Positions 1-64,000 of a stretch of 64,000 bases of DNA are shown here, piece by piece. The position numbers were made by a program, and so were the translations under genes. The stretch lies in contig CAKPGM010000001.1 of assembly GCA_934154805.1 (NCBI GenBank), positions 6,177-70,176 of the forward strand, written 5' to 3'. The number at the start of each line of letters is the position of its first letter. The stretch's first letter is position 1. The notes under the pieces are model-generated. The model made no database searches and had not been told where the DNA came from. It saw only the letters and a list, made by a program, of their open reading frames with translations. This DNA is from an uncultured Clostridia bacterium. Lineage in GTDB: Bacteria > Bacillota > Clostridia > TANB77 > CAG-508.

Positions 1-364
1 TATTTATATACTTATTTAACATCAATTTCAAGTCATCTTTAGCCATTTTTTGTTCATTTTCGGTTTCTTCTTTTATTATACTTTCGTCTTCAATTCCTGT
101 AATTTCCACTTTATAATCAGGACTAAGTTTAGATATATCTTCATAATATTCATCTATTATATTTTTAACAGAGTAGTATTTAGCTGGTGATGTTACTGCT
201 TCTACGCTTTCATCAGGCTGAATTTCATCGATTTTTTCATATTTGTGTTCTTCTAATCCTACATTATTATTATCTTTATTTTTCTTTATTACTATATAAG
301 TTACTATTAACGTAATAATCAACAATATAATAATTATCAATATTATCTTCTTTAATTTATCCAA
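1..364 (-). CDS. hypothetical membrane-anchored protein (3' end beyond the window edge), last visible gene of the transfer cluster
   Basis: Absent from the ORF track. TTG start at 364-362 follows a GGAGAGGAG Shine-Dalgarno at 371-379. Translation LDKLKKIILIIIILLIITLIVTYIVIKKNKDNNN... gives one N-terminal TM helix and then an acidic soluble region. The frame stays open to position 1. Confidence 0.4.
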   Translation of the reverse strand, partial: MDKLKKIILIIIILLIITLIVTYIVIKKNKDNNNVGLEEHKYEKIDEIQPDESVEAVTSPAKYYSVKNIIDEYYEDISKLSPDYKVEITGIEDESIIKEETENEQKMAKDDLKLMLNKYIN

Positions 365-382
365 TTTTCTTCTCCTCTCCAA

Positions 383-562
383 TTATGGCATTATTATCCA
401 GCTAAATGATAATCTTCCTTTTACCACTTTATTAGCATCCGCTACTGATTTATAAGGTCCGTCATGTCCCCTAGCAGAGTCTAATATATAAAATTTATAT
501 CCTTGACTTTTGTATTGACTTGGTGCTGGAATAATTGCTAATATGTGTCCGAGATTCTCCTC
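383..562 (-). pseudogene. out-of-frame C-terminal remainder of the hydrolase at 495-3029
   Basis: The +1 frame, open from 562 to stop 383-385, reads EENLGHILAIIPAPSQYKSQGYKFYILDSARGHDGPYKSVADANKVVKGRLSFSWIIMP. The GH(I/V)xxI segment is where C39-like peptidases carry the catalytic His. That frame is closed by TAA TAG immediately upstream (568-563), so the shift lies at about 551-562. Confidence 0.55.
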
Positions 563-3029
563 CTATTACAGGATATCCTTTTTCCAACGCTTGTAATGCT
601 TCAGATTCTGTACATGCTTTTGAAGTAACACCATAATATTTTTTCAAAAAGTCACTTCCAAATATTTTGCTACTAGATCCTTCTCCTGGAACATAATAAC
701 TTCCATCAGGCCAATATCTCGCAATGTTTGCTACAACCGTAGTAGGAGTTATTGATGAATCACCTTTTAATCCTGCCAATATCATTGCTAGACTAGTAGG
801 TCCACAACCAGATCTTGGTATAGTAGATGTTCCATATGGTCCAGGGTAGTCTTTTTGTAGATAATGCGGATAGTTATATCCATCTGCTGATACAGTATCT
901 ACATCGAAGTTAGCACTTCCAGCAAAATCTTCTGGATGTAGTTCCATCGATATAGACTTGTTATATGATAATATGTATCTACCTTCTGAGAATAATATTC
1001 TTCTATCATATCCTCTATTTCCTTGAAAAGCCCTGCTAGAATTAAATACAGCATCACATGGTCCACCATTTTCCATATATGATTTAACTATACTTGATAT
1101 AAAATATCCTTGATATCTGATATCTGTTAGGCAGTCTATTTGGTAACTCATGAAATCATTTTCACTATATCCCATATCATTTATAGTCTTGATAACTTCT
1201 GCTCTTCTAGCTTCCCAAACATCTCTTGATACATTGTCTACTATATCGACTGGCATTGTTGATGTTCCAAAATTATGATACTTACTATCATCTACATTTA
1301 TTCCATATTGCTGAAAATAGTTCTTACAAGGTTGTATATTTACTCCATATCCATAGTTCATAGTTCCATTAGATGTTCCATCATCAGTCATATAATATAA
1401 GGTTTGATCTTGCGATATATATTTTGCCGTATTTTCTGTATACGCTGTTCCTTCCTTATTTCTGTATAACCATACTGCTGCATTTTCATGCAAACATGTC
1501 CAGTTCCAACCTATACTTCCGTTTGCTGGACTAGTTGTTTCAAATTCAAATAATCTCTGATCAAGTTGTTGTACTCCAAAGTCCTCATCAGTTGCTTTAT
1601 ATAATAGATATTTTATTAAGTCTATCATATCAACAGTCTTCCTACTATTTCCCAACATTTTAAACAACCAAGATGTAGTACTCATTATCTTACTTTTTGC
1701 ATTTCTAAACTCAGGTTTATTCAGTAATGTAACAAAATTATCTTCAGTTGAGTTTGGATCCGTTTTTTCTTCTATGACAGGCGTACCTTCTTTATATCTT
1801 TTTGATCCCATAGCCATTGTGTAATTAGTGCTTTTCTTTTCTCGTGTTGTATTTGGATCATTTGTAGCTTCAACTTTTGAATCAGTTTCTAGTACTGTAT
1901 TTGTTTCACCTGTTTGTGTTAGCCCCTGTATTTCTTGAGTATATTCTATGCTATATTTTGCAAACCAAACATCAGCATATGTAGGAACAACTTCTACTGT
2001 ATCTGTATTTGTTGTTACAACAGTTGTAACAGTTCTATCTTCTTTTGAAACATCCGTTACATAATCTCCCGTTTCTTCATCAAGATATGTATCTGTAATG
2101 GTGATTTCATAAGTTTCCACAGTTGTTTCGACTGTCGTCGTTAAATTGTCAAATACAGTTAATGTTATTTCACTATCTAATGCTAGTTTAGCTACTTCAT
2201 TTACAAATTCTTCTTCTGTACTTTTTACAAGTAGCGCCCACAAAAAGTCAAACGGCATAACAAAGCCATCTAACATATCTTTATAATCTATATACACTTC
2301 ATTAAGTGTAAATTCATAATCACTTCCACTCGATATTCCTGGTACATCCGAGGTAACTTCTGTTATAATCTCCACATATTGTGCAACAACAAGCTGTCCA
2401 TCGCTATTAACCGAATATTTAAATAATGCTGTTTTATCACCAGAAACTACTAATGAATGAAAATCCTCATAATTCATATATTCTAGCTCAATAGTTGCAT
2501 CATCAGTAGTTCCTATATTCGAGTTTGCAACGGTTCTTCTATTTACGGTTATTACTCCATTAAATTCATCTTGCTTTTTAGGATCTGCATCACCTATTTT
2601 AAAATTTTGAGTTACAAGTTCAGCCTTTAAAAAATTGGTTAGATATTCTTGTTGATTTTCCTTAGTAATGTATGTGTGCAATACACTTTCATCATCTTCT
2701 AACTTCTTTATTATTGTATCTACCAATTCTGGCATATCGAAATCATATCCTTCGTCATCTTCTTTTATTGGAAGATTTTCACCCAATTTTTCCTGTATAA
2801 CCTTTTCTATTGTACTTGGTACATTTCCTTTTTTTCCAGCTCTATAAGAACCGTTATGTATAACTACAATTTCAATTATTCCAGCTATCAATGTAGTTAT
2901 TAGCAATGCTATTAATATATATGGTAATATTTTAAGGGCTAATGCTAATAGCATCTTCGCAATAAATTTTCCTACTTTTTTTAATGTCTTTTTTGCCTGA
3001 TCAAAAAACTTACTTTCATTTTCTTCCAT
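495..3029 (-). CDS. conjugation-associated cell-wall hydrolase: N-terminal TM anchor, T/E/V-rich linker, C-terminal papain-like (C39_2/NlpC-type) peptidase; C-terminus interrupted by a frameshift
   Basis: 844-aa ORF with TM helix LLALALKILPYILIALLITTLIAGIIEIVVI. The C-terminal motif RSGCGPTSLAMILAGLKGD is typical of the C39-like catalytic Cys region. The gene lies at the end of the T4SS operon. The frame ends abruptly 8 codons after VIGGE. Confidence 0.6.
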   Translation of the reverse strand: MEENESKFFDQAKKTLKKVGKFIAKMLLALALKILPYILIALLITTLIAGIIEIVVIHNGSYRAGKKGNVPSTIEKVIQEKLGENLPIKEDDEGYDFDMPELVDTIIKKLEDDESVLHTYITKENQQEYLTNFLKAELVTQNFKIGDADPKKQDEFNGVITVNRRTVANSNIGTTDDATIELEYMNYEDFHSLVVSGDKTALFKYSVNSDGQLVVAQYVEIITEVTSDVPGISSGSDYEFTLNEVYIDYKDMLDGFVMPFDFLWALLVKSTEEEFVNEVAKLALDSEITLTVFDNLTTTVETTVETYEITITDTYLDEETGDYVTDVSKEDRTVTTVVTTNTDTVEVVPTYADVWFAKYSIEYTQEIQGLTQTGETNTVLETDSKVEATNDPNTTREKKSTNYTMAMGSKRYKEGTPVIEEKTDPNSTEDNFVTLLNKPEFRNAKSKIMSTTSWLFKMLGNSRKTVDMIDLIKYLLYKATDEDFGVQQLDQRLFEFETTSPANGSIGWNWTCLHENAAVWLYRNKEGTAYTENTAKYISQDQTLYYMTDDGTSNGTMNYGYGVNIQPCKNYFQQYGINVDDSKYHNFGTSTMPVDIVDNVSRDVWEARRAEVIKTINDMGYSENDFMSYQIDCLTDIRYQGYFISSIVKSYMENGGPCDAVFNSSRAFQGNRGYDRRILFSEGRYILSYNKSISMELHPEDFAGSANFDVDTVSADGYNYPHYLQKDYPGPYGTSTIPRSGCGPTSLAMILAGLKGDSSITPTTVVANIARYWPDGSYYVPGEGSSSKIFGSDFLKKYYGVTSKACTESEALQALEKGYPVIGGESRTHISNYSSTKSIQKSRI

Positions 3030-3039
3030 TTAAACTCTC

Positions 3040-3951
3040 CTAAATATTTACACTATATTCCATATTTGTATATGTTCCATCATTATTTTGTTTCTTTGCG
3101 TTCGAAAATACTATACACTTAAATTCTCTCTCATATGTATATGCATTAGTAAATTTTATAGCAACATTCATTGTTACACCTTTTCTAATATAAATTTGCT
3201 CTTTTGTCAAAGTATCATTTGTTACAGAATATTTTATATCATTATTATCCAGTAAATATAGTGTATTTGTATTTTTTAAGTCATCTAACAATACATCTGT
3301 ATCACCATTATTTGTTATCTGTAGATAATATCTTTCATATTTCATATGTGTGTCTTTTTTTGTAACCTTAAATACTATATTATCTTGTTTTGTTTCTTTA
3401 TTTACTTCCGAGCTTCCTATATAATTATTAATATTTAGTTTGTATTGATTATCTTCTGTTACAACAGAAATAAAATCTTGTATATTATTTTCTGCCGTTC
3501 CTCCTGTTAAAAGTACGTCTTCTTTTATATCCACTTTAAAAGTATTATTAATCCAATTTTGTATTGTATAAGATTTTTTCGACCCAAAATTTTTTTCGTA
3601 ATAGTTATTGTAAAAATTGTCATAGCTAGAGTACATTATGCTTTGACAGTCTTTGCTAAGCATATTATATGCTTCTTCTGATTTTCCTTCATTGCATAAT
3701 TTAATGAATTCTTCTATAACATCTTTATGCTTAGAAGTTAATTCTAAATCAGTTGTTGAATCTTCTGAAATGGCTGGGCGTAAATCAGAATCTATATGTC
3801 TGTTTTGTTCTATAATTTCATTTAAATTATCTTGATTAGATTCCTTTGCAAAGTAATTTAGCGTCTGAATAATTGCAATTATAAATATAATGGCTAATAT
3901 TACTAAAATTATTTGTTTTCGATTTTGATTTATTATTCTTCTTATATTCAT
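3040..3951 (-). CDS. TM-anchored transfer-cluster protein of unknown function (position and size compatible with a VirB8/TcpC-like component)
   Basis: 303-aa ORF with an N-terminal TM helix (QIILVILAIIFIIAIIQTL) followed by a soluble region. It sits between the VirB6-like gene and the hydrolase. The VirB8-like assignment rests on position and architecture only. Confidence 0.35.
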   Translation of the reverse strand: MNIRRIINQNRKQIILVILAIIFIIAIIQTLNYFAKESNQDNLNEIIEQNRHIDSDLRPAISEDSTTDLELTSKHKDVIEEFIKLCNEGKSEEAYNMLSKDCQSIMYSSYDNFYNNYYEKNFGSKKSYTIQNWINNTFKVDIKEDVLLTGGTAENNIQDFISVVTEDNQYKLNINNYIGSSEVNKETKQDNIVFKVTKKDTHMKYERYYLQITNNGDTDVLLDDLKNTNTLYLLDNNDIKYSVTNDTLTKEQIYIRKGVTMNVAIKFTNAYTYEREFKCIVFSNAKKQNNDGTYTNMEYSVNI

Positions 3952-4014
3952 ACTTTCCTCATTTCTTCTTATGCCAATTAAGCCAAAAGGAATACTCCTT
4001 TTGGTTTAATTGTT

Positions 4015-6708
4015 TTATTCTCCTTTTACAATTCTTATCTGATTCATAGCATTGTCTGCCGCTTTTTTTGCCTGTCTAGCCGACAATCCCTTTTTCTCAA
4101 ATTTTCTTGCTAATGCTTTTGTCGCATTATCTGTTTTGTTTGCTTCACGGAACGTTCCAGCATCATAATGTGTAGATAGATTTGCTATTTCTATTGCATA
4201 TTTTTGTGCAAATTCTTCTTGTCTGCTTAATTCTTGTTGCAATCTTTGTTGTTCTGCTTCATTATTTGCAGCTTGTGCTGACTGCAATTGCTCTCTAACA
4301 CTTGCTGTTCTATTCTCTTTGATGTCATATATTCTATCCATCTCTTTGATGTCTGTTACACCGGTTCTTCTATATTTAGCGTACTCTTGCATTCTCTTTT
4401 CAATTTCTCTATTACGCTCTGAACGTTTCATTTCAGGATTTTCTTTCATTATCTTATCTGCAACATGTTGTCTATTTCCTATATCATTCATAAATTCTGC
4501 ATCAGCTTGTCTATTTTGAGCTTCTTTTTTACCATACGTAATTTGATTATATGCATCGCTAAGTGAACTTGCTGTATTCTCAATTCCTCTTGCTGTTTTG
4601 TTTCCTATTGCCTTTCCTGCAATTCCTCCTAACATTGCGCCTTTCCACATATCGTTCATATTACCGCCGACAATTCCACCGGCTAAACCTATTGCTGATC
4701 CTCCTATTAGAGCAGATCCTCTTAATGCCACTCTACCAGCACCTAATGCTGCTCTCTTTAGTAAAGTTTTGCCTGTCTTTCCTACTGGTATATCGTATTT
4801 TTCTCTTAAGTATTTTGTAAAGTTGCTTTCAGTTTTTCCTGTATTTGGAACACTAGTTACATCTAAGTCATCTTGGTTTGTAATAGGTAATCCACTCTCT
4901 GAATCCTGCAAGCTTGGTCCAGAATTTGCTCCTAAATTTCCTAATTCTTCATCAGTATATTCTCTACCAAATCCTATGTATTCATCCTCTTCATTATTTG
5001 TATTATTAGTATTCTGATTATTAGTATCTTGATTTGCTCCCATAGTAGCTGTTGCAGCTGCCGCACCACTTCCTATTGCCAAGTTGCCATCTTCGGCAGC
5101 TAGTGCATCTAATCCGTCTCCTTCTACTATATTTGGATCTGTAACATTTTTGTCTTTTGTTCTAATTTTATTAGATCCGCCACTTTCTTTACTTTTCTCT
5201 TTACCTTTTCCTAATCTTTGTAGTGCTTGTGCAGCTAATGCTCCACCTGCGAATCCCCCCATTGCTGGAGCTGTTTCGCTTCTGATACCAAACATACTCT
5301 TAATCATTTTTTCTGCTGGTACAATGAATGCTAATACACACACAGCATATAATGGAGATTCTACAACTAAGTCGATTGCTGATGTTACAAGTATCGTGTA
5401 TAGGACCAAATGTATAATTGGTAACATTGCATTTACTAAATATTCTCTTAACCAATATTCAAAAGCTTGTGCCCTTGAATCTTTTACTTTATCTATAGGA
5501 TATGTAAGCGCTACAAGTGGTGCAATTATTGTTAAAAATGTTAATATTACTATCCTCTTCAAATATATAAAGAAGAAATATATTGTATAGAATGTTAATG
5601 CTAAATACATTATTGTATATGTTAATTTATTCCATCCATCCGGATTTTCTGATAATATTCTATTATATCCAATTAGGTTTGTTGGAAATATTCCAGGTAC
5701 ATCGCCAGTATATGCACCAGAATCCTGATCTTTGAGTTGTTCAGTTAGCTCTTTTACTCCTGCTCCCATACTTGGATTTGTAGCTACTGCATTATTATAT
5801 GCATCATTCCAACTGTATTTAACTGTATTTCCGTTTGTGTCTACTACATTGACCAAAATGGTATTAATTGTTTTTGAACTTGTTTTTGGATTATCTGTTA
5901 CAAATAGTTTTTGTATTTCTTTTACCATAGTCATCGAGAATACCATAATATAGTGTAAGAAAAATACTAGGCATAGAGCAATTACCCAATCAATAAACAT
6001 TTGCTTATATTTTGCCTTGTCTGACGCAACAGCAGAAGTTATCATTCTTATTGCGACATACACTAACACAGAAAGTAATCCAACAATTGCAATTAATCTA
6101 AGTCCTTGATACCAATTTGAAATTACTTTTTTTAGTTTTCCAGCCGTTGAATATTCTTCTCCTCCTATCATTGTGTCTTGATATTCCGAAGAAGTAGTAT
6201 CACCAAAAAAGTCTGCGTCTAGGAAAGCAACTCTTCCAGCAAATATTTCAATTGGAGTCACCTTAATATTTGGTGCAACTAAATCCGATTTCTTTTTTAA
6301 ATATCCCATACCTTCAGGAACTGCGTCAGTATTTCTTCCAACTATCATTACTTTCTTTTCTTTCATATTAGATGATGGATTATCAACATCAAATATTGCT
6401 CTAATGCTTGCTTCATCTGTTTTTCCATCACATTGGTCAAAAACTACATCTCTCAAAGCCTTGTATACTCCCGAGTCAGATTTATTTACGGCAGACCCTA
6501 ATAACGAATCACCAGTTCCTACTGTTTTTCCTATTAAATTATTTGCAACATCACCGAGTGCTCTTAATAAATCGCATATTGGTTCTATAAGTTCACCACC
6601 AAAATCTGCCTGACTATATGTTGGCATTACAAAGGTAAATGTTAGCATTACTATTAGTAGTGATATGATAATCTTTTGCTTTATGCTTTTAACTTTTTTG
6701 TCTTTCAT
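4015..6708 (-). CDS. VirB6/TrbL/TcpH-like polytopic T4SS membrane protein with a long C-terminal extension
   Basis: 897-aa ORF with a signal peptide or TM at the N-terminus and several internal TM helices (e.g. LRLIAIVGLLSVLVYVAIRMI, VIALCLVFFLHYIMVFSM, IMYLALTFYTIYFFFIYL, ILTFLTIIAPLVAL). It also has an N/T/Q low-complexity stretch (NQDTNNQNTNNTNNEEDE), a Gly-zipper segment (GSALIGGSAIGLAGGIVGG) and a charged coiled-coil tail. It lies directly downstream of the VirB4 gene. Confidence 0.55.
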   Translation of the reverse strand: MKDKKVKSIKQKIIISLLIVMLTFTFVMPTYSQADFGGELIEPICDLLRALGDVANNLIGKTVGTGDSLLGSAVNKSDSGVYKALRDVVFDQCDGKTDEASIRAIFDVDNPSSNMKEKKVMIVGRNTDAVPEGMGYLKKKSDLVAPNIKVTPIEIFAGRVAFLDADFFGDTTSSEYQDTMIGGEEYSTAGKLKKVISNWYQGLRLIAIVGLLSVLVYVAIRMITSAVASDKAKYKQMFIDWVIALCLVFFLHYIMVFSMTMVKEIQKLFVTDNPKTSSKTINTILVNVVDTNGNTVKYSWNDAYNNAVATNPSMGAGVKELTEQLKDQDSGAYTGDVPGIFPTNLIGYNRILSENPDGWNKLTYTIMYLALTFYTIYFFFIYLKRIVILTFLTIIAPLVALTYPIDKVKDSRAQAFEYWLREYLVNAMLPIIHLVLYTILVTSAIDLVVESPLYAVCVLAFIVPAEKMIKSMFGIRSETAPAMGGFAGGALAAQALQRLGKGKEKSKESGGSNKIRTKDKNVTDPNIVEGDGLDALAAEDGNLAIGSGAAAATATMGANQDTNNQNTNNTNNEEDEYIGFGREYTDEELGNLGANSGPSLQDSESGLPITNQDDLDVTSVPNTGKTESNFTKYLREKYDIPVGKTGKTLLKRAALGAGRVALRGSALIGGSAIGLAGGIVGGNMNDMWKGAMLGGIAGKAIGNKTARGIENTASSLSDAYNQITYGKKEAQNRQADAEFMNDIGNRQHVADKIMKENPEMKRSERNREIEKRMQEYAKYRRTGVTDIKEMDRIYDIKENRTASVREQLQSAQAANNEAEQQRLQQELSRQEEFAQKYAIEIANLSTHYDAGTFREANKTDNATKALARKFEKKGLSARQAKKAADNAMNQIRIVKGE

Positions 6709-6727
6709 ACATACTCCTTTTTTTGCT

Positions 6728-8689
6728 CTATTTTCTTTGCTTCTCTGCTAGTTTATTAATATTGGTTTCAACAAATTCGAATTCCTTTGCAGTTGGTGTT
6801 ATTTGCAAGATAGCTGTGTCTTTTCCAACCTTTAATAAACCTTCTCCTTTGTTACATGTTACTAAGAAACCTGCTTCTCCTTCACTTAATTTAAATACTT
6901 CTTTTAGGTATTTTATTTCTGATTTATCTTGTGCTAATAATAATTTTGTATCTGAAGATGTAAGAACTGCTTGAACTTCTGGTTTCTCATAGAAGTCTTG
7001 GAATCTTTGCGAGATAATTGCTAAAGATACATTTCTTTTTCTAGCACGTCTTGCCATTGTGTTTAAGAAGTCAACTGCTTCTGGATATGGCAATAACATC
7101 CACGCCTCATCCACAAGAACCCTCTTCTTAGCAGCTTTTTTTCTATCTTCACTATTTTTCTTAACATATTTTTCCCAAATCCATGATAGTAGTATTTGTT
7201 GTGCAAGTGGTCTTGCAAATCTCTCTTCTAGTTGTGATATATCTAGATTAATGAATAATGTTCCGTCTAATAAATCAAATGTAGATTGTCCATCAAAATA
7301 TGCCATTTGTCCATCATATTTTCTTATGTACTGTTTCATAACCTTTAACAGATAGCTATAGTGAAATCTATAGTCTGGGTTTTGGTTTTCCTCTGATTTT
7401 CTCAATAGTCTTTCATACCAAGATCCTATTGTTGGCATTTGTTTCTTTCTTCTTCCAAGCATATTACCAGAGCTTTCCATAGTGCTTTCATATATACTTG
7501 AAGGATCACTATTAATACCTGCTGCAGCATATTCTTCTGATACTGCTTCTGCTATTATTTGTTTTGTTAACTCATTTACTTCTTGGCTTCTTGTACTACC
7601 TCTTGCCATTGTTAACAACGCCTGTGTAACGTCCTCCACTTTGTTTTCTACATTTAGTATCGTTTTTTCTCTTCCTGTTATTTCGTCTTTTACCATCTCT
7701 GTTTCTATATCAAAAACATTTATTATAGTGTTCGATGTAGGGCTTAATATAACATTTGTTCCGCCAAGACTTTCTGCAACTATTCTATACTCGCCCTCAG
7801 CATCTAGTGCTAAACTTTGTATTCCCATTAGAACTGCAGATCTTGATATTAGAGTCTTCATTGTAACAGATTTACCAGCACCAGACTTAGCAAATATAAC
7901 CATGTTATAGTTTGTTAATGAATTGTGGAAATTATCAAATAATATTGGTACTCCAGTTTGTTTATTGAACCCTAGTGGTATTCCTGTTATATGTCCAACC
8001 TCCGATGTTGTAAATGGAAATACTGTTCCCATTGATCTATGGTCAAAAGTGTGAGTTCTCTTTATTTTATCAGAATTGAATGGCAAGTTTGATTTAAACG
8101 CTTCTTCTTGCATTCCCCAGGCACTCTTTATTCCTACTAATGATTTAGACATTTCAGAAGACAATAGTTTTGTTAGTTTATCTAAATCTTCCAAATTGTA
8201 AGCAAACAACGTTGCTACGATTGAAGCTGAATATAATTTATTAAAGCCTGCAGCTATTTCATCTCTTAATTGCTCTGCTTCAAATCTTTTTTGTGCTAAT
8301 GTACTTTCTCTATTTATATTTCCCTTATCTGCTGCCACAATTCTTTCTGTTTCAAGTTCATTTATTGTTCTATTTAATTCATTTTGAGAACTAGATTCTG
8401 GAATAGGATTTATATATATAGATGTATTTATATCTCCAAACAAGTACATATCTCTAAATAATTCAGGGAATGTACACATTCTTGGAAGTGCTGATATAAA
8501 GAAACTTCTTGCATATCTTTTTGTATTTGAAATTATCTCCAAGTGATCGATATTGCTAGCGTCTATTCCTGATGGTGCAATTAGTTCTTTTATTGTTTTT
8601 TTATGTAATATCTTTGGATCTTCTCCAACAGAATAATCATTTCTGTTTGCTTGAAGGTTATCTTGTGTTTTTTTCTTCTTATTGAACAT
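6728..8689 (-). CDS. virB4: VirB4/TraE-family conjugal transfer ATPase
   Basis: 653 aa. Walker A is FAKSGAGKSVTMK and Walker B-like is RVLVDEAWMLL. The N-terminal LIAPSGIDASNIDHLEI... resembles Gram-positive VirB4 (TcpF/Orf16-type). Its start overlaps the end of the upstream gene by 11 nt. Confidence 0.85.
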   Translation of the reverse strand: MFNKKKKTQDNLQANRNDYSVGEDPKILHKKTIKELIAPSGIDASNIDHLEIISNTKRYARSFFISALPRMCTFPELFRDMYLFGDINTSIYINPIPESSSQNELNRTINELETERIVAADKGNINRESTLAQKRFEAEQLRDEIAAGFNKLYSASIVATLFAYNLEDLDKLTKLLSSEMSKSLVGIKSAWGMQEEAFKSNLPFNSDKIKRTHTFDHRSMGTVFPFTTSEVGHITGIPLGFNKQTGVPILFDNFHNSLTNYNMVIFAKSGAGKSVTMKTLISRSAVLMGIQSLALDAEGEYRIVAESLGGTNVILSPTSNTIINVFDIETEMVKDEITGREKTILNVENKVEDVTQALLTMARGSTRSQEVNELTKQIIAEAVSEEYAAAGINSDPSSIYESTMESSGNMLGRRKKQMPTIGSWYERLLRKSEENQNPDYRFHYSYLLKVMKQYIRKYDGQMAYFDGQSTFDLLDGTLFINLDISQLEERFARPLAQQILLSWIWEKYVKKNSEDRKKAAKKRVLVDEAWMLLPYPEAVDFLNTMARRARKRNVSLAIISQRFQDFYEKPEVQAVLTSSDTKLLLAQDKSEIKYLKEVFKLSEGEAGFLVTCNKGEGLLKVGKDTAILQITPTAKEFEFVETNINKLAEKQRK

Positions 8690-9863
8690 CTTCTTTTGTC
8701 TCCTTTCTTTGTCTCTTTCTCTCTTTTCTTATTCTTTCTTGTGCATCCTCTGCAACTTCGTCTCCTAGCATGCCCGCATTTTCCTGAATATACATTTCTG
8801 CTAGACTGCTTACAATATCATCGATATTTTGTTTTTTCTCTGTGTATTTCTTTGCTTTTTCAGATTGTACTTCCATAACTTTTTCGTTTGCTTTTTGTTT
8901 TGCTTTTATTTCTATCTCCTCATCAAGTAATTGCATCTTCTTATCCATGTAATCTTGTGCTGTTAAATATAGCTCATCAAATCTTGCTCTTCTTGCTCTA
9001 TCTATTCCATAATCTTCAGATTCATCTCTATTGTATGCTACATATAATAAATCAGCTAATTCTGTAGAGTTTAATATTCTTCCTACTACTCCTGATACGC
9101 TTAAAGCTCTAATTACTGATTTAGATTTTGTATACAACTCTGAAAAAGCTCTCTCTCTAATTTCGTCTTTATCTAAATATCCTTCATCTCCAGTTTCAGA
9201 ATAGTATGAAAGAACAGCGTAATATTTTTCATTTAGTATATTTTTATTTAGACTCATTCTTTCTGTATTATAGATTATATCTTTTCCATATTCATATAGA
9301 TTTTTTTGTTTGATATATTCATAGTATTCTTTTCTTACTAAATCTTCCGATATATTAGGATTCTTTGCTATTTGTTCATATCTCATTTTTTGTTTAGCAT
9401 ATTCTTTTTCTATCTCATCAACCTTTTCCCTATAATTTTGCAAACTACTTTCAAGGTTAATTTTTCTTGTTTGTATGTATAATTGTATTGGTTCTTTTAA
9501 AGTGTTTAAAAATTGAGAAAAACCTTCTTCTACACCAACTTTTTCCTCTTGTGACATCAAATCATAGTTTATTCCTTGGCATTCAATAACCATTATAAAC
9601 CTTTTTCCATTCTTTTGGATAATCATATTGTCTTCTATTTTATCAAACTCCATAAAGTTGAATACTGAATCTATAGTATATTGCTTAATTTTTGACTTTG
9701 AATTTTTTGCATTCTCATCTTCAGTTTGTTTTAGACTTTCCTCACCTTTTTCTTTCATTTTCATCTTTAGGTATATAACAGCTAAAACAATCAGTAATAT
9801 TACCATTATTCCCGCAATTATTAATAGTGCTGTTGTTAATAAACTTATATTATTATTTGTCAT
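8679..9863 (-). CDS. T4SS-associated membrane-anchored coiled-coil protein (function unknown)
   Basis: The ORF track gives 8679-9887. I prefer the ATG at 9863 (MTNNNISLL...) because GGGGAGGA lies 6 nt upstream. One TM helix (LLTTALLIIAGIMVILLIVLAVIYL) is followed by K/E-rich coiled-coil sequence. The gene overlaps both neighbours, which suggests translational coupling. Confidence 0.5.
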   Translation of the reverse strand: MTNNNISLLTTALLIIAGIMVILLIVLAVIYLKMKMKEKGEESLKQTEDENAKNSKSKIKQYTIDSVFNFMEFDKIEDNMIIQKNGKRFIMVIECQGINYDLMSQEEKVGVEEGFSQFLNTLKEPIQLYIQTRKINLESSLQNYREKVDEIEKEYAKQKMRYEQIAKNPNISEDLVRKEYYEYIKQKNLYEYGKDIIYNTERMSLNKNILNEKYYAVLSYYSETGDEGYLDKDEIRERAFSELYTKSKSVIRALSVSGVVGRILNSTELADLLYVAYNRDESEDYGIDRARRARFDELYLTAQDYMDKKMQLLDEEIEIKAKQKANEKVMEVQSEKAKKYTEKKQNIDDIVSSLAEMYIQENAGMLGDEVAEDAQERIRKERKRQRKETKEDVQ

Positions 9864-10200
9864 CTGTATCCTCCCCATCATATACATATATTTTGTTTTT
9901 CTTTTGCTTAAATTTTATTGCTCTTATAATTACATCATCCAGCGTTTGTCCTGCATTCACTTTTGCCCATTTAACCCCCGATAAATTTGGTACTTTGAAA
10001 GTTCCAATAACAAACCCGATTAATGCAAATATTATTAGTAAGATTATTCCAATTTGTGTCAATTTTATTAATTTGAATATAAAAAATAGTATCAACCCTA
10101 CAATCGACAATCCTGCTGTAAACATTAGTGATTTTCTGGTAAATATAAATAATATTCTACCCTCGCCTTTCACATTTCTAGGTAAATTATATGTTCCCAT
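9853..10200 (-). CDS. PrgI/TcpE-family (VirB3-like) small T4SS membrane protein
   Basis: 115 aa. The N-terminus YNLPRNVKGEGRILFIFTRKSLMF is followed by two TM helices. It lies immediately upstream of the VirB4 region, which is the usual VirB3 position. Confidence 0.65.
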   Translation of the reverse strand: MGTYNLPRNVKGEGRILFIFTRKSLMFTAGLSIVGLILFFIFKLIKLTQIGIILLIIFALIGFVIGTFKVPNLSGVKWAKVNAGQTLDDVIIRAIKFKQKKNKIYVYDGEDTDDK

Positions 10201-10270
10201 CTTTTGATTTTTCTCCTTATTATAATTTCTCTTTTATATTATAACATATAAATAAGAAAAAAGTAACAAA

Positions 10271-10303
10271 ATAACAAAAAAAAGTGCATTTTATGCACTT
10301 TTT
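10271..10303 (-). terminator. intrinsic terminator/attenuator between the pilin genes and the rest of the T4SS operon
   Basis: A perfect 9-bp stem (aaagtgcat 10281-10289 / atgcacttt 10293-10301) with a 3-nt loop. On the minus-strand RNA it is followed by a U-run (plus-strand A-run 10276-10280 and beyond). It sits 54 nt after the stop of the third pilin gene. Confidence 0.6.
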
Positions 10304-10356
10304 AATATTTTTGTAATATTTTTGTAATATCTATGTAACGTTATCAAAAACAAAAA

Positions 10357-10728
10357 CTATTGAACATTTCCATTAATTGTGTTGTATACAATTTTTACTA
10401 TTGTTGTACCTGCAAATAATAGTAATGCACCAACAATATATGGTATCATAGTTTTCTTGTATTCTGCTTTTTGTTCAACACTACCAGTCATATATTTTAT
10501 ACCTATAACTAATATTACAACAATTGCTATGATTATACCAGCAACTTGAATTATATTAACTATTTTTCCACCAATCTCAGTTAACTTAGTTGTATCTCCT
10601 GCTTGTGCATTTTCCACACCATTAATAACTCCATTTACATCTGGTGCTGCTAGTACAACACTTGCTATAGATGCAACCATCATTATTGTTAATAATATAG
10701 TAGATATAATTTTTACTGTTTTCTTCAT
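10357..10728 (-). CDS. VirB2/TrbC-like pilin-type protein, paralog 3
   Basis: 123 aa: signal peptide (…SVVLA/AP), hydrophobic helix, charged loop IKYMTGSVEQKAEYKKTMIPYIVG, and a second hydrophobic helix. The topology matches VirB2. It lies upstream of the VirB3/VirB4-like genes. Confidence 0.5.
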   Translation of the reverse strand: MKKTVKIISTILLTIMMVASIASVVLAAPDVNGVINGVENAQAGDTTKLTEIGGKIVNIIQVAGIIIAIVVILVIGIKYMTGSVEQKAEYKKTMIPYIVGALLLFAGTTIVKIVYNTINGNVQ

Positions 10729-10793
10729 ATATATTCCTCCTTATCTTATTATTTTTATATAAACCTCTTACTGTCGTAAGAATGTTAATAACT

Positions 10794-11171
10794 TTACCAA
10801 TTTACTCCTTGTAGTAGATCTACTACTAATTTCCATATTCCAAACGCTCCAAATACTATAATACATCCTACAACATATGGAATAAGTTTTTCTTTTATTT
10901 GTGCTTTAGCTTCTACTGAACCTGTTACAAATTGCATTCCTATTATTATTCCTGCAATTATTGCTACTATTATTCCTATAAAGAGTAGTATTCCAAAAAC
11001 AGTATTCGATGTTTCTTTCACTTTGTCTTCGCTAACTGCCTTGCTTGGATCTCCCTGATTAATGAAGTTATCTCCTTTTTTTATAATATCATCTGGTCCA
11101 ATTGCTTTTACCTGGTATCCTGTTAACATTATAGTAGCAAATAATAATATAAATACTATAATTTTTTTCAT
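10794..11171 (-). CDS. VirB2/TrbC-like pilin-type protein, paralog 2 (most divergent)
   Basis: 125 aa with the same architecture. The loop motif is MQFVTGSVEAKAQIKEKLIPYVVG. Confidence 0.5.
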   Translation of the reverse strand: MKKIIVFILLFATIMLTGYQVKAIGPDDIIKKGDNFINQGDPSKAVSEDKVKETSNTVFGILLFIGIIVAIIAGIIIGMQFVTGSVEAKAQIKEKLIPYVVGCIIVFGAFGIWKLVVDLLQGVNW

Positions 11172-11184
11172 ATCTTTTCCTCTT

Positions 11185-11601
11185 TTATGTTATATTTTTA
11201 GAAGCAGTTTCATATATAATTTTAACTATTGTTGTTGTTACTGTTATTAATCCTACTCCTACAACAAACGGTACCATTGTTTTCTTATATTCCGCTTTTT
11301 GTTCAACACTACCTGTCATATATTTAATTCCTAGTAATCCTATAGAGATTAGAGCTATTATTATTCCAATCATTTGAATTACATTTATAATTGTTCCAAC
11401 TATTCCTAATGTTTTAGTATTGTTTTCAAGGTTGTCTTTTTTATAGTCATCAGTGTTTATTATCGTCTTTCCACTGCTTTTTATGCCGTCCCCTCCGTCA
11501 TCCGGCCTTGCATATACAACATTGCTAAATGTAGTTATTGACATTGTTATGGCAATCAAAATTATAATTATTTTGTTTATTATTCTAATATTTTTCACCA
11601 T
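11185..11601 (-). CDS. VirB2/TrbC-like pilin-type protein, paralog 1
   Basis: 138 aa with the same architecture. The loop motif IKYMTGSVEQKAEYKKTMVPFVVG is nearly identical to paralog 3. Confidence 0.5.
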   Translation of the reverse strand: MVKNIRIINKIIIILIAITMSITTFSNVVYARPDDGGDGIKSSGKTIINTDDYKKDNLENNTKTLGIVGTIINVIQMIGIIIALISIGLLGIKYMTGSVEQKAEYKKTMVPFVVGVGLITVTTTIVKIIYETASKNIT

Positions 11602-11782
11602 ATTTTTCTCTTTCTTTTCTTATATCTGTTTCTTGTATTATCAGTGCATATAGCACTCTATTTATAGAGTAGCATACATTACATCATTTGTCAATAAATT
11701 TTTTAACTTTTTGTATATGCTCTTTTACCCCATATCTCTATATATTATACCATATTTTGCCTAAAAAATCTATATTTTTTGT

Positions 11783-11932
11783 TTATTTTGTTGCCATCTG
11801 GGTTTGTATATAATACTTAGCAATAAGTTCATCCAACTCTACGCTTAACTGGTATATTATACTATAATCTTCTCCATTTATGATACTATCATTTAATTTT
11901 TCTCTTAATAAACAAATTTTTTCGTCTAACAT
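11783..11932 (-). CDS. Spo0E-family sporulation regulatory (aspartyl-phosphate phosphatase-like) small protein
   Basis: A 49-aa ORF below the track cut-off: MLDEKICLLREKLNDSIINGEDYSIIYQLSVELDELIAKYYIQTQMATK. It matches the Spo0E pattern (I..LR..L....I......I..LS.ELD.LI..Y). The SD AAGGGAGAAG lies just upstream of the ATG at 11932. Confidence 0.6.
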   Translation of the reverse strand: MLDEKICLLREKLNDSIINGEDYSIIYQLSVELDELIAKYYIQTQMATK

Positions 11933-12209
11933 TTCTTCTCCCTTCTTGTTATGGTCTAAATTTCAAAATATAATATAATTATATAAATACCATATTTTTT
12001 CTTCTTAGTCAACTATTTTTCTTTAATTTTCAAGGCATTTCAAGCTTTTTCGTACTACATTTTTTTGTGTAATTCTATATTATTTTTCTTTTTATTTTTT
12101 ATTTTTTCATTATTTTTGATAAATCATATTTTTTTGACAATTTTCTACATTTGCTTTTTAGGCAAAATAATATAATGTTTTACAATTAAAAACATTATAT
12201 TATTCCATA

Positions 12210-13490
12210 TTATTTATTTTTTCCTTTTACTACTGACAAAGCCATATTTTCTTCTTTGAATACCTCGTCTAATATTTCTTGTGTATATTTTTCATCTACT
12301 TCATTAAATTTGTCTATATAGTCAAAGCTGTTTATTCCTTTTACATAGTCCGCAGCAAACATCCTTCCTATATTCGCAACATCATTATATTCTACAACGT
12401 AATCTCCGTATAACTTCTTCTTTATTCTTTCAAAGTCTTGTTGATTTATTCCGTTTTGTTTTAGTTCCTCTATTTCTTTTACCAGTCTGTCAAGTATTTC
12501 TTGTGGTTTCTTTGATTGTCCCGATATTAAAATATGAGCATATTGTTTTGAGAATTCGTAGTCTAAATCTGGTCTTACAAATAGAGTTCCCTCTTGATAT
12601 AGTTGATTGTATAATTTTGAACTTTTTCCTATTAATAAATTTAATAGTATTTCTATTGCTATGTGTCTTTTTACTATTTCGTTATAATTTTCTATATTGT
12701 CTTTTATTCCTATCATAAATATAGGCATACTTACTTCCATTTCTTTCTCTGCATACTTTTTATTTATTTCTTTTTTATCTTGTGGATATATTCTTTTTAT
12801 TTCTCCTATTTTTTCTTTTGGAAGTAATCTCTTTTTTATTTCTTCAAGCATTGCCTCTGGTTCAAAGTCTCCCACAGCAACAAACACCATATTACTTGGA
12901 TGATAGAAATTGTTGTAACATTTAAATAAAACATCTGGTGTTATTTCTGCAATACTTTCTACTGTCCCTGCTATATCTACTTTTATCGGATTTTTTTCGT
13001 ATAAGCAATCCATTGCATTTACATATAGCTGCCAGCCCGGATCATCATCATACATTCCTATTTCTTGCCCTATGATCCCTTTTTCTTTTTCAACATTTTT
13101 GTCTGTAAAATATGGATGTTGTACATAATCCATTAGTTCGTCAAGTCCCTCATAGAAATGATCTGTACATTCGAATAAATATGCCGTGTGATCGTTTGTT
13201 GTGTAAGCATTTGCATCTATCCCTAACGCCATTAATACATATAAACTATCAACTCCATTTTCTTGTTCAAACATTTTGTGCTCCAGAAAATGTGCTACTC
13301 CATCTGGAATAAATATTTCTGTATTCGTTCTAGCATCAACAAATCTATTATCTATTGATCCAAATTTTGTTGCCCAAATTACATATTTTTTCTTTATTTC
13401 TTTTTTAGGAATAAGTATTACCTTCATTCCATTTTCAAGTTCTTCAGTAAAGCATTTTTCTTTTATGTTTTTGTTATCTATCTCTTTCAT
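12210..13490 (-). CDS. M16-family (pitrilysin/insulinase) zinc peptidase, catalytic subunit
   Basis: 426 aa with the inverted zinc motif HFLEH (HxxEH). It is paired with a second M16 gene. Confidence 0.85.
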   Translation of the reverse strand: MKEIDNKNIKEKCFTEELENGMKVILIPKKEIKKKYVIWATKFGSIDNRFVDARTNTEIFIPDGVAHFLEHKMFEQENGVDSLYVLMALGIDANAYTTNDHTAYLFECTDHFYEGLDELMDYVQHPYFTDKNVEKEKGIIGQEIGMYDDDPGWQLYVNAMDCLYEKNPIKVDIAGTVESIAEITPDVLFKCYNNFYHPSNMVFVAVGDFEPEAMLEEIKKRLLPKEKIGEIKRIYPQDKKEINKKYAEKEMEVSMPIFMIGIKDNIENYNEIVKRHIAIEILLNLLIGKSSKLYNQLYQEGTLFVRPDLDYEFSKQYAHILISGQSKKPQEILDRLVKEIEELKQNGINQQDFERIKKKLYGDYVVEYNDVANIGRMFAADYVKGINSFDYIDKFNEVDEKYTQEILDEVFKEENMALSVVKGKNK

Positions 13491-13503
13491 TTGTCCATCC
13501 TTT

Positions 13504-14757
13504 CTATTGATTTGTTAAGAAGTAAATTGTATTGATTTGTACACTTTTTGCTATTTTTACAATTTGTTCTTTTGTCACTTGCTCAATATTTCTTATATCT
13601 TCTTCCGCATCAATATTTTCTCTCATTAATTCTCTTCCAAAGCAATATGAAATTTCCGAATCTTGTTCATCTTGCATTGATTTTATACTAGCGATTATAA
13701 GCTCTTTTGCATTTTTTATATCTTTATCTGAAAATTCTCCTTGTTTCATATCTTCTATTTGTTTTTCTATTATTTCTAGTGCCTTGTCATAATTTTCTAT
13801 TTCTATTCCGCTTCTAATAATTATATTTCTTTTCTGTTTTATATACATAGAACCTGCACTGTATGCTAAACTTGCTTTTTCTCTTACATTTTGGAAGAGC
13901 TTAGAATTTGCACCTCCACCAAGTATTGCATTGTATACTGATGTTGCATTTTTATCGTTTTCTAAAACATCTAATCCGATTACTAGTTTTCCTTGAGATA
14001 CGTCCATTTTCTCTTTTACTACTTTTTCTATTACTCCAGTTTTCTCTTCTGTTTCTATATAAAATTGTTCTACTTCTCTGGCACTTAATTTTTCTGTATT
14101 TTTTTCTATTATTGAGTCTATTTCTTCTGTAAAATCGCCTGACGCAAATATATCTATTTTGCAGTTTTTTATTATGTTTAGATATGTTTCATATAGTTCT
14201 TTATTGGTAATTTTATCTAAATCTTCTGCATAACCATATGAATATAATCCATAAGGTTGATCTTTATACATTGTTTCTATACATCTTGTATAGGCATATG
14301 CTGATTTATTGTCTTTTTTTGCTTCAATCTTTTGTCTTAAGTTTTCTTTTTCGCTTTTAAAATATTCCTCATTAAATTGACCATTTTCAACTAGTGGATT
14401 AAATACTATATCGAATAATAGGTTTATACTTTGTAACAATATATTCTCTTGTTTATATGCGTATTTATCATTTAAAGATTCTATATAGAATTTAAATATG
14501 TGGTCATCTCCCAATTTGTCTACTCCACAATTTAATTCAGCTCCATAAAGTTCTTCTAGCTTTATACTTATTTCTTCTTGTGTCCTTAAGTTTTGTGTTC
14601 CTCTTTTTAATATTGCTAATATCAATGCTTTTTTTGTAATGTCTTCTCTTTCTAGTTTTGTTGTTAAGAATATTGATACCAAGTTTGTTTTAAATTTGCT
14701 AGTAGTTATTTTATGAAATTTTATTCCTTTTTTGTTTTCTTTAATGTTATATAACAT
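13504..14757 (-). CDS. M16-family peptidase-like protein, non-catalytic partner
   Basis: 417 aa with M16-like length and sequence character but no HxxEH motif. It lies directly upstream of the catalytic M16 gene, as in the ymfF/ymfH arrangement. Confidence 0.7.
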   Translation of the reverse strand: MLYNIKENKKGIKFHKITTSKFKTNLVSIFLTTKLEREDITKKALILAILKRGTQNLRTQEEISIKLEELYGAELNCGVDKLGDDHIFKFYIESLNDKYAYKQENILLQSINLLFDIVFNPLVENGQFNEEYFKSEKENLRQKIEAKKDNKSAYAYTRCIETMYKDQPYGLYSYGYAEDLDKITNKELYETYLNIIKNCKIDIFASGDFTEEIDSIIEKNTEKLSAREVEQFYIETEEKTGVIEKVVKEKMDVSQGKLVIGLDVLENDKNATSVYNAILGGGANSKLFQNVREKASLAYSAGSMYIKQKRNIIIRSGIEIENYDKALEIIEKQIEDMKQGEFSDKDIKNAKELIIASIKSMQDEQDSEISYCFGRELMRENIDAEEDIRNIEQVTKEQIVKIAKSVQINTIYFLTNQ

Positions 14758-14810
14758 TCGTTTTCCTCCTATCCGTTTATTCTTTTACATTTTGCCCAAT
14801 TATCTTATAT

Positions 14811-14856
14811 AAAATACAAAAACGCTCTCAAAATACAATAACATATTTTGAAAACG
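14811..14856 (-). terminator. intrinsic terminator of rpsU
   Basis: A 13-bp stem (14823-14835 / 14844-14856). On the minus RNA it contains two G-U pairs, which would be C-A mismatches on the plus strand. A U-run follows on the minus RNA (plus-strand aaaatacaaaaa, 14811-14822). Confidence 0.65.
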
Positions 14857-14876
14857 CCTTTATTGTTTATTTTAAA

Positions 14877-15047
14877 TTATATTTTTCTTTTTCTAGCTGC
14901 CTCTGATTTCTTTTTTCTTTTTACACTAGGTTTTTCATAATGTTCTCTTTTACGTACCTCTTGTAATACTCCATTTCTGGCACATTGTCTCTTAAATCTT
15001 TTTAAGGCATCTTCTATATTTCCATTATTTACTTTAACTTCTGACAT
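14877..15047 (-). CDS. rpsU: 30S ribosomal protein S21
   Basis: [56 protein letters not shown] chose the internal ATG at 15047 because GGAAGGAGGGG lies upstream. The track ORF starts 12 codons earlier. Confidence 0.9.
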
Positions 15048-15184
15048 TAATATTCCCCTCCTTCCGCTGCAAAAGCTATGCACTCGTTTGGGATTTTAAC
15101 TTCTTATTTTCTAAGAAAAAACCTTTACACGCATATTATTATAAACTAACAGCACCTAGATTGTCAATACTATTTACAATTTTT

Positions 15185-16354
15185 TTACAGTTTCTCAATA
15201 TCTGTATTTTCTTGTAATACCGCTATTTTTCTTTTTTTCTTCTCTTTTTCATCTATAAAATCTTCTATCATTATTTTTATCACTGTCACAATTGGAACTG
15301 ATAAGAACATTCCTAATACACCAAAGTATGCTCCACCAATGGTAACTGCAAGTATTACTAATAATTGACTTATCTCTAGAGAATCTCCTACTATTTTTGG
15401 ATTTATTATATTTGCATCTATTTGTTGTAATATAACTACTACAACTGCCATTAATACGGCCTTGCCAAATCCTCCTGTTAATATCGTAACAATTATTGCT
15501 ATTGATACTGCAACGATCGCTCCAAAGTATGGTATTAAATTAAATAGCCCTATTAAGAATCCTAGTAATACAGCATATTTTACTTTTAGAATTGTCATTG
15601 CTATTGAAACTAATATTCCAACTAATATTGCATCTAGTATTTGGCTTGTTAAAAATTTAAAGAATATCTCATTTCCTCTATTGAAATATTTTCTTATTTT
15701 CTGATATGATTCTTCATTACATATTGAATGAGTTAGTTTTGATAAAAATTTTATTATTCTATTTCTTTGTGATAATATGTATATTGAAACTATTACCGAA
15801 ATGAATATGTTAAATATAGTTTCTACTGCACTTATGATGCTTTTTATATAGCTTTGTATTTTTTCCATATTAATATATTGATTTAGGTCTATATCCTTAA
15901 TATTGTTCATTACTTCTACTGCTTTTTCACTTCTCAATATATTGTCTTCTGGTAATTCGCTTATTTTAGATGTTATTGAATTGTAGTAATTTGGTAAGTT
16001 TGTTAACAAATCCGTCAAACTTTGTATCACTATCGGAATTATAACATTTAATATTATAGTAATTATTATGATTGCTATTATGTATGTTATTAATATACTT
16101 ATTCCTCTTGAATGTTTATTAAAAAAGTTTTTCTTTTTAGTTTTCTTTAACAATCCTTCTATTTTTCTGCAAGGCAGATATAATATGTATGCAATTAATA
16201 TTCCAGCTAAGAATGGGGTTAAAACTCCTAGTAGGTTTTTAAGCCATATTCCTACAAATGATAATTTCCCAACTAAGTTATATAGTATAATTATTGCTAA
16301 TGCTAATGATAACCAATACAACCATTCTTTTATTCCTCTTTTTTCTTCTCTCAT
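15185..16354 (-). CDS. AI-2E family transporter (PerM/UPF0118)
   Basis: 389 aa, polytopic, with the characteristic family C-terminal half (IPYFGAIVAVSIAIIV..., INPKIVGDSLEISQLLVILAV). Confidence 0.8.
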   Translation of the reverse strand: MREEKRGIKEWLYWLSLALAIIILYNLVGKLSFVGIWLKNLLGVLTPFLAGILIAYILYLPCRKIEGLLKKTKKKNFFNKHSRGISILITYIIAIIIITIILNVIIPIVIQSLTDLLTNLPNYYNSITSKISELPEDNILRSEKAVEVMNNIKDIDLNQYINMEKIQSYIKSIISAVETIFNIFISVIVSIYILSQRNRIIKFLSKLTHSICNEESYQKIRKYFNRGNEIFFKFLTSQILDAILVGILVSIAMTILKVKYAVLLGFLIGLFNLIPYFGAIVAVSIAIIVTILTGGFGKAVLMAVVVVILQQIDANIINPKIVGDSLEISQLLVILAVTIGGAYFGVLGMFLSVPIVTVIKIMIEDFIDEKEKKKRKIAVLQENTDIEKL

Positions 16355-16372
16355 TTTATTTTATCCTTTCTA

Positions 16373-17128
16373 TTATATTTCTATATCTAATTCAACTGGA
16401 CAATGATCACTTCCAAAAACTTGGGTTAGTATTTTGCTATCTTTTATTTTTTCTTTGATTCTATCTGACACTATAAAATAATCAATTCTCCAACCTGCAT
16501 TTTTCTCTCTTGCATGGAACATATACGACCACCAACTGTATACATCTTTTGTATATGGATATAGATATCTGAACGAATCTACAAATCCACTATTTAAAAG
16601 CTCTGTCATTTTTTCTCTTTCTTCGTTTGTAAATCCTGCATTGTGTCTATTAGTAGAAGGATTTTTTAAATCTATCTCGTTGTGTGCAACATTTAGATCT
16701 CCACATAAAATTACTGGTTTTTTAGTATCTAGTTTCTTTAAGTATGACTTGAACTCATCTTCCCACTTCATTCTATAATCTAATCTTGTTAGTTCTCTTT
16801 GTGAATTTGGAGTGTAACAATCTACTAGATAAAATTTTGCATATTCTAATGTTATAACTCTACCTTCTTGATCGTGTTCTTCTCTTCCTATTCCATATTC
16901 TACTTTTATTGGTTTTATTTTTGAAAATACCGCTGTTCCTGAGTATCCTTTTTTTATCGCACTATTCCAGTATACATTGTAGCCTTCTGGCGCAAAATCA
17001 ATTTGTCCTTCTTGTAGTTTTGTTTCTTGAAGACAAAAAACATCTGCATTTATCTGTTCAAAGTTATCCAAGAAGCCCTTATTCATAATTGCTCTTAGTC
17101 CATTTACATTCCATGATATTAATTTCAT
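16373..17128 (-). CDS. xth: exodeoxyribonuclease III
   Basis: MKLISWNVNGLRA..., LQETK, CGDLNVAH and SDHCPV motifs. I chose the start at 17128, after AGGAAGGA. The track ORF starts 8 codons earlier. Confidence 0.9.
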   Translation of the reverse strand: MKLISWNVNGLRAIMNKGFLDNFEQINADVFCLQETKLQEGQIDFAPEGYNVYWNSAIKKGYSGTAVFSKIKPIKVEYGIGREEHDQEGRVITLEYAKFYLVDCYTPNSQRELTRLDYRMKWEDEFKSYLKKLDTKKPVILCGDLNVAHNEIDLKNPSTNRHNAGFTNEEREKMTELLNSGFVDSFRYLYPYTKDVYSWWSYMFHAREKNAGWRIDYFIVSDRIKEKIKDSKILTQVFGSDHCPVELDIEI

Positions 17129-17272
17129 ATTAAAATCCTTCCTACGGAACAAATAGTTTGAGTAACTTTTGTCCTTATAAAGTAATATATATTTTACTAT
17201 ATATATAAAGAAATAGCAAGCCTTTATGCTTGCTATTCTCGTTAAATTTTATTCGTATTATTAAAGTATATT

Positions 17273-18274
17273 TTAGAAATATACGTTACCTCCAATGTAT
17301 TCACCTGAAGCATGCCCTGCTGCTCTGAATGATAAATAATTATGATTTCTTTTACCATTTAAAGCATCTGATACTGCTTGTTTTACATAGTCTGCATAGT
17401 TACCATTTAATCTTCTTCTCCAATAGTTATCTATTGAATAACAGAATTGGTTTTTAGCTTTATATTGGCTTAATGGGTCTTGACCATTGCGTGCCCATTT
17501 TGCACTTTCAGCTCTGTTACATGCAGTAGTTATAACTGCTAAAGCTCCTTCGTAGCTAGAACTACATTCTTGGGCTGTTATAGCACATAGTAAGTCAAAT
17601 TCTTCATCTGAGTATGACCATACACCGTTGCTATAAGTAGCTGAATAACTTCTTGAGCTTCTGTTTGTAACAACATTTTTTCTAACTTCTACTATTTTGT
17701 CAACTGGTTCTTCTATTATGTTAGAAGCTATCTCAGTTCTTTCTATTTCTACATCGTTTTGGTATTTTATTTTATATGTTACTTCTCTTAAACCATCTTT
17801 ACCACGTTGAATTACAACTTCTCTTTTACTTGAATCATTGTTTGAAACATCTTTTGTAATTGTTTCATATGGTATTGTTTCTTGAACTGTTACTATTTTT
17901 TCTACTATAGAATCATATGAACTTAATAATGTTTCCATTGTTATTTTTTCAGATTTTTCTGATTCTTCTGCAATTTCAACTACTTGCTCATCTTCTGTTG
18001 TTATTTTTATGGTTTTATTGTCTAATAATTCATTATCTTTTCCAGGTATAACGCTTTCTTCTGGTAATATTATAATGTGGTTTTCTTCTAATATGTCTGC
18101 TACTTTTGTTTTTGTTGTTGTAACTTCCATTATATATCCATTTGAAAGAATTATTTTTACATTGTTGAGTTTAGCATTTGATGCTGTAACTCCTATTCCC
18201 ATTACGAATAATAGTATTAAGCATATACCAATTATTTTTTGTATTGGTAATTGTGCTTTTTTCACTTTCTTCAT
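17273..18274 (-). CDS. cell-wall hydrolase with N-terminal TM, DUF348-like and G5 domains and a C-terminal SleB-type hydrolase domain
   Basis: 333 aa. The G5-like segment is VQETIPYETITKDVSN...REVVIQRGKDGLREVTYKIKYQNDVEIERTEI. The C-terminus LLCAITAQECSSSYEGALAVITTACNRAES is typical of the SleB/CwlJ fold. Confidence 0.7.
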   Translation of the reverse strand: MKKVKKAQLPIQKIIGICLILLFVMGIGVTASNAKLNNVKIILSNGYIMEVTTTKTKVADILEENHIIILPEESVIPGKDNELLDNKTIKITTEDEQVVEIAEESEKSEKITMETLLSSYDSIVEKIVTVQETIPYETITKDVSNNDSSKREVVIQRGKDGLREVTYKIKYQNDVEIERTEIASNIIEEPVDKIVEVRKNVVTNRSSRSYSATYSNGVWSYSDEEFDLLCAITAQECSSSYEGALAVITTACNRAESAKWARNGQDPLSQYKAKNQFCYSIDNYWRRRLNGNYADYVKQAVSDALNGKRNHNYLSFRAAGHASGEYIGGNVYF

Positions 18275-18529
18275 ATATTTTTCGTTCCTCCTTTTGAAAC
18301 AACAATCTTATTGTAACATATTTTTCCATTCTTGTCAAATTTCTTATATTTTCTTGTTCTCTTACGGACGTTTGAGTTATACGTTTTCTGTGTTTTTTAC
18401 ACTTTGTCCTATTATATAATATTCAAGACTTTGAGCAATTATGATTATTTTTTTATTTTTTTATAATATATTGTAAATACTATACTAATATGATATATTA
18501 GTATTATAATTTTTATAGGAGGTAATGTT

Positions 18530-19090
18530 ATGACACCATGGATTATAGTTGGTATAGTATTACTTATTATAGTAATTGCCTTAATTGCTACATATAACAA
18601 TTTAGTTACAGCAAGACAAAGAGTAAGAAATGGTTGGAGCCAAATCGATGTCCAATTACAAAGAAGATTTGATTTAATTCCAAACTTAGTAGAATCTGTA
18701 AAAGGTTATATGGCTCACGAGACATCTGTATTAGAGAAAGTTACAGAACTTCGTACTTCTTGGGCTAATGCAAAATCAGTTTCTGAAAAAATTGATATAA
18801 ACAATCAACTTTCTGAAACATTAAAAACAATTATGGCAGTTTCTGAGAATTATCCTGATTTAAAGGCTAATGAAAACTTTATAGCTTTACAAGGAGAAAT
18901 TTCTAATACTGAAAATAAAATTTCTTATTCAAGACAATTTTATAATGACACTGTTACAAGATACAATACTATGAGAGAAACTTTCCCAACAAACATTGTT
19001 GCTTCTATGTTCCACTTCGAAGCAGAGAAATTATTCGAAGTTGATGCTCCAGAGGCTAGAAAAAATGTTAAAGTTGATTTCAACAAATAA
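18530..19090 (+). CDS. lemA: LemA family protein
   Basis: 186 aa with an N-terminal TM and [33 protein letters not shown], the characteristic LemA signature. Confidence 0.85.
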
Positions 19091-19133
19091 TAAAAAAATC
19101 TTTATTGAGGGATTTCCCACAATAAAGATTTTT

Positions 19134-19916
19134 TTATATATTAAATATTCTCAATGTATTCTGATACGTAATTTCTGCAACTTCTTCTATCTGGAGTTGT
19201 TTTATGTTAGCTATTTTTTCTGCAATATATTTCACATTTCTAGAATCATTCCTTGTACCTCTAACCGGCTCTGGTGCTAGATATGGGCTGTCTGTTTCTA
19301 TTAACATTCTATCATTTGGTACCATTTCTACTATCTCTTGTGCATTTTTCGAATTCTTAAATGTAACTGGTCCTGCAAAAGAAATATAAAATCCTAGTTT
19401 TAATGCTTCTTTTACCAATTCTCTGTTTAGCGGACAACAATGAAAAACTCCTTTTTTATTAACTGGATGTTGTTTTAAAATTTCTAAAGTGTCAGCCACT
19501 GCTTCTCTTGTGTGAATTGTAATTGGTAAATTAAGTTCATTGGCTAATTCTATTTGTTTGATGAAGGCCTGTTTTTGTATTTCTTTATTTTCTTTATTCC
19601 AATAATAATCTAATCCAATTTCTCCTATTCCAACTATTTTCTTGTTTTCTTCTCTGTTTATTATTCTTTCTAATTCCGCTATATCTTCTATGGTTTCTTG
19701 CATCGTTGTTTTCACATCATTTGGCGAAATTCCAACAGTGGTATAAATAAATTCGTATTTATTTGTTAAATCTATTGCATTCTTTGACGATTCTAAACTA
19801 TATCCTGCACTAATAAACTTATCTACACCACTATTGTAGATGCTTTGTATTACATCATCTCTGTCTTCATCAAACTTTTCATCATCATAATGTGCATGTG
19901 AATCAAATAGTTTCAT
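19134..19916 (-). CDS. tatD: TatD-family metal-dependent hydrolase
   Basis: 260 aa: MKLFDSHAHYDD, GEIGLDYYW, IHTREA and ETDSPYLAP motifs. Confidence 0.9.
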   Translation of the reverse strand: MKLFDSHAHYDDEKFDEDRDDVIQSIYNSGVDKFISAGYSLESSKNAIDLTNKYEFIYTTVGISPNDVKTTMQETIEDIAELERIINREENKKIVGIGEIGLDYYWNKENKEIQKQAFIKQIELANELNLPITIHTREAVADTLEILKQHPVNKKGVFHCCPLNRELVKEALKLGFYISFAGPVTFKNSKNAQEIVEMVPNDRMLIETDSPYLAPEPVRGTRNDSRNVKYIAEKIANIKQLQIEEVAEITYQNTLRIFNI

Positions 19917-19977
19917 TTTATTCTTCCTCCAAAATACAAATCAGGATGAAAAAGCTAATTTTCCATCCTTTTTCTTT

Positions 19978-20367
19978 TTAAATTATAATACTTACATTTG
20001 CTATAGCATAATCTTTCAGATGCGAAATGCTTATATCTTTATCAACTATCTTACTTAACTCTTTTTCCACCTTTTTATCCAAAGAGATAAACTCTAATTT
20101 AGGCTTTCCACTTGCACTATTAGTTATTTCTATGTTTTTCCAAGATAAAGAATACTTGTCACTTAATAGCTCCGAAACAGCTTTAAATGCCGCTTCTTTT
20201 GCTGCAAATCTTCCTGCATAATGTTGATATTTATTTACTTTTTTGCTATCACAATACTTTATTTCCTTATCTGTAAATACTCTATGTGCAAAATCTTCTC
20301 CTAAATCTTCTATTGATTGTTTAATTCTTTCGACCTCAATGACATCAACGCCAACTTTTATTTGCAT
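19978..20367 (-). CDS. acpS: holo-[acyl-carrier-protein] synthase
   Basis: 129 aa: VGVDVIEVERI... and FAAKEAAFKA motifs. Confidence 0.85.
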   Translation of the reverse strand: MQIKVGVDVIEVERIKQSIEDLGEDFAHRVFTDKEIKYCDSKKVNKYQHYAGRFAAKEAAFKAVSELLSDKYSLSWKNIEITNSASGKPKLEFISLDKKVEKELSKIVDKDISISHLKDYAIANVSIII

Positions 20368-20420
20368 ATATTTTTCTTCCTTTTCTACTCCCTAAAGAAC
20401 ATCTCTTTTGGGTGATTTAT

Positions 20421-21659
20421 TTAGAATAGTTTAAATATATTAATAATGTTGATTATTAATAATATTATTAATATCACTACTATTATTTTGTTTGTTTTTG
20501 CAGTTTTTTCTATATTTGAATTTTTGTATAATACATCATATTTTGCTTTTACTTGATGATATACTTCTTCTAACTTTAGTATAGAATTCCACTCATCTTC
20601 TAATGCACTTCCAGTATTATCATTTGTCGTTTCTTCTATCCATACCTTTTGAGTAAAATCAATGAATTTTTGTTTAGTTGCTTCAAATTTACGGTTTTGT
20701 TTAAATTCATTATTTACTTTTTTTAGACTTATTTTTTTATATAATTCAAATATATAGTCATATAAATATTGTCTTTCAAAGATATGCGGTAATTTTGTGT
20801 AATTCTCAGAATTCTTATCAGATGTCAATAAAACCGTTGCAATATTGCTACATCCATATAATTCATATTTTGATTTTTCTACTATTGCGGTTTTGTTTTT
20901 TGTTCCATTAGAAATACTCTCTACAACACTGTCTGCATTTTCTACATTTGCAAATTTGTAAAACTCTTTTCCTAGCAATTCGGTATTTGTTTTATCGTTC
21001 CAATCTTCTTGGTCTATACAAGCATACGAATATGTTATAAATCGTTCAGTATCTAGATTTAATTCTTTTGCTCCTTTGTTGTTGCCTGTGATTTCTTTAA
21101 TCAATGCTGTTATTTCTTTTATATCTTCAAACATATCTGTTTGTATTTTTATATTTTCATATCCTTTAAAGTCATACAATTTTGATTTTATATCTCTAAA
21201 TTTATAATTGAAGTTACATACATCTGCTAATGTGTTTTCTCCTTCTAACATAGTTTTCATTGATAAAAAACATATTCCGTTGTTAAAGCAAATAATTTCT
21301 ATCTTAGAAATGTTAAAGAATATTCCATCTTTCTTTCCTGCTTTTCCTTGTATGTCCTTTTTTAGATTATATTCAAAAATGGCACAAGGATATTTTCCAA
21401 GAACTGTTGCTTGCATATTTTTGTCTAGACTTTCAAATTTTGATATTCTCATTTTTGCAAAGTCCATAGACCAAAATATTGTATTTCTTACTTTTGGTAG
21501 GAAATATTCATACAAGTCTGCATCCTTGTCACTTTCAAAAAATTTAATTTTATAGTCTTTACTTGTTAATAGTTTTTGCAAATATCTTACATAGTTTTTT
21601 TCATTTACTACATACGGATATATAAAATATGTATATTGATATTTGGTCTTTAGTTCCAT
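20421..21659 (-). CDS. hypothetical protein with C-terminal TM anchor
   Basis: A 412-aa ORF in a tight operon-like arrangement. The C-terminal helix is IIVVILIILLIINIINIF. I recognise no family. Confidence 0.5.
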   Translation of the reverse strand: MELKTKYQYTYFIYPYVVNEKNYVRYLQKLLTSKDYKIKFFESDKDADLYEYFLPKVRNTIFWSMDFAKMRISKFESLDKNMQATVLGKYPCAIFEYNLKKDIQGKAGKKDGIFFNISKIEIICFNNGICFLSMKTMLEGENTLADVCNFNYKFRDIKSKLYDFKGYENIKIQTDMFEDIKEITALIKEITGNNKGAKELNLDTERFITYSYACIDQEDWNDKTNTELLGKEFYKFANVENADSVVESISNGTKNKTAIVEKSKYELYGCSNIATVLLTSDKNSENYTKLPHIFERQYLYDYIFELYKKISLKKVNNEFKQNRKFEATKQKFIDFTQKVWIEETTNDNTGSALEDEWNSILKLEEVYHQVKAKYDVLYKNSNIEKTAKTNKIIVVILIILLIINIINIFKLF

Positions 21660-21674
21660 ATTTTTCTCCTTTTT

Positions 21675-23222
21675 TTATTTTGTATAGTATCCGGCATTTA
21701 TGTCTTCAGCTAAATGCCAAACTCCTATAAAATCTATTATTGGATTGTTTTCTAATGTGTATTTTGGTTCAACTACTGTTTCGCCTTTTGAGTTTATTGC
21801 ACCCCATTTTCCATCTTTTTTCACTGCAACATATCCTGAATCATTTTGTTCTGTTGCATCATCATATATATAATTAATAACAACTACATTGTTTTTGTCA
21901 ACATATCCATATTTTCCATCTTTTTTAGATAAGAACAATGTATTTCCTTTTAGAATTTCTGTATTCTTTTTCTCTTCGAATTGGAAGTTATAGTATTTGT
22001 ATTCTGAATTCACTCTAACCTTCATGTACCCTTTAGATGTATTCATTTCTGATACAATTCCAGATAATTTTAGATTAAAGTTTCTATCAAATAAATCTGT
22101 TTCCACTTTATCAGAAGATCCTTCTATTATATCTGCAGTTTTAATATGTGTTAGGTTTTTGTAAGTAAAATCTATTTTTACTATATTCTTTGTGTCTATT
22201 ACTCCAAATCCAGTATCTTTTTCTGCTATATAATAGCTTTGAAATACACTTTTTAGGCTCTTATATTCAGTTGGTATTATTTCTGCACCTTTTGCATCTA
22301 CAACTCCATAGTTATCATCTTTTTTTACTATAATATATCCATTGCTATCTATTGCTATTGCATCGTCATAATTTAATGAGGCTGTTTCTTTTCCTTCACT
22401 TACTATTTTCCATTCTCCATCTTTTTTTGCTACATATGTATTATTTGAATATATATTTTTTATATCATCATATTCTACTTTTAGTAATTCTTTTTTATTT
22501 GTTCCTATTACTCCTAGTTTTCCATTTTCATCTTTTACTATATATCCATCTTCATATTTGTCTGTTAATGTTGTTATATTTGCATAACTGTTATCTATTA
22601 TTTGTGCTCCAATTGTACTTACAAGTCCTTCTTTACCATCTTTTTTTGTTACTAAACTATTGTTAGCTCCTATTATAGGTTCTATGCTATCATATTGACA
22701 ATCTAGTAGTACTTTTCCTGAAAAATCGATTAGTCCATATTTTCCGTCTTTCTTTACTCTTAAGCATCCTTTTTCATACCATATACTGTTTTGTTTGTCA
22801 TAGTTTTGTATCGCTTCTACTTGCTCATATTCACTAAATAGTTGCTCATTTTTTGCATTTACTACTTTTGTTTTATATGTGTTATTTGTATAGTCGACAT
22901 CATAAGTTACTACAAATATATCTTTTTCTTTGTCTGGTATTATCAACATTTCTTCATAACTTGGAGTAATAATTGTATCTCCTGATGAATTGATAACACC
23001 CCATTTATCGTTTTCTAGCACAGGATAATATGCTAGTGCTACCTTCTTTTCTTGTCTTGTATTGTCTGGTTTCATTAATCTAGCTATTATAATTATAAAC
23101 ATAATAATTACTAATAATGCTATTATTGTTGCTATTACTTTTTTTATATTTAGCTTATGTTCTGGATTATATCTTTTCCCTTTTCCCATAAAAACCTCTC
23201 CATTTTGTTTATAGTTCTTCAC
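21675..23222 (-). CDS. WG-repeat (KWG-type) membrane-anchored protein
   Basis: 515 aa with an N-terminal TM and repeated units: DKWGVINSSGD, GKYGLIDFSGKVLL, GKEGLVSTIG, GKLGVIGTN, NYGVVDAKG, GKYGYVDKNN, GKWGAINSKG. The exact start is uncertain, since an internal ATG at codon 12 is possible. Confidence 0.75.
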   Translation of the reverse strand: MKNYKQNGEVFMGKGKRYNPEHKLNIKKVIATIIALLVIIMFIIIIARLMKPDNTRQEKKVALAYYPVLENDKWGVINSSGDTIITPSYEEMLIIPDKEKDIFVVTYDVDYTNNTYKTKVVNAKNEQLFSEYEQVEAIQNYDKQNSIWYEKGCLRVKKDGKYGLIDFSGKVLLDCQYDSIEPIIGANNSLVTKKDGKEGLVSTIGAQIIDNSYANITTLTDKYEDGYIVKDENGKLGVIGTNKKELLKVEYDDIKNIYSNNTYVAKKDGEWKIVSEGKETASLNYDDAIAIDSNGYIIVKKDDNYGVVDAKGAEIIPTEYKSLKSVFQSYYIAEKDTGFGVIDTKNIVKIDFTYKNLTHIKTADIIEGSSDKVETDLFDRNFNLKLSGIVSEMNTSKGYMKVRVNSEYKYYNFQFEEKKNTEILKGNTLFLSKKDGKYGYVDKNNVVVINYIYDDATEQNDSGYVAVKKDGKWGAINSKGETVVEPKYTLENNPIIDFIGVWHLAEDINAGYYTK

Positions 23223-23327
23223 GCTTATAATATATCACAAAGCAATATAAAAATACAATATATAAACACAAAAAATGTAAAACATTTTAAGCTTCTGCCT
23301 ATCTTGTTTTACATTTTTATTTGTAAT

Positions 23328-25835
23328 CTATTTTTTTCTTTCCGACACTTTATACGCTAGTACTGTCATATCATCTTTTTCTTTGCCAAAATCATTGTCA
23401 ATGGCTTCTCTAAGAATCAGATCTGCGATTCTTTGTGCATCTTCAGAGTCAATCTCTTCAAGTGCTTCTTGAACCCAAAGTTCTTTGTTTATATATTCTT
23501 TGTTTGAATTTATTATTCCGTCACTGCACATTACTACTATATCACCATCTTGCAAGTCATATTCATATTCGACTAAATCTATGTTATTTAGTATTCCTGT
23601 TGGTAATGTAACTGATTTTAGTATTTCGACATTTTCGCCTCTCTTTATAAATGTTGGACAAGCTCCATTTTTTATAAATTTCATATCTCCTTTGAATAAA
23701 TCAAGAATGCTTACATCTAATGTTGCATACATATCATCATCAGTATTTGCAGATATTGTTGTGTTAATCAGTTTTAGTGCAGTATCATTATTAAACCCTG
23801 ACTTTAATAATCTTTCTAGCATTTTTATTGCTATTTTACTGCTCTTCCTTGCATCAGGTCCAGACCCCATTCCATCACTTAAAGCAAGTAAATATTTTCC
23901 ATCTTCCAATTTTGTTTGTACTGTTGTATCTCCAGATATTATAGAACCATCTTTCTTTGATTTTGCAAGCCCCACTTGAAGGCTATACAAATCTTCTGAT
24001 ACGAATGTAAATACACAAGTATCGTCATTTTCTCTTAATGCACATTTTTGTTTTTGAATTATCATCTTGTCTTTTAAAACTTTTTCCAAAACTTTTGCAA
24101 TTTTTTTGACACCACAAGCACTTCCATCCACAGAATTGCACACATTTGTGTATAAGTTTACTAAAAATCTTCCACTTTCTTCTCTTTTAATTGTAATATC
24201 TCTTAATGTTATTTCTTTTTCTTCTAATAATATTTTGATTTGGTCTTTTTGTATTTTGTATGGATCTTCTTCCTCTTTTGAAATTTGATTTGCTAAATTT
24301 GATAGCGCTTCTGACACTCCATTTAATTGATTTGACATTGTCTTTTTATTTTCATCCAGCCTTTTCTTCCATACGAAGTTTATCTTACTAATTCTATATG
24401 ATGAGTTTATTGTCCTTACCATCTCATCAATGTCACTTTGTGCAATGTAATCTTCCTCTTTAGCTTCTTGACTGAATCCCATTATATAATTATTATGGCT
24501 AGCAAATATTTCTACTATATCTTTTCTAGTTATTACTTCTTTTGCTGTTAATTTATCAAAGATTTCATCTAATATATTTTCGGTATTATTATATAAATCT
24601 GCATATAATAGATTATCTTCTTTTCCCTCTAAATTGTTTAATAATTCATCTTCAAATATCTCCTGATTTTCTTTTTCTTGTTTTTCAAGTTCTTCGTCAG
24701 TCACTATTGTCGCAGCTGCATTTTCATAGTCTTGAGCCATTTGTGAAATTGTATTTGACATATTTGTCAATTTGCTTATTGTTTCCTTGTTTTCTTCAAG
24801 AGTTCTTGTCGTTGTTTCTGGCAATAGTTTTTCATCACTTAAAATATCACTTACTTGTAATTTATATGTTTTTGGAATTGCAAGTAATCCTAAGGTTGCA
24901 ATTAATATTTCTTGGAACTTAATTACTTCTATTGTATTTCCATTTGCAACATATGATAAAACTATATTGCCTATTATAAATCCTATTGCTACTCCTATTT
25001 TTCCTAATTTATTTAATAGTCCTGCTAGTAATCCTGATATTGCATACGTTGCAAGCATAACTGGATCTGCTGAATTTAGTATTCCTAAAATGGTACCAAC
25101 TGTTATACCTGTTGTAGCTCCAACCAACATTCCATTTTTCCAGCCCATTATTAAGACCGTTAGTATACACAAAATGTTTCTTACAGAGAAGCCAAATATG
25201 CTAAGTTCTCCTAACGCATTTGCTGCTATTGTAAGCATTATGCTTAATCCCATTACTTCTTCTATTGAAAATACTCTTTTTTTCTTATAATCTTTTATTA
25301 AAATTATCGAGTTTACAAACATCTTATATGAAGCAAATGTTATTATCGAAAACATTATATTATATAAAAAGTCATATAATAAAAATCCATTGAATATCAT
25401 TTTTACAGTTTGAACTGCAAATACAGAAATTGCAATTGGTTCACCTACTCTTATTTGTTCATTTCTTTCGTCTTCTTCCATTGGTCTTTTTATTAGTACA
25501 AGTGCTATGAATATCAGCAACGTTAATAAATAGAATAATAATCCATTTCCGCCAAACTTAATAGTTGTTCCTATAGCAGTAATTAAGCACACTAAAGCAG
25601 CAGGTATTTTTGTTGCCATACTTGCTCCTACTATTGCAAATCCAAATGGCGTTATACCCGTAAAGATACTGCTATTATTTCCCCCTATAATTGATAGCAT
25701 AAATGATAATACATATATTATGCTATTCTGAATGTTAAAATTATTTTTTAATACCGACTTTACATCATCTTGATTATTTAGTTCAACATCCTCACCAAAA
25801 AATTTTTTTGTCTTTTCTGATATATTTTGAAACAT
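23328..25835 (-). CDS. spoIIE: stage II sporulation protein E (PP2C-type phosphatase with polytopic N-terminal domain)
   Basis: About 835 aa: roughly 10 N-terminal TM helices, a central region, and a C-terminal PP2C domain (GDTTVQ..., LSDGMGSGPDA, MCSDG, DDMTVL). I prefer the ATG at 25835 after AGAGGTGG. The track starts at the GTG at 25844. Confidence 0.9.
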   Translation of the reverse strand: MFQNISEKTKKFFGEDVELNNQDDVKSVLKNNFNIQNSIIYVLSFMLSIIGGNNSSIFTGITPFGFAIVGASMATKIPAALVCLITAIGTTIKFGGNGLLFYLLTLLIFIALVLIKRPMEEDERNEQIRVGEPIAISVFAVQTVKMIFNGFLLYDFLYNIMFSIITFASYKMFVNSIILIKDYKKKRVFSIEEVMGLSIMLTIAANALGELSIFGFSVRNILCILTVLIMGWKNGMLVGATTGITVGTILGILNSADPVMLATYAISGLLAGLLNKLGKIGVAIGFIIGNIVLSYVANGNTIEVIKFQEILIATLGLLAIPKTYKLQVSDILSDEKLLPETTTRTLEENKETISKLTNMSNTISQMAQDYENAAATIVTDEELEKQEKENQEIFEDELLNNLEGKEDNLLYADLYNNTENILDEIFDKLTAKEVITRKDIVEIFASHNNYIMGFSQEAKEEDYIAQSDIDEMVRTINSSYRISKINFVWKKRLDENKKTMSNQLNGVSEALSNLANQISKEEEDPYKIQKDQIKILLEEKEITLRDITIKREESGRFLVNLYTNVCNSVDGSACGVKKIAKVLEKVLKDKMIIQKQKCALRENDDTCVFTFVSEDLYSLQVGLAKSKKDGSIISGDTTVQTKLEDGKYLLALSDGMGSGPDARKSSKIAIKMLERLLKSGFNNDTALKLINTTISANTDDDMYATLDVSILDLFKGDMKFIKNGACPTFIKRGENVEILKSVTLPTGILNNIDLVEYEYDLQDGDIVVMCSDGIINSNKEYINKELWVQEALEEIDSEDAQRIADLILREAIDNDFGKEKDDMTVLAYKVSERKK

Positions 25836-26082
25836 CCTTACCACCTCTTACTTTTTTAACTTTCGTTTATGGCTATATTGTAGTACAAGCTATGCGATTT
25901 ATTTGTCGTTTTACGGACGAAAATCAAAAAAGTTTTTTACATATTGTGATATATTTTTATTATATTTTTTATTTTTTTATTTATATCTATTTTTTGTTAG
26001 GTATATTTTATCTTATTTTGTCCTAAAAAACAATACTTTGAAAGCAAATAAAAATAGAACTATTAAATAGTCCTATTACTTT

Positions 26083-27402
26083 TTATATTAAATGTGGTAG
26101 GAATAGTTTTGCTAATCCTAGGAACACTAAAAATCCTAATGTATCAGTAGTTGCTGTTAGGAATATTGATGATGATAATGCTGGATCCATTTTTATTTTA
26201 TCTAGTATTAATGGAATCAATAATCCAAATATTCCGGCTATTATTAAATTTCCTATTATTGCCAAACAAATAATTATTCCTAAATATAGATTATGGTATA
26301 TTAATCCAACTACACAACCTGTTATAGCTCCCACTATCAAGCCTTCTATAAAGCCTAATGCTATTTGTTTTAATATCATTCCTTTTGCATCTTTTAGCTT
26401 TATTTTTCCCATTGCAATATTTCTAATTATTATAGATATTGTCTGTGTACCTGCATTTCCACCCATTCCTGTTACTATTGACATTACTGCAGAAAGTGCA
26501 ACTACTTGTGCAATTGTTGACTCAAAAGCTCTTACCGTCATTGATGCTATAAATGCTGTTACTAGATTTATTAATAACCAAGGTGTTCTTAATTTTACAG
26601 ATTCTGCTAATGTACTGTCTAGTGTTTCTTCTTTAGCAACACCACCCATTTTTAAGACATCCTCTGTCTGCTCTTCTACGATAACGTCTACGATATCATC
26701 TATTGTTATTATTCCTAATATTGCATTCCTTTTATTTACTACTGGTATCGCTGTTAAGTCATATTTTGAAACTAATAGTGCAACTTCTTCCTGGTCAGTT
26801 TCTGGTTCTACGCTTATGAAGTGAGTATTTGTTATTTCTTCTAATTCTTGATCTTCTGGAGCTACTAATATATCTCTTAAAGAAGCTGTTCCAATTAGCT
26901 CTCTTTTTTTATTTGTAACAAAAATCGTTTCTATTAACTCGGTTTTAGGTGCTATTTGTTTTATTTTTCTTATTGCATCTGCAATTTTAAAGTCACTAAA
27001 CAAAGCAATATATTCTGTTGTCATAATTCCACCAGCGCAGTCATCCCTGTAGCCTAGTAGTTGTTTTATTATTTTTTTGTCTCCCTCTTTCATAAGGTTT
27101 ATTAGTTCTTTAGACCTTAGAGGCTTAAGTTCACCTAATATATCTACTATATCGTCCTTTGACATATAGCTAAATATGTTTAGAATCTTTTTGTTGTCTA
27201 AAAAGTCAATCATACTTAACTGAGTTTTTACTTCTGATTCTTCCAATATAGCTGCCAACTTTTCTGGATCTAAATCCTTACATAATTTTTCAATCTCTTC
27301 GTCTTCACAGTCTGAAAGTTGTGTTGCTATATCAACTGATGTTACATCATCTATTGGCCCCTGTATTTGTTCGTTTAAATCAACATTCTCTTCATTTTCC
27401 AT
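26083..27402 (-). CDS. mgtE: magnesium transporter MgtE
   Basis: 439 aa: MgtE N-domain, tandem CBS region (GGIMTTEYIAL...) and a C-terminal TM domain (GMGGNAGTQT, ATTDTLGF). Confidence 0.9.
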   Translation of the reverse strand: MENEENVDLNEQIQGPIDDVTSVDIATQLSDCEDEEIEKLCKDLDPEKLAAILEESEVKTQLSMIDFLDNKKILNIFSYMSKDDIVDILGELKPLRSKELINLMKEGDKKIIKQLLGYRDDCAGGIMTTEYIALFSDFKIADAIRKIKQIAPKTELIETIFVTNKKRELIGTASLRDILVAPEDQELEEITNTHFISVEPETDQEEVALLVSKYDLTAIPVVNKRNAILGIITIDDIVDVIVEEQTEDVLKMGGVAKEETLDSTLAESVKLRTPWLLINLVTAFIASMTVRAFESTIAQVVALSAVMSIVTGMGGNAGTQTISIIIRNIAMGKIKLKDAKGMILKQIALGFIEGLIVGAITGCVVGLIYHNLYLGIIICLAIIGNLIIAGIFGLLIPLILDKIKMDPALSSSIFLTATTDTLGFLVFLGLAKLFLPHLI

Positions 27403-27632
27403 TGTTATCTCCTTTTATTTAAATTTAAGAAGACAATGTAAAAAGTTCTATTATGTTATAGGCAAAACAAAAATGAGTGTTTCACCGATAGCTAATATTA
27501 CTTTTTTTATTTGTCTTTTTCAGCCCGTAACTCGGATCGTCACTCATTTTATCACCCCTTTATTTTTTACTACCTTTCTATTTTATCATATTTTCGATTT
27601 TTTTCAACCCTTTTTCCACATTTTATGTTATC

Positions 27633-28643
27633 CTATTTTATAACTTTTTCTGCAAAGCTATTATTTACTATTTTATCATATGGAGCTTTTTGTTTTAATT
27701 CACCTGCTTCTGTCATTATTAATTGTAATTTATCAAAAGCTTCTTCTTTAAGTACTGGTGTAGAATTCCAAGCATCTATATCTTTATAAGCTTGAACTGA
27801 TTTTTCTATTGACTCTACTGATGTACTTGGGAAATAACTTTGTATTTTTTCTGCAACTTCTCTTGCAGAATGAGCTTTTACCCATACTTGCCCTTTATAT
27901 ATTGCTCTTGTTATGCTTTCAATTGTGCCTGGATTATTTTCTATATAGCTCTTCTTAGCACAGTATGCTGTATATGGAACTTCTCCAGAGGCTTCTCCAA
28001 CAGATGCTACTATATATCCTTTTCCTGCATCTTGTGTCATTGAAGCTGTTGGCTCAAATAATGTTACATATTCAGCTGTTCCTCCTGTAAATGCTCCTGC
28101 CATTAAGTCAAATTTTATACTATCATCTAATATTAAATCTGTTTGTGGATTTATTCCGTTTTGCTTTAAAACATATTCTAATGTCATATATGGAACTCCA
28201 CCTTTTCTACCTGGGATTACAGTTTTTCCTTTTAAATCTTCCCAAGAGAAATTATCAGTCGGGTTTTTACTTACTAAAAACGAACCATCCCTTTTTGTTA
28301 ATTGTGCAAAGACTTCTACATAATCTGCCTTTCCTTCGTTATAAACATATATTGAAGCTTCTGGTCCGCAAAGTCCTATATCACTTTGCCCTGCAAGTAT
28401 TGCTGTCATAACATTGTCTGCTCCTTGACCAGTTGTTATTTCAATGTTTATTCCTTCTTCCTCAAAAAAGCCATTTGCTATTGCAGCATATTGAGGTGCA
28501 TAGAATACTGATCTTGTAACCTCGTTTAGTTTAATTGTTTTTAGCTCGTTGCTAATTTCTCCTTTTCGTGTAGACACAAATCCCAGAATGACAATTGCTG
28601 AAACTATTAATATACAGACAATTGTTATTATAACTTTTTTCAT
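27633..28643 (-). CDS. ABC transporter substrate-binding protein, NMT1/THI5-like (NitT/TauT family)
   Basis: 336 aa with an N-terminal anchor or signal, then SVFYAPQYAAIANGFFEEEGI... typical of NMT1/ThiY/SsuA-like binding proteins. It is the last gene of a 3-gene ABC operon. Confidence 0.8.
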   Translation of the reverse strand: MKKVIITIVCILIVSAIVILGFVSTRKGEISNELKTIKLNEVTRSVFYAPQYAAIANGFFEEEGINIEITTGQGADNVMTAILAGQSDIGLCGPEASIYVYNEGKADYVEVFAQLTKRDGSFLVSKNPTDNFSWEDLKGKTVIPGRKGGVPYMTLEYVLKQNGINPQTDLILDDSIKFDLMAGAFTGGTAEYVTLFEPTASMTQDAGKGYIVASVGEASGEVPYTAYCAKKSYIENNPGTIESITRAIYKGQVWVKAHSAREVAEKIQSYFPSTSVESIEKSVQAYKDIDAWNSTPVLKEEAFDKLQLIMTEAGELKQKAPYDKIVNNSFAEKVIK

Positions 28644-28717
28644 CTTAATCCTCCTATTTTTATCGCTTAGAACCGCCCAGAAGGATGCCCTTTGAGGGCG
28701 ATTTTTTAAGCGAGTTT

Positions 28718-29539
28718 TTATTTTACTATTTTTTTCTCTAAAATCACTATGCTTTCGTACATTATAGATGCCACTATCGCTAGTATAATAACACTTGTCA
28801 TTACCAAGTCTAATTTAAAGACTTGACCTCCATATACTATTAAATATCCAAGTCCTCCTTTTGACACTAAAAACTCTCCTGATATAACTCCAACTAAAGA
28901 TAAGCCAATATTTACTTTTAATGTATTGAACAATGTTGGAATGTTTGCTGGAATTACTATTTTGGTAAGTATTTGGAATTTGTTTGCATTAAATGTTTCT
29001 GCCATTTTTATCTTTTCTTTATCAGTTAGCAACAATCCATTTAGTATATCCAATATGGTTACTATTAAAGATATCGCCAGTGCCATTACTATTATAGACT
29101 GCATTCCTGCACCTACCCATATTATTATTACAGGTCCTAATGCTATCTTTGGAAGTGCATTTAGTACTACTAAAAAAGGCTCTGATACTTTTGATATAAA
29201 CGGAGACCACCATAAAATTATCGCAATTAATGCTCCCATTACTGTTCCTAACAAAAATCCAACTATTGTTTCTATACATGTAATTTGTAAATGTTCTAAT
29301 AAATTGTTAGAAGATAAATCTAAGAAAGTTCTTAGTATTCTTGAAGGTTGACTTGTTATGAAACTATCTATTTTTCCAGTATTTGCAAGTATTTCCCACA
29401 AAGCTGTAAAAATAACCAGTATAGCAATTTGCACAGCAAATATTTTTATTTTATTTGCTTTTATTTTTCGTAAATATTTTTTTCTGTCTATAGAAATTGC
29501 TGCCTTATTTTTTTCTTTTTGCTTCTTCATCTTTTTCAA
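28718..29539 (-). CDS. ABC transporter permease (NitT/TauT family)
   Basis: 273 aa, polytopic, binding-protein-dependent permease. Its start overlaps the end of the ATPase gene. Confidence 0.8.
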   Translation of the reverse strand: MKKMKKQKEKNKAAISIDRKKYLRKIKANKIKIFAVQIAILVIFTALWEILANTGKIDSFITSQPSRILRTFLDLSSNNLLEHLQITCIETIVGFLLGTVMGALIAIILWWSPFISKVSEPFLVVLNALPKIALGPVIIIWVGAGMQSIIVMALAISLIVTILDILNGLLLTDKEKIKMAETFNANKFQILTKIVIPANIPTLFNTLKVNIGLSLVGVISGEFLVSKGGLGYLIVYGGQVFKLDLVMTSVIILAIVASIMYESIVILEKKIVK

Positions 29540-30287
29540 GCTCCTTCCACATCAAGTTGAAATATTTACTAAACTTTGGACTCTCTCTACAATTTAATGG
29601 TGTTCTGTTTTCCATATCAAAGTCAATTTTATGAATTTCTTTCACTGTTGCAGGTCTCTGAGTCAGAACAACCACTCTATCAGACATACTAATCGCTTCT
29701 GATATATCGTGTGTAACCATTATTGCTGTTATATTTTCATTTTTTAGTATTTTATAAATATCTTCTGTTACTATTAATCTAGTCTGATAATCAAGCGCAG
29801 AAAACGCCTCATCTAGTAATAAAATATTTGGACGGATTGCAAGTGTTCTTATTAGTGCAACTCTTTGTCGCATTCCTCCAGACAATTGCGTTGGATATTT
29901 GTTTCTAAATTCATATAAATCATATTTCTTTAGAAGTTCTATTACATAAGCCTTGTTTTCCTCTGTAAGAGCTTTTTTTATTTCTAGCCCCAAAAGCACA
30001 TTTTTGTATATCGTTCTCCATTCTAATAGATTATCTCTTTGCAACATATATCCCATTTTTCCATCTATGTATATTTCCCCAGATGTTTTTTCTTCTAATC
30101 CTGCAATTATTGATAGTAACGTAGACTTTCCACATCCACTTGGTCCTATAATGCTTATAAACTCTCCTTCTTTCACATCAAAATTTATATTTGTTAAAGC
30201 TTCAACTTCTCCATTTTTTGATTGATATGTTTTATATACATTTTTTACCTCTAGTATTTTTTTGTCACCTGTATTAAAATTGCTCAC
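29505..30287 (-). CDS. ABC transporter ATP-binding protein (NitT/TauT family)
   Basis: 260 aa: Walker A GPSGCGKST, signature LSGGMRQR, Walker B LLLDEAFSALD. Confidence 0.9.
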   Translation of the reverse strand: MSNFNTGDKKILEVKNVYKTYQSKNGEVEALTNINFDVKEGEFISIIGPSGCGKSTLLSIIAGLEEKTSGEIYIDGKMGYMLQRDNLLEWRTIYKNVLLGLEIKKALTEENKAYVIELLKKYDLYEFRNKYPTQLSGGMRQRVALIRTLAIRPNILLLDEAFSALDYQTRLIVTEDIYKILKNENITAIMVTHDISEAISMSDRVVVLTQRPATVKEIHKIDFDMENRTPLNCRESPKFSKYFNLMWKELEKDEEAKRKK

Positions 30288-30358
30288 ATTTATCCCTCCA
30301 ATGTCAATTATCTTAATATATCTTATGTAGACTGTTTTTATTTGTTCTTATTTTGTAC

Positions 30359-30394
30359 AAAAAAACCAAGAGGTAGCTTCTTGCTATCTCTTGG
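30359..30394 (-). terminator. intrinsic terminator inside the 5' leader of the ABC operon (attenuator / riboswitch expression platform candidate)
   Basis: On the minus-strand RNA, ccaagag (30394-30388) pairs with cucuugg (30372-30366), with 4 further inner base pairs and a 5-nt loop. Seven U follow (plus-strand A-run 30359-30365). It lies 72 nt upstream of the ATPase start codon. Confidence 0.6.
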
Positions 30395-30857
30395 ACCTCT
30401 ATTAGTTCATTTTAAGCTAAATAAACAATGGCTTAATATTTATTTATATTATGTATTTATCTATATGATTTATCTATAAAATCACCTCCTGTATATATTT
30501 TGGTAAAGTGTCTATATTACTTATAAAGTGGGGTTAAAGCTTTTAAGTAATATTTCTCCATTTCATATGTTCATTATTATTTTTTCTTTGGATTTCTTCG
30601 AATTAAATCACTTTGATATCGAGAATTCTCTCTATACTACAGAATGTAAAATTCTAGATTAAGATAAACTTGTACAAATTTTAAAAATAAATGTTTTATA
30701 AAACTGTATATATAATATCATCAAACGTGCTATTTATCAAGCTTTTTCGTATGTGCTTTTTCTACACTTTTTACCAATTTTACATTCAAAACACTATTCT
30801 TACTTAATTATTTTTCTCTTTCGACCTTCTTTTTACCCATTTGTCGAATAATCACCA

Positions 30858-30886
30858 TTGAATTTTATTAGAAAATGCTGTATAAT
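30858..30886 (+). promoter_or_regulatory. sigma-A type promoter for the 30910-32951 operon
   Basis: TTGAAT (30858-30863), a 17-nt spacer ending in TG (extended -10), then TATAAT (30881-30886). It lies 24 nt upstream of the ATG at 30910, which is preceded by AAGGAGG. Confidence 0.65.
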
Positions 30887-30909
30887 ATATTAGATTTAAG
30901 GAGGAAACT

Positions 30910-31710
30910 ATGGATAGAATAGCAATATTTTCAGATGTGCATGGTAATATTACAGCATTAAATGCTGTTTTTGATGATATCGCTGCTAGAGGTATTTCTA
31001 GAATTTTTTGTCTTGGAGATAATCTTACAAAGGGTTGTAATCCAGACTTAGTTGTAGATGCCGTTAAAGAAAAATGCGAGGTTATTTTAAAAGGAAATTG
31101 TGATGAAATTATTACTTTACCTCATAATGCCAGTAAAAAATTTTGGACTACGGAGAAAATAGGTCCAGAGCGTGCTAATTTTATACATAATCTACCCGTC
31201 TCTACTGAGTTTTATATGAGTGGCAGACTTATTAGATTATTTCACGCATCTCCTCAAAGTCTTTTTCATATATATAATCCAATGTTTTCTAACGAGATCT
31301 CTGCATATAAAGATGTAGAATTATCTTCTCCTTTAGAATTATTTGAAAATACCGAATTTATTGGAAAAACAGAAAATGATCCTATTCCAGATGTTGTTGG
31401 TTATGGACATATACATACTCCAAATATTGTTCGTTATGGAAATAAATTAATTTTTAATACAGGAAGTGTTGGAACTCCAGTAGAAATGGTTAACAATAAT
31501 AATCCAGATGACAAGACTAATCGCTTTTCTACATTAAGTTCATATATTATATTAGAGGGTAATTATGATTCCAAGGAATTATCTTCGTTCTCTATCAACT
31601 TGGTAAGAGTTCCTTATGATATAGATAAAGAAGTTTCTTATTTAGAAAAATCTGATATGCCTTTCAAAGAGAAGGTTATTGAAGAATTAAGAACTGCAAG
31701 TTCTTTTTAA
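30910..31710 (+). CDS. metallophosphoesterase (calcineurin-like phosphoesterase superfamily)
   Basis: 266 aa: IAIFSDVHGN, CLGD and GHIHTP motifs. Confidence 0.8.
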   Translation: MDRIAIFSDVHGNITALNAVFDDIAARGISRIFCLGDNLTKGCNPDLVVDAVKEKCEVILKGNCDEIITLPHNASKKFWTTEKIGPERANFIHNLPVSTEFYMSGRLIRLFHASPQSLFHIYNPMFSNEISAYKDVELSSPLELFENTEFIGKTENDPIPDVVGYGHIHTPNIVRYGNKLIFNTGSVGTPVEMVNNNNPDDKTNRFSTLSSYIILEGNYDSKELSSFSINLVRVPYDIDKEVSYLEKSDMPFKEKVIEELRTASSF

Positions 31711-31727
31711 AATAATGAGGTGTTATT

Positions 31728-32951
31728 ATGGAAAATGAGCTGTGTAAAGCAAAGGAAATATTAAAAAAATATAATCAAGAACATTTATTGAATTTTTATG
31801 ATGAATTAACAGAAGATGAAAAAAAGATCCTAATTTCACAGATTAACTCTACAGACTTTAATAAGGTTAATAATTATTATAATGAGTCTGTTACTGCTAC
31901 AAATATATCTTCTGATAGAATATCGCCTATACCATACATTGCAAAAGATAAATTATCAAGCGAAGAAATCAGCAATTATACTAAGATTGGCGAGGATTCT
32001 ATAAAAAATGGTGAACTAGCTATAATTACTTTGGCAGGTGGTCAAGGCACACGACTTGGATATAAAGGTCCAAAAGGAACTTACGAAATTGAGGTCCCTC
32101 CAAAAAAATCTCTTTTTGAATTTGCATGTGATAATTTAAAAGAGGTTCAAAATAAATATAATATTTCATTATATTGGTACATAATGACAAGTCCTTCAAA
32201 TGATTTAGCTACTCGAAAGTATTTTGAAGAGCATAATTACTTTGACTATCCTAAAGAAAAAATTAAGTTTTTCGTACAAAATACTTTTCCAATTATAGAT
32301 ACAAATGCAAAAATCATCTTGGAAACTCCATACTCAATAAAGACAGGCTCTAATGGAAATGGAGATGTGTTTAAATCTTTTGCATCTAGTGGATTAATTG
32401 GAGATTTTGATAAAAATAATATCAAATGGATTTTTATTGGCGGGATTGATAATATTCTGTTAAAATTGGCAGATGCCTTATTCTTAGGACTTGCGATTTC
32501 TGGTAACTATCCAATAGCAAGTAAATCTATTAGAAAAACTGATTTTACATCTCCTGAGTGGATTTTTGCAAATGTAGATTCTAAACCAAGTATTGTAAAT
32601 CCAGAAAGTTTATCACCTGATGCTGATTTAAATTTATATAATCAAACTAATATGTTAGCGCACTTGTTTACAGCAGATGCTTTCATAAAATTAGTAACTG
32701 TCCCTCTGCCTTATCATAGAGCTTTTAAGAAAAATGTTTTTATAAACTCAGAAGGTATGAAAGAAGTTCCTTTAAGGCCTAACTCTTTTAAGTTTGAAAA
32801 ATTTATTTTCGATTCTTTCAGATTTTTTGATAAACTTCTTCTATTAGAAGTTCAGCCAAACGAAGAGTTTGCACCAATAAAAGCTTTTACAGGAAACGAA
32901 ACTCCTGAAACAGCATTGGAATTATATAAAAAATATTATAATTTAGAGTAA
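31728..32951 (+). CDS. UDPGP type 1 family (UAP-like) UDP-sugar pyrophosphorylase
   Basis: 407 aa with LAGGQGTRLGYKGPKGT, the nucleotide-binding signature of the UDP-GlcNAc / UTP-hexose-1-P uridylyltransferase family. Confidence 0.75.
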   Translation: MENELCKAKEILKKYNQEHLLNFYDELTEDEKKILISQINSTDFNKVNNYYNESVTATNISSDRISPIPYIAKDKLSSEEISNYTKIGEDSIKNGELAIITLAGGQGTRLGYKGPKGTYEIEVPPKKSLFEFACDNLKEVQNKYNISLYWYIMTSPSNDLATRKYFEEHNYFDYPKEKIKFFVQNTFPIIDTNAKIILETPYSIKTGSNGNGDVFKSFASSGLIGDFDKNNIKWIFIGGIDNILLKLADALFLGLAISGNYPIASKSIRKTDFTSPEWIFANVDSKPSIVNPESLSPDADLNLYNQTNMLAHLFTADAFIKLVTVPLPYHRAFKKNVFINSEGMKEVPLRPNSFKFEKFIFDSFRFFDKLLLLEVQPNEEFAPIKAFTGNETPETALELYKKYYNLE

Positions 32952-32975
32952 CACTTTTTTATATTTTGAATATTA

Positions 32976-33012
32976 TATAATACTATTATTTTTAATAGTA
33001 TTATATTTTTTA
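32976..33012 (+). terminator. AT-rich intrinsic terminator after the UDPGP gene
   Basis: A 13-bp perfect stem (tataatactatta 32976-32988 / taatagtattata 32993-33005) with a tttt loop, followed by a T-run. Confidence 0.5.
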
Positions 33013-33041
33013 TTTATGAATATATTTTAGTGGAGGGTTTT

Positions 33042-33203
33042 ATGGCTAATATGGATTTTAATGAACTTATGAAGATGATTTCTAAGATGGATAAAAAGGA
33101 GCTTGAAACAAAGATGAATCAAGTTTCTCAAATGTTAAATTCTAAAACGCCAGAAGAAATTATGAAAGAAATAAAAGAAAATACTAATAACAAAAATTAC
33201 TAG
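33042..33203 (+). CDS. small hypothetical protein (53 aa)
   Basis: Below the ORF-track cut-off. The ATG at 33042 follows TGGAGGG. Translation: MANMDFNELMKMISKMDKKELETKMNQVSQMLNSKTPEEIMKEIKENTNNKNY. Confidence 0.45.
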   Translation: MANMDFNELMKMISKMDKKELETKMNQVSQMLNSKTPEEIMKEIKENTNNKNY

Positions 33204-33234
33204 TATTTTGTTTGTGTTCTAGGTGGTGAAATAT

Positions 33235-33606
33235 ATGGCTGATATGTCTGAAATGTTAAAAAACTTTTCATCAATGATGGATGGTAAGGAAATTCCTGAT
33301 AATATAAAAGAAATGTTGAACTCTTTGTCAAATAATACTAATAACTCAAATTCAGAAACAAGTACTAGGTCTGATTCATCTAGCAATCCCGGTATAGATA
33401 TGGAGACTATGATGAAAATGCAAAAAATTATGAGTGCAATGAATAGTTCGTCTAACAATTCAGGGGCTAATTTATTACGCTCTCTAAAGCCGTATTTGAA
33501 TCCTAGCAGACAAGCAAAAGTAGATGAGTATATTCAATTGTTTAATATTGAGAAGGTTATTAATTTAATGAATCAATCTGGTGGTGACACGAAAAATGAT
33601 AGCTGA
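33235..33606 (+). CDS. hypothetical protein with low-complexity S/N middle region
   Basis: The track ORF is 33223-33606 (GTG). I prefer the ATG at 33235 after AGGTGGTGA. The C-terminus LLRSLKPYLNPSRQAKVDEYIQLFNIEKVINLM looks like a conserved helical module, but I cannot name a family. Confidence 0.5.
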   Translation: MADMSEMLKNFSSMMDGKEIPDNIKEMLNSLSNNTNNSNSETSTRSDSSSNPGIDMETMMKMQKIMSAMNSSSNNSGANLLRSLKPYLNPSRQAKVDEYIQLFNIEKVINLMNQSGGDTKNDS

Positions 33607-34045
33607 TTATCCTTATTTTGGTTTTCCTAATTATATAAGACATATGAATTCCGGACTTTGTCCTCCTAGCGCATCAAAAATTATGCCTAATACTGCAGAA
33701 TTTTCTAACAGAGATTATTCTAGAAGGAATTTTTCTAATAAAGGTTATCCTAATTCTGTGAAGAATACACAAAATAGCAGACCAAATTATCAGTTTTTTA
33801 ATACTGCTACTCAATTTAAGTCTGCACCTTTTAATAGGCAAAGAAGGAATTATTCTATAAATCACATTCCAGTTAATACAAAAAAAGAGAAACATCAATC
33901 TGATAATGTTCCTGTATTTAATCTTTTAGGAATTAATCTTTATTTTGATGATGTTCTTCTTATTTTGGTAATATTCTTTTTGTATAATGAGAATGTAAAC
34001 GATCCTTATTTGTTTATTACTCTTATTTTATTGCTATTGACTTAA
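33581..34045 (+). CDS. hypothetical protein with C-terminal TM helix (start uncertain)
   Basis: A 154-aa track ORF overlapping the previous gene. An internal ATG at 33596 is possible. The body is N/R/S/F-rich, and the C-terminus is DVLLILVIFFLYNENVNDPYLFITLILLLL. Confidence 0.4.
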   Translation: MVTRKMIADYPYFGFPNYIRHMNSGLCPPSASKIMPNTAEFSNRDYSRRNFSNKGYPNSVKNTQNSRPNYQFFNTATQFKSAPFNRQRRNYSINHIPVNTKKEKHQSDNVPVFNLLGINLYFDDVLLILVIFFLYNENVNDPYLFITLILLLLT

Positions 34046-34106
34046 ATTATAACAGAAGTATACATATATCATATACTTCTGTTTTTAATAGATCTCACAA
34101 TTATTT

Positions 34107-34721
34107 TTATTGCATCTCTAAGCTTCCTTTTTCATCTAAGAACGCATAAGTTTTGTTATCTTCTTGTATTTCCTCTTTCTCTCTTTCTTTTATAACATTA
34201 GCAATTCTTAACTGTGGAGCATCTATTGAAGATGCAGCTATTATTGCATTTTTATTTCCTTTTGCTCCTGCATGTGCTAATCCTCTTAGTGCTCCTAAGA
34301 TTACAATATTATCTCCTGCTATAACTTCTGCTCCATCATTGACGTCTCCCATTATAACTAAGCTTCCCTCAAATTCAATTTTTTGTCCAGATCTTACTGC
34401 TCCTCTGTGAAATTTTGTTTCAGAAATTGCAATTTCTTTATTATATGTTTTAACTATCCCGTGAAGACCTAATGTTCTTGGACTTTCAAACTTTATTTTT
34501 ACATCAATATATTTTTTTATCAAATCTTGAACTTCATCTATTTCTTTGTTTTTTAGTACTTTACCAGTTATTACTATTGGAGTATGCTCTCCTTTGTATA
34601 ATTTTTTTAAATCCGGCATTTTCTTCCTTAATGCATACATTATATCTTCTTGTGAAGCTTCCTCATTTAGTCTTATTGTAATGTTATCTTTTTTTAAATT
34701 AATACTTATACTACTTCTCAT
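34107..34721 (-). CDS. minC: septum site-determining protein MinC
   Basis: 204 aa. The C-terminal beta-helix motif is GAVRSGQKIEFEGSLVIMGDVNDGAEVIAGDNIVILGALRGLAHAG. Confidence 0.85.
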   Translation of the reverse strand: MRSSISINLKKDNITIRLNEEASQEDIMYALRKKMPDLKKLYKGEHTPIVITGKVLKNKEIDEVQDLIKKYIDVKIKFESPRTLGLHGIVKTYNKEIAISETKFHRGAVRSGQKIEFEGSLVIMGDVNDGAEVIAGDNIVILGALRGLAHAGAKGNKNAIIAASSIDAPQLRIANVIKEREKEEIQEDNKTYAFLDEKGSLEMQ

Positions 34722-34735
34722 TTTTTCTACATCCT

Positions 34736-36826
34736 TTAATTTATTATTTGAATCGTTGGAATTGCCTGTGTATCCTCATATACTTGTAATGTATTCATTC
34801 CAAAATATTGTGCTATTATATCTCTTGCAACTTCTGCAGTGTATCCACCGCTTCCTCCGTTTCTTACAAATACTACTATTGCTATTTCCGGATTATCAAA
34901 TGGTGCAAATCCCACAAACCACGCATTAGTTTTGCCTTCAACACCTGTTTGAGCTGAACCAGTCTTACCTCCTACTTCTATATCAAAATCTCTAAAAGTA
35001 GAATATGCTGTTCCGCCTGATTCGCTAGTAACACCTCTCATACCTTCTAAAATAGCTTGTATGTTTTCTTCGTTAAAGTTCATTTCTTCTGTATCATCAG
35101 CTGTTAATCCTAATTTTTCGCTTACTTTACTTTCGTATTCATTTCTTGGAACTTCACTTCCATCAGGTCTTATTATAGACTTTACAACAGTAATGTCTAG
35201 TTTTCTTCCTCTATTTGCAATCATTCCAACATATTTTGCCATTTGTAATGGAGTAAATGTATTATAGCTTTGTCCTATCGCAGCAGATATTGTTTCTCCT
35301 GGATTCCAAGCTCTATTTTCTTGTCTTGCAATTTCATTGCTTGCTAGTACTCCTGGTATTTCTCCTTTTAATTCAATTCCCGTCTTATGTCCTAAACCTA
35401 AATAATATGAATATTTTGCTAAATTGTCTATTCCAACTCTATCTCCGACTTCATAAAAGAAATAGTTACAAGAACGTTCTATTGCATTTGATACATCTAA
35501 GTATCCGTGTCCTCTTGTGTACCAACATTTCCAACTACTATTATATTTTCTATAAACACCTGTATCTCTGATTTTCTCTTTAGTTGTTATTGCTCCTGTT
35601 TCAAGTCCTGCAAGTGCTGTTACCATTTTATATGTAGAACCAGGCGAATACATTGCTGATATTGCTTTGTTCTCTAATGGTTTAGTGTCTCCATTTATAT
35701 AATAATTCCAAGTGTTATTGTCTATTCCATTTACAAATGCTGAAGGATCATAATCAGGATAACTAGCCATTGCTAGTACCTCTCCTGTTTTTACATTTAG
35801 TACTACTGCTGCTCCTGCATCAGCTGGACTCGTTTTCGAAAACGCTCCTCCTGCAATTCGTTCAATATTACTCTTCAAAGCTTGTTCTGTAACAGCTTGT
35901 AATTTAGAATCTATTGTTAAAATTACGTCATTACCAGCAACCGCTTCTTGAGAAATATATTCATTGGTTATAGTTCCTTCCACATCCATATCAATTTGCT
36001 TAATACCATTTTGTCCTTTTAAGTACTCCTCAAACACATACTCAATTCCAGATTTTCCTATTATATCGTTTTGGTCATATGTATCTTCGTTTCCTTTAAG
36101 TTCTTCTTCCTCTATTCTTCCAATTCTTCCTATAATATGTGAAGCAGTATTTCCTAAAGGATATACTCTTTTAGGTTCTTCCACTACTTCGACTCCCGAG
36201 AACTCTGAACTTCTTTCTTTTATCTCTAACAACGTGTTCCTACTTATGTTTTCTGCTATTTGTATAGATTTCGTATTACTATATCCTTGATAAGATATTT
36301 CGTATCTTATAGATATTATTTTTCTGGCATCTTCAACATTTTCTTCTGTTACTTCATATTTATTTCTAAAATAATTAAATACTTCTTCTGCTGTTGCATT
36401 TTCATCTATATTATTAGCTTTTTTCCACTTTCTTTGCGATTCTTCTTCTGTTAATTTAAATCTATATGGATTAACATCTACAAGGAAATTATCCACATAT
36501 TTGTCACCATTTTTGGATAACAAATTTATCAGTCTTAATATTGTTTCATTTAGTGTTTGATTGCTAACTTTTGTTTTATATAAAACTATTGTGTCTTGTG
36601 ATTCTACCCTTGCAAGTGATGTTCCTGAGCTGTCTTTTATGTTTCCTCTATCTGCTTTTAAAATACTTTCCCTTGTAAGTCTTACATTTGAAGTTTCTCT
36701 GTATTCTGCCCCATGTATAATCTGCAAATTAAATAGCTGAGCTAATAGTGCAATTCCTATTAAGTATACAAAAATGGTTATAACATTGTATCTTATTCTA
36801 TTATTTTTGTCTTTTCCTTTTCCCAA
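34736..36826 (-). CDS. mrdA: penicillin-binding protein 2 (elongation-specific class B transpeptidase)
   Basis: 696 aa with an N-terminal TM and the SxxK (SPGSTYK), SxN (SCN) and KTG (KTGSAQ) motifs. It lies downstream of mreBCD. Confidence 0.85.
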   Translation of the reverse strand: MGKGKDKNNRIRYNVITIFVYLIGIALLAQLFNLQIIHGAEYRETSNVRLTRESILKADRGNIKDSSGTSLARVESQDTIVLYKTKVSNQTLNETILRLINLLSKNGDKYVDNFLVDVNPYRFKLTEEESQRKWKKANNIDENATAEEVFNYFRNKYEVTEENVEDARKIISIRYEISYQGYSNTKSIQIAENISRNTLLEIKERSSEFSGVEVVEEPKRVYPLGNTASHIIGRIGRIEEEELKGNEDTYDQNDIIGKSGIEYVFEEYLKGQNGIKQIDMDVEGTITNEYISQEAVAGNDVILTIDSKLQAVTEQALKSNIERIAGGAFSKTSPADAGAAVVLNVKTGEVLAMASYPDYDPSAFVNGIDNNTWNYYINGDTKPLENKAISAMYSPGSTYKMVTALAGLETGAITTKEKIRDTGVYRKYNSSWKCWYTRGHGYLDVSNAIERSCNYFFYEVGDRVGIDNLAKYSYYLGLGHKTGIELKGEIPGVLASNEIARQENRAWNPGETISAAIGQSYNTFTPLQMAKYVGMIANRGRKLDITVVKSIIRPDGSEVPRNEYESKVSEKLGLTADDTEEMNFNEENIQAILEGMRGVTSESGGTAYSTFRDFDIEVGGKTGSAQTGVEGKTNAWFVGFAPFDNPEIAIVVFVRNGGSGGYTAEVARDIIAQYFGMNTLQVYEDTQAIPTIQIIN

Positions 36827-36843
36827 TAGCTCACCTTCTTCTT

Positions 36844-37377
36844 TTAAAAATATCTTGTTAATATAAATTTATCGTCAAATAAATTTTCTAGATAATATCC
36901 TGCCTTTTTTATTATTGGATATATTATTATTGTTATTAATTCATTAAATACTAATTCTACTAGCAATATCTTTAAGAATGCTAATATTTCTATGTCTGCA
37001 CTAGTTCTTAACATTGTTAATAGATATACAGCTAATTCATATAACGCAGTTGTTCCCAGAACCATTAAGCATACTATAAATCTACTATCTTTAGAGAAGT
37101 TTTTACTCAAAATTTCTCCAAGCATTCCAATTACTCCTAGTACTAGTGCTGATATTCCTACTGTCTTTCCTAGTACAATGTCTAGATATAGTCCAAATCC
37201 AAGACCACATATAAGTCCTGCTTTTCTTTTTACGAATAATCCTATAAACAATACTAAGATAACGTAAATGTTCGGCATTATTCCTGCTATATTAAACCAT
37301 ATAAAGAAGTTGGATTGTAGAAAATATATTATGAAAAATGTTAATATTAAAAATACTATTGCAAGTGGTTTTTTCAT
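36844..37377 (-). CDS. mreD: rod shape-determining protein MreD
   Basis: 177 aa, polytopic, directly after mreC. Confidence 0.75.
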   Translation of the reverse strand: MKKPLAIVFLILTFFIIYFLQSNFFIWFNIAGIMPNIYVILVLFIGLFVKRKAGLICGLGFGLYLDIVLGKTVGISALVLGVIGMLGEILSKNFSKDSRFIVCLMVLGTTALYELAVYLLTMLRTSADIEILAFLKILLVELVFNELITIIIYPIIKKAGYYLENLFDDKFILTRYF

Positions 37378-37391
37378 CTTATCCTTCCTTT

Positions 37392-38207
37392 TTAATGTAA
37401 TATTACTAATACAGTTTCTAATTTATCAAAATTTACTGCTGGTTCTATTAATATATATCTATTTGTTAGATTTTTTGTTGGAATAACTTGCTTTACATTT
37501 CCTATTGTAATTCCCTTTGGATATATTCCACCAAGTCCTGATGTTTCTACCTTATCCCCCTCTAACAACGTTGCTGTTGTCGAGATATAGCTTCCTTTTA
37601 ACATATCTCTATTTTCTAGATTTCCTTTTACCACAACAGAATCTCTTGCTGTTCCTACAACACTACTTACAGCACTTGAGGTATCTACTAATGTTTGTAC
37701 TTTTGCTGTACTTGCTGTAACAGATATAACATGTCCTACTAATCCCTCATCTGCTATTACTGGTTGATTTACTTGTATTCCGTCTTTTTCTCCTATATTT
37801 ATTACTATAATGTTGCTATAATTTCCTGTACTTTTGTTTATTACATATCCTGGAACAGTGGTATATTCTTTATATTTATCCTTTAGATTGACATACTCTT
37901 TTAATGTTTCGTTTTCTGATTTGATTACCTCTAATTCTCTTAATGATTTTTCTAGTTCACTATTTTTTTCTTTTAGAGTTTTGTTTTCTTCTTTTAATGT
38001 TGTTAAATCTGAAAAAAATGCATCATTTTTCTTTACTTTATTTTTTATATAAGTCATACCATTTTGAACAGGCATAACAAAAGAACTCAAGGCTCCTCCT
38101 ATATGAGAAAAGTCTTCAATTTTTATGTTTGAAATTATTACAATTATAATCAATATAACAACCGTAACTATTATTCCAATTATTCCTGTTTTTTTATTTT
38201 TATACAT
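37392..38207 (-). CDS. mreC: rod shape-determining protein MreC
   Basis: 271 aa: N-terminal TM, a coiled coil (LKEENKTLKEKNSELEKSLRELE), and a beta-rich C-terminus (GLVGHVISV..., GGIYPKGITIG). Confidence 0.85.
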   Translation of the reverse strand: MYKNKKTGIIGIIVTVVILIIIVIISNIKIEDFSHIGGALSSFVMPVQNGMTYIKNKVKKNDAFFSDLTTLKEENKTLKEKNSELEKSLRELEVIKSENETLKEYVNLKDKYKEYTTVPGYVINKSTGNYSNIIVINIGEKDGIQVNQPVIADEGLVGHVISVTASTAKVQTLVDTSSAVSSVVGTARDSVVVKGNLENRDMLKGSYISTTATLLEGDKVETSGLGGIYPKGITIGNVKQVIPTKNLTNRYILIEPAVNFDKLETVLVILH

Positions 38208-38227
38208 TTTCTTCTCCTAGATAAATA

Positions 38228-39256
38228 TTATTTTTTCCTTTTTAATAACGCTGTTCTTAATTTATCCATATCTTCTATTGTTTTGCTTGTACCATTTGCA
38301 ACACAGTCTAGAGGTCTTTCTGCTATATATACCGGTATCTCTGTTTTTTGTGAAATTACCGTATCTATATTTTTTATTAAAGCTCCTCCTCCTGTTAGCA
38401 CTATTCCTCTTTCTATTATGTCAGAAACTAATTCTGGTGGAGTTTTTTCTAGTGTTGATCTTATTAAATCTACTATTCTTTCTATTATTGGTGCCATTGC
38501 TTCTTGTACTTGCTCTGATGTTATAATCTTATTTTCTGGAAGTCCTGTTGTTAGCTCACGTCCTCTTATTTCCATTGACTTTTGTGTTACTAATGGCATT
38601 GCACAGCCTAATTCTAACTTAACTTGTTCAGCTGTTGTATAACCTATTGCTAAGTTTAAATTATTTTTTGTGTAGTTTATTATCTCATCATCAATTGCAT
38701 CTCCAGCGATTTTTATAGAATCACTTACGACAATTCCACCAAGTGAAATTACTGCAACTTCTGTTGTTCCTGCGCCTATATCAACAACCATATTACCTGT
38801 TGGTTCTGCAACATCAAGTCCAGCTCCAATAGCTGCTGCCATTGGTTCTTCTATTAAAAATACTTCTCTCGCTCCTGCTTGTGAAACGGCTTCTTCTACT
38901 GCTCTTTCTTCCACCTCAGTTATTCCAGAAGGAACTCCAACTACGACTCTTGGTCTGCCAGCATTATATCTCTTACATACCTTTGTTATAATGTTTTTTA
39001 TCATTAATTGGGTTGCTGTAAAATCTGCAATAACGCCATCTTTCATTGGCCTTACTGCTCTAATTTGCTCAGGAGTTCTTCCTATCATTTCTTTAGCTTC
39101 GTGTCCTGTAGCTACTATTTCATTATTCTGTCTTTTAATTGCCACAACTGCAGGCTCATTTAAAACTATTCCTTTTCCTTTTATTGTTAATAAAATATTC
39201 GATGTTCCTAGGTCCATTCCTATATCTTTTGACCCTACTAATGAAAAAATACCCAT
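38228..39256 (-). CDS. mreB: rod shape-determining protein MreB
   Basis: 342 aa: actin-like ATPase motifs DLGTSN, VDIGAGTTEVAV and LTGGGALIKN. Confidence 0.95.
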   Translation of the reverse strand: MGIFSLVGSKDIGMDLGTSNILLTIKGKGIVLNEPAVVAIKRQNNEIVATGHEAKEMIGRTPEQIRAVRPMKDGVIADFTATQLMIKNIITKVCKRYNAGRPRVVVGVPSGITEVEERAVEEAVSQAGAREVFLIEEPMAAAIGAGLDVAEPTGNMVVDIGAGTTEVAVISLGGIVVSDSIKIAGDAIDDEIINYTKNNLNLAIGYTTAEQVKLELGCAMPLVTQKSMEIRGRELTTGLPENKIITSEQVQEAMAPIIERIVDLIRSTLEKTPPELVSDIIERGIVLTGGGALIKNIDTVISQKTEIPVYIAERPLDCVANGTSKTIEDMDKLRTALLKRKK

Positions 39257-39951
39257 TATTCTTTTCCTATCCTTTCCAATCTAAAAATACTCTCATATCT
39301 ATCATTTGCAATTATTATGTGATCTATAAATTCTATTCCCAACTGACAGGTTATGTTATATAATTTTCTTGTTAACTGTATGTCTTGTTGACTTGGCAGT
39401 GTACTTCCAGCTGGATGATTATGTACTAATATGATTTTCGAAGCTCCTATTTTTATAGGTTCTGCCAATATATCTTTTAAGTCTATTGCTATAAAGCTAG
39501 TCCCACCTTGTGAAACATCTATAATTTTTAGCAATATATTTCTTGTATTTAAAGCTAATACTTTTAGTTTTTCTCTCTTTTCATATCTCATTTCATTTGT
39601 TAATAATTGATATACATCATATGGACGATTTATCTTTATTACTTCTTTATTTATTGGTCTTGCCATTCTTTTGTTTAGTTCGCATATAGCTTTAATTTGT
39701 ATAGCTTTTACTATTCCTATACCCTTTATCTTTGTTAAATCCTCTATTGAAACATCTTGCAAAAATTGTATATTCTCCTTGCCGTTTGTTTCTATAGATA
39801 AAACTTCTTGTGCAAGCTCTACTGATGTTTTTTCTTTTGTCCCTGTTTTTATTATTATTCCCAATAACTCAGAATTTGATAAATTTTCTATTCCATACAT
39901 TTGTGCTTTTTCGTAGGGCCTTTCTAATGTTGGTAGTTTTTTTATTGTCAA
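39256..39951 (-). CDS. radC: RadC-family JAB-domain protein
   Basis: 231 aa with a helix-hairpin-helix segment (KIKGIGIVKAIQI) and the JAMM motif HNHPAGSTLPSQQD. Confidence 0.85.
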   Translation of the reverse strand: MTIKKLPTLERPYEKAQMYGIENLSNSELLGIIIKTGTKEKTSVELAQEVLSIETNGKENIQFLQDVSIEDLTKIKGIGIVKAIQIKAICELNKRMARPINKEVIKINRPYDVYQLLTNEMRYEKREKLKVLALNTRNILLKIIDVSQGGTSFIAIDLKDILAEPIKIGASKIILVHNHPAGSTLPSQQDIQLTRKLYNITCQLGIEFIDHIIIANDRYESIFRLERIGKE

Positions 39952-39973
39952 TTCAATTCCTTTCTACCACTGT

Positions 39974-40228
39974 CTATAAAGCTTTTCTATATATTATCAT
40001 AGATATAATTACTCCTATTATGCTTGCTATATTTATTTTAAAGATTACTGCAAAAGTTAATCTTACAACTCCTAAGTCTAGTTGTAATGGTTCTGTTAGT
40101 CCAAATTCTTGTCCATAAGATAACCACCATAAGAAATTAACACCTTCTGTTAATTGTCCTATTAGTCCTCCTATTACAAGTCCTGCTAAAATAAATAATA
40201 CACATACCCAAGTACTTTTGTTTTTCAT
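39974..40228 (-). CDS. DUF4321-family small membrane protein
   Basis: 84 aa with two hydrophobic segments: CVLFILAGLVIGGLIGQL... and ...INIASIIGVIISMIIY. It occupies the usual position upstream of radC/mreB. Confidence 0.6.
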   Translation of the reverse strand: MKNKSTWVCVLFILAGLVIGGLIGQLTEGVNFLWWLSYGQEFGLTEPLQLDLGVVRLTFAVIFKINIASIIGVIISMIIYRKAL

Positions 40229-40518
40229 CTTAATTCCTCCTATGTTACTTTATAATCTTACGGAAATGCTGTTTAAAACACTTTTACCTCTTGTATTATA
40301 TATTGAAAAGTACTTTTTTTCAATACTTATACCGAAATATATTTTTTTATTTTTGCCATTTTTCGCTTTATTTTTTTATTATTATATGATATATTATCAA
40401 TTACACTTTTCCGATTTGAGTAATATAATATATTGAGTATCGTTTTTTCCAAATTTTACTCATTCCAATACTTGTATTTTAGTAGTATAATATAAGTATA
40501 CACTTAGGGAGGTATCTA

Positions 40519-41145
40519 ATGAAATTCGAAAAGGTAAATAATGATAAGATAAAAATAACATTAAGTATGGATGACTTAAAAGCTAATGATATAGATTTCC
40601 ATTCTTTTATGGCAAATTCTCAAGAAACAGAATCTTTATTTTTAGCCGTTTTAGATAAAGCAGAAAGAGATTATGGTTTTTCTACCGACAATTACGATCT
40701 TAAAGTAGAAACACTTGCATTAGATAGTGGAAGTTTTATTGTAACAATAACTAGAAGCCGTTCTGAAGATAGAAAAAATATAATTCCAAAAAAGAGGTTT
40801 AAGGTTTCTAGAAAATCACCTAGCAATTCTTTTCCCTCTCTAATATATAGATTTTCAACTTTTGAAGATTTTTGCCAGTTTGTTGAATCTTTATCTTCTA
40901 TTAATTTATATGATGTAGATAAGATATCAAAGATTTCAATGCTATATAGTTATAATAATTCATTTTATTTAGTATTGGATAATATAAATTCTAAATATCC
41001 TAACCTAAATACATTTTCATCAATCATAACCGAATTTGCTACATATGTTAATGGCTCTCCAGTATTTATAGCAAAACTATATGAATCTGGCAAATTAATT
41101 ATAAAAAATCACGCAATAAGGGTTTGTAATAAATATTTTTCTTAA
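40519..41145 (+). CDS. mecA: adaptor protein MecA (ClpC adaptor family)
   Basis: 208 aa. The N-terminus MKFEKVNNDKIKITLSMDDLKANDIDFHSFMANSQETESLFLAVLDKAERDYGF follows the MecA pattern. Confidence 0.75.
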   Translation: MKFEKVNNDKIKITLSMDDLKANDIDFHSFMANSQETESLFLAVLDKAERDYGFSTDNYDLKVETLALDSGSFIVTITRSRSEDRKNIIPKKRFKVSRKSPSNSFPSLIYRFSTFEDFCQFVESLSSINLYDVDKISKISMLYSYNNSFYLVLDNINSKYPNLNTFSSIITEFATYVNGSPVFIAKLYESGKLIIKNHAIRVCNKYFS

Positions 41146-41154
41146 ATACTAAAT

Positions 41155-41225
41155 GACAGACTTTTTCTCTGAAGTCTGCCATTTTTATTTTAAAAGATGT
41201 AGATAATGTCATATCTACATCTTTT
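41155..41225. terminator. two adjacent hairpins forming a convergent/bidirectional terminator region (mecA / M23 peptidase)
   Basis: Hairpin 1 is 41155-41180, followed by a T-run at 41182-41186 (plus direction). Hairpin 2 has a 13-bp perfect stem, aaaagatgtagat 41192-41204 / atctacatctttt 41213-41225, and abuts the stop of the minus-strand gene at 41230. Confidence 0.55.
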
Positions 41226-41229
41226 ACTT

Positions 41230-42153
41230 TTAATATACATAGTTTTGTGGATCTTGTGCCACTCCATTAACTCTTACTTCAAAATGTAAATGATTACCGT
41301 AAGATCTTCCAGTATTTCCTACAAATGCTATAACTTGTCCTTGTGATACCTGTTGTCCTACCGTTACATTTAGACTATTGCAATGTCCATATAATGTTTG
41401 TACACCATTTCCATGAGATATTAATAAATGTCTACCATATCCTCCACCCCATTCATCATCTACAACATCAGTAACTGTTCCTGCTGCTACTGCTTGTATT
41501 GGAGTGTCTTTTGCTGCTCCTATATCTATTCCTGTATGGCTTCTTCCCCATCTTCCACCAAATCTTGAAGTTACTACTCCTGATATTGGTCTTATTAGAG
41601 CAATTCCTAATTCTATTTTTTCACCTGATGTATTTACTCCAGATACTCCGATTCCACTTGCTCTAACTTTAACAACTTTTTTCTTATATAAAGATGATAC
41701 ACAAGTCTCTACATCTGTAAATTCAGCCTTCGTAGTGTTATATTTTTCTGCTATTGTTATCTTTTCAGCGTTTGTACTTTCTTTATCTTTTAGCTGTTGT
41801 ATAACATCCTCTGCTTCTTCAAATTTAGAAACATTGTATTTTTCTTCTCCATCTTCTAGTATAGCATAATATCTATAATATACAGTTCCATCGCCTACTA
41901 TTTTGTTGTATATCTCTTCGTCGTTTGTTTCAACATCTCTTTTTAATAAGCAAAGGTTATATTCTGGCATATTATCTATTTGCATAAATGCAACATTTTC
42001 TCCATCACCTTTTCTCATTGCCTCGTTAATTCGTAATTGTAATTGGCTTTTATTTTGAGTGTATCCTATAAATTCATCATTTAGTGTTACACTATAGGTT
42101 GGTTTATATATGTAAAGAGTTAGTCCTGTTAACATTACTCCCGCTATTACCAT
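41230..42153 (-). CDS. M23-family (LytM-type) peptidoglycan endopeptidase
   Basis: 307 aa: HTGIDIGA and GNHLHFEV motifs. The reading frame stays open upstream of the ATG (…VKKSLSHLRKSVKVVII), so the true start may be a non-ATG codon near 42230, after AGGAG. Confidence 0.8.
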   Translation of the reverse strand: MVIAGVMLTGLTLYIYKPTYSVTLNDEFIGYTQNKSQLQLRINEAMRKGDGENVAFMQIDNMPEYNLCLLKRDVETNDEEIYNKIVGDGTVYYRYYAILEDGEEKYNVSKFEEAEDVIQQLKDKESTNAEKITIAEKYNTTKAEFTDVETCVSSLYKKKVVKVRASGIGVSGVNTSGEKIELGIALIRPISGVVTSRFGGRWGRSHTGIDIGAAKDTPIQAVAAGTVTDVVDDEWGGGYGRHLLISHGNGVQTLYGHCNSLNVTVGQQVSQGQVIAFVGNTGRSYGNHLHFEVRVNGVAQDPQNYVY

Positions 42154-42305
42154 TATTATTACTACTTTTACTGATTTTCTTAAATGTGATAAGGATTTTT
42201 TTACTATATTTATGATAAACAGCTCCTATCTTTTTAATTTTTACTTTTTATATTTTATATTAAATTGCTTTTTTTCTCAAGTACTACTTTACATAATTTT
42301 AGATT

Positions 42306-42906
42306 TTATTTTTCTTCTTTTACGGATTCAATCTCTTCGTCTGTCGCTCCAGAGTATTTTTTTATTAACTCTATTTCCAAATTATCTTTCAACATTCTTT
42401 TAATAATTTCTGTTTTTGTTTCTTTTACTCCGTAATTCTTTTCCTATTTCTGTTCCTTCTCTAATTCCAGTATTGTATAGTGCTTTTTCATCCATTATGG
42501 CTTTTTGTCTTAGTTCTGCTAGTCTCTCCATTTTCTCATCTTCGCTCATTTCTCTTACTGTTATTACTGCTTTTTTTACATCTTCATTCTTTTCCATAAT
42601 TTCTTTAACCTCCTCAGAGTTCGGATCTTCTAAAAACATTACCCATTGGTTCTTCTTATTATTCTTATCATTTTGGTATGCTTCTCTTACTCTTTTTAAG
42701 TTAATTATACGTATTTCAAACACGTCTGTCAACACTTTCTCTGGCTTTTCTTTTTCTCTTACGTTCCATATTGTTTCCATTCTTTTTAACTCTTTCGTTA
42801 CATCTATTTCAAAATCTGTTATTGCTATTATTACTACTTTTCTTGCTTTATTATATGTATCTCCTCTCTGTATTTGCTTGGCATATATTCTTAAAATTCG
42901 ACATGT
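42306..42906 (-). pseudogene. decayed Rpn-family (YhgA-like, PD-(D/E)XK) recombination-promoting nuclease / putative transposase gene
   Basis: The frame of track ORF 42400-42780 stays open upstream without an ATG (…RILRIYAKQIQRGDTYNKARKVVIIAITDFEIDVTKELKR-METIW…) until a stop at 42907-42909, so the nuclease N-terminus is missing. After ...EIGKE, the +1 frame continues with family-typical sequence (KNYGVKETKTEIIKRMLKDNLEIELIKKYSGATDEEIESVKEEK) to a stop at 42306-42308. This implies a 1-nt indel in the A-run near 42445. Confidence 0.55.
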
Positions 42907-43029
42907 TTATAGAAACTGAAAATAAGTTTATCTATTTTCTATTAGCCTTCATACTTGATCACTGGTTTTATAAAAAATAAATAAACTTATTTTTGACGAC
43001 ACAAACAAAGCCTGTTATTATACAGTCCT

Positions 43030-43383
43030 TTAATCTTCTTTCATCTTACTTAGTATTGTTGACATACTATTGCAAAACAAGATCATATCATCTATATTTT
43101 TATTGTCACATTTTCTCATTATATTTTCTAGTTCTTTATTGATTTCTTTTGACTTTAATTCTTTGTTAGTCATTTTATCAAAAAATATGATCCTATCTAA
43201 TGAGAGTTGCAATACCGTACAAATTTTTAAAACTGTTTCTACACTAGGTTTTGTTTTTCCTCTTTCTATATTGCTATAAAAGTTATTAGAAATATCTGCC
43301 TGCTCTGCAACCTCTGTTTGCTTCATATTTAGTTCTTCTCTCTTTTGTTTAAACATTTTTCTTAATTCTTCATAATAGTTCAT
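43030..43383 (-). CDS. XRE-family helix-turn-helix transcriptional regulator
   Basis: 117 aa. HTH_3 motif: LNMKQTEVAEQADISNNFYSNIERGKTKPSVETVLKICTVLQLSLD. Confidence 0.8.
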   Translation of the reverse strand: MNYYEELRKMFKQKREELNMKQTEVAEQADISNNFYSNIERGKTKPSVETVLKICTVLQLSLDRIIFFDKMTNKELKSKEINKELENIMRKCDNKNIDDMILFCNSMSTILSKMKED

Positions 43384-43526
43384 AGTAAATAAGCCTCTCT
43401 AAATATATTCCTTATAATGATTTTATAATTTTATTGATTCGAAATAAATATTCTACAAGTCTATTGCATTATATCTATAAGTATGTTATTATAAATAAAA
43501 AAATATACTTATGGAGAATTTATATT

Positions 43527-43790
43527 ATGAATATAGATACTTTAAATAGTTTTATAGAAAACAGAATTCAAGACAATTATTCTATCTTACTTGATAATTT
43601 AAAATACATATCTCTTAATGATGTGTACACAAATAAATACCAATCCTTTATATCTAAAATTTCAGATGATGATAAAACATTGTTCAATGAACTTATAGAT
43701 ATTAAGAGCAGTCTTTTTACAGAGGAAATTTATCTATCTTATATTGTGGGACTTCACGATGGATTCGAATTTAATAAAGGAATTAAATAA
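43527..43790 (+). CDS. small hypothetical protein (87 aa)
   Basis: The ATG at 43527 follows GGAGA. The track ORF begins earlier, at 43434. Its end, ...YLSYIVGLHDGFEFNKG, loosely resembles the end of ORF 63048-63338. Confidence 0.45.
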   Translation: MNIDTLNSFIENRIQDNYSILLDNLKYISLNDVYTNKYQSFISKISDDDKTLFNELIDIKSSLFTEEIYLSYIVGLHDGFEFNKGIK

Positions 43791-43808
43791 CAAAAGAAAG
43801 GAAATGTT

Positions 43809-44210
43809 ATGAGCAAATTATATGATACATATAAGAATTTAAAGCTATGCGAAAACAATTATATTTATCTGTTCAAATCTGGTATTTTTTATATTTTACT
43901 AGCTGATGATGCTAAGCGTGTTTCTCTTTCTTTAGGACTAAAACTTACTAAGTTTAATGATGAGGTTCTAAAATGTGGCTTTCCTATTTCTGCAAAAGAT
44001 AAATATTTTCAGTTACTTAAAAATCATAATTTTGATTTTAAAATAATAGACAATAATACATCTTATAATATATGTGAATATACAGTAAAAAATGGATTTC
44101 AGGAAATGTTAGATACAATTTTAAAGGTGGATACTAATAATTTATCAATTAAAGAAGCTTATGAATTTATAGACAAAATAAAAAATATGGCTAACGCTTT
44201 ATCGCATTAG
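43809..44210 (+). CDS. small MutS-domain-I-like protein (MSL-like), copy B
   Basis: 133 aa. YDTYKNLKLCENNYIYLFKSGIFYILLADDAKRVSLSLGLKLTKFNDEVLKCGFPISAKDKYFQLLKNHNFDFKIID aligns by eye with the E. coli MutS N-terminus ([46 protein letters not shown]...[28 protein letters not shown]). Its 3' end overlaps the RT gene's 3' end by 4 nt, in convergent orientation. Confidence 0.6.
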   Translation: MSKLYDTYKNLKLCENNYIYLFKSGIFYILLADDAKRVSLSLGLKLTKFNDEVLKCGFPISAKDKYFQLLKNHNFDFKIIDNNTSYNICEYTVKNGFQEMLDTILKVDTNNLSIKEAYEFIDKIKNMANALSH

Positions 44211-45151
44211 CTCTTTTTCAATAGGTTTTTATAACAAGTTATGCTGTTAGTTAGATTAATTAAATCTATTTTTTTGTTTTCATATAGATATTTCTTGTAT
44301 TTTATTTTTCTTTTCATACTTCTATATTTTGCATATCCTCCCCTCTTATTGCGTCCTAAAAATATAAAATTATTCGTGTTTTTATATATTCTGCTTTTTC
44401 TATTTAGAACTAACTTTTCTTTATTTAAAAATATTTTAATCTTTTCAAAACACTCTTTTAGATATTCTTTTGAAGGATGAAACAACAAAAAGTCGTCCTG
44501 ATATCTTACATAATATTTTATTTTTAAATCTTCTTTTATATAATGATCTAAATCATTTAAGTAAAACACTGCTAAAACTTGACTAGTCATATTGCCTATT
44601 CCCAGTCCATTTTCTTCACTATCAATTATCTTAAACACAATATTGAGCGCATCTTTATCCTTTATTCTTTTGACTATTTTCTCTTTTAATCTCGTATGAT
44701 CTATACTCGCAAAGAATTTACTAATATCGCATTTTAATATATAATAGTCTTTGTACTTTATATTACACTTTCTAATAAAGTTTCTCTCAAGTCTCAATCC
44801 CTCTTTTGTTCCTCGATCTTTAATACTTGCTACATTCTCTGGTATTAAGCAAGGATTTAAAGTCGGATAAAGTATCTGTCTACTTACTAAATGATTTATA
44901 ATTTTATCTTGTAAATTTTGACTCACTATCCTTCGCTCTTTTGGTTCATATATTTTAAAAACTGTATATGGTCCAACTTCATAGTTTTTATTTATCATAA
45001 TATCGTATATTCTGCTTATATAAACACACTTATATTCTTTATATTTTCTTACTTTTCTTTTGTTTTTTGTATTTTTACATACTTCATCAAAAGCCTGCAT
45101 TATATTTTCCATCTTACAAACATATTGATATAAATTATTTTTTCTTTTCAT
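44207..45151 (-). CDS. DGR-type reverse transcriptase
   Basis: 314 aa: EPKERRIVS (motif 2), GLGIGNMTSQVLAVFYLN (the I/LGxxxSQ motif diagnostic of DGR RTs), and VRYQDDFLLF (the catalytic YxDD box). It has no maturase or endonuclease extension. It lies 208 nt downstream of the TR. Confidence 0.9.
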   Translation of the reverse strand: MKRKNNLYQYVCKMENIMQAFDEVCKNTKNKRKVRKYKEYKCVYISRIYDIMINKNYEVGPYTVFKIYEPKERRIVSQNLQDKIINHLVSRQILYPTLNPCLIPENVASIKDRGTKEGLRLERNFIRKCNIKYKDYYILKCDISKFFASIDHTRLKEKIVKRIKDKDALNIVFKIIDSEENGLGIGNMTSQVLAVFYLNDLDHYIKEDLKIKYYVRYQDDFLLFHPSKEYLKECFEKIKIFLNKEKLVLNRKSRIYKNTNNFIFLGRNKRGGYAKYRSMKRKIKYKKYLYENKKIDLINLTNSITCYKNLLKKS

Positions 45152-45358
45152 TAGTTTACTCCTTTATAATAATAAAAAGAAGTAGTTATAAAACTACTTC
45201 AAAAACAGTTCTAAAATATAATCCCTTTCGCAAATGCTACTAACAATCATATTTATCTATTTTTATTTATAACATATATATGTTAAAGGACTACGGTTTG
45301 TTTCTATATTATCTCTTATATGATATATTAGCATATAACCACAGTGTATAGAAGCTAT

Positions 45359-45502
45359 GGGGCGGACACCAAAGCCGTTAGCATTCCAGTTACCGTTCGA
45401 GTTGAACATATTGTTGCCAGCGTTGACATTGCCGTTATTAACATCACCAGGACCGAAGTTAGCATTGTCAGAGTTAGCATTAACAGCGGGCGAAGCTAGC
45501 CA
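45359..45502 (-). ncRNA. DGR template repeat (TR)
   Basis: 144 nt that align without gaps to 46556-46699. TR differs from VR at 23 positions, and 21 of those are adenines in the TR sense strand (T on the plus strand). It lies between avd and the RT. Confidence 0.9.
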
Positions 45503-45523
45503 CATCAACCAAGCCCTATAAAA

Positions 45524-45871
45524 CTAATTTATATTAATAGTTTTTTTCCATCCAGTTGCATATTTTATTATATCATCTAATTTTTGCCCAAATTTTACAT
45601 ATCTTTTGCTATTTATGATCTCTTTGTCATAGCATAGATTTAGTAAAAAATCTATGACTTTAACTTTTGCAATTATGTTTTCTATTAGATCTTCTCTTTT
45701 ATCTTGAGAAGTAAGATTCGCTTTATATGCAAGTTCTAACAACTCATAGCTTTCTTCTTTTAATTTGCTTTTTATTTCTATATCTTTTTTAGGAAAATTA
45801 TTTAGATGTACATCCATATAAACTATTAATTCTCTAATGTAATTTATTACTTTAAATTTTTCTTCTTTCAT
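45524..45871 (-). CDS. avd: DGR accessory variability determinant (Avd; four-helix-bundle, 23S-rRNA-IVS protein family)
   Basis: 115 aa, basic and helical (…INYIRELIVYMDVHLNNFPKKDIEIKSKL…AKVKVIDFLLNLCYDKEII…KFGQKLDDIIKYATGWKK). It lies immediately upstream of the TR and overlaps the preceding gene by 20 nt. Confidence 0.75.
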   Translation of the reverse strand: MKEEKFKVINYIRELIVYMDVHLNNFPKKDIEIKSKLKEESYELLELAYKANLTSQDKREDLIENIIAKVKVIDFLLNLCYDKEIINSKRYVKFGQKLDDIIKYATGWKKTININ

Positions 45872-46301
45872 TTATTAAACTCTCTATTTGGCTTATTAAT
45901 TCCTTATCTTTGTTATAAGTATTTAAATAATTTGTTATTTTCTCTATTCTTATTTTGATTGCATTTTCTGCCTTTCCCAACTCATAATATTTTTCATAAT
46001 TATTCAAATTCTTAAAGTTACTGTTTTCTCGTTCTTCATAGTTATTTCTTCTGTCTAGCACTATGTAATTTATTTTTTTACTTTCTAGTTGAGCTATTAC
46101 TTTATTATATGCCGATTTTGGAAAAGAACATGAATAGATATTGTTTTCTAAAATTTTTATTTTGTATTTTTCTAGATAACTAATTATAAAAGTATCTTTT
46201 CCATAGCAATAATAAAATGAACCTATTTCTATGAGTACTATATAATTTTTGCATATTTGTTTTACATTTTGTACCATATTTATTATTTTTTCTATCTTCA
46301 T
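45852..46301 (-). CDS. small MutS-domain-I-like protein (MSL-like), copy A
   Basis: 149 aa. KQICKNYIVLIEIGSFYYCYGKDTFIISYLEKYKIKILENNIYSCSFPKSAYNKVIAQLESKKINYIVLD follows the same pattern as copy B and MutS domain I. It sits between the DGR target gene and avd. Confidence 0.55.
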   Translation of the reverse strand: MKIEKIINMVQNVKQICKNYIVLIEIGSFYYCYGKDTFIISYLEKYKIKILENNIYSCSFPKSAYNKVIAQLESKKINYIVLDRRNNYEERENSNFKNLNNYEKYYELGKAENAIKIRIEKITNYLNTYNKDKELISQIESLINERRKI

Positions 46302-46393
46302 TTGTTCCTCTTTTAAAGCGAGCCCCCAGAAGTCACGAGGCCTTCTTGGGGCTTTTGCTGTTTATGTTTTGCATTCAAACAAGTTATTACTTA

Positions 46394-47746
46394 TTAGCTG
46401 GCTCCTCCACCTGAATTCCCGTAATTGCCTGCCTCTCCGTTTGTTGCATTTCCATTTGCTACAGCATCATTATTTGAGTATGCTGACCAATCGTCTTCTT
46501 TTCCATCTATTACGTGCAAATCTTCAATAGTGATATTAGAATTTAGATAAACTAGGGGGCGGACACCAAAGCCGTCAGCAAACCAGCCACCGCCCGAGAT
46601 GAACATATCGACGCCAGCGAAGACACCGCCGTTACCCACATCACCAGGACCGAAGATAGCATCGTCAGAGTAAGCATAAACACCGGGCGAAGCTAGCCAG
46701 TAAGACTTTGCATAATTTGCATCACTTGTTGTTCCACTAAACAATATTGTTTTTAATGCATCATCAATTGTTAGGTTACCCCATTGATAATAATATGCTG
46801 TTGCTGGTTCTGTTTTTGTACCTTCTGTTGCATTTGTTTTATTATTTATATAACTCTCTGGGGTATAATCACTTGATTTATATGTATATTGATTTCCTAA
46901 TACTCCCCATTTGTCTATATTAGTGTTTGAGTCTGTATTTGCATATACCTTTTGGTTAGTATAATCTACTGTCACTCCTATTAATCTATTGATTTCTTCT
47001 GCTGTCAAACTTTGTGCTGTTCCTAAACTTGTGCTATATATCCCACTTATATTTTTTAATATTGTTTTGCAATTTACATATGAATATGCTCCTTTTAAAA
47101 CCAGATATGGTGACTTTTCCCAATCTTCTGCTGTAGTATCTGTTTTCATTTCCTTTTTTATTGGACTTTGTGAGATCAACATTAGTTTTTCACCTGTTTT
47201 ATCTAGTCCTAACACTTGCCAATATGTGTTTTTTGTTGCTGTATATTTTTGGTCTGCCCATCCATTTTCATTTGTTACTGTTGTATAAGTCTTACTTTCA
47301 TCCACATAATCATTATAATTTAAATAATCCCCGACTTTTATATTTCCATCTTTAAACGCTTGTACTAAAGTTTTAGCATCTGATGGGAATCTTACTGTTT
47401 CTTTCCCTATTACTAGCTCTTTTGTGTCTTTTATGGTATTAATATCATCTTCACTTATTAGCCCTCTATCTTTTAATCTTGTTAAAAAGTCATCCATACT
47501 TTCGTGTGACCCTGCACCATTATCTGATGCAAATTTTTCAGCTTCCCATAGGCTTATTTCATCTCTTATTGAGCCAGCTCTACTTGCGTTTCTTGCATCT
47601 TTTGATTTCTGGATTATACCATTTTGATCAACTAACAAATTGATACTTACACCCGCCAGTATCAAAAGTACTACAATTGTTACTACTAGTGCTATTAATG
47701 TTATAGCATTTTGGTTCTTTAGCTTAATGTTTTTACTTTGTTTCAT
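46394..47746 (-). CDS. DGR variable (target) protein: pilin-like N-terminal hydrophobic segment and C-terminal variable ligand-binding (C-type-lectin-fold-like) region
   Basis: I chose the start at 47746 (MKQSKNIKLKNQNAITLIALVVTIVVLLILAGVSI…) after GGAGG. The track ORF starts 15 codons earlier. The C-terminal sequence YWLASPGVYAYSDDAIFGPGDVGNGGVFAGVDMFISGGGWFADGFGVRP is encoded by the VR. Confidence 0.85.
   Translation of the reverse strand: MKQSKNIKLKNQNAITLIALVVTIVVLLILAGVSINLLVDQNGIIQKSKDARNASRAGSIRDEISLWEAEKFASDNGAGSHESMDDFLTRLKDRGLISEDDINTIKDTKELVIGKETVRFPSDAKTLVQAFKDGNIKVGDYLNYNDYVDESKTYTTVTNENGWADQKYTATKNTYWQVLGLDKTGEKLMLISQSPIKKEMKTDTTAEDWEKSPYLVLKGAYSYVNCKTILKNISGIYSTSLGTAQSLTAEEINRLIGVTVDYTNQKVYANTDSNTNIDKWGVLGNQYTYKSSDYTPESYINNKTNATEGTKTEPATAYYYQWGNLTIDDALKTILFSGTTSDANYAKSYWLASPGVYAYSDDAIFGPGDVGNGGVFAGVDMFISGGGWFADGFGVRPLVYLNSNITIEDLHVIDGKEDDWSAYSNNDAVANGNATNGEAGNYGNSGGGAS
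46556..46699 (-). repeat. DGR variable repeat (VR) inside the target gene
   Basis: It is the counterpart of TR 45359-45502 at a constant offset of 1197 nt. 14 of the 15 Asn (AAY) codons in the TR are replaced in the VR by Y, D, I, G, F or V codons. Confidence 0.9.
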
Positions 47747-47844
47747 TTGTTTACCTCCATATATTCTTAAAAATTTGGTTATTATATTCATATCTTATAT
47801 CAACAATTTCCTTTTGTAAATACTTTTCGAGATTTTTTCTTATT

Positions 47845-47867
47845 TTTATGCGTTTTATTCGCATAAA
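47845..47867. promoter_or_regulatory. inverted repeat (candidate operator) in the divergent target/XRE control region
   Basis: tttatgcg (47845-47852) and cgcataaa (47860-47867) form perfect 8-bp arms with a 7-nt spacer. The repeat lies in the 165-bp region between the divergent DGR target gene and the XRE gene. Confidence 0.3.
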
Positions 47868-47911
47868 AAATCATTTATTGTTGAATAATATACTGATATA
47901 TTTATTAGTAG

Positions 47912-48256
47912 GTGATTATTTTGGATTCAGATAAGATAAAAATAGGCAAAGCTTTAAAGAAATATAGAATGATAAAAGGTTATACTCAAGAGGATGTAGC
48001 TGATATTACAGGTCTTGCTCCTAGATATATTAGTCAAATTGAAAGAGGTTTCTCTTCTGGTAGTATTTCTACGTTGATCAAATTATGTGATGCTTATGGG
48101 ATTACTCCTAATCACGTCTTATACACTATGACTAACAATCCCGATGATTGTTCTAGTTACAATTCTATTTCTGGTTATAATGAGCTAAATAAAAAGAATC
48201 GTTTTGTCGTAGATTCTTTAATAGATATATTAATAAAGCAACAAGGCAAAAAATAA
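47912..48256 (+). CDS. XRE-family helix-turn-helix transcriptional regulator
   Basis: 114 aa. HTH_3 motif: GYTQEDVADITGLAPRYISQIERGFSSGSISTLIKLCDAYGITPNHVL. The start is non-ATG: either the GTG at 47912 or the TTG at 47921, after AGGTGA. Confidence 0.75.
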   Translation: MIILDSDKIKIGKALKKYRMIKGYTQEDVADITGLAPRYISQIERGFSSGSISTLIKLCDAYGITPNHVLYTMTNNPDDCSSYNSISGYNELNKKNRFVVDSLIDILIKQQGKK

Positions 48257-48291
48257 ATTTAAAAAAGAGGATATAACATCCCCTTTTTTAT

Positions 48292-48534
48292 TTATTGTAG
48301 ATCATTTTTGACTGTCATTATTTCTGTTTGTGTTGCTTGTGCTGCTGGTTTGTAGTATCCTTTTGCTTGTGCTATTTTAAACAACTCATATTGAAAACTT
48401 TCATCATTATTTCTTATCTGTTGTATTGTTTGTCTTAGTTGCATATTTTCTGTTTCAATTATTACTCCTTGGTATGTTTTTAGCTCAGATTTAACTCCAT
48501 CTAATATGTCATTAACCATTGTTTTTTCGTCCAT
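48292..48534 (-). CDS. CotF-like spore coat protein
   Basis: 80 aa. The Coat-F pattern is MVNDILDGVKSELKTYQGVIIETENMQLRQTIQQIRNNDESFQYELFKIAQAKGYY. Confidence 0.65.
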   Translation of the reverse strand: MDEKTMVNDILDGVKSELKTYQGVIIETENMQLRQTIQQIRNNDESFQYELFKIAQAKGYYKPAAQATQTEIMTVKNDLQ

Positions 48535-48545
48535 GCTCTTACCTC

Positions 48546-48734
48546 CTAATTATTTAAAAATGACATTAATTTTTGTTTTGTGTTTAGTGCATCTTGTGCA
48601 GATTTTGTGAATACCTGCTTAATTTGTGGATCAACTGCCTGTGATGCATATGCGTTTAATTTTTGGTATGATGTTTCGTGTACACCTATTAAATGTCTTA
48701 AATTTTGTAATTCTACTTGACTTAAATTTGCCAT
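48546..48734 (-). CDS. small spore-coat-associated protein (usual partner of the CotF-like gene)
   Basis: 62 aa, helical, directly upstream of the CotF-like gene in the same orientation. The assignment rests mostly on context. Confidence 0.4.
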   Translation of the reverse strand: MANLSQVELQNLRHLIGVHETSYQKLNAYASQAVDPQIKQVFTKSAQDALNTKQKLMSFLNN

Positions 48735-48837
48735 GTTTATCCTTCCTTTCTGACTTAGATAATTTTATTATGCTCTTCAATTTTAGTTTTATTCAAAAAA
48801 AATTATATGATTTTTTTATCATATAATTTTTTGTTTT

Positions 48838-51153
48838 TTATTTTATTATTTCTAAGCCAGCAAATTTTGCCATTAACCTCTTATGTCCAACCTTGTCAAA
48901 TTCTAGGTCTACCTTGATATCGTCTCCTTCTTGTTCTAGTTTTGTTATTGTACCTTCTCCAAATTTCTTATGATATACTCTTTGACCAACTTGGTATTTG
49001 CTTAGGTCTACATTACTGTTTTGGTTATTTTGTTTTATTGAATTTAAGAAACTCTCTGCTGTTCTAAATTGGAACCCTGCAGTCTTGTTTTCTTGTAATA
49101 TTTTCGCAGTGTTCTTCTTGTCCTCTTCATCCATTTTGTATGTTTTTACAGTTTGTCCTTTTCCATAGCTCCATCTATAACCAGAATCTTTGAATTCATC
49201 TTCCTTAGAGTTACTGTTTACCATCTCAGCATAGCCTTCTAACAACTCTTCTGGAATCTCTTGAACAAATCTTGATACTTGATTATAGCTTGTTGCTCCA
49301 AATATTGTTCTGTGTTTAGCACAAGTTAGATACAAATATTGTTTTGCTCTAGTTATTCCTACATAAAATAGTCTTCTTTCTTCTTCAAGTGCTTGTGGTT
49401 CTCCTATTGATTTATATCCTGGGAATATTCCTTCTTCCATTCCCACTAGGAATACAACTGGGAATTCAAGTCCTTTTGCACTATGTAAAGTCATCAATGT
49501 TACAGAGTCTTCTTGATCTTCCATTCCATCTATGTCGCTTGAAAGTGTTATGTTTTCTAAGAATTCAGCCAAAGTATTGTCCGCTTCTTGTTCTTCAAAT
49601 TCTATTGCAACTGTTAAAAACTCCTCTAGGTTTTCTATCCTTGTTTCGGCTTCCACACTATTTTCAAGTTCTAGTGCCTTTGTATATCCTGTTTTGTTTA
49701 AGGTTTCTTTTATTAAATCAGAGATTTTAATTTTATCTTTCTGCTCTCTTAGATATTCAATTTGCTCGATAAACTCCCTTGAATATGCATACACTCTGCT
49801 CAATTCATATTTTTCTGCATCTTTTATTATTTCGTACATTGGTATACCAGAGTTCTCTGATATTTCTTGAACCCTGTCTAAACTCGTTTTACCTATTCCT
49901 CTTTTTGGTTCATTAATTATTCTTTTTAAAGATAAATTATCTGCTGTATTATGAATTAATCTTAAATATGCAATTATGTCTTTTATTTCTTTTCTTTCGT
50001 AGAATTTTAAGCCTCCAATTACTTTATATGGTAAACCTTCTCTCATTAATATATCTTCTATTGCTCTTGATTGAGCATTCATTCTATATAATACAACAAA
50101 GTCCGAATTTTTATAGTATTCCTCTCTTTTTAGATGTTCTATTTGCTCTACTATGTATCTTGCTTCATCATATTCATCCTCTCCATTGTAAATACAAGGG
50201 ATTTTTCCTTCTTCGTTTTGTGTCCACAATTTTTTGTCATATTTATTTTCGTTGTGCTTAATTACTGCGTTTGCAGCTTTTAAGATATTGCCTGTACATC
50301 TATAATTCTGCTCTAATTTTATTATCTTAGTTCCTGGAAAGTCTCTTTCAAAGTTTAGTATATTGCTAATGTCAGCTCCTCTAAAACTATAAATTCCTTG
50401 GTCATTATCACCTACGGCTGTTATATTTCCATATTTTGATGCCAACATTGATACCAACATAAATTGTGCTTTGTTTGTATCTTGGTACTCATCTACTAAT
50501 ACATATTGGAATTTTTCTGTGTAATAATCTAGTACATCTGGATTTTCTGTTAGTATTTTTATTGTAAGATTTATTATATCATCAAAGTCTAAAGCATTGT
50601 TTTCTTTTAATTTTTGTTGATATAATGCATATAATTCTGCAATTTTTTCTCTTCTAAAATCTCCAGCATATTTCACTCCATATGCCTTTGGTTCTAGCAT
50701 TTCATTTTTACCATTACTTATTTCTGTAAGTACTCCTCTGTCTGTGAATAGCTTATCATCTACTTTTAGTGCTTTTATACATTCTTTTATTAATGTTTTT
50801 TGGTCTGATGTATCAAATATTACAAAGTCTGTTTTATATCCCACTCTATCTATGTATCTTCTTAATATTTTTACGCAAATTGAGTGGAAAGTTCCCATCC
50901 ATAGGTCTTTTGCTGCATCTCCAATTAGTTTTTCTATTCTTTCTTTCATCTCGTTTGCAGCTTTATTTGTAAATGTTATTGCAAGTATATTCCAAGGTTT
51001 TACCCCATTTGCTATCTCATACGCAATTTTATGCGTTAATACTTTTGTTTTTCCGCTTCCAGCACCAGCGATTACAAGGCAAGGTCCCTCTGTTGCTAGT
51101 ACCGCTTCTTTTTGTTTATCATTTAATCCTTCAATTATTTCTTCTTTGTTCAT
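48838..51153 (-). CDS. pcrA: ATP-dependent DNA helicase PcrA (UvrD/Rep superfamily 1)
   Basis: 771 aa: AGAGSGKTKVLTHKIAY (motif I), VDEYQDTN (motif II), QNYRC and TLHSAKGLEF. Confidence 0.9.
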   Translation of the reverse strand: MNKEEIIEGLNDKQKEAVLATEGPCLVIAGAGSGKTKVLTHKIAYEIANGVKPWNILAITFTNKAANEMKERIEKLIGDAAKDLWMGTFHSICVKILRRYIDRVGYKTDFVIFDTSDQKTLIKECIKALKVDDKLFTDRGVLTEISNGKNEMLEPKAYGVKYAGDFRREKIAELYALYQQKLKENNALDFDDIINLTIKILTENPDVLDYYTEKFQYVLVDEYQDTNKAQFMLVSMLASKYGNITAVGDNDQGIYSFRGADISNILNFERDFPGTKIIKLEQNYRCTGNILKAANAVIKHNENKYDKKLWTQNEEGKIPCIYNGEDEYDEARYIVEQIEHLKREEYYKNSDFVVLYRMNAQSRAIEDILMREGLPYKVIGGLKFYERKEIKDIIAYLRLIHNTADNLSLKRIINEPKRGIGKTSLDRVQEISENSGIPMYEIIKDAEKYELSRVYAYSREFIEQIEYLREQKDKIKISDLIKETLNKTGYTKALELENSVEAETRIENLEEFLTVAIEFEEQEADNTLAEFLENITLSSDIDGMEDQEDSVTLMTLHSAKGLEFPVVFLVGMEEGIFPGYKSIGEPQALEEERRLFYVGITRAKQYLYLTCAKHRTIFGATSYNQVSRFVQEIPEELLEGYAEMVNSNSKEDEFKDSGYRWSYGKGQTVKTYKMDEEDKKNTAKILQENKTAGFQFRTAESFLNSIKQNNQNSNVDLSKYQVGQRVYHKKFGEGTITKLEQEGDDIKVDLEFDKVGHKRLMAKFAGLEIIK

Positions 51154-51239
51154 ATGTAATCCTTTCGTTTTATATTCGAAAGTTATTATATATTTTCAAC
51201 TAATAAAAGTCAATACTTCCGTAAAAACATTTGTTCTTA

Positions 51240-51998
51240 TTAAATACTTACTGCAATCAGTCCTAATATAAATCCTATTATACTACCAATTGCAGGAAAT
51301 CTACCTTTATATAATGAATTCGATTCCGGTATTAGCTCCCCAGAAACTATGTACAACATTGCTCCTGCTGCAAATGTTAGGCAAATAGAAATTACATTCT
51401 CCGATATTCCACCTATTATTTTTCCCACAAATGCTCCTATTCCTGTTGTTACACCAGACAAAACCACGTAGAATAAAACTTTACCAGATCTCATTCCTCC
51501 ATTTTTCATCGGTACTGCCATTGATATTCCTTCTGGTATATCATGTATACAAATTGCAACAGCTAATGAATATCCCAAGGTTAAAGACGCACCAAATCCA
51601 GAGCCTATTGCTAATCCTTCTGGGAAATTATGTAGTGCCAAGCCTATGCTAGTAACTATTCCCGTTCTTAGTAATTCTCTTTTGGTATCTATTTTAGAAT
51701 TTTTCATTTTAAACTTTTTATCAACTGCTACATTACAAATCATCATACATATTATACCTAAAAGTATTCCTATTATCGCATTAGGAACAGATGAAATTTG
51801 TAATGCTTCTGGAATTAAATCAAAGCTTAATATTGCAGTCATTAATCCAGATGCAAAAGATAATATAAAGCTCAAAAATTTATTTGATGGATTTTTAAAT
51901 TTTATGCCTATTATTCCTCCTAATGTAGTTCCAAATGTACCAAAGAAAAGCCCTAATAGTGTAACTTTTAATAATTCATTCAATTTACTCACTTCCAA
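51240..51998 (-). CDS. ZIP-family divalent metal transporter (ZupT-like)
   Basis: 252 aa, polytopic: HNFPEGLAIG and HDIPEGISM motifs. Confidence 0.8.
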   Translation of the reverse strand: MEVSKLNELLKVTLLGLFFGTFGTTLGGIIGIKFKNPSNKFLSFILSFASGLMTAILSFDLIPEALQISSVPNAIIGILLGIICMMICNVAVDKKFKMKNSKIDTKRELLRTGIVTSIGLALHNFPEGLAIGSGFGASLTLGYSLAVAICIHDIPEGISMAVPMKNGGMRSGKVLFYVVLSGVTTGIGAFVGKIIGGISENVISICLTFAAGAMLYIVSGELIPESNSLYKGRFPAIGSIIGFILGLIAVSI

Positions 51999-52096
51999 TT
52001 CGCTTTTTCTAATTTATATTCAGTAAAAACTTGATTATGAAACGAATTGATTTGTGGATAAAAAATATAGGCCCTTTTATTTGGCCTATACTTTAT

Positions 52097-52537
52097 TTAT
52101 TTTTGCTCTTTTTTTGTTTCTTCTGACTTGTTTAATTTTTTGTTAATATCAGTTGTATTTCTGCAAATAACTAGTGTTACTAATAATAATTCATATACTA
52201 CTCTTGCTGCTACATTTCCAAATATCAACATCATTAAGAATGCTAAGAAGCTTGTTGATATTAGTCCAAATGATCCTAATGTTATAAATAATGCTGCAAT
52301 TAGGTATAAGATTTTTAGTAAGTTTTCTATCATCATTTTTTTGAATGTTAAGAAATCATACATCCATCCTAAGAAACCTGTAAATTTTCCCTCATTCTTT
52401 TTGCTTAAAAATGTGAAGTATAATACTATACCTCCAACTACTGCAAGTATAGCTGCTATAATTGTCCATATTGCACTAGATGCAACCCTTGTTGTGGTCA
52501 ATGTTGGATTTATTCCGTAACTACTATACATTTTCAA
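52097..52537 (-). CDS. hypothetical membrane protein
   Basis: 146 aa with 3-4 hydrophobic helices. I cannot name a family. Confidence 0.5.
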   Translation of the reverse strand: MKMYSSYGINPTLTTTRVASSAIWTIIAAILAVVGGIVLYFTFLSKKNEGKFTGFLGWMYDFLTFKKMMIENLLKILYLIAALFITLGSFGLISTSFLAFLMMLIFGNVAARVVYELLLVTLVICRNTTDINKKLNKSEETKKEQK

Positions 52538-52654
52538 ATCCCCCTTTCAATGTTCTGCATACATAATACTACATTTTTTTACATTTTTCAACATATTTTA
52601 AATTAAAAAATGAATACTAATAAATTGTATTCATTTTCTATTATTTATATTCTA

Positions 52655-53716
52655 TTATTCGTCTGATCCTTTTAGCTTTTCTGCTCTGTCCGCAGCTGTT
52701 AAATTATCTATCATTTCATCTAAATTTCCATTTAAGAAATCTTCCATTTGATAAATGCTTAAACCAATTCTATGGTCTGTTATACGTCCTTGTGGATAAT
52801 TGTATGTACGAATTTTTTCACTTCTATCTCCACTTCCAATTTGACTCTTTCTTTCACTTGCAAGTTTCGAATCTCTTTCTTGTCTTTCTTTTTCATATAA
52901 TCTTGATTGCAATAACTTCATAGCATATTCTCTATTTTGAGTTTGTGAACGTTCTGTTTGGCACTCTGCTACAGTTCCTGTTGGAATATGTATTAATCTT
53001 ACTGCTGATGATGTTTTATTTACGTGTTGTCCTCCAGCACCTGATGCTCTGAATACTTCTAATTTTATATCTGCTGGATTTATGTTTATTTGTACATCAT
53101 CTACTACTGGCAAAACTGCAACTGTTGCTGTTGATGTATGGATTCTTCCACTCGCTTCTGTTTCTGGAACTCTTTGTACTCTATGAACTCCGCTTTCGTA
53201 TTTTAGTCTACTATAAGCTCCTTTACCAGAAATCATAAAAGAAATTTCTTTGTATCCGCCTAATCCTGTTTCATTTTCATTTAGCACTTCTAGTTTCCAA
53301 TGTTTTCTTTCTGCATACATTGAGTACATTCTGAACAATGTTCCTGCAAATAGAGCTGCTTCATCTCCACCAGCTCCTCCTCTGATTTCACATATTATGT
53401 TTTTGTCATCATCTGGATCCTTTGGAATTAATAATATTTTTAGCTCTTCTTCTAGTTTAGGTAACTGTTCTCTATTTTCTCTTGCTTCCTCTTCTGCAAG
53501 TTCTTTCATTTCTGGATCTTTCATTAATTCTTCAGCATCTGCTAAACTTTGTTTTACCTTTTTATATTCTTTATATTTTAAAACTACTTCTTCAATTTCA
53601 GCATGTTCCTTCATATATTGTGTCCATTCACTTGTTTTTGCAATTATTTCAGGATCAGCTATTTTTTCAGTAAGTTCTTCATATCTCTGCTCTACAGCAT
53701 CTAATTTTTGAAACAT
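52655..53716 (-). CDS. prfA: peptide chain release factor 1
   Basis: 353 aa with the GGQHVNKT motif, a PET-type (PxT) stop-codon recognition tripeptide in [17 protein letters not shown], and typical RF1 length. Confidence 0.95.
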
Positions 53717-53856
53717 AAAATCTCTCCTTTATTTTTATAAGCCTAATTATTATATATCAAAATAGCTTTAATTTCAATATTTTAAATAGAATTTTGCCAA
53801 TTATAGCTTAATACTTAAAACAAGAGGGGAAAAAATCCCCTCTGTATGCAACATCT

Positions 53857-54138
53857 CTATTGCCCCATAATTTCCTGTAACATTTTGATTCGTCTTTGTT
53901 TTTCTGCATAATCTCTGCAGTAAACAGTAACTACATCGCCATTGTTATGCTTCACAATGAGAATGTCCCCTTCTCTGGCTCCTTTTGCATAGAGCTCTAA
54001 TTCAGTCACCGGAATGTCTACCATTGCGGTTTCTTTATCCTCAAAGTCCATCTTCTTGCTTTCCATAACATCCACGAGCTCAAGTTCGCAAACTGCGTAC
54101 TCTCCCTCTATTCTGTCTATTGATGCATAACTAATCAT
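53857..54138 (-). CDS. DUF3006-family small protein
   Basis: I chose the start at 54138 (MISYASIDRIEGEYAVCELE…), which overlaps the stop of the upstream MBL gene (ATGATTAG). It is the usual partner of ComEC-type MBL hydrolases. Confidence 0.6.
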   Translation of the reverse strand: MISYASIDRIEGEYAVCELELVDVMESKKMDFEDKETAMVDIPVTELELYAKGAREGDILIVKHNNGDVVTVYCRDYAEKQRRIKMLQEIMGQ

Positions 54139-55123
54139 TTTTTGCACTCCTTTCAGCCAGTTCAGTACCACTAAGGTAGTCCCCTGCCGAACAGTCAAAA
54201 GTAACATTGTTGAAAGTTATTGTTGCCACAACCGTACCATTTTCATCAGTCCGATAAACTGGAATCTCTCTTTCCTTGAGTTTATCCATCGTTTCTTTAA
54301 TAGGATGATTATACTTGTTTCCAAGTTTTGCTGAAATCAAAGCATAATCAGGTGAAATTGCATCTAAGAATTCTTCACTTGTTGAAGTATCACTTCCGTG
54401 ATGACCAACTTTCAGGATTTCTGCATCCAGATCAATTCCAGAATTAACAATTGCTTCCTCTACTTCTTTTTCAGCATCTCCAGTCATAATAACATCCATC
54501 TCACCGAAGGATACTTTTAAAACTATCGAATAGTTATTTAAATCACCATTCTTAACCTCCCATATTGGTCCAATTATTCTTATAGTTGCATCTCCTAGAT
54601 GATATATCTCTCCAACCCTGGAATACTCCAGGTTATATTCACCCGTTTTTAACTCCTTCATCAGCTTAAGGTACCAGTTGGTAGTAACTTCACCGTCTTT
54701 TACTTCAGGTAAAATCACTTTACCTATTTCAAAGTTGGTAATCACATCATACATGCCACCCATGTGGTCGTCATGAGGATGAGTTCCAAATAGGTAATCA
54801 ATTTTCGTGATCCCCTTATCCTTTAGATATTTTACAACATCCTTTCCTGTTGACCGTGTTCCACAGTCGACAAGACAAGTCTTGCCATCCTGTTCAAGCA
54901 AAAATGAATCTGCTTGTCCGCAGTCAATCATCGTAAGTTTAAGCTCACCTTGAGGTTTTTGTACTTCCGAAGAAGATGTCTGTCCATTGGGTTGAGTTCC
55001 AGTATTGCTGGGTTCGCTTTCGCCTACTTGGTTGGCGGTTACCACGGCAGCAATTAGTAGAAACGCAATTGTTACTATGGCTTTAGATAGTCGCTTTTTC
55101 CGATCGTTATTGGCATGTGCCAT
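54131..55123 (-). CDS. secreted/anchored MBL-fold metallo-hydrolase (ComEC/Rec2 C-terminal-domain-like)
   Basis: I chose the start at 55123 (MAHANNDRKKRLSKAIVTIAFLLIAAVV…) after AAAGGAGGAA. It has the HPHDDHMGG (HxHxDH) motif. The sequence is visibly richer in G+C than its surroundings. Confidence 0.75.
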   Translation of the reverse strand: MAHANNDRKKRLSKAIVTIAFLLIAAVVTANQVGESEPSNTGTQPNGQTSSSEVQKPQGELKLTMIDCGQADSFLLEQDGKTCLVDCGTRSTGKDVVKYLKDKGITKIDYLFGTHPHDDHMGGMYDVITNFEIGKVILPEVKDGEVTTNWYLKLMKELKTGEYNLEYSRVGEIYHLGDATIRIIGPIWEVKNGDLNNYSIVLKVSFGEMDVIMTGDAEKEVEEAIVNSGIDLDAEILKVGHHGSDTSTSEEFLDAISPDYALISAKLGNKYNHPIKETMDKLKEREIPVYRTDENGTVVATITFNNVTFDCSAGDYLSGTELAERSAKND

Positions 55124-55190
55124 ATACGATTCCTCCTTTACAAATTTTATGTAAATAATTATACCAGATTTTATTTGCAAAAGCAACCAC

Positions 55191-55658
55191 TTAGTCTTTA
55201 TTTATCATATGTACAGGGAATTTTCCTTGTTTTAATATCTCTTTTATTATTGATGGTTTTACTGGATAATCATCTATCTTATCTATATCTACCCATTCAT
55301 ATTGCAAATAGTCTTTACCCTCTTTATTCTTCAATGTATATTCAATTTTCTTATCTTCTTCATTTACAAATTCCGCTCTATGAATGAATAACATCTCATG
55401 ATACTTAGCACCTTTCATCTCAAAAAAGTTTTCTATTACGCCTCCATGTTCTATTATCTCAGCTTCTTTTCCAAGTTCCTCTTCAATTTCTCTTTTTACG
55501 GTAGTTGCTGAATCTTCGCCGATTTCAACTCTTCCTCCTATAAAAGTATAGTGATTCGAGTTAAGATTTCTGTGTGTTAAGACTTTGTTGTTATGAATTA
55601 TAATTCCAGCAGCTCTTACATTTAACTTGTAGTCCTCTACTTCAATCGTTAAATCCAT
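55191..55658 (-). CDS. NUDIX hydrolase
   Basis: 155 aa. Nudix box: GGRVEIGEDSATTVKREIEEELG. Confidence 0.85.
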   Translation of the reverse strand: MDLTIEVEDYKLNVRAAGIIIHNNKVLTHRNLNSNHYTFIGGRVEIGEDSATTVKREIEEELGKEAEIIEHGGVIENFFEMKGAKYHEMLFIHRAEFVNEEDKKIEYTLKNKEGKDYLQYEWVDIDKIDDYPVKPSIIKEILKQGKFPVHMINKD

Positions 55659-55812
55659 TTTATTTAATTCCTTTCCCAGGCTTTTATTTATAAAACAAAT
55701 TTGAAATTTACCGGCATACTCTTGGTATGTTAATAAATTTCAAATGTTAGTCTTATATTCTTTCGCCTTTTACTAATCAGCATTATATCACATTATTTGC
55801 TTTATGCAATGG

Positions 55813-56745
55813 TTATCTATCAGAATCATTATATTCTATCATATCAGTATCATATACAACTGGTTCTCCTGGCTTTAGTGTTTCTTCCTTTATGTTTTTA
55901 TGATCTGTTATTCCTCCAACACCATCAAACAATCTTCTCTGGTTAGGCTTTTGAAGAATTCCAATATTTCCATATAGAATATCTTTGCATTTAATCTTAG
56001 ATTCCTTAAGTTTATTTATCAACTCTTGCCTTTGCTCTTCTGTTACGTTTTTAGTATCAACCTTGTCTTGTACCTCAACAATTAAAATATCTTTGCCCTC
56101 TTTGTCTGAGATTCTCTCTCTCAACAAAGGTTGCAAAATATTAGGATGATATGGTATTTCAAACTTATCTCTAGTTTCACCCAACTTTATGACATATCCA
56201 TTTGTCTCTATTGCATCACTATAAGTGCCCTCATCTTCGATTTTCTTTAACTCTTTTCCTTCCGAAACTTCTTTAATGATTTCTTCAACAAATATCGAAA
56301 CATCTCCCTTAATAATTCCACCTAATGTTGATTCTCGAATTAGTCCCTGTCTATAAAGATTATATGAATATTCGTTTCGCTCCAACATTTCTTGCTTTTT
56401 CTCATCACTAAGCAAATCAATAAAATCTACGATATCTTCTCCATCCAACCTTGCAATGACTTGTGTTGCATTATTGGTTAATGTATCTTGCCCCTCTGGC
56501 ACATCCGAAATCATCTCTGCAATATCCAGAATCTCATCTTTTAACGCTCTTTGTAAAATGTGAGAAAATTGGCTTAATACCGTATTTTCATATCCACTAC
56601 TTAACAACTTTTCTATGATTGGAACAAGCAATCCATATTTGTAAAACTCCTTGTCGTCTAGTAACTGGCTTAGTTTATCACTTAATACTTGTGCACCACT
56701 CGGATTTTCTAATAATTCATTTAAATATTCTTCCTTTTTATCCAT
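55813..56745 (-). CDS. hypothetical protein
   Basis: A 310-aa acidic soluble ORF with normal coding character. I recognise no motif. Confidence 0.45.
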   Translation of the reverse strand: MDKKEEYLNELLENPSGAQVLSDKLSQLLDDKEFYKYGLLVPIIEKLLSSGYENTVLSQFSHILQRALKDEILDIAEMISDVPEGQDTLTNNATQVIARLDGEDIVDFIDLLSDEKKQEMLERNEYSYNLYRQGLIRESTLGGIIKGDVSIFVEEIIKEVSEGKELKKIEDEGTYSDAIETNGYVIKLGETRDKFEIPYHPNILQPLLRERISDKEGKDILIVEVQDKVDTKNVTEEQRQELINKLKESKIKCKDILYGNIGILQKPNQRRLFDGVGGITDHKNIKEETLKPGEPVVYDTDMIEYNDSDR

Positions 56746-56760
56746 CAGTTTGCTCCTCTT

Positions 56761-57180
56761 TTATTCATCATATAAAATCATTCCAGCACCTAAATCATCA
56801 TTTGGTCTTGATATAAATCCAAACCTCTCATAAAAACTCTCTCTGCCCTTTGATGCTCCTAAATATGTTCTTATCTCTGGATTCACTTTTTTATACTCGT
56901 TGATTTTCTCTAATAGCGTGTTCATTATCCCTGTGCCAATTTTCTTGCCCTGATACTCCGGAATAATCATTACATCTTGAATATACAGAAATATAGTTTT
57001 ATCTCCAATAATTCTGCCATAACCAATAAGCTTTTCCCCATCATATGCACAAATTGAGCATAAAGTATTGCTTAACGCTTCTTCCACTATTTCATTTATT
57101 CTCTTTCCCCAACCAACCGCTTCAGTAAGCATATTAAACTCATCAGCAGTAGGTGTTCTCTGTATATAAGTTATCTGCAT
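56761..57180 (-). CDS. GNAT-family N-acetyltransferase
   Basis: 139 aa. The acetyl-CoA binding region is VMIIPEYQGKKIGTGIMNTLL. Confidence 0.8.
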   Translation of the reverse strand: MQITYIQRTPTADEFNMLTEAVGWGKRINEIVEEALSNTLCSICAYDGEKLIGYGRIIGDKTIFLYIQDVMIIPEYQGKKIGTGIMNTLLEKINEYKKVNPEIRTYLGASKGRESFYERFGFISRPNDDLGAGMILYDE

Positions 57181-57245
57181 TTTCTCCTCCTAAAATTAAT
57201 ATAAAAAATCTGCTTCATATGACTAGATTTTATCAGCCTCTTGTA

Positions 57246-58094
57246 TTATCTGATAATCTCACTTTCAAAAAATTGTTCTTGAAAATTTGTAAACTGTCTA
57301 ATCTCTTCATCTGTAAGGTTCTTGTCTTCTGGAACAATTATTAATTTGTCATCATCATCATTTGTTCTATGAATCACAGCTATGCACTTTCCTGAAAACT
57401 CTTGCACAGGCTTATTCACACCTAACACATAAGCATCCAGCTCTTCTCCATCGCCACTTACTGTATTCGGAACATAACCATAATTTGCCTCATATACAAA
57501 TCCATGCTTTGGATGCTTGCTATTTAAAGGTCTATCTATTCTCACGCTTACATTCTTTCCTATGAATCCATAAGACTCTCTTTGTTCAGTTTTCAAAGCC
57601 AATTCATATTCATCTCGTCCAAAGTCAACTGTTGGCACGATCTCTTGATTATTAAACATTTCCATAAATTCATCTATACTTACCCACTTAAAATCTGTAG
57701 CCTCTCCATCTGGGAAGGTAATCTCTTCATCATTTATATCACGTTTAAACAGCCACAAATCTTTGAAATTTGCAGGGACCATTTCACGCTTTACCTCTTT
57801 TAGGAAAATAGCTTCTGGTTTCGAAAATTTAATTCCTAACTCCTCTCTTACTTCTCTTAGAATTCCCTCTAAGCTTGTTTCTCCCTTCAAAGCAGAACCA
57901 CCGTTACATTCCCACATTCCACCAAACTTCTTAAATGGAGCTCTCTTACTAATCAATATTTCATTTTTTGTGTTTAAAATAATGGCTTGTACCACCAAAT
58001 GATATTCTCCATCTTTAAACTCATAAACTCCTCTTTCTGCCGTTCTTCCTGTCTTCTTTTTGTTTCCGTCATATATATCCCAAAGCTCCGCCAT
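57246..58094 (-). CDS. fusion protein: N-terminal NUDIX hydrolase and C-terminal family-I inorganic-pyrophosphatase-like domain
   Basis: 282 aa. The Nudix box is GGSALKGETSLEGILREVREELG. The C-terminus, YEANYGYVPNTVSGDGEELDAYVLGVNKPVQEFSGKCIAVIHRTNDDDDKLIIVP, aligns with E. coli PPase [59 protein letters not shown]. Confidence 0.7.
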   Translation of the reverse strand: MAELWDIYDGNKKKTGRTAERGVYEFKDGEYHLVVQAIILNTKNEILISKRAPFKKFGGMWECNGGSALKGETSLEGILREVREELGIKFSKPEAIFLKEVKREMVPANFKDLWLFKRDINDEEITFPDGEATDFKWVSIDEFMEMFNNQEIVPTVDFGRDEYELALKTEQRESYGFIGKNVSVRIDRPLNSKHPKHGFVYEANYGYVPNTVSGDGEELDAYVLGVNKPVQEFSGKCIAVIHRTNDDDDKLIIVPEDKNLTDEEIRQFTNFQEQFFESEIIR

Positions 58095-58251
58095 AAAATC
58101 CTCCTTTTAGGTTTATTCTTTCCACAATTATAGCACAAGATGTGGATTAATGGAATGAGATTGTAATTTTTTATTCTCTTTAGCTAAAAGTAACCACCCC
58201 CATAGAAATCGACAAGTGTCGTTTTCTATGAGAGGCGGTTTGGGATGCAAC

Positions 58252-58467
58252 TCACTTATACTGAGCGTGGTGGCGTACTGCCACAAAACCTTTTTCGGTT
58301 TTGTCCAGATAGGCTTCTAATTCAACCCAGCCATGCGCACCATCGTGCACATTCCGAATATCATCCAGAACCTTCTGAGCTTCCTTTTCAGTTGCATATG
58401 CGTGTGCAGAACGGAAGACTTCTTCGTATGCGAGGTTTTTGCCATTATAAGTTTCGGGTGTTTTCAT
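58252..58467 (-). CDS. small hypothetical protein in a G+C-rich patch
   Basis: A 71-aa ORF preceded by an AGGAGGAAAT SD. It overlaps an antisense ORF (58245-58487), which I regard as spurious. Confidence 0.45.
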   Translation of the reverse strand: MKTPETYNGKNLAYEEVFRSAHAYATEKEAQKVLDDIRNVHDGAHGWVELEAYLDKTEKGFVAVRHHAQYK

Positions 58468-58556
58468 CGAAATTTCCTCCTATTTAGGTAATACATATAT
58501 TATACCATATTTTTGTATTTTTTTCAAATTTATGTTAATCTGTCTATACAATATAT

Positions 58557-59336
58557 TCACATCGCTCTCCTGCCATAAGTCGATTTTCTCTTTACTTTTG
58601 CAGTTCTACTTGAATTCATTATAATCAAGTTTGTTAAAATCTTTATCAGCCTCGGATATGTATAAGAATTGCTAATTGACATCATTTTTACTTTTTTAAT
58701 AATGTGTATTATATATGCAATGCCAACAATAGTCATCGCAAAAATCATAATATAGGCAATGTTTATTATACTTTCTTCTAGCTCAGTTTTGCTTATTGCT
58801 GTATAAATATTAATTATATTAAAAGTAATTGGCACAGCATATACTCCAATCACTATTTGTGAAAAACTCGAGTCATCATATTTATCTTTTTTCTTGTTAT
58901 TCTTTAAATAATCTCTTAGTTCTTTCATGCATTCAGAATTGTACATGCCATTTTGAATTAGAATACTTTTGACTAACTTTATCTCACTGTTTAAAATTAT
59001 CTTCCTGTTATATTGGATAACATCATAATACTTGTCTTTAGAAAACATTTTATAATGTTTTCCTCCCAGTTTTTTGCTCTTATCATACAAGATATTATTA
59101 AATTTCCAGAAAATATATACAATAGTAGCACTAATTGCAGTAGCCATAAACAAAAAATTCGCCCATATCACTTTCTGAAGTATACACGTAATACAAAAAT
59201 AAAATATTCCTATCACTATCACTTTATCCACTACTTTTCTCATCTCTGTAGTCGCCATTACATTTAAACTGTTTTCTTCAAATATTCTTACTACTTCATC
59301 TGTTACTTGTGCACTTTTAATCTTATATTTATTCAT
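58557..59336 (-). CDS. hypothetical polytopic membrane protein
   Basis: 259 aa with about 4 TM helices (VIVIGIFYFCITCILQ, FLFMATAISATIVYIFW, VIGVYAVPITFNIINIY, IAYIMIFAMTIVGIAYIIHII). Its start overlaps the stop of the upstream gene by 8 nt. Confidence 0.5.
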   Translation of the reverse strand: MNKYKIKSAQVTDEVVRIFEENSLNVMATTEMRKVVDKVIVIGIFYFCITCILQKVIWANFLFMATAISATIVYIFWKFNNILYDKSKKLGGKHYKMFSKDKYYDVIQYNRKIILNSEIKLVKSILIQNGMYNSECMKELRDYLKNNKKKDKYDDSSFSQIVIGVYAVPITFNIINIYTAISKTELEESIINIAYIMIFAMTIVGIAYIIHIIKKVKMMSISNSYTYPRLIKILTNLIIMNSSRTAKVKRKSTYGRRAM

Positions 59337-60315
59337 TTACAATCACCACTCTTCCATCTTTGCAAATTCGTACTTTATTCTGCTGTATCAATTGTTGTCC
59401 TATACTTTCGATAATTTGATAAAATCTATCCTTTTGCATATCTAACTTTTTTGTAATATTCCTTAGTCCGTATTCTCTGTTTTTCATAATTGCATTTATA
59501 TTTAATTGAATATTATCAATAATCAGCTTCTCAATTTTTCTCCATTTTATAGGATATATCCAACTGTCGATCTTGTCCACATATTCCATTTCATCATACA
59601 TTCCAACAAAATCCATCAGAGCTGATATACTAGTTTCTTTAAACGATTTTATTACCGCTCCCAGCATCTGGTATCTAGCTTTAAAAAGCAGTTTTCCTAT
59701 TAATCTCTCTTTATCAAAAGCCAAATTCTTTTCTATCTTCCCTTGTTTTAGAATATAATCCATTCCTATATCAATCATTTCCTCCTTGCTCACTCTAGAG
59801 CCATACAAAACCTGCATTTTGTTGGCAGTCTTTGTAATTTTTTTGTATAAATCTGTATAATTTTCATCTATAAAATCCTTAGATAATGCTGGACTTTCTC
59901 CTATCCAAATTCCTTCCTTATTCATCGATAAAATATATGAATTCTCATAATAACAAATCTTAAAATTGTATATATACGTTAGGAAATCATCTATCTCAAT
60001 TCCGTACTTTTCACAAATATTATAAACTTCTTGTTTCTTGTACATCCTGCTACCGTACTTTTGCAAATACTTTAATTCAATTTTTATAAGATTCACTAAT
60101 TCTCTCTTTGTATACTCCTGATTCATTCGAATAGTCGTCCAAGATTCTGGCGTTTTATATTTTGCATTTTTGTAACATCCTAGTATTAATATTAAATCTT
60201 TCAAGTCGATCTTTTCATTTTCAGAAATTTTAATAAGTCGTTTTATCGTTATCCTTTGTCCATTTTCTAGTTCATATTTCTTTTGAATCTTGTTTCTTAG
60301 TTCAAACCTTTCCAT
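59329..60315 (-). CDS. hypothetical soluble protein (possible regulatory / sigma-like helical protein)
   Basis: 328 aa, helical and K/E/I-rich. A C-terminal HTH-like segment (EYGLRNITKKLDMQKDRFYQIIESIGQQL) is only suggestive. It is translationally coupled to the membrane protein downstream. Confidence 0.4.
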   Translation of the reverse strand: MERFELRNKIQKKYELENGQRITIKRLIKISENEKIDLKDLILILGCYKNAKYKTPESWTTIRMNQEYTKRELVNLIKIELKYLQKYGSRMYKKQEVYNICEKYGIEIDDFLTYIYNFKICYYENSYILSMNKEGIWIGESPALSKDFIDENYTDLYKKITKTANKMQVLYGSRVSKEEMIDIGMDYILKQGKIEKNLAFDKERLIGKLLFKARYQMLGAVIKSFKETSISALMDFVGMYDEMEYVDKIDSWIYPIKWRKIEKLIIDNIQLNINAIMKNREYGLRNITKKLDMQKDRFYQIIESIGQQLIQQNKVRICKDGRVVIVNE

Positions 60316-60738
60316 ATTTTTTGCTCCTTTTATTGTAAAATATAAAAGCAGAATGCATTTATCTGCATCTGCTTTCTTTGGTTTTCTTGTTTTATATTCT
60401 AGAGTTTGGGTTATTATATCATATGGAATAGCTTTCTATGAGATTATATATTAAATTGTTATAAAGATGTTTGATGTGATGGATTTGAGGTTGGTGGCGC
60501 CTTCGGGTTATGAGCGGATATAGGGGCTTTTTTTGTAATATTTTATTTCAAAATGGTGTAAAGTGTTGTGGTTGTAAGCGTTAACTTGGTATATTTTAGT
60601 GTAAATTATTTTGCATTATTTTCTCGTTTTGTCCATTTTTGAAACTTTCGCCACTTTTTCGCCACCTTTTTTGATGGGAATTTATGGATAAAATATGCAA
60701 AAAGCAGATTGATTACCTACTTTATTTATATTCTTAGT

Positions 60739-61413
60739 TTAATTACTTTTACCATCTCTTTTATTTATACCCTCTATTTTATTATCTGGTAAAAAATTAT
60801 ATATATCATCTATTTCCTTTGGCTCGATTATCATTTTCTCAACTATTATATTCATTAACTTAAATAATGCTATTGCTATATCTTTATTATCATCAATATT
60901 TATCTGTCCCGGATGTACAGCTTCATTCCCAATAATTCTTATTGCATCCATAGACTTTTGCAAAGAAGATGGTAATCCATTCTTTACTAAATCTTTTATT
61001 GTTTCATCTATTTTAGTTTTTTCATCTTTTCCAGCTATTTGATTGCATAATTTTTGCAATGCTAATCTTAATATTGCACATGAACCTTTAGGAGATAAAT
61101 TAAAAATGTTTCTTGCCTCTTCATATAATTCCTTGATATTATTAGGCATTTCATCTATCGGTAATTCTATATTTGACTTTAATGGCCATATTAATTGTTC
61201 TTCGAGCCAAAAACTAATAAATCCACATTGTTGACATCTACAAGCAGAAATATATCTGACATCATCTCCATTTTTATATGAATGCATTGTGCCTGTAGTA
61301 TAATTAATCATTGTTTTATCCCAATCATGATTTGAATATGCACCACACTTAAAACAAGTGAATCCTTTTTTCTTATACTCTGCTTCTACAAAATTTCTTT
61401 CCAAAAATAACAC
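60739..61413 (-). CDS. zinc-ribbon and DUF4145 domain protein
   Basis: 224 aa. N-terminal CxxC…CxxC (CFKCGAY…CRCQQCGF). The C-terminal segment SCAILRLALQKLCNQIAGK…AIRIIGNEAVHPGQI is typical of DUF4145. Confidence 0.65.
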   Translation of the reverse strand: MLFLERNFVEAEYKKKGFTCFKCGAYSNHDWDKTMINYTTGTMHSYKNGDDVRYISACRCQQCGFISFWLEEQLIWPLKSNIELPIDEMPNNIKELYEEARNIFNLSPKGSCAILRLALQKLCNQIAGKDEKTKIDETIKDLVKNGLPSSLQKSMDAIRIIGNEAVHPGQINIDDNKDIAIALFKLMNIIVEKMIIEPKEIDDIYNFLPDNKIEGINKRDGKSN

Positions 61414-61454
61414 ATCCTTTAATTTTTCTATATTTTACTTACTATAAACTCTAT

Positions 61455-62537
61455 TTAATTTACCCATCTATATCTTTGCTTTAGTTCTCCCATCATATTC
61501 CATCCTAATTTTCCATCGTGTTGTAATCTTCCAACAACAATACCTGGGTGTATATCATTCTCTTTTGCAAACTTTATAATTCTCTCTTTTGTATAATTAT
61601 TTTCTTCAACAAAATCTTTATATATATTGTCATCCAATATCATATTTCTAGAATAATTGTCAGCTTCTAATTCCATTTCTTTATCTTCTGTATCTTCAGT
61701 ATCAATAAAATTTTTAGATTTCTTTGCGTGTAACATTAAATGTCCTACTTCATGGAAAAATGCAAACCAAAAATGATCATTTGAACAATACCTTAAACTT
61801 ATCTGAATTAATGGATTTTCTCCAATCCACGTAAATGCTCCTCTAACTTTACTATTTGGAACTGCTTCTTCCATTACAAAATAGACTCCATTTTCATTGC
61901 AAATTTCTTTTATTTTCTTAAAAATATCTACATCATCTTTTTTTATTAAACTTTTAATTTCCAATATTGCCTTCTCGAAATTTTCTTTATTATATTCTTC
62001 CACATTTTGTTTACGTGCTTCTAATTCGCACTTTCTGATCCAAACTAATAATGGCTCTATTTGATATCCATCTTCTTTAAAAGAATATTCATAAACTCTA
62101 CTTGAATAAACTGACAATATATTCTCCACATTTTTTACACCAAAAAACTTAAGTAACTCATATACCTTTTCACTTTTTGATGATCTTTCTGGTAAATCTA
62201 ACCATTTCTTTTTTCTCATAAAATCTATTTGGTACTTTTGACATATTTCATCTAAATTTTCTTTTTTTAATTTTTCTAATTCTTTTTCTTTTTCTAAAAA
62301 ACCTCTATATTTTATCTCATACCCCATTAAAACTTCATACTTTATATTTATTACTTTTTCTAAAGCCATAGCCATATCCATTGTTAATAGGACTTTATTA
62401 TTCAATAACTCACTAATATGTTTTTCACTAACATTTAATCTTATTGCTAATTCTTTTTGACTTATACTATATATTTCTAATCTTTCTTTTATTAATTCTG
62501 AAGTTGGTACAAAATAATTTGTTACTAAACTTCCCAT
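61455..62537 (-). CDS. higA: HigA-type HTH antitoxin fused to an ImmA/IrrE-family zinc metallopeptidase domain
   Basis: 360 aa. The N-terminal HTH is SISQKELAIRLNVSEKHISELLNNKVLLTMDMAMALEKV. The C-terminal HEVGHLMLH is an HExxH motif. It lies directly downstream of the higB-like gene. Confidence 0.7.
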   Translation of the reverse strand: MGSLVTNYFVPTSELIKERLEIYSISQKELAIRLNVSEKHISELLNNKVLLTMDMAMALEKVINIKYEVLMGYEIKYRGFLEKEKELEKLKKENLDEICQKYQIDFMRKKKWLDLPERSSKSEKVYELLKFFGVKNVENILSVYSSRVYEYSFKEDGYQIEPLLVWIRKCELEARKQNVEEYNKENFEKAILEIKSLIKKDDVDIFKKIKEICNENGVYFVMEEAVPNSKVRGAFTWIGENPLIQISLRYCSNDHFWFAFFHEVGHLMLHAKKSKNFIDTEDTEDKEMELEADNYSRNMILDDNIYKDFVEENNYTKERIIKFAKENDIHPGIVVGRLQHDGKLGWNMMGELKQRYRWVN

Positions 62538-62567
62538 ATTCTCTCCTCACATTCTTTTAAAAACTTT

Positions 62568-62894
62568 TTAATTATGATAATTTGTTATTTCTAATATATC
62601 TATTTCTTTTATCAAACTTTTATCGTATGGCATTTCATACCCTTTTGGTTTAATTATTATTCTCCATTTAGCATCAATACATACAGCATAGCATCCTTCA
62701 TAATTACCTTCTAACAAATGGCATCTCTCTGGCTTATCTACAGGAACCATGGAAAGATTGTCTACAGTTTGAAGTGTATTGATTCTTAACATTAATCTTT
62801 TACTAATTTCATTATATTCTTTTTTTATATTTTTTTCACTTGATAAAATCTTTTCTAATTTATTATTGGGTACATTAATCTTCATATACAACAT
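62568..62894 (-). CDS. higB: HigB-like (plasmid maintenance system killer / RelE superfamily) toxin
   Basis: 108 aa. …RLMLRINTLQTVDNLSMVPVDKPERCHLLEGNYEGCYAVCIDAKWRIII… matches the HigB pattern (H.LkGdl.g.ysi.i...wRi.f). The start may instead be the ATG at 62885. Confidence 0.65.
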   Translation of the reverse strand: MLYMKINVPNNKLEKILSSEKNIKKEYNEISKRLMLRINTLQTVDNLSMVPVDKPERCHLLEGNYEGCYAVCIDAKWRIIIKPKGYEMPYDKSLIKEIDILEITNYHN

Positions 62895-63047
62895 CTATGC
62901 AGTCAAAATATAAATTCTCTTTCACTCTGATTCCTCCTTTCTGTTTTTATTTTAACACAGTTTACCTTGAAGGTAAAGAGTTTTTAAATAAAAACTTGAC
63001 ATTTTTTTATTTTTAAGTGATTAATAACAATTTAAAGGAGGTGTCTT

Positions 63048-63338
63048 ATGGGTAATTTAAGAATGGTCAATGATGATTTATTAAAAGATTGGCTTTACTT
63101 TAGAGATGAAGATTTATGTTCACTTGTTAATGTAGAAGATAGAAAACATATGATTAAATTTGATGAAATTTCTGATAGTATTTTAAAAAGTATTCCTAAA
63201 CAAAATAGACCTTTTGTCCAAAAACAACTAAATAAGCTGGATGATAATTTTATGGATTATGTTGGCTATTGGAATGAAAAGTATTTTAGAAATGGTTTCT
63301 GTGACGCTGTGAAACTTATTTCTGGTTGCTTTAACTAA
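63048..63338 (+). CDS. hypothetical protein
   Basis: A 96-aa ORF preceded by AAAGGAGG and followed by a terminator hairpin. Confidence 0.5.
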   Translation: MGNLRMVNDDLLKDWLYFRDEDLCSLVNVEDRKHMIKFDEISDSILKSIPKQNRPFVQKQLNKLDDNFMDYVGYWNEKYFRNGFCDAVKLISGCFN

Positions 63339-63352
63339 TAAACCATAAAAAT

Positions 63353-63381
63353 ATCCCAAGGATTTATCTTTTCCTTGGGAT
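63353..63381 (+). terminator. intrinsic terminator after 63048-63338
   Basis: A 9-bp stem, atcccaagg (63353-63361) / ccttgggat (63373-63381), followed by a T-rich tract. Confidence 0.55.
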
Positions 63382-63499
63382 TTATAATTTAGTAGTTGGC
63401 TAGCGACCTACAATTTTAATATTCATTCTATCTCATTTTTTTACTTTTTAAATACTTTGATAAATATTAGATATATTTCATAGGTTAAATGATTCTATT

Positions 63500-63700
63500 T
63501 TATTCCTCTACTTCTTCTACAATACTTAATTCTATAAAATCTTCTTCTGGTGATGTTTTATAGCAACGTCTTAGATAATAATGCCCACCGTCTACACTAC
63601 AAGCTTCGCATTTACATGTTACAAAATTATGAACATTTTTTGATTCTATTATTTCTCCACAATGTTTACATTGTATTTTGTTTGATATAATTTTTTCCAT
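63500..63700 (-). CDS. small zinc-ribbon protein
   Basis: 66 aa with CKHCGE…CKCEAC cysteine pairs. Confidence 0.5.
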   Translation of the reverse strand: MEKIISNKIQCKHCGEIIESKNVHNFVTCKCEACSVDGGHYYLRRCYKTSPEEDFIELSIVEEVEE

Positions 63701-63806
63701 AATTACCTCTTTTCGCTGTCATTATATATTATTATTTTTAATATATCCAGCTAATTTGCAAAACATTATTATTTAATTTTACCACTGCCACATGGACAGT
63801 ATAAAC

Positions 63807-64000
63807 TTAATCTAATTTATAGTCTTCATCTTCTTCTGCAACCATTAATTCATCTCTGTCAATTTCTTCTTGACTATATCTAATTCCTTCATCTAATACA
63901 TTTTCTTCCATTATTGAACTTGATTTATAAATTGTATAAATCATATCACTTTCTGATGCAATCTCCATTGCTGCATCTTTCTTGGCATTAACAACTGCAT
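63807..64000 (-). CDS. hypothetical acidic protein, 5' end beyond the window edge
   Basis: Open frame reading …AVVNAKKDAAMEIASESDMIYTIYKSSSIMEENVLDEGIRYSQEEIDRDELMVAEEDEDYKLD, with its stop at 63807-63809. Only the C-terminal part is visible. Confidence 0.4.
   Translation of the reverse strand, partial: AVVNAKKDAAMEIASESDMIYTIYKSSSIMEENVLDEGIRYSQEEIDRDELMVAEEDEDYKLD

Follow-up and report, generated by a model that had tools for sequence, protein, structure and literature searches.

A DGR target protein of an uncultured Clostridia bacterium with a predicted type IV pilin-like N-terminal module

The 64-kb window (the whole stretch of DNA that was analysed, 64,000 nucleotides of contig CAKPGM010000001.1 from an uncultured Clostridia bacterium) contains a complete DGR, which consists of a target gene, a MutS-like gene, avd, a TR and a reverse transcriptase (RT) gene. 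The cassette and its surroundings are organized as follows:

46394..47746, minus strand: DGR target gene, 450 aa, with a pilin-like module and a VR-bearing C-terminal module (defined by ORF and RBS)
46556..46699, minus strand: VR, codons 350-397 (WLASP...FGVRP), delimited by repeat and codon alignment; the repeat itself reaches 46544
45852..46301, minus strand: MutS-like (MSL) accessory gene, 149 aa (Pfam MutS_I, 30.4 bits)
45524..45871, minus strand: avd accessory gene, 115 aa (Pfam bAvd, 41.1 bits; NCBIfam DivGenRetAVD, E = 2e-11 and 43.9 bits, under the 80-bit cut-off)
45347..45502, minus strand: TR, with 15 AAY, 2 GAY and 1 ATG codons in register with the VR
44207..45151, minus strand: DGR reverse transcriptase, 314 aa (Pfam RVT_1, 55.6 bits; motifs IGNMTSQ and YQDD; the nearest NCBIfam model is a group II intron RT)
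43809..44210, plus strand: second MutS_I-like ORF, 133 aa (Pfam MutS_I, 35.5 bits), convergent with the RT

The second MutS_I-like ORF is possibly an additional accessory gene. The 4-kb segment that contains it is missing from the related locus L081. DGR cassettes of the same layout adjoin targets that bear the N-terminal motif described below in the loci L015, L018 and L043, and the MSL slot between the target and avd is also occupied in L015 and L018.

The target gene starts at the ATG at 47746, which is preceded by a GGAGG sequence 7 nt upstream, and its product begins with MKQSKNIKLKNQNAITLIALVVTIVVLLILAGVSINLLVDQNG. All homologues start at this ATG or downstream of it. A longer ORF starting at 47791 lacks an RBS, and the homologues do not share its N-terminal extension; it was therefore rejected. 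More than 6,000 homologues of the target were found; a search with the whole protein matches 14,227 cluster representatives at E <= 1e-3 and 838 at E <= 1e-10, and species-representative genomes contain at least 397 relatives. The best full-length match among those listed in the genome scan is 39% identical. A prophage origin of the target was also considered and dropped: the N-terminal module occurs in only 9 IMG/VR contigs and the full protein in none, and the surroundings in the window are chromosomal, with PcrA, MreBCD, MinC and a PBP.

The TR (45347-45502) and the VR repeat (46544-46699) are 83% identical over 156 nt. Their core displays 24 differences, 22 of which fall on TR adenines as A-to-G or A-to-T changes, and their 3' ends share an identical, GC-rich segment, GGCTTTGGTGTCCGCCCC, which is likely the IMH core. 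The same bias is seen among 131 homologues, whose VR reaches an entropy of about 3 bits at positions 357-391 at TR-adenine codons only (17 of the 17 high-entropy positions) and remains at 0-0.5 bits elsewhere. The VR is thus diversified in natural populations, exclusively at codons whose TR counterparts include an adenine, and the codon composition of the TR gives a theoretical repertoire of 2.1e19 variants. The target continues for 53 residues beyond the VR (residues 350-397), in agreement with the initial annotation, which had placed the VR "about 55" residues away from the extreme C-terminus.

The target itself is divided into the following regions:

47387..47746, minus strand: pilin-like module, residues 1-120, which aligns end to end with operon pilins of 131-167 aa
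47705..47746, minus strand: leader peptide MKQSKNIKLKNQNA, residues 1-14, hydrophilic and basic with four Lys, its last residue being Ala instead of the Gly of the family
47642..47704, minus strand: hydrophobic stretch ITLIALVVTIVVLLILAGVSI, 21 residues with Ala at +5, equivalent to alpha1N
46394..47386, minus strand: C-terminal module, residues 121-450 (330 aa), compact with an alpha/beta structure; a tail of low complexity begins near residue 434

Glu5 is considered nearly invariant among bacteria, and the class III signals of archaea permit two residues at position -1, Gly and Ala. The class III signal is defined by a hydrophilic leader of 6-26 residues, a Gly at -1 and a Glu at +5 (PMC4471445); cleavage is said to depend absolutely on the Gly, with exceptions in archaea, and Glu5 mutants are unable to homopolymerise in model systems (PMC4471445). 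In this register the N-terminus of the target reads MKQSKNIKLKNQNA/ITLIALVVTIVVLLILAGVSI, where the slash separates positions -1 and +1, and is directly followed by NLLVDQNG. The 14-residue leader lies within the defined range, and Ala is found at both -1 and +5. A pilin-like N-terminus devoid of Gly(-1) and Glu(+5), as originally proposed, is therefore present. With its basic n-region and the hydrophobic core behind it, the N-terminus also resembles, in outline, an ordinary Sec signal peptide, which would be cut by signal peptidase I to leave the protein released or wall-associated. This is quite improbable, as the hydrophobic stretch extends over 21 residues with no AxA-type site downstream, and the helix runs on into a conserved alpha1C-like segment common to the operon pilins, to which the N-terminus is related at E = 1e-20 (see below).

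The distribution of the two Ala residues is different. Among the 131 close homologues, position -1 is occupied by Ala in 97 and by Gly in 34, with no third residue, and the leaders are 7, 12, 14 or 22 residues long, those of the Gly(-1) forms comprising 7 residues and those of the Ala(-1) forms 12-22. The consensus of the wider family is [KRNQ]G/ITLIALV(I/V)TI(I/V)VLLILAG..I..L.G.NGI, and its 122 representatives display Gly(-1) in 112 cases, Ile(+1) in 115 and Ala(+5) in 108, with a single Glu(+5). By these frequencies, Ala(-1) is a subclade variant within a family with a conserved Gly(-1), and Ala(+5) prevails throughout the family, operon pilins included. The initial annotation describes the target correctly in that both hallmark residues are absent; it is amended in that Ala(-1) is restricted to a subclade and Ala(+5) characterizes the entire family.

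Signature models recognize the N-terminus poorly. Pfam N_methyl scores 15.4 bits with the target (E = 0.013), under its cut-off of 21.2 bits, and NCBIfam, including the TIGR02532 signature, has no match to this region; among 73 family members, 41 have N_methyl matches. Such scores would agree with an unrelated transmembrane helix that looks like a prepilin by chance. This explanation is effectively refuted by the genomic context of the module in related organisms and by the alignments given below. KG/ITLIALVITIIVLLILAGVSIAMLTGxNGILT heads 131-167-aa pilin genes in five related Clostridia MAGs, where these genes belong to type IV pilus operons. The five loci share the order PilMN-PilO-p148-pilin(s)-PilD-two minor pilins-PilB-PilT-PilC, in which the identical module always occupies the pilin slot between p148 and PilD, and the operon pilins have Ala at +5 and, in all cases, Gly at -1. 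The operons match Pfam A24_N_bact (103 bits), T2SSE (twice) and T2SSF, and the best NCBIfam matches of the machinery are PilB, PilT and GspF/PilC; the PilB of these relatives carries an MshEN domain. Of three operon pilins, two exceed the N_methyl cut-off (23.2 and 22.4 bits) and the third scores 20.8 bits.

When an operon pilin is compared with the window, the sole match is the N-terminus of the target (50% identity over 64 aa, E = 1.6e-15), and in a BLASTP alignment the two proteins are 48% identical over 69 aa (E = 1e-20). The alignment reaches past the hydrophobic stretch and covers the full 120-aa module. A search of PDB sequences with the family profile retrieved seven weak matches, and type IV pilins account for five of them, the top-ranking one among these; PilE1, MshA, PilA and geopilin are found among the matches. 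The sequence G/FTLIELVVVIIILGILA of MshA aligns with G/ITLIALViTIiVLLILA in exact register, and the hydrophobic stretch is likewise in exact register with the N-terminus of PilE1, so that the resemblance extends to solved pilins. Residues 1-120 of the target are homologous to the pilins of type IV pilus operons in related gut Clostridia. The initial annotation had regarded the N-terminus as a segment that "mimics" a prepilin signal; homology is the more adequate term, because the same module heads operon pilin genes and the first 120 residues align end to end. In the AlphaFold2 (AF2) model of residues 1-120, a helix comprising residues 17-39 is followed by a break at DQNG, a second helix (residues 44-75), two short helices and one beta-hairpin; the region after alpha1 consists of helices and a single hairpin and does not form a clear four-strand pilin head. 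A type IV pilin is expected to have an alpha1 helix of about 50 residues that packs against a beta-meander head (PMC4471445). The same N-terminal module also heads adhesin-like proteins with fn3, FGE-sulfatase (FGE-like), RCC1, BspA-LRR and GLUG modules, and a total of 93 motif-bearing ORFs of 67-892 aa are distributed across 80 loci.

No prepilin peptidase, pilus ATPase, platform or other pilus gene is present in the 64-kb window, and no pilus machinery was found in the related locus L081 either. In the related operons, the PilD-like proteins have no Peptidase_A24 match and no GxGD motif, which makes cleavage uncertain even there. They share two invariant Asp residues, 126 and 176 in L061 numbering. 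These observations are compatible with a pilin-derived N-terminus that acts as an uncleaved, single-pass signal-anchor (N-in, C-out), in which case the protein would be a membrane-tethered receptor that is never built into a filament, and Ala(-1) would block the prepilin peptidase in this subclade. The replacement of the processing-critical Gly and the longer leaders of the Ala(-1) forms agree with such an anchor, as does the finding that cellular DGR targets are mostly membrane-anchored (Roux et al., PMC8144416). By contrast, the remainder of the class III motif is strictly kept in the 131 homologues (entropy of 0 at residues 21-30 and of 0.33 at residues 11-20), which would be needless in a plain anchor; position -1 is limited in the close homologues to the two residues that archaeal class III signals permit; and on a membrane anchor, a stalk of some 60 helical residues may fall short of crossing a Gram-positive wall. 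A permanent membrane anchor is accordingly regarded as rather unlikely, although it deserves serious consideration.

The C-terminal module was analyzed using AF2. The full-length target is modelled with a pLDDT of 90.8 and the C-terminal domain with a pLDDT of 92.1 and a pTM of 0.91, and residues 121-433 are predicted to form a separate compact domain. As anticipated in the initial annotation, the VR-bearing domain is located distal to the pilin-like N-terminus. Its proposed C-type lectin or FGE-like fold around the VR found no counterpart in the searches. With these two high-confidence models, the best Foldseek E-values are 0.71 (full model) and 0.88 (domain model) against the PDB and 0.46 against BFVD, and no C-type lectin entry is found among the Foldseek matches listed. 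Profile methods led to the same result: Pfam (73 and 24 family members) and PHROGs contain no family for the domain, a PDB sequence-profile search gave nothing significant for the C-terminal fold, and hhalign pairs only the end of the VR with Bordetella phage Mtd (E = 0.15, probability below 1%) and with the FGE-like C-terminus of a protein from L017 (E = 0.066, probability below 1%). Since no neighbour of the domain is detectable in PDB, BFVD, Pfam or PHROGs, a C-type lectin fold is not confirmed. Considering the alignments and the model together, the target joins a pilin module at its N-terminus to a separate functional module, an architecture that corresponds to the modular type IV pilins of PMC8179133, where both this concept and a proposed location at the pilus tip were described.

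The interpretation that we consider the most plausible, with some reservation, is that the target is a modular type IV pilin-like adhesin diversified by a DGR, whose distal domain is hypermutated by the adjoining cassette and which would be processed and incorporated into a pilus. The preprotein would be inserted N-in/C-out through its 21-residue hydrophobic helix, and a prepilin-type peptidase would cleave after residue 14, an Ala in the target that most relatives replace by Gly. The mature protein would then be extracted by the type IV pilus machinery and occupy the tip of the pilus or, in the manner of the archaeal bindosome, a short pseudopilus, and the 330-aa module would thereby be carried through the cell wall. 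The ligands of the variable beta-strand face may change over time and could include glycans of the host or of mucus, other cells, or phages. Since Glu5 is absent throughout the family, the canonical salt bridge between Glu5 and the N-terminus cannot be used in assembly; this bridge may be supplied by a conserved partner from the operon, which has Asp at +5 (G/FTGID). A DGR-hypermutated outer domain on a variant pilin module implies that a rapidly evolvable binding tip is probably displayed on or beside the pilus.

A broader proposal is more speculative, and we put it forward tentatively. This lineage of uncultured gut Clostridia might operate a type IV filament system whose class III signal resembles that of archaea, with either Gly or Ala at -1 and Ala in place of Glu at +5, and whose PilD lacks the canonical GxGD. 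The signal would serve as a general carrier for many modular adhesins, among them one that a DGR hypermutates on a VR scaffold without a structural neighbour in the PDB; such a system would be the bacterial counterpart of the bindosome and would escape current pilin signatures. If true, a further DGR scaffold would exist besides the C-type lectin fold.

The pilin module offers a concrete display route for common cellular DGR targets that have hitherto been described only as having "an N-terminal transmembrane domain", and the VR scaffold is confidently modelled while standard tools fail to assign it to the C-type lectin fold. The very large Glu5-less family, with operon pilins among its members, evades surveys of modular pilins based on N_methyl or TIGR02532. 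If these proteins are truly processed and displayed by a pilus machinery, abundant gut bacteria bear a large, partly hypermutable repertoire of adhesins on their pili. A literature search found no paper that connects DGRs with type IV pili, the nearest being PMC11661182, which refers in a single line to a "G-type pilin" domain with a VR, and a search for the N-terminal motif string of the family returned nothing relevant.

PilB (vWA module) and PilC (lectin module) of Streptococcus sanguinis likewise combine a small pilin module with a bulky C-terminal binding module (PMC8179133). They are proposed tip adhesins of monoderm Firmicutes and in this respect comparable to the target, whose incorporation into a pilus we infer. 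Both proteins display the canonical G(-1)/E(+5) pair and are recognized by IPR012902, whereas the target has Ala at the two positions and is missed by signature models. Furthermore, unlike in PilB and PilC, the effector module of the target is hypermutated by a DGR.

GspK, a minor pseudopilin without Glu5, is the subunit at the tip of the pseudopilus in type II secretion. The modularity of GspK has been noted (PMC8179133). GspK and the target both lack an acidic residue at +5 and possess a large extra domain, and a tip position is proposed. Unlike the case of GspK, the small operon-encoded pilins of the family also lack Glu5, and the loss of this residue is therefore not specific to tip subunits.

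Cellular DGR targets are mostly membrane-anchored binders, and their annotated VR regions are "systematically" C-Lec (PMC8144416). The membrane-bound variable proteins (Roux et al. 2021, PMC8144416; the lipoproteins LdtA of Legionella and TvpA of Treponema) resemble the target in having an N-terminal anchor or targeting signal and a C-terminal VR binding domain, and in undergoing adenine-directed diversification with an RT and Avd. The anchor of the target is a pilin module instead of a lipobox or a generic transmembrane helix, and its VR domain, which is followed by 53 further residues, has no detectable C-type lectin match, in contrast to the C-Lec VRs of PMC8144416. With regard to the cassette, the MSL accessory class of DGRs was described by Wu et al. 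2018 (PMC5758913), and the Architecture D MSL-type DGRs of that work display the same target-MSL-avd-TR-RT order on one strand, with MSL accompanied by avd and without HRDC. Unlike Architecture D, the locus described here contains the second MutS_I-like ORF convergent to the RT.

The Sulfolobus bindosome (PMC4471445) resembles this family in that large ligand-binding cargo is carried on a class III-type signal. In both, Glu5 is often missing, position -1 is not always Gly, and one N-terminal module serves varied cargo. The bindosome is archaeal, whereas the machinery of the Clostridia relatives is bacterial and T4aP-like, with a PilB containing MshEN, PilT, PilC and PilMNO.

The window carries on its minus strand a complete diversity-generating retroelement (DGR; 44207-47746), whose gene order matches the architecture containing a MutS-like accessory (MSL) set out by Wu et al. 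(PMC5758913). Its components and two nearby ORFs are the following:

47746 (ATG) to 46394 (end), minus strand: target gene, 450 aa, with GGAGG upstream of the ATG at 7-nt spacing
45852-46301, minus strand: MutS_I-like gene (MSL), downstream of the target, the usual MSL accessory position
45524-45871, minus strand: avd (Pfam bAvd, 41.1 bits)
45347-45502, minus strand: template repeat (TR), a repeat of the variable region (VR)
44207-45151, minus strand: reverse transcriptase (RT; Pfam RVT_1, 55.6 bits) with IGNMTSQ and YQDD motifs
43809-44210, plus strand: second MutS_I-like ORF, convergent with the RT and within the segment missing from L081 (see below)
42400-42780, minus strand: PD-(D/E)XK transposase fragment, a 126-aa ORF matching PDDEXK_2 at profile positions 137-226 only (C-terminal part)

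The RT is flanked by two small MutS domain I-like ORFs (45852-46301, minus strand; 43809-44210, plus strand). A target start at 47791, giving the longest ORF, was set aside because ATG 47746 has the GGAGG and every homologue begins at 47746 or later. Cassettes of the same layout adjoin targets with the same N-terminal motif in three other loci from metagenome-assembled genomes (MAGs; L015, L018, L043), and five loci that encode C-terminal-module homologues lack an RT within 10 kb.

The TR and the VR (46544-46699) are 83% identical across 156 nt. TR adenines account for 22 of the 24 differences in the core, with 12 A-to-G and 10 A-to-T changes, and the final 18 nt, GGCTTTGGTGTCCGCCCC, are the same in both. 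The VR encompasses target codons 350-397 and is followed by 53 residues, close to the 55 or so given in the initial annotation; read in register, the TR contains 15 AAY, 2 GAY and 1 ATG codons. The repertoire allowed by the TR-adenine codons is about 2.1e19 proteins, without a stop codon. Aligning the window protein to 130 close homologues at 74-93% identity (131 sequences) gives a column entropy of 0-0.5 bits at nearly all positions, and 17 positions within 357-391, every one a TR-adenine codon, reach about 3 bits. The DGR is genuine and has been active in the past, and these data show that adenine-directed rewriting hits 17 codons on the predicted beta-strand face of the distal module. Two isolated codons outside the VR, 280 (46907-46909) and 319 (46790-46792), display 2.9 and 2.7 bits and 10-11 residue types among the 131 sequences, a variability equal to that of the VR codons and beyond the writing reach of the DGR; both residues may form part of the binding-site lining and evolve in concert with the VR.

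A close relative with the same synteny, L081 (ERZ28760236 contig_4606), lacks a 4-kb engine corresponding to window 42299-46342 (counterpart L081 11363-11441), which comprises the MSL, avd, TR, RT, second MSL, a weak DUF6809-like ORF, an HTH gene and the transposase fragment. L081 retains the target gene, with a frameshift within its VR. The engine accordingly represents an indel that distinguishes strains, and the transposase fragment at its edge may have been left behind when the cassette moved. The PcrA/UvrD helicase also differs, with 771 aa in the window (48838-51153) and 1,133 aa including an intein-splicing domain in L081 (5540-8941), which is an intein presence/absence polymorphism.

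The N-terminus of the target reads MKQSKNIKLKNQNA/ITLIALVVTIVVLLILAGVSI/NLLVDQNG. A class III signal peptide is defined by a hydrophilic leader of 6-26 residues, Gly(-1), 21 hydrophobic residues and Glu(+5) (PMC4471445). Measured against this definition, the target has a 14-residue hydrophilic leader and exactly 21 hydrophobic residues, but Ala at both -1 and +5, as the initial annotation had described. Pfam N_methyl scores 15.4 bits on the target, under the 21.2 cut-off, and NCBIfam gives zero matches. Gly(-1) is held critical in model systems, and other residues are tolerated in archaeal class III signals (PMC4471445). In the 131 motif-bearing close homologues, position -1 is occupied by 97 Ala, 34 Gly and nothing else, with leaders of 12, 14 or 22 residues in the Ala(-1) forms versus 7 in the Gly(-1) forms, a split which argues that Ala(-1) is a stable state of a subclade and not a lesion.

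One homologue search matched more than 6,000 proteins to the target, and an exhaustive search yielded 14,227 cluster representatives at E <= 1e-3, including 838 at <= 1e-10. The 122 motif-bearing representatives have Gly(-1) in 112, Ala(-1) in 5, Ile(+1) in 115, Ala(+5) in 108 and Glu(+5) in 1. At least 397 relatives occur in species-representative genomes, nearly all of them MAGs of uncultured gut Clostridia such as Clostridium sp. CAG:567. From the scan of these genomes 80 loci were retained for locus counts, five of which contain a conserved pilus operon in the order PilM/N-like, PilO-like, 148-aa membrane protein, one or two pilins (131-167 aa), PilD-like, two pilin-like genes, PilB, PilT and PilC. 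Pfam detects A24_N_bact (103 bits), T2SSE with MshEN, T2SSE and T2SSF, the top NCBIfam matches are PilB, PilT and GspF/PilC, and of three operon pilins scanned, two score above the N_methyl cut-off.

Every 131-167-aa operon pilin opens with KG/ITLIALVITIIVLLILAGVSIAMLTGxNGILT, the module of the target with its Ala(+5). The sole match of one such pilin in the window is the target N-terminus (50% over 64 aa, E = 1.6e-15; 48% over 69 aa, E = 1e-20), and in a multiple alignment target residues 1-120 parallel whole pilins, through the second helix into the terminal strands. Against PDB sequences, the full-length family profile has seven matches, five to pilins (PilE1, MshA, PilA, geopilin) and two to phage capsid proteins; the pilin-module profile has three, each of them to a pilin. 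These PDB pilin matches are weak, yet their register is exact. On sequence grounds, the comparisons show the proximal module to be homologous to pilins rather than a mimic, a stronger relationship than initially proposed. An ordinary transmembrane helix lacking pilin kinship, which the initial annotation had listed as a refuting result, is excluded by the operon-pilin homology and the register-exact PDB matches. The data suggest that pilin-like proteins without Glu5 form a large family, one that escapes current signature models.

No pilus genes were found in the 64-kb window. At 495-11601 the minus strand carries a type IV secretion (conjugation) block of Gram-positive type, which has no relation to type IV pili:

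10357-10728, 10794-11171 and 11185-11601, minus strand: three TrbC/VirB2-like pilin genes
9853-10200, minus strand: PrgI
6728-8689, minus strand: VirB4/TraG-P-loop ATPase
4015-6708, minus strand: 897-aa protein with a weak T4SS_pilin match, below cut-off
495-3029, minus strand: 844-aa protein with a C39-like peptidase domain

We propose that the target preprotein would insert into the membrane, be cleaved after residue 14, be extracted by the type IV pilus machine and be displayed on a short pseudopilus or at the tip of a filament. In the chief alternative, the N-terminus would stay uncleaved as a membrane anchor. The related operons encode PilD-like proteins:

L029 1353-2174
L060 10521-11339
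L061 10553-11368
L070 10970-11785

They have a strong A24_N_bact domain with a CxxC...CxxC motif and two invariant Asp (126 and 176 in L061); Peptidase_A24 is not matched even at E <= 10, and the GxGD motif is absent. Such proteins may be divergent peptidases that evolved together with I(+1)/A(+5) substrates, or they may have lost activity. For the proposed pilus-borne display, Glu5 is missing across the whole family, and the canonical Glu5 salt bridge therefore cannot work; one conserved operon gene (G/FTGID…) retains an acidic residue at +5, and its product may matter in assembly.

The full-length AF2 model (pLDDT 90.8) consists of a helix (17-39), a DQNG break, a second helix (44-75), a small helical/hairpin linker and a single compact alpha/beta domain; residues 121-450 alone give pLDDT 92.1 and pTM 0.91. 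The VR is modelled as consecutive strands (349-358, 363-371, 374-377, 388-395, 397-401). Foldseek returned best E values of 0.71 and 0.88 (PDB) and 0.46 (BFVD), with RMSD above 15 Å for long alignments, and no C-type lectin or FGE entries among the matches listed. Neither Pfam (73 and 24 family members) nor PHROGs assigns a family to the C-terminal domain, and hhalign against Bordetella phage Mtd and an FGE-like C-terminus paired the VR end alone (…G-V/F-R-P-V), without significance. At the sensitivity of these methods, the expected C-type lectin/FGE-like fold was not recovered; the initial observation holds and its interpretation is partly borne out, in that the pilin relationship stands and the lectin expectation is unconfirmed. 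Loop-rich C-type lectin folds can evade Foldseek, and the domain may still have such a fold. Roux et al. report C-Lec folds for all annotated VR regions (PMC8144416).

In the 80 retained loci, 93 ORFs of 67-892 aa begin with the target-type N-terminus, and the C-terminal parts of ten such ORFs scanned with Pfam include fn3, FGE-sulfatase-like, RCC1 propeller, BspA-type LRR and GLUG domains. It thus appears to be a general carrier module. Nine predicted viral IMG/VR contigs (L082-L090) encode proteins with the same module, the match being confined to target residues 2-138, and the carrier signal may also be in use among phages or prophages of this lineage. The "modular pilin" design embodied by PilB and PilC of S. 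sanguinis (PMC8179133) is common to the motif-bearing ORFs. A further parallel is the bindosome of archaea, with binding proteins that bear class III signals (PMC4471445). The target brings together two known kinds of protein, the modular pilin and the variable protein of a DGR.
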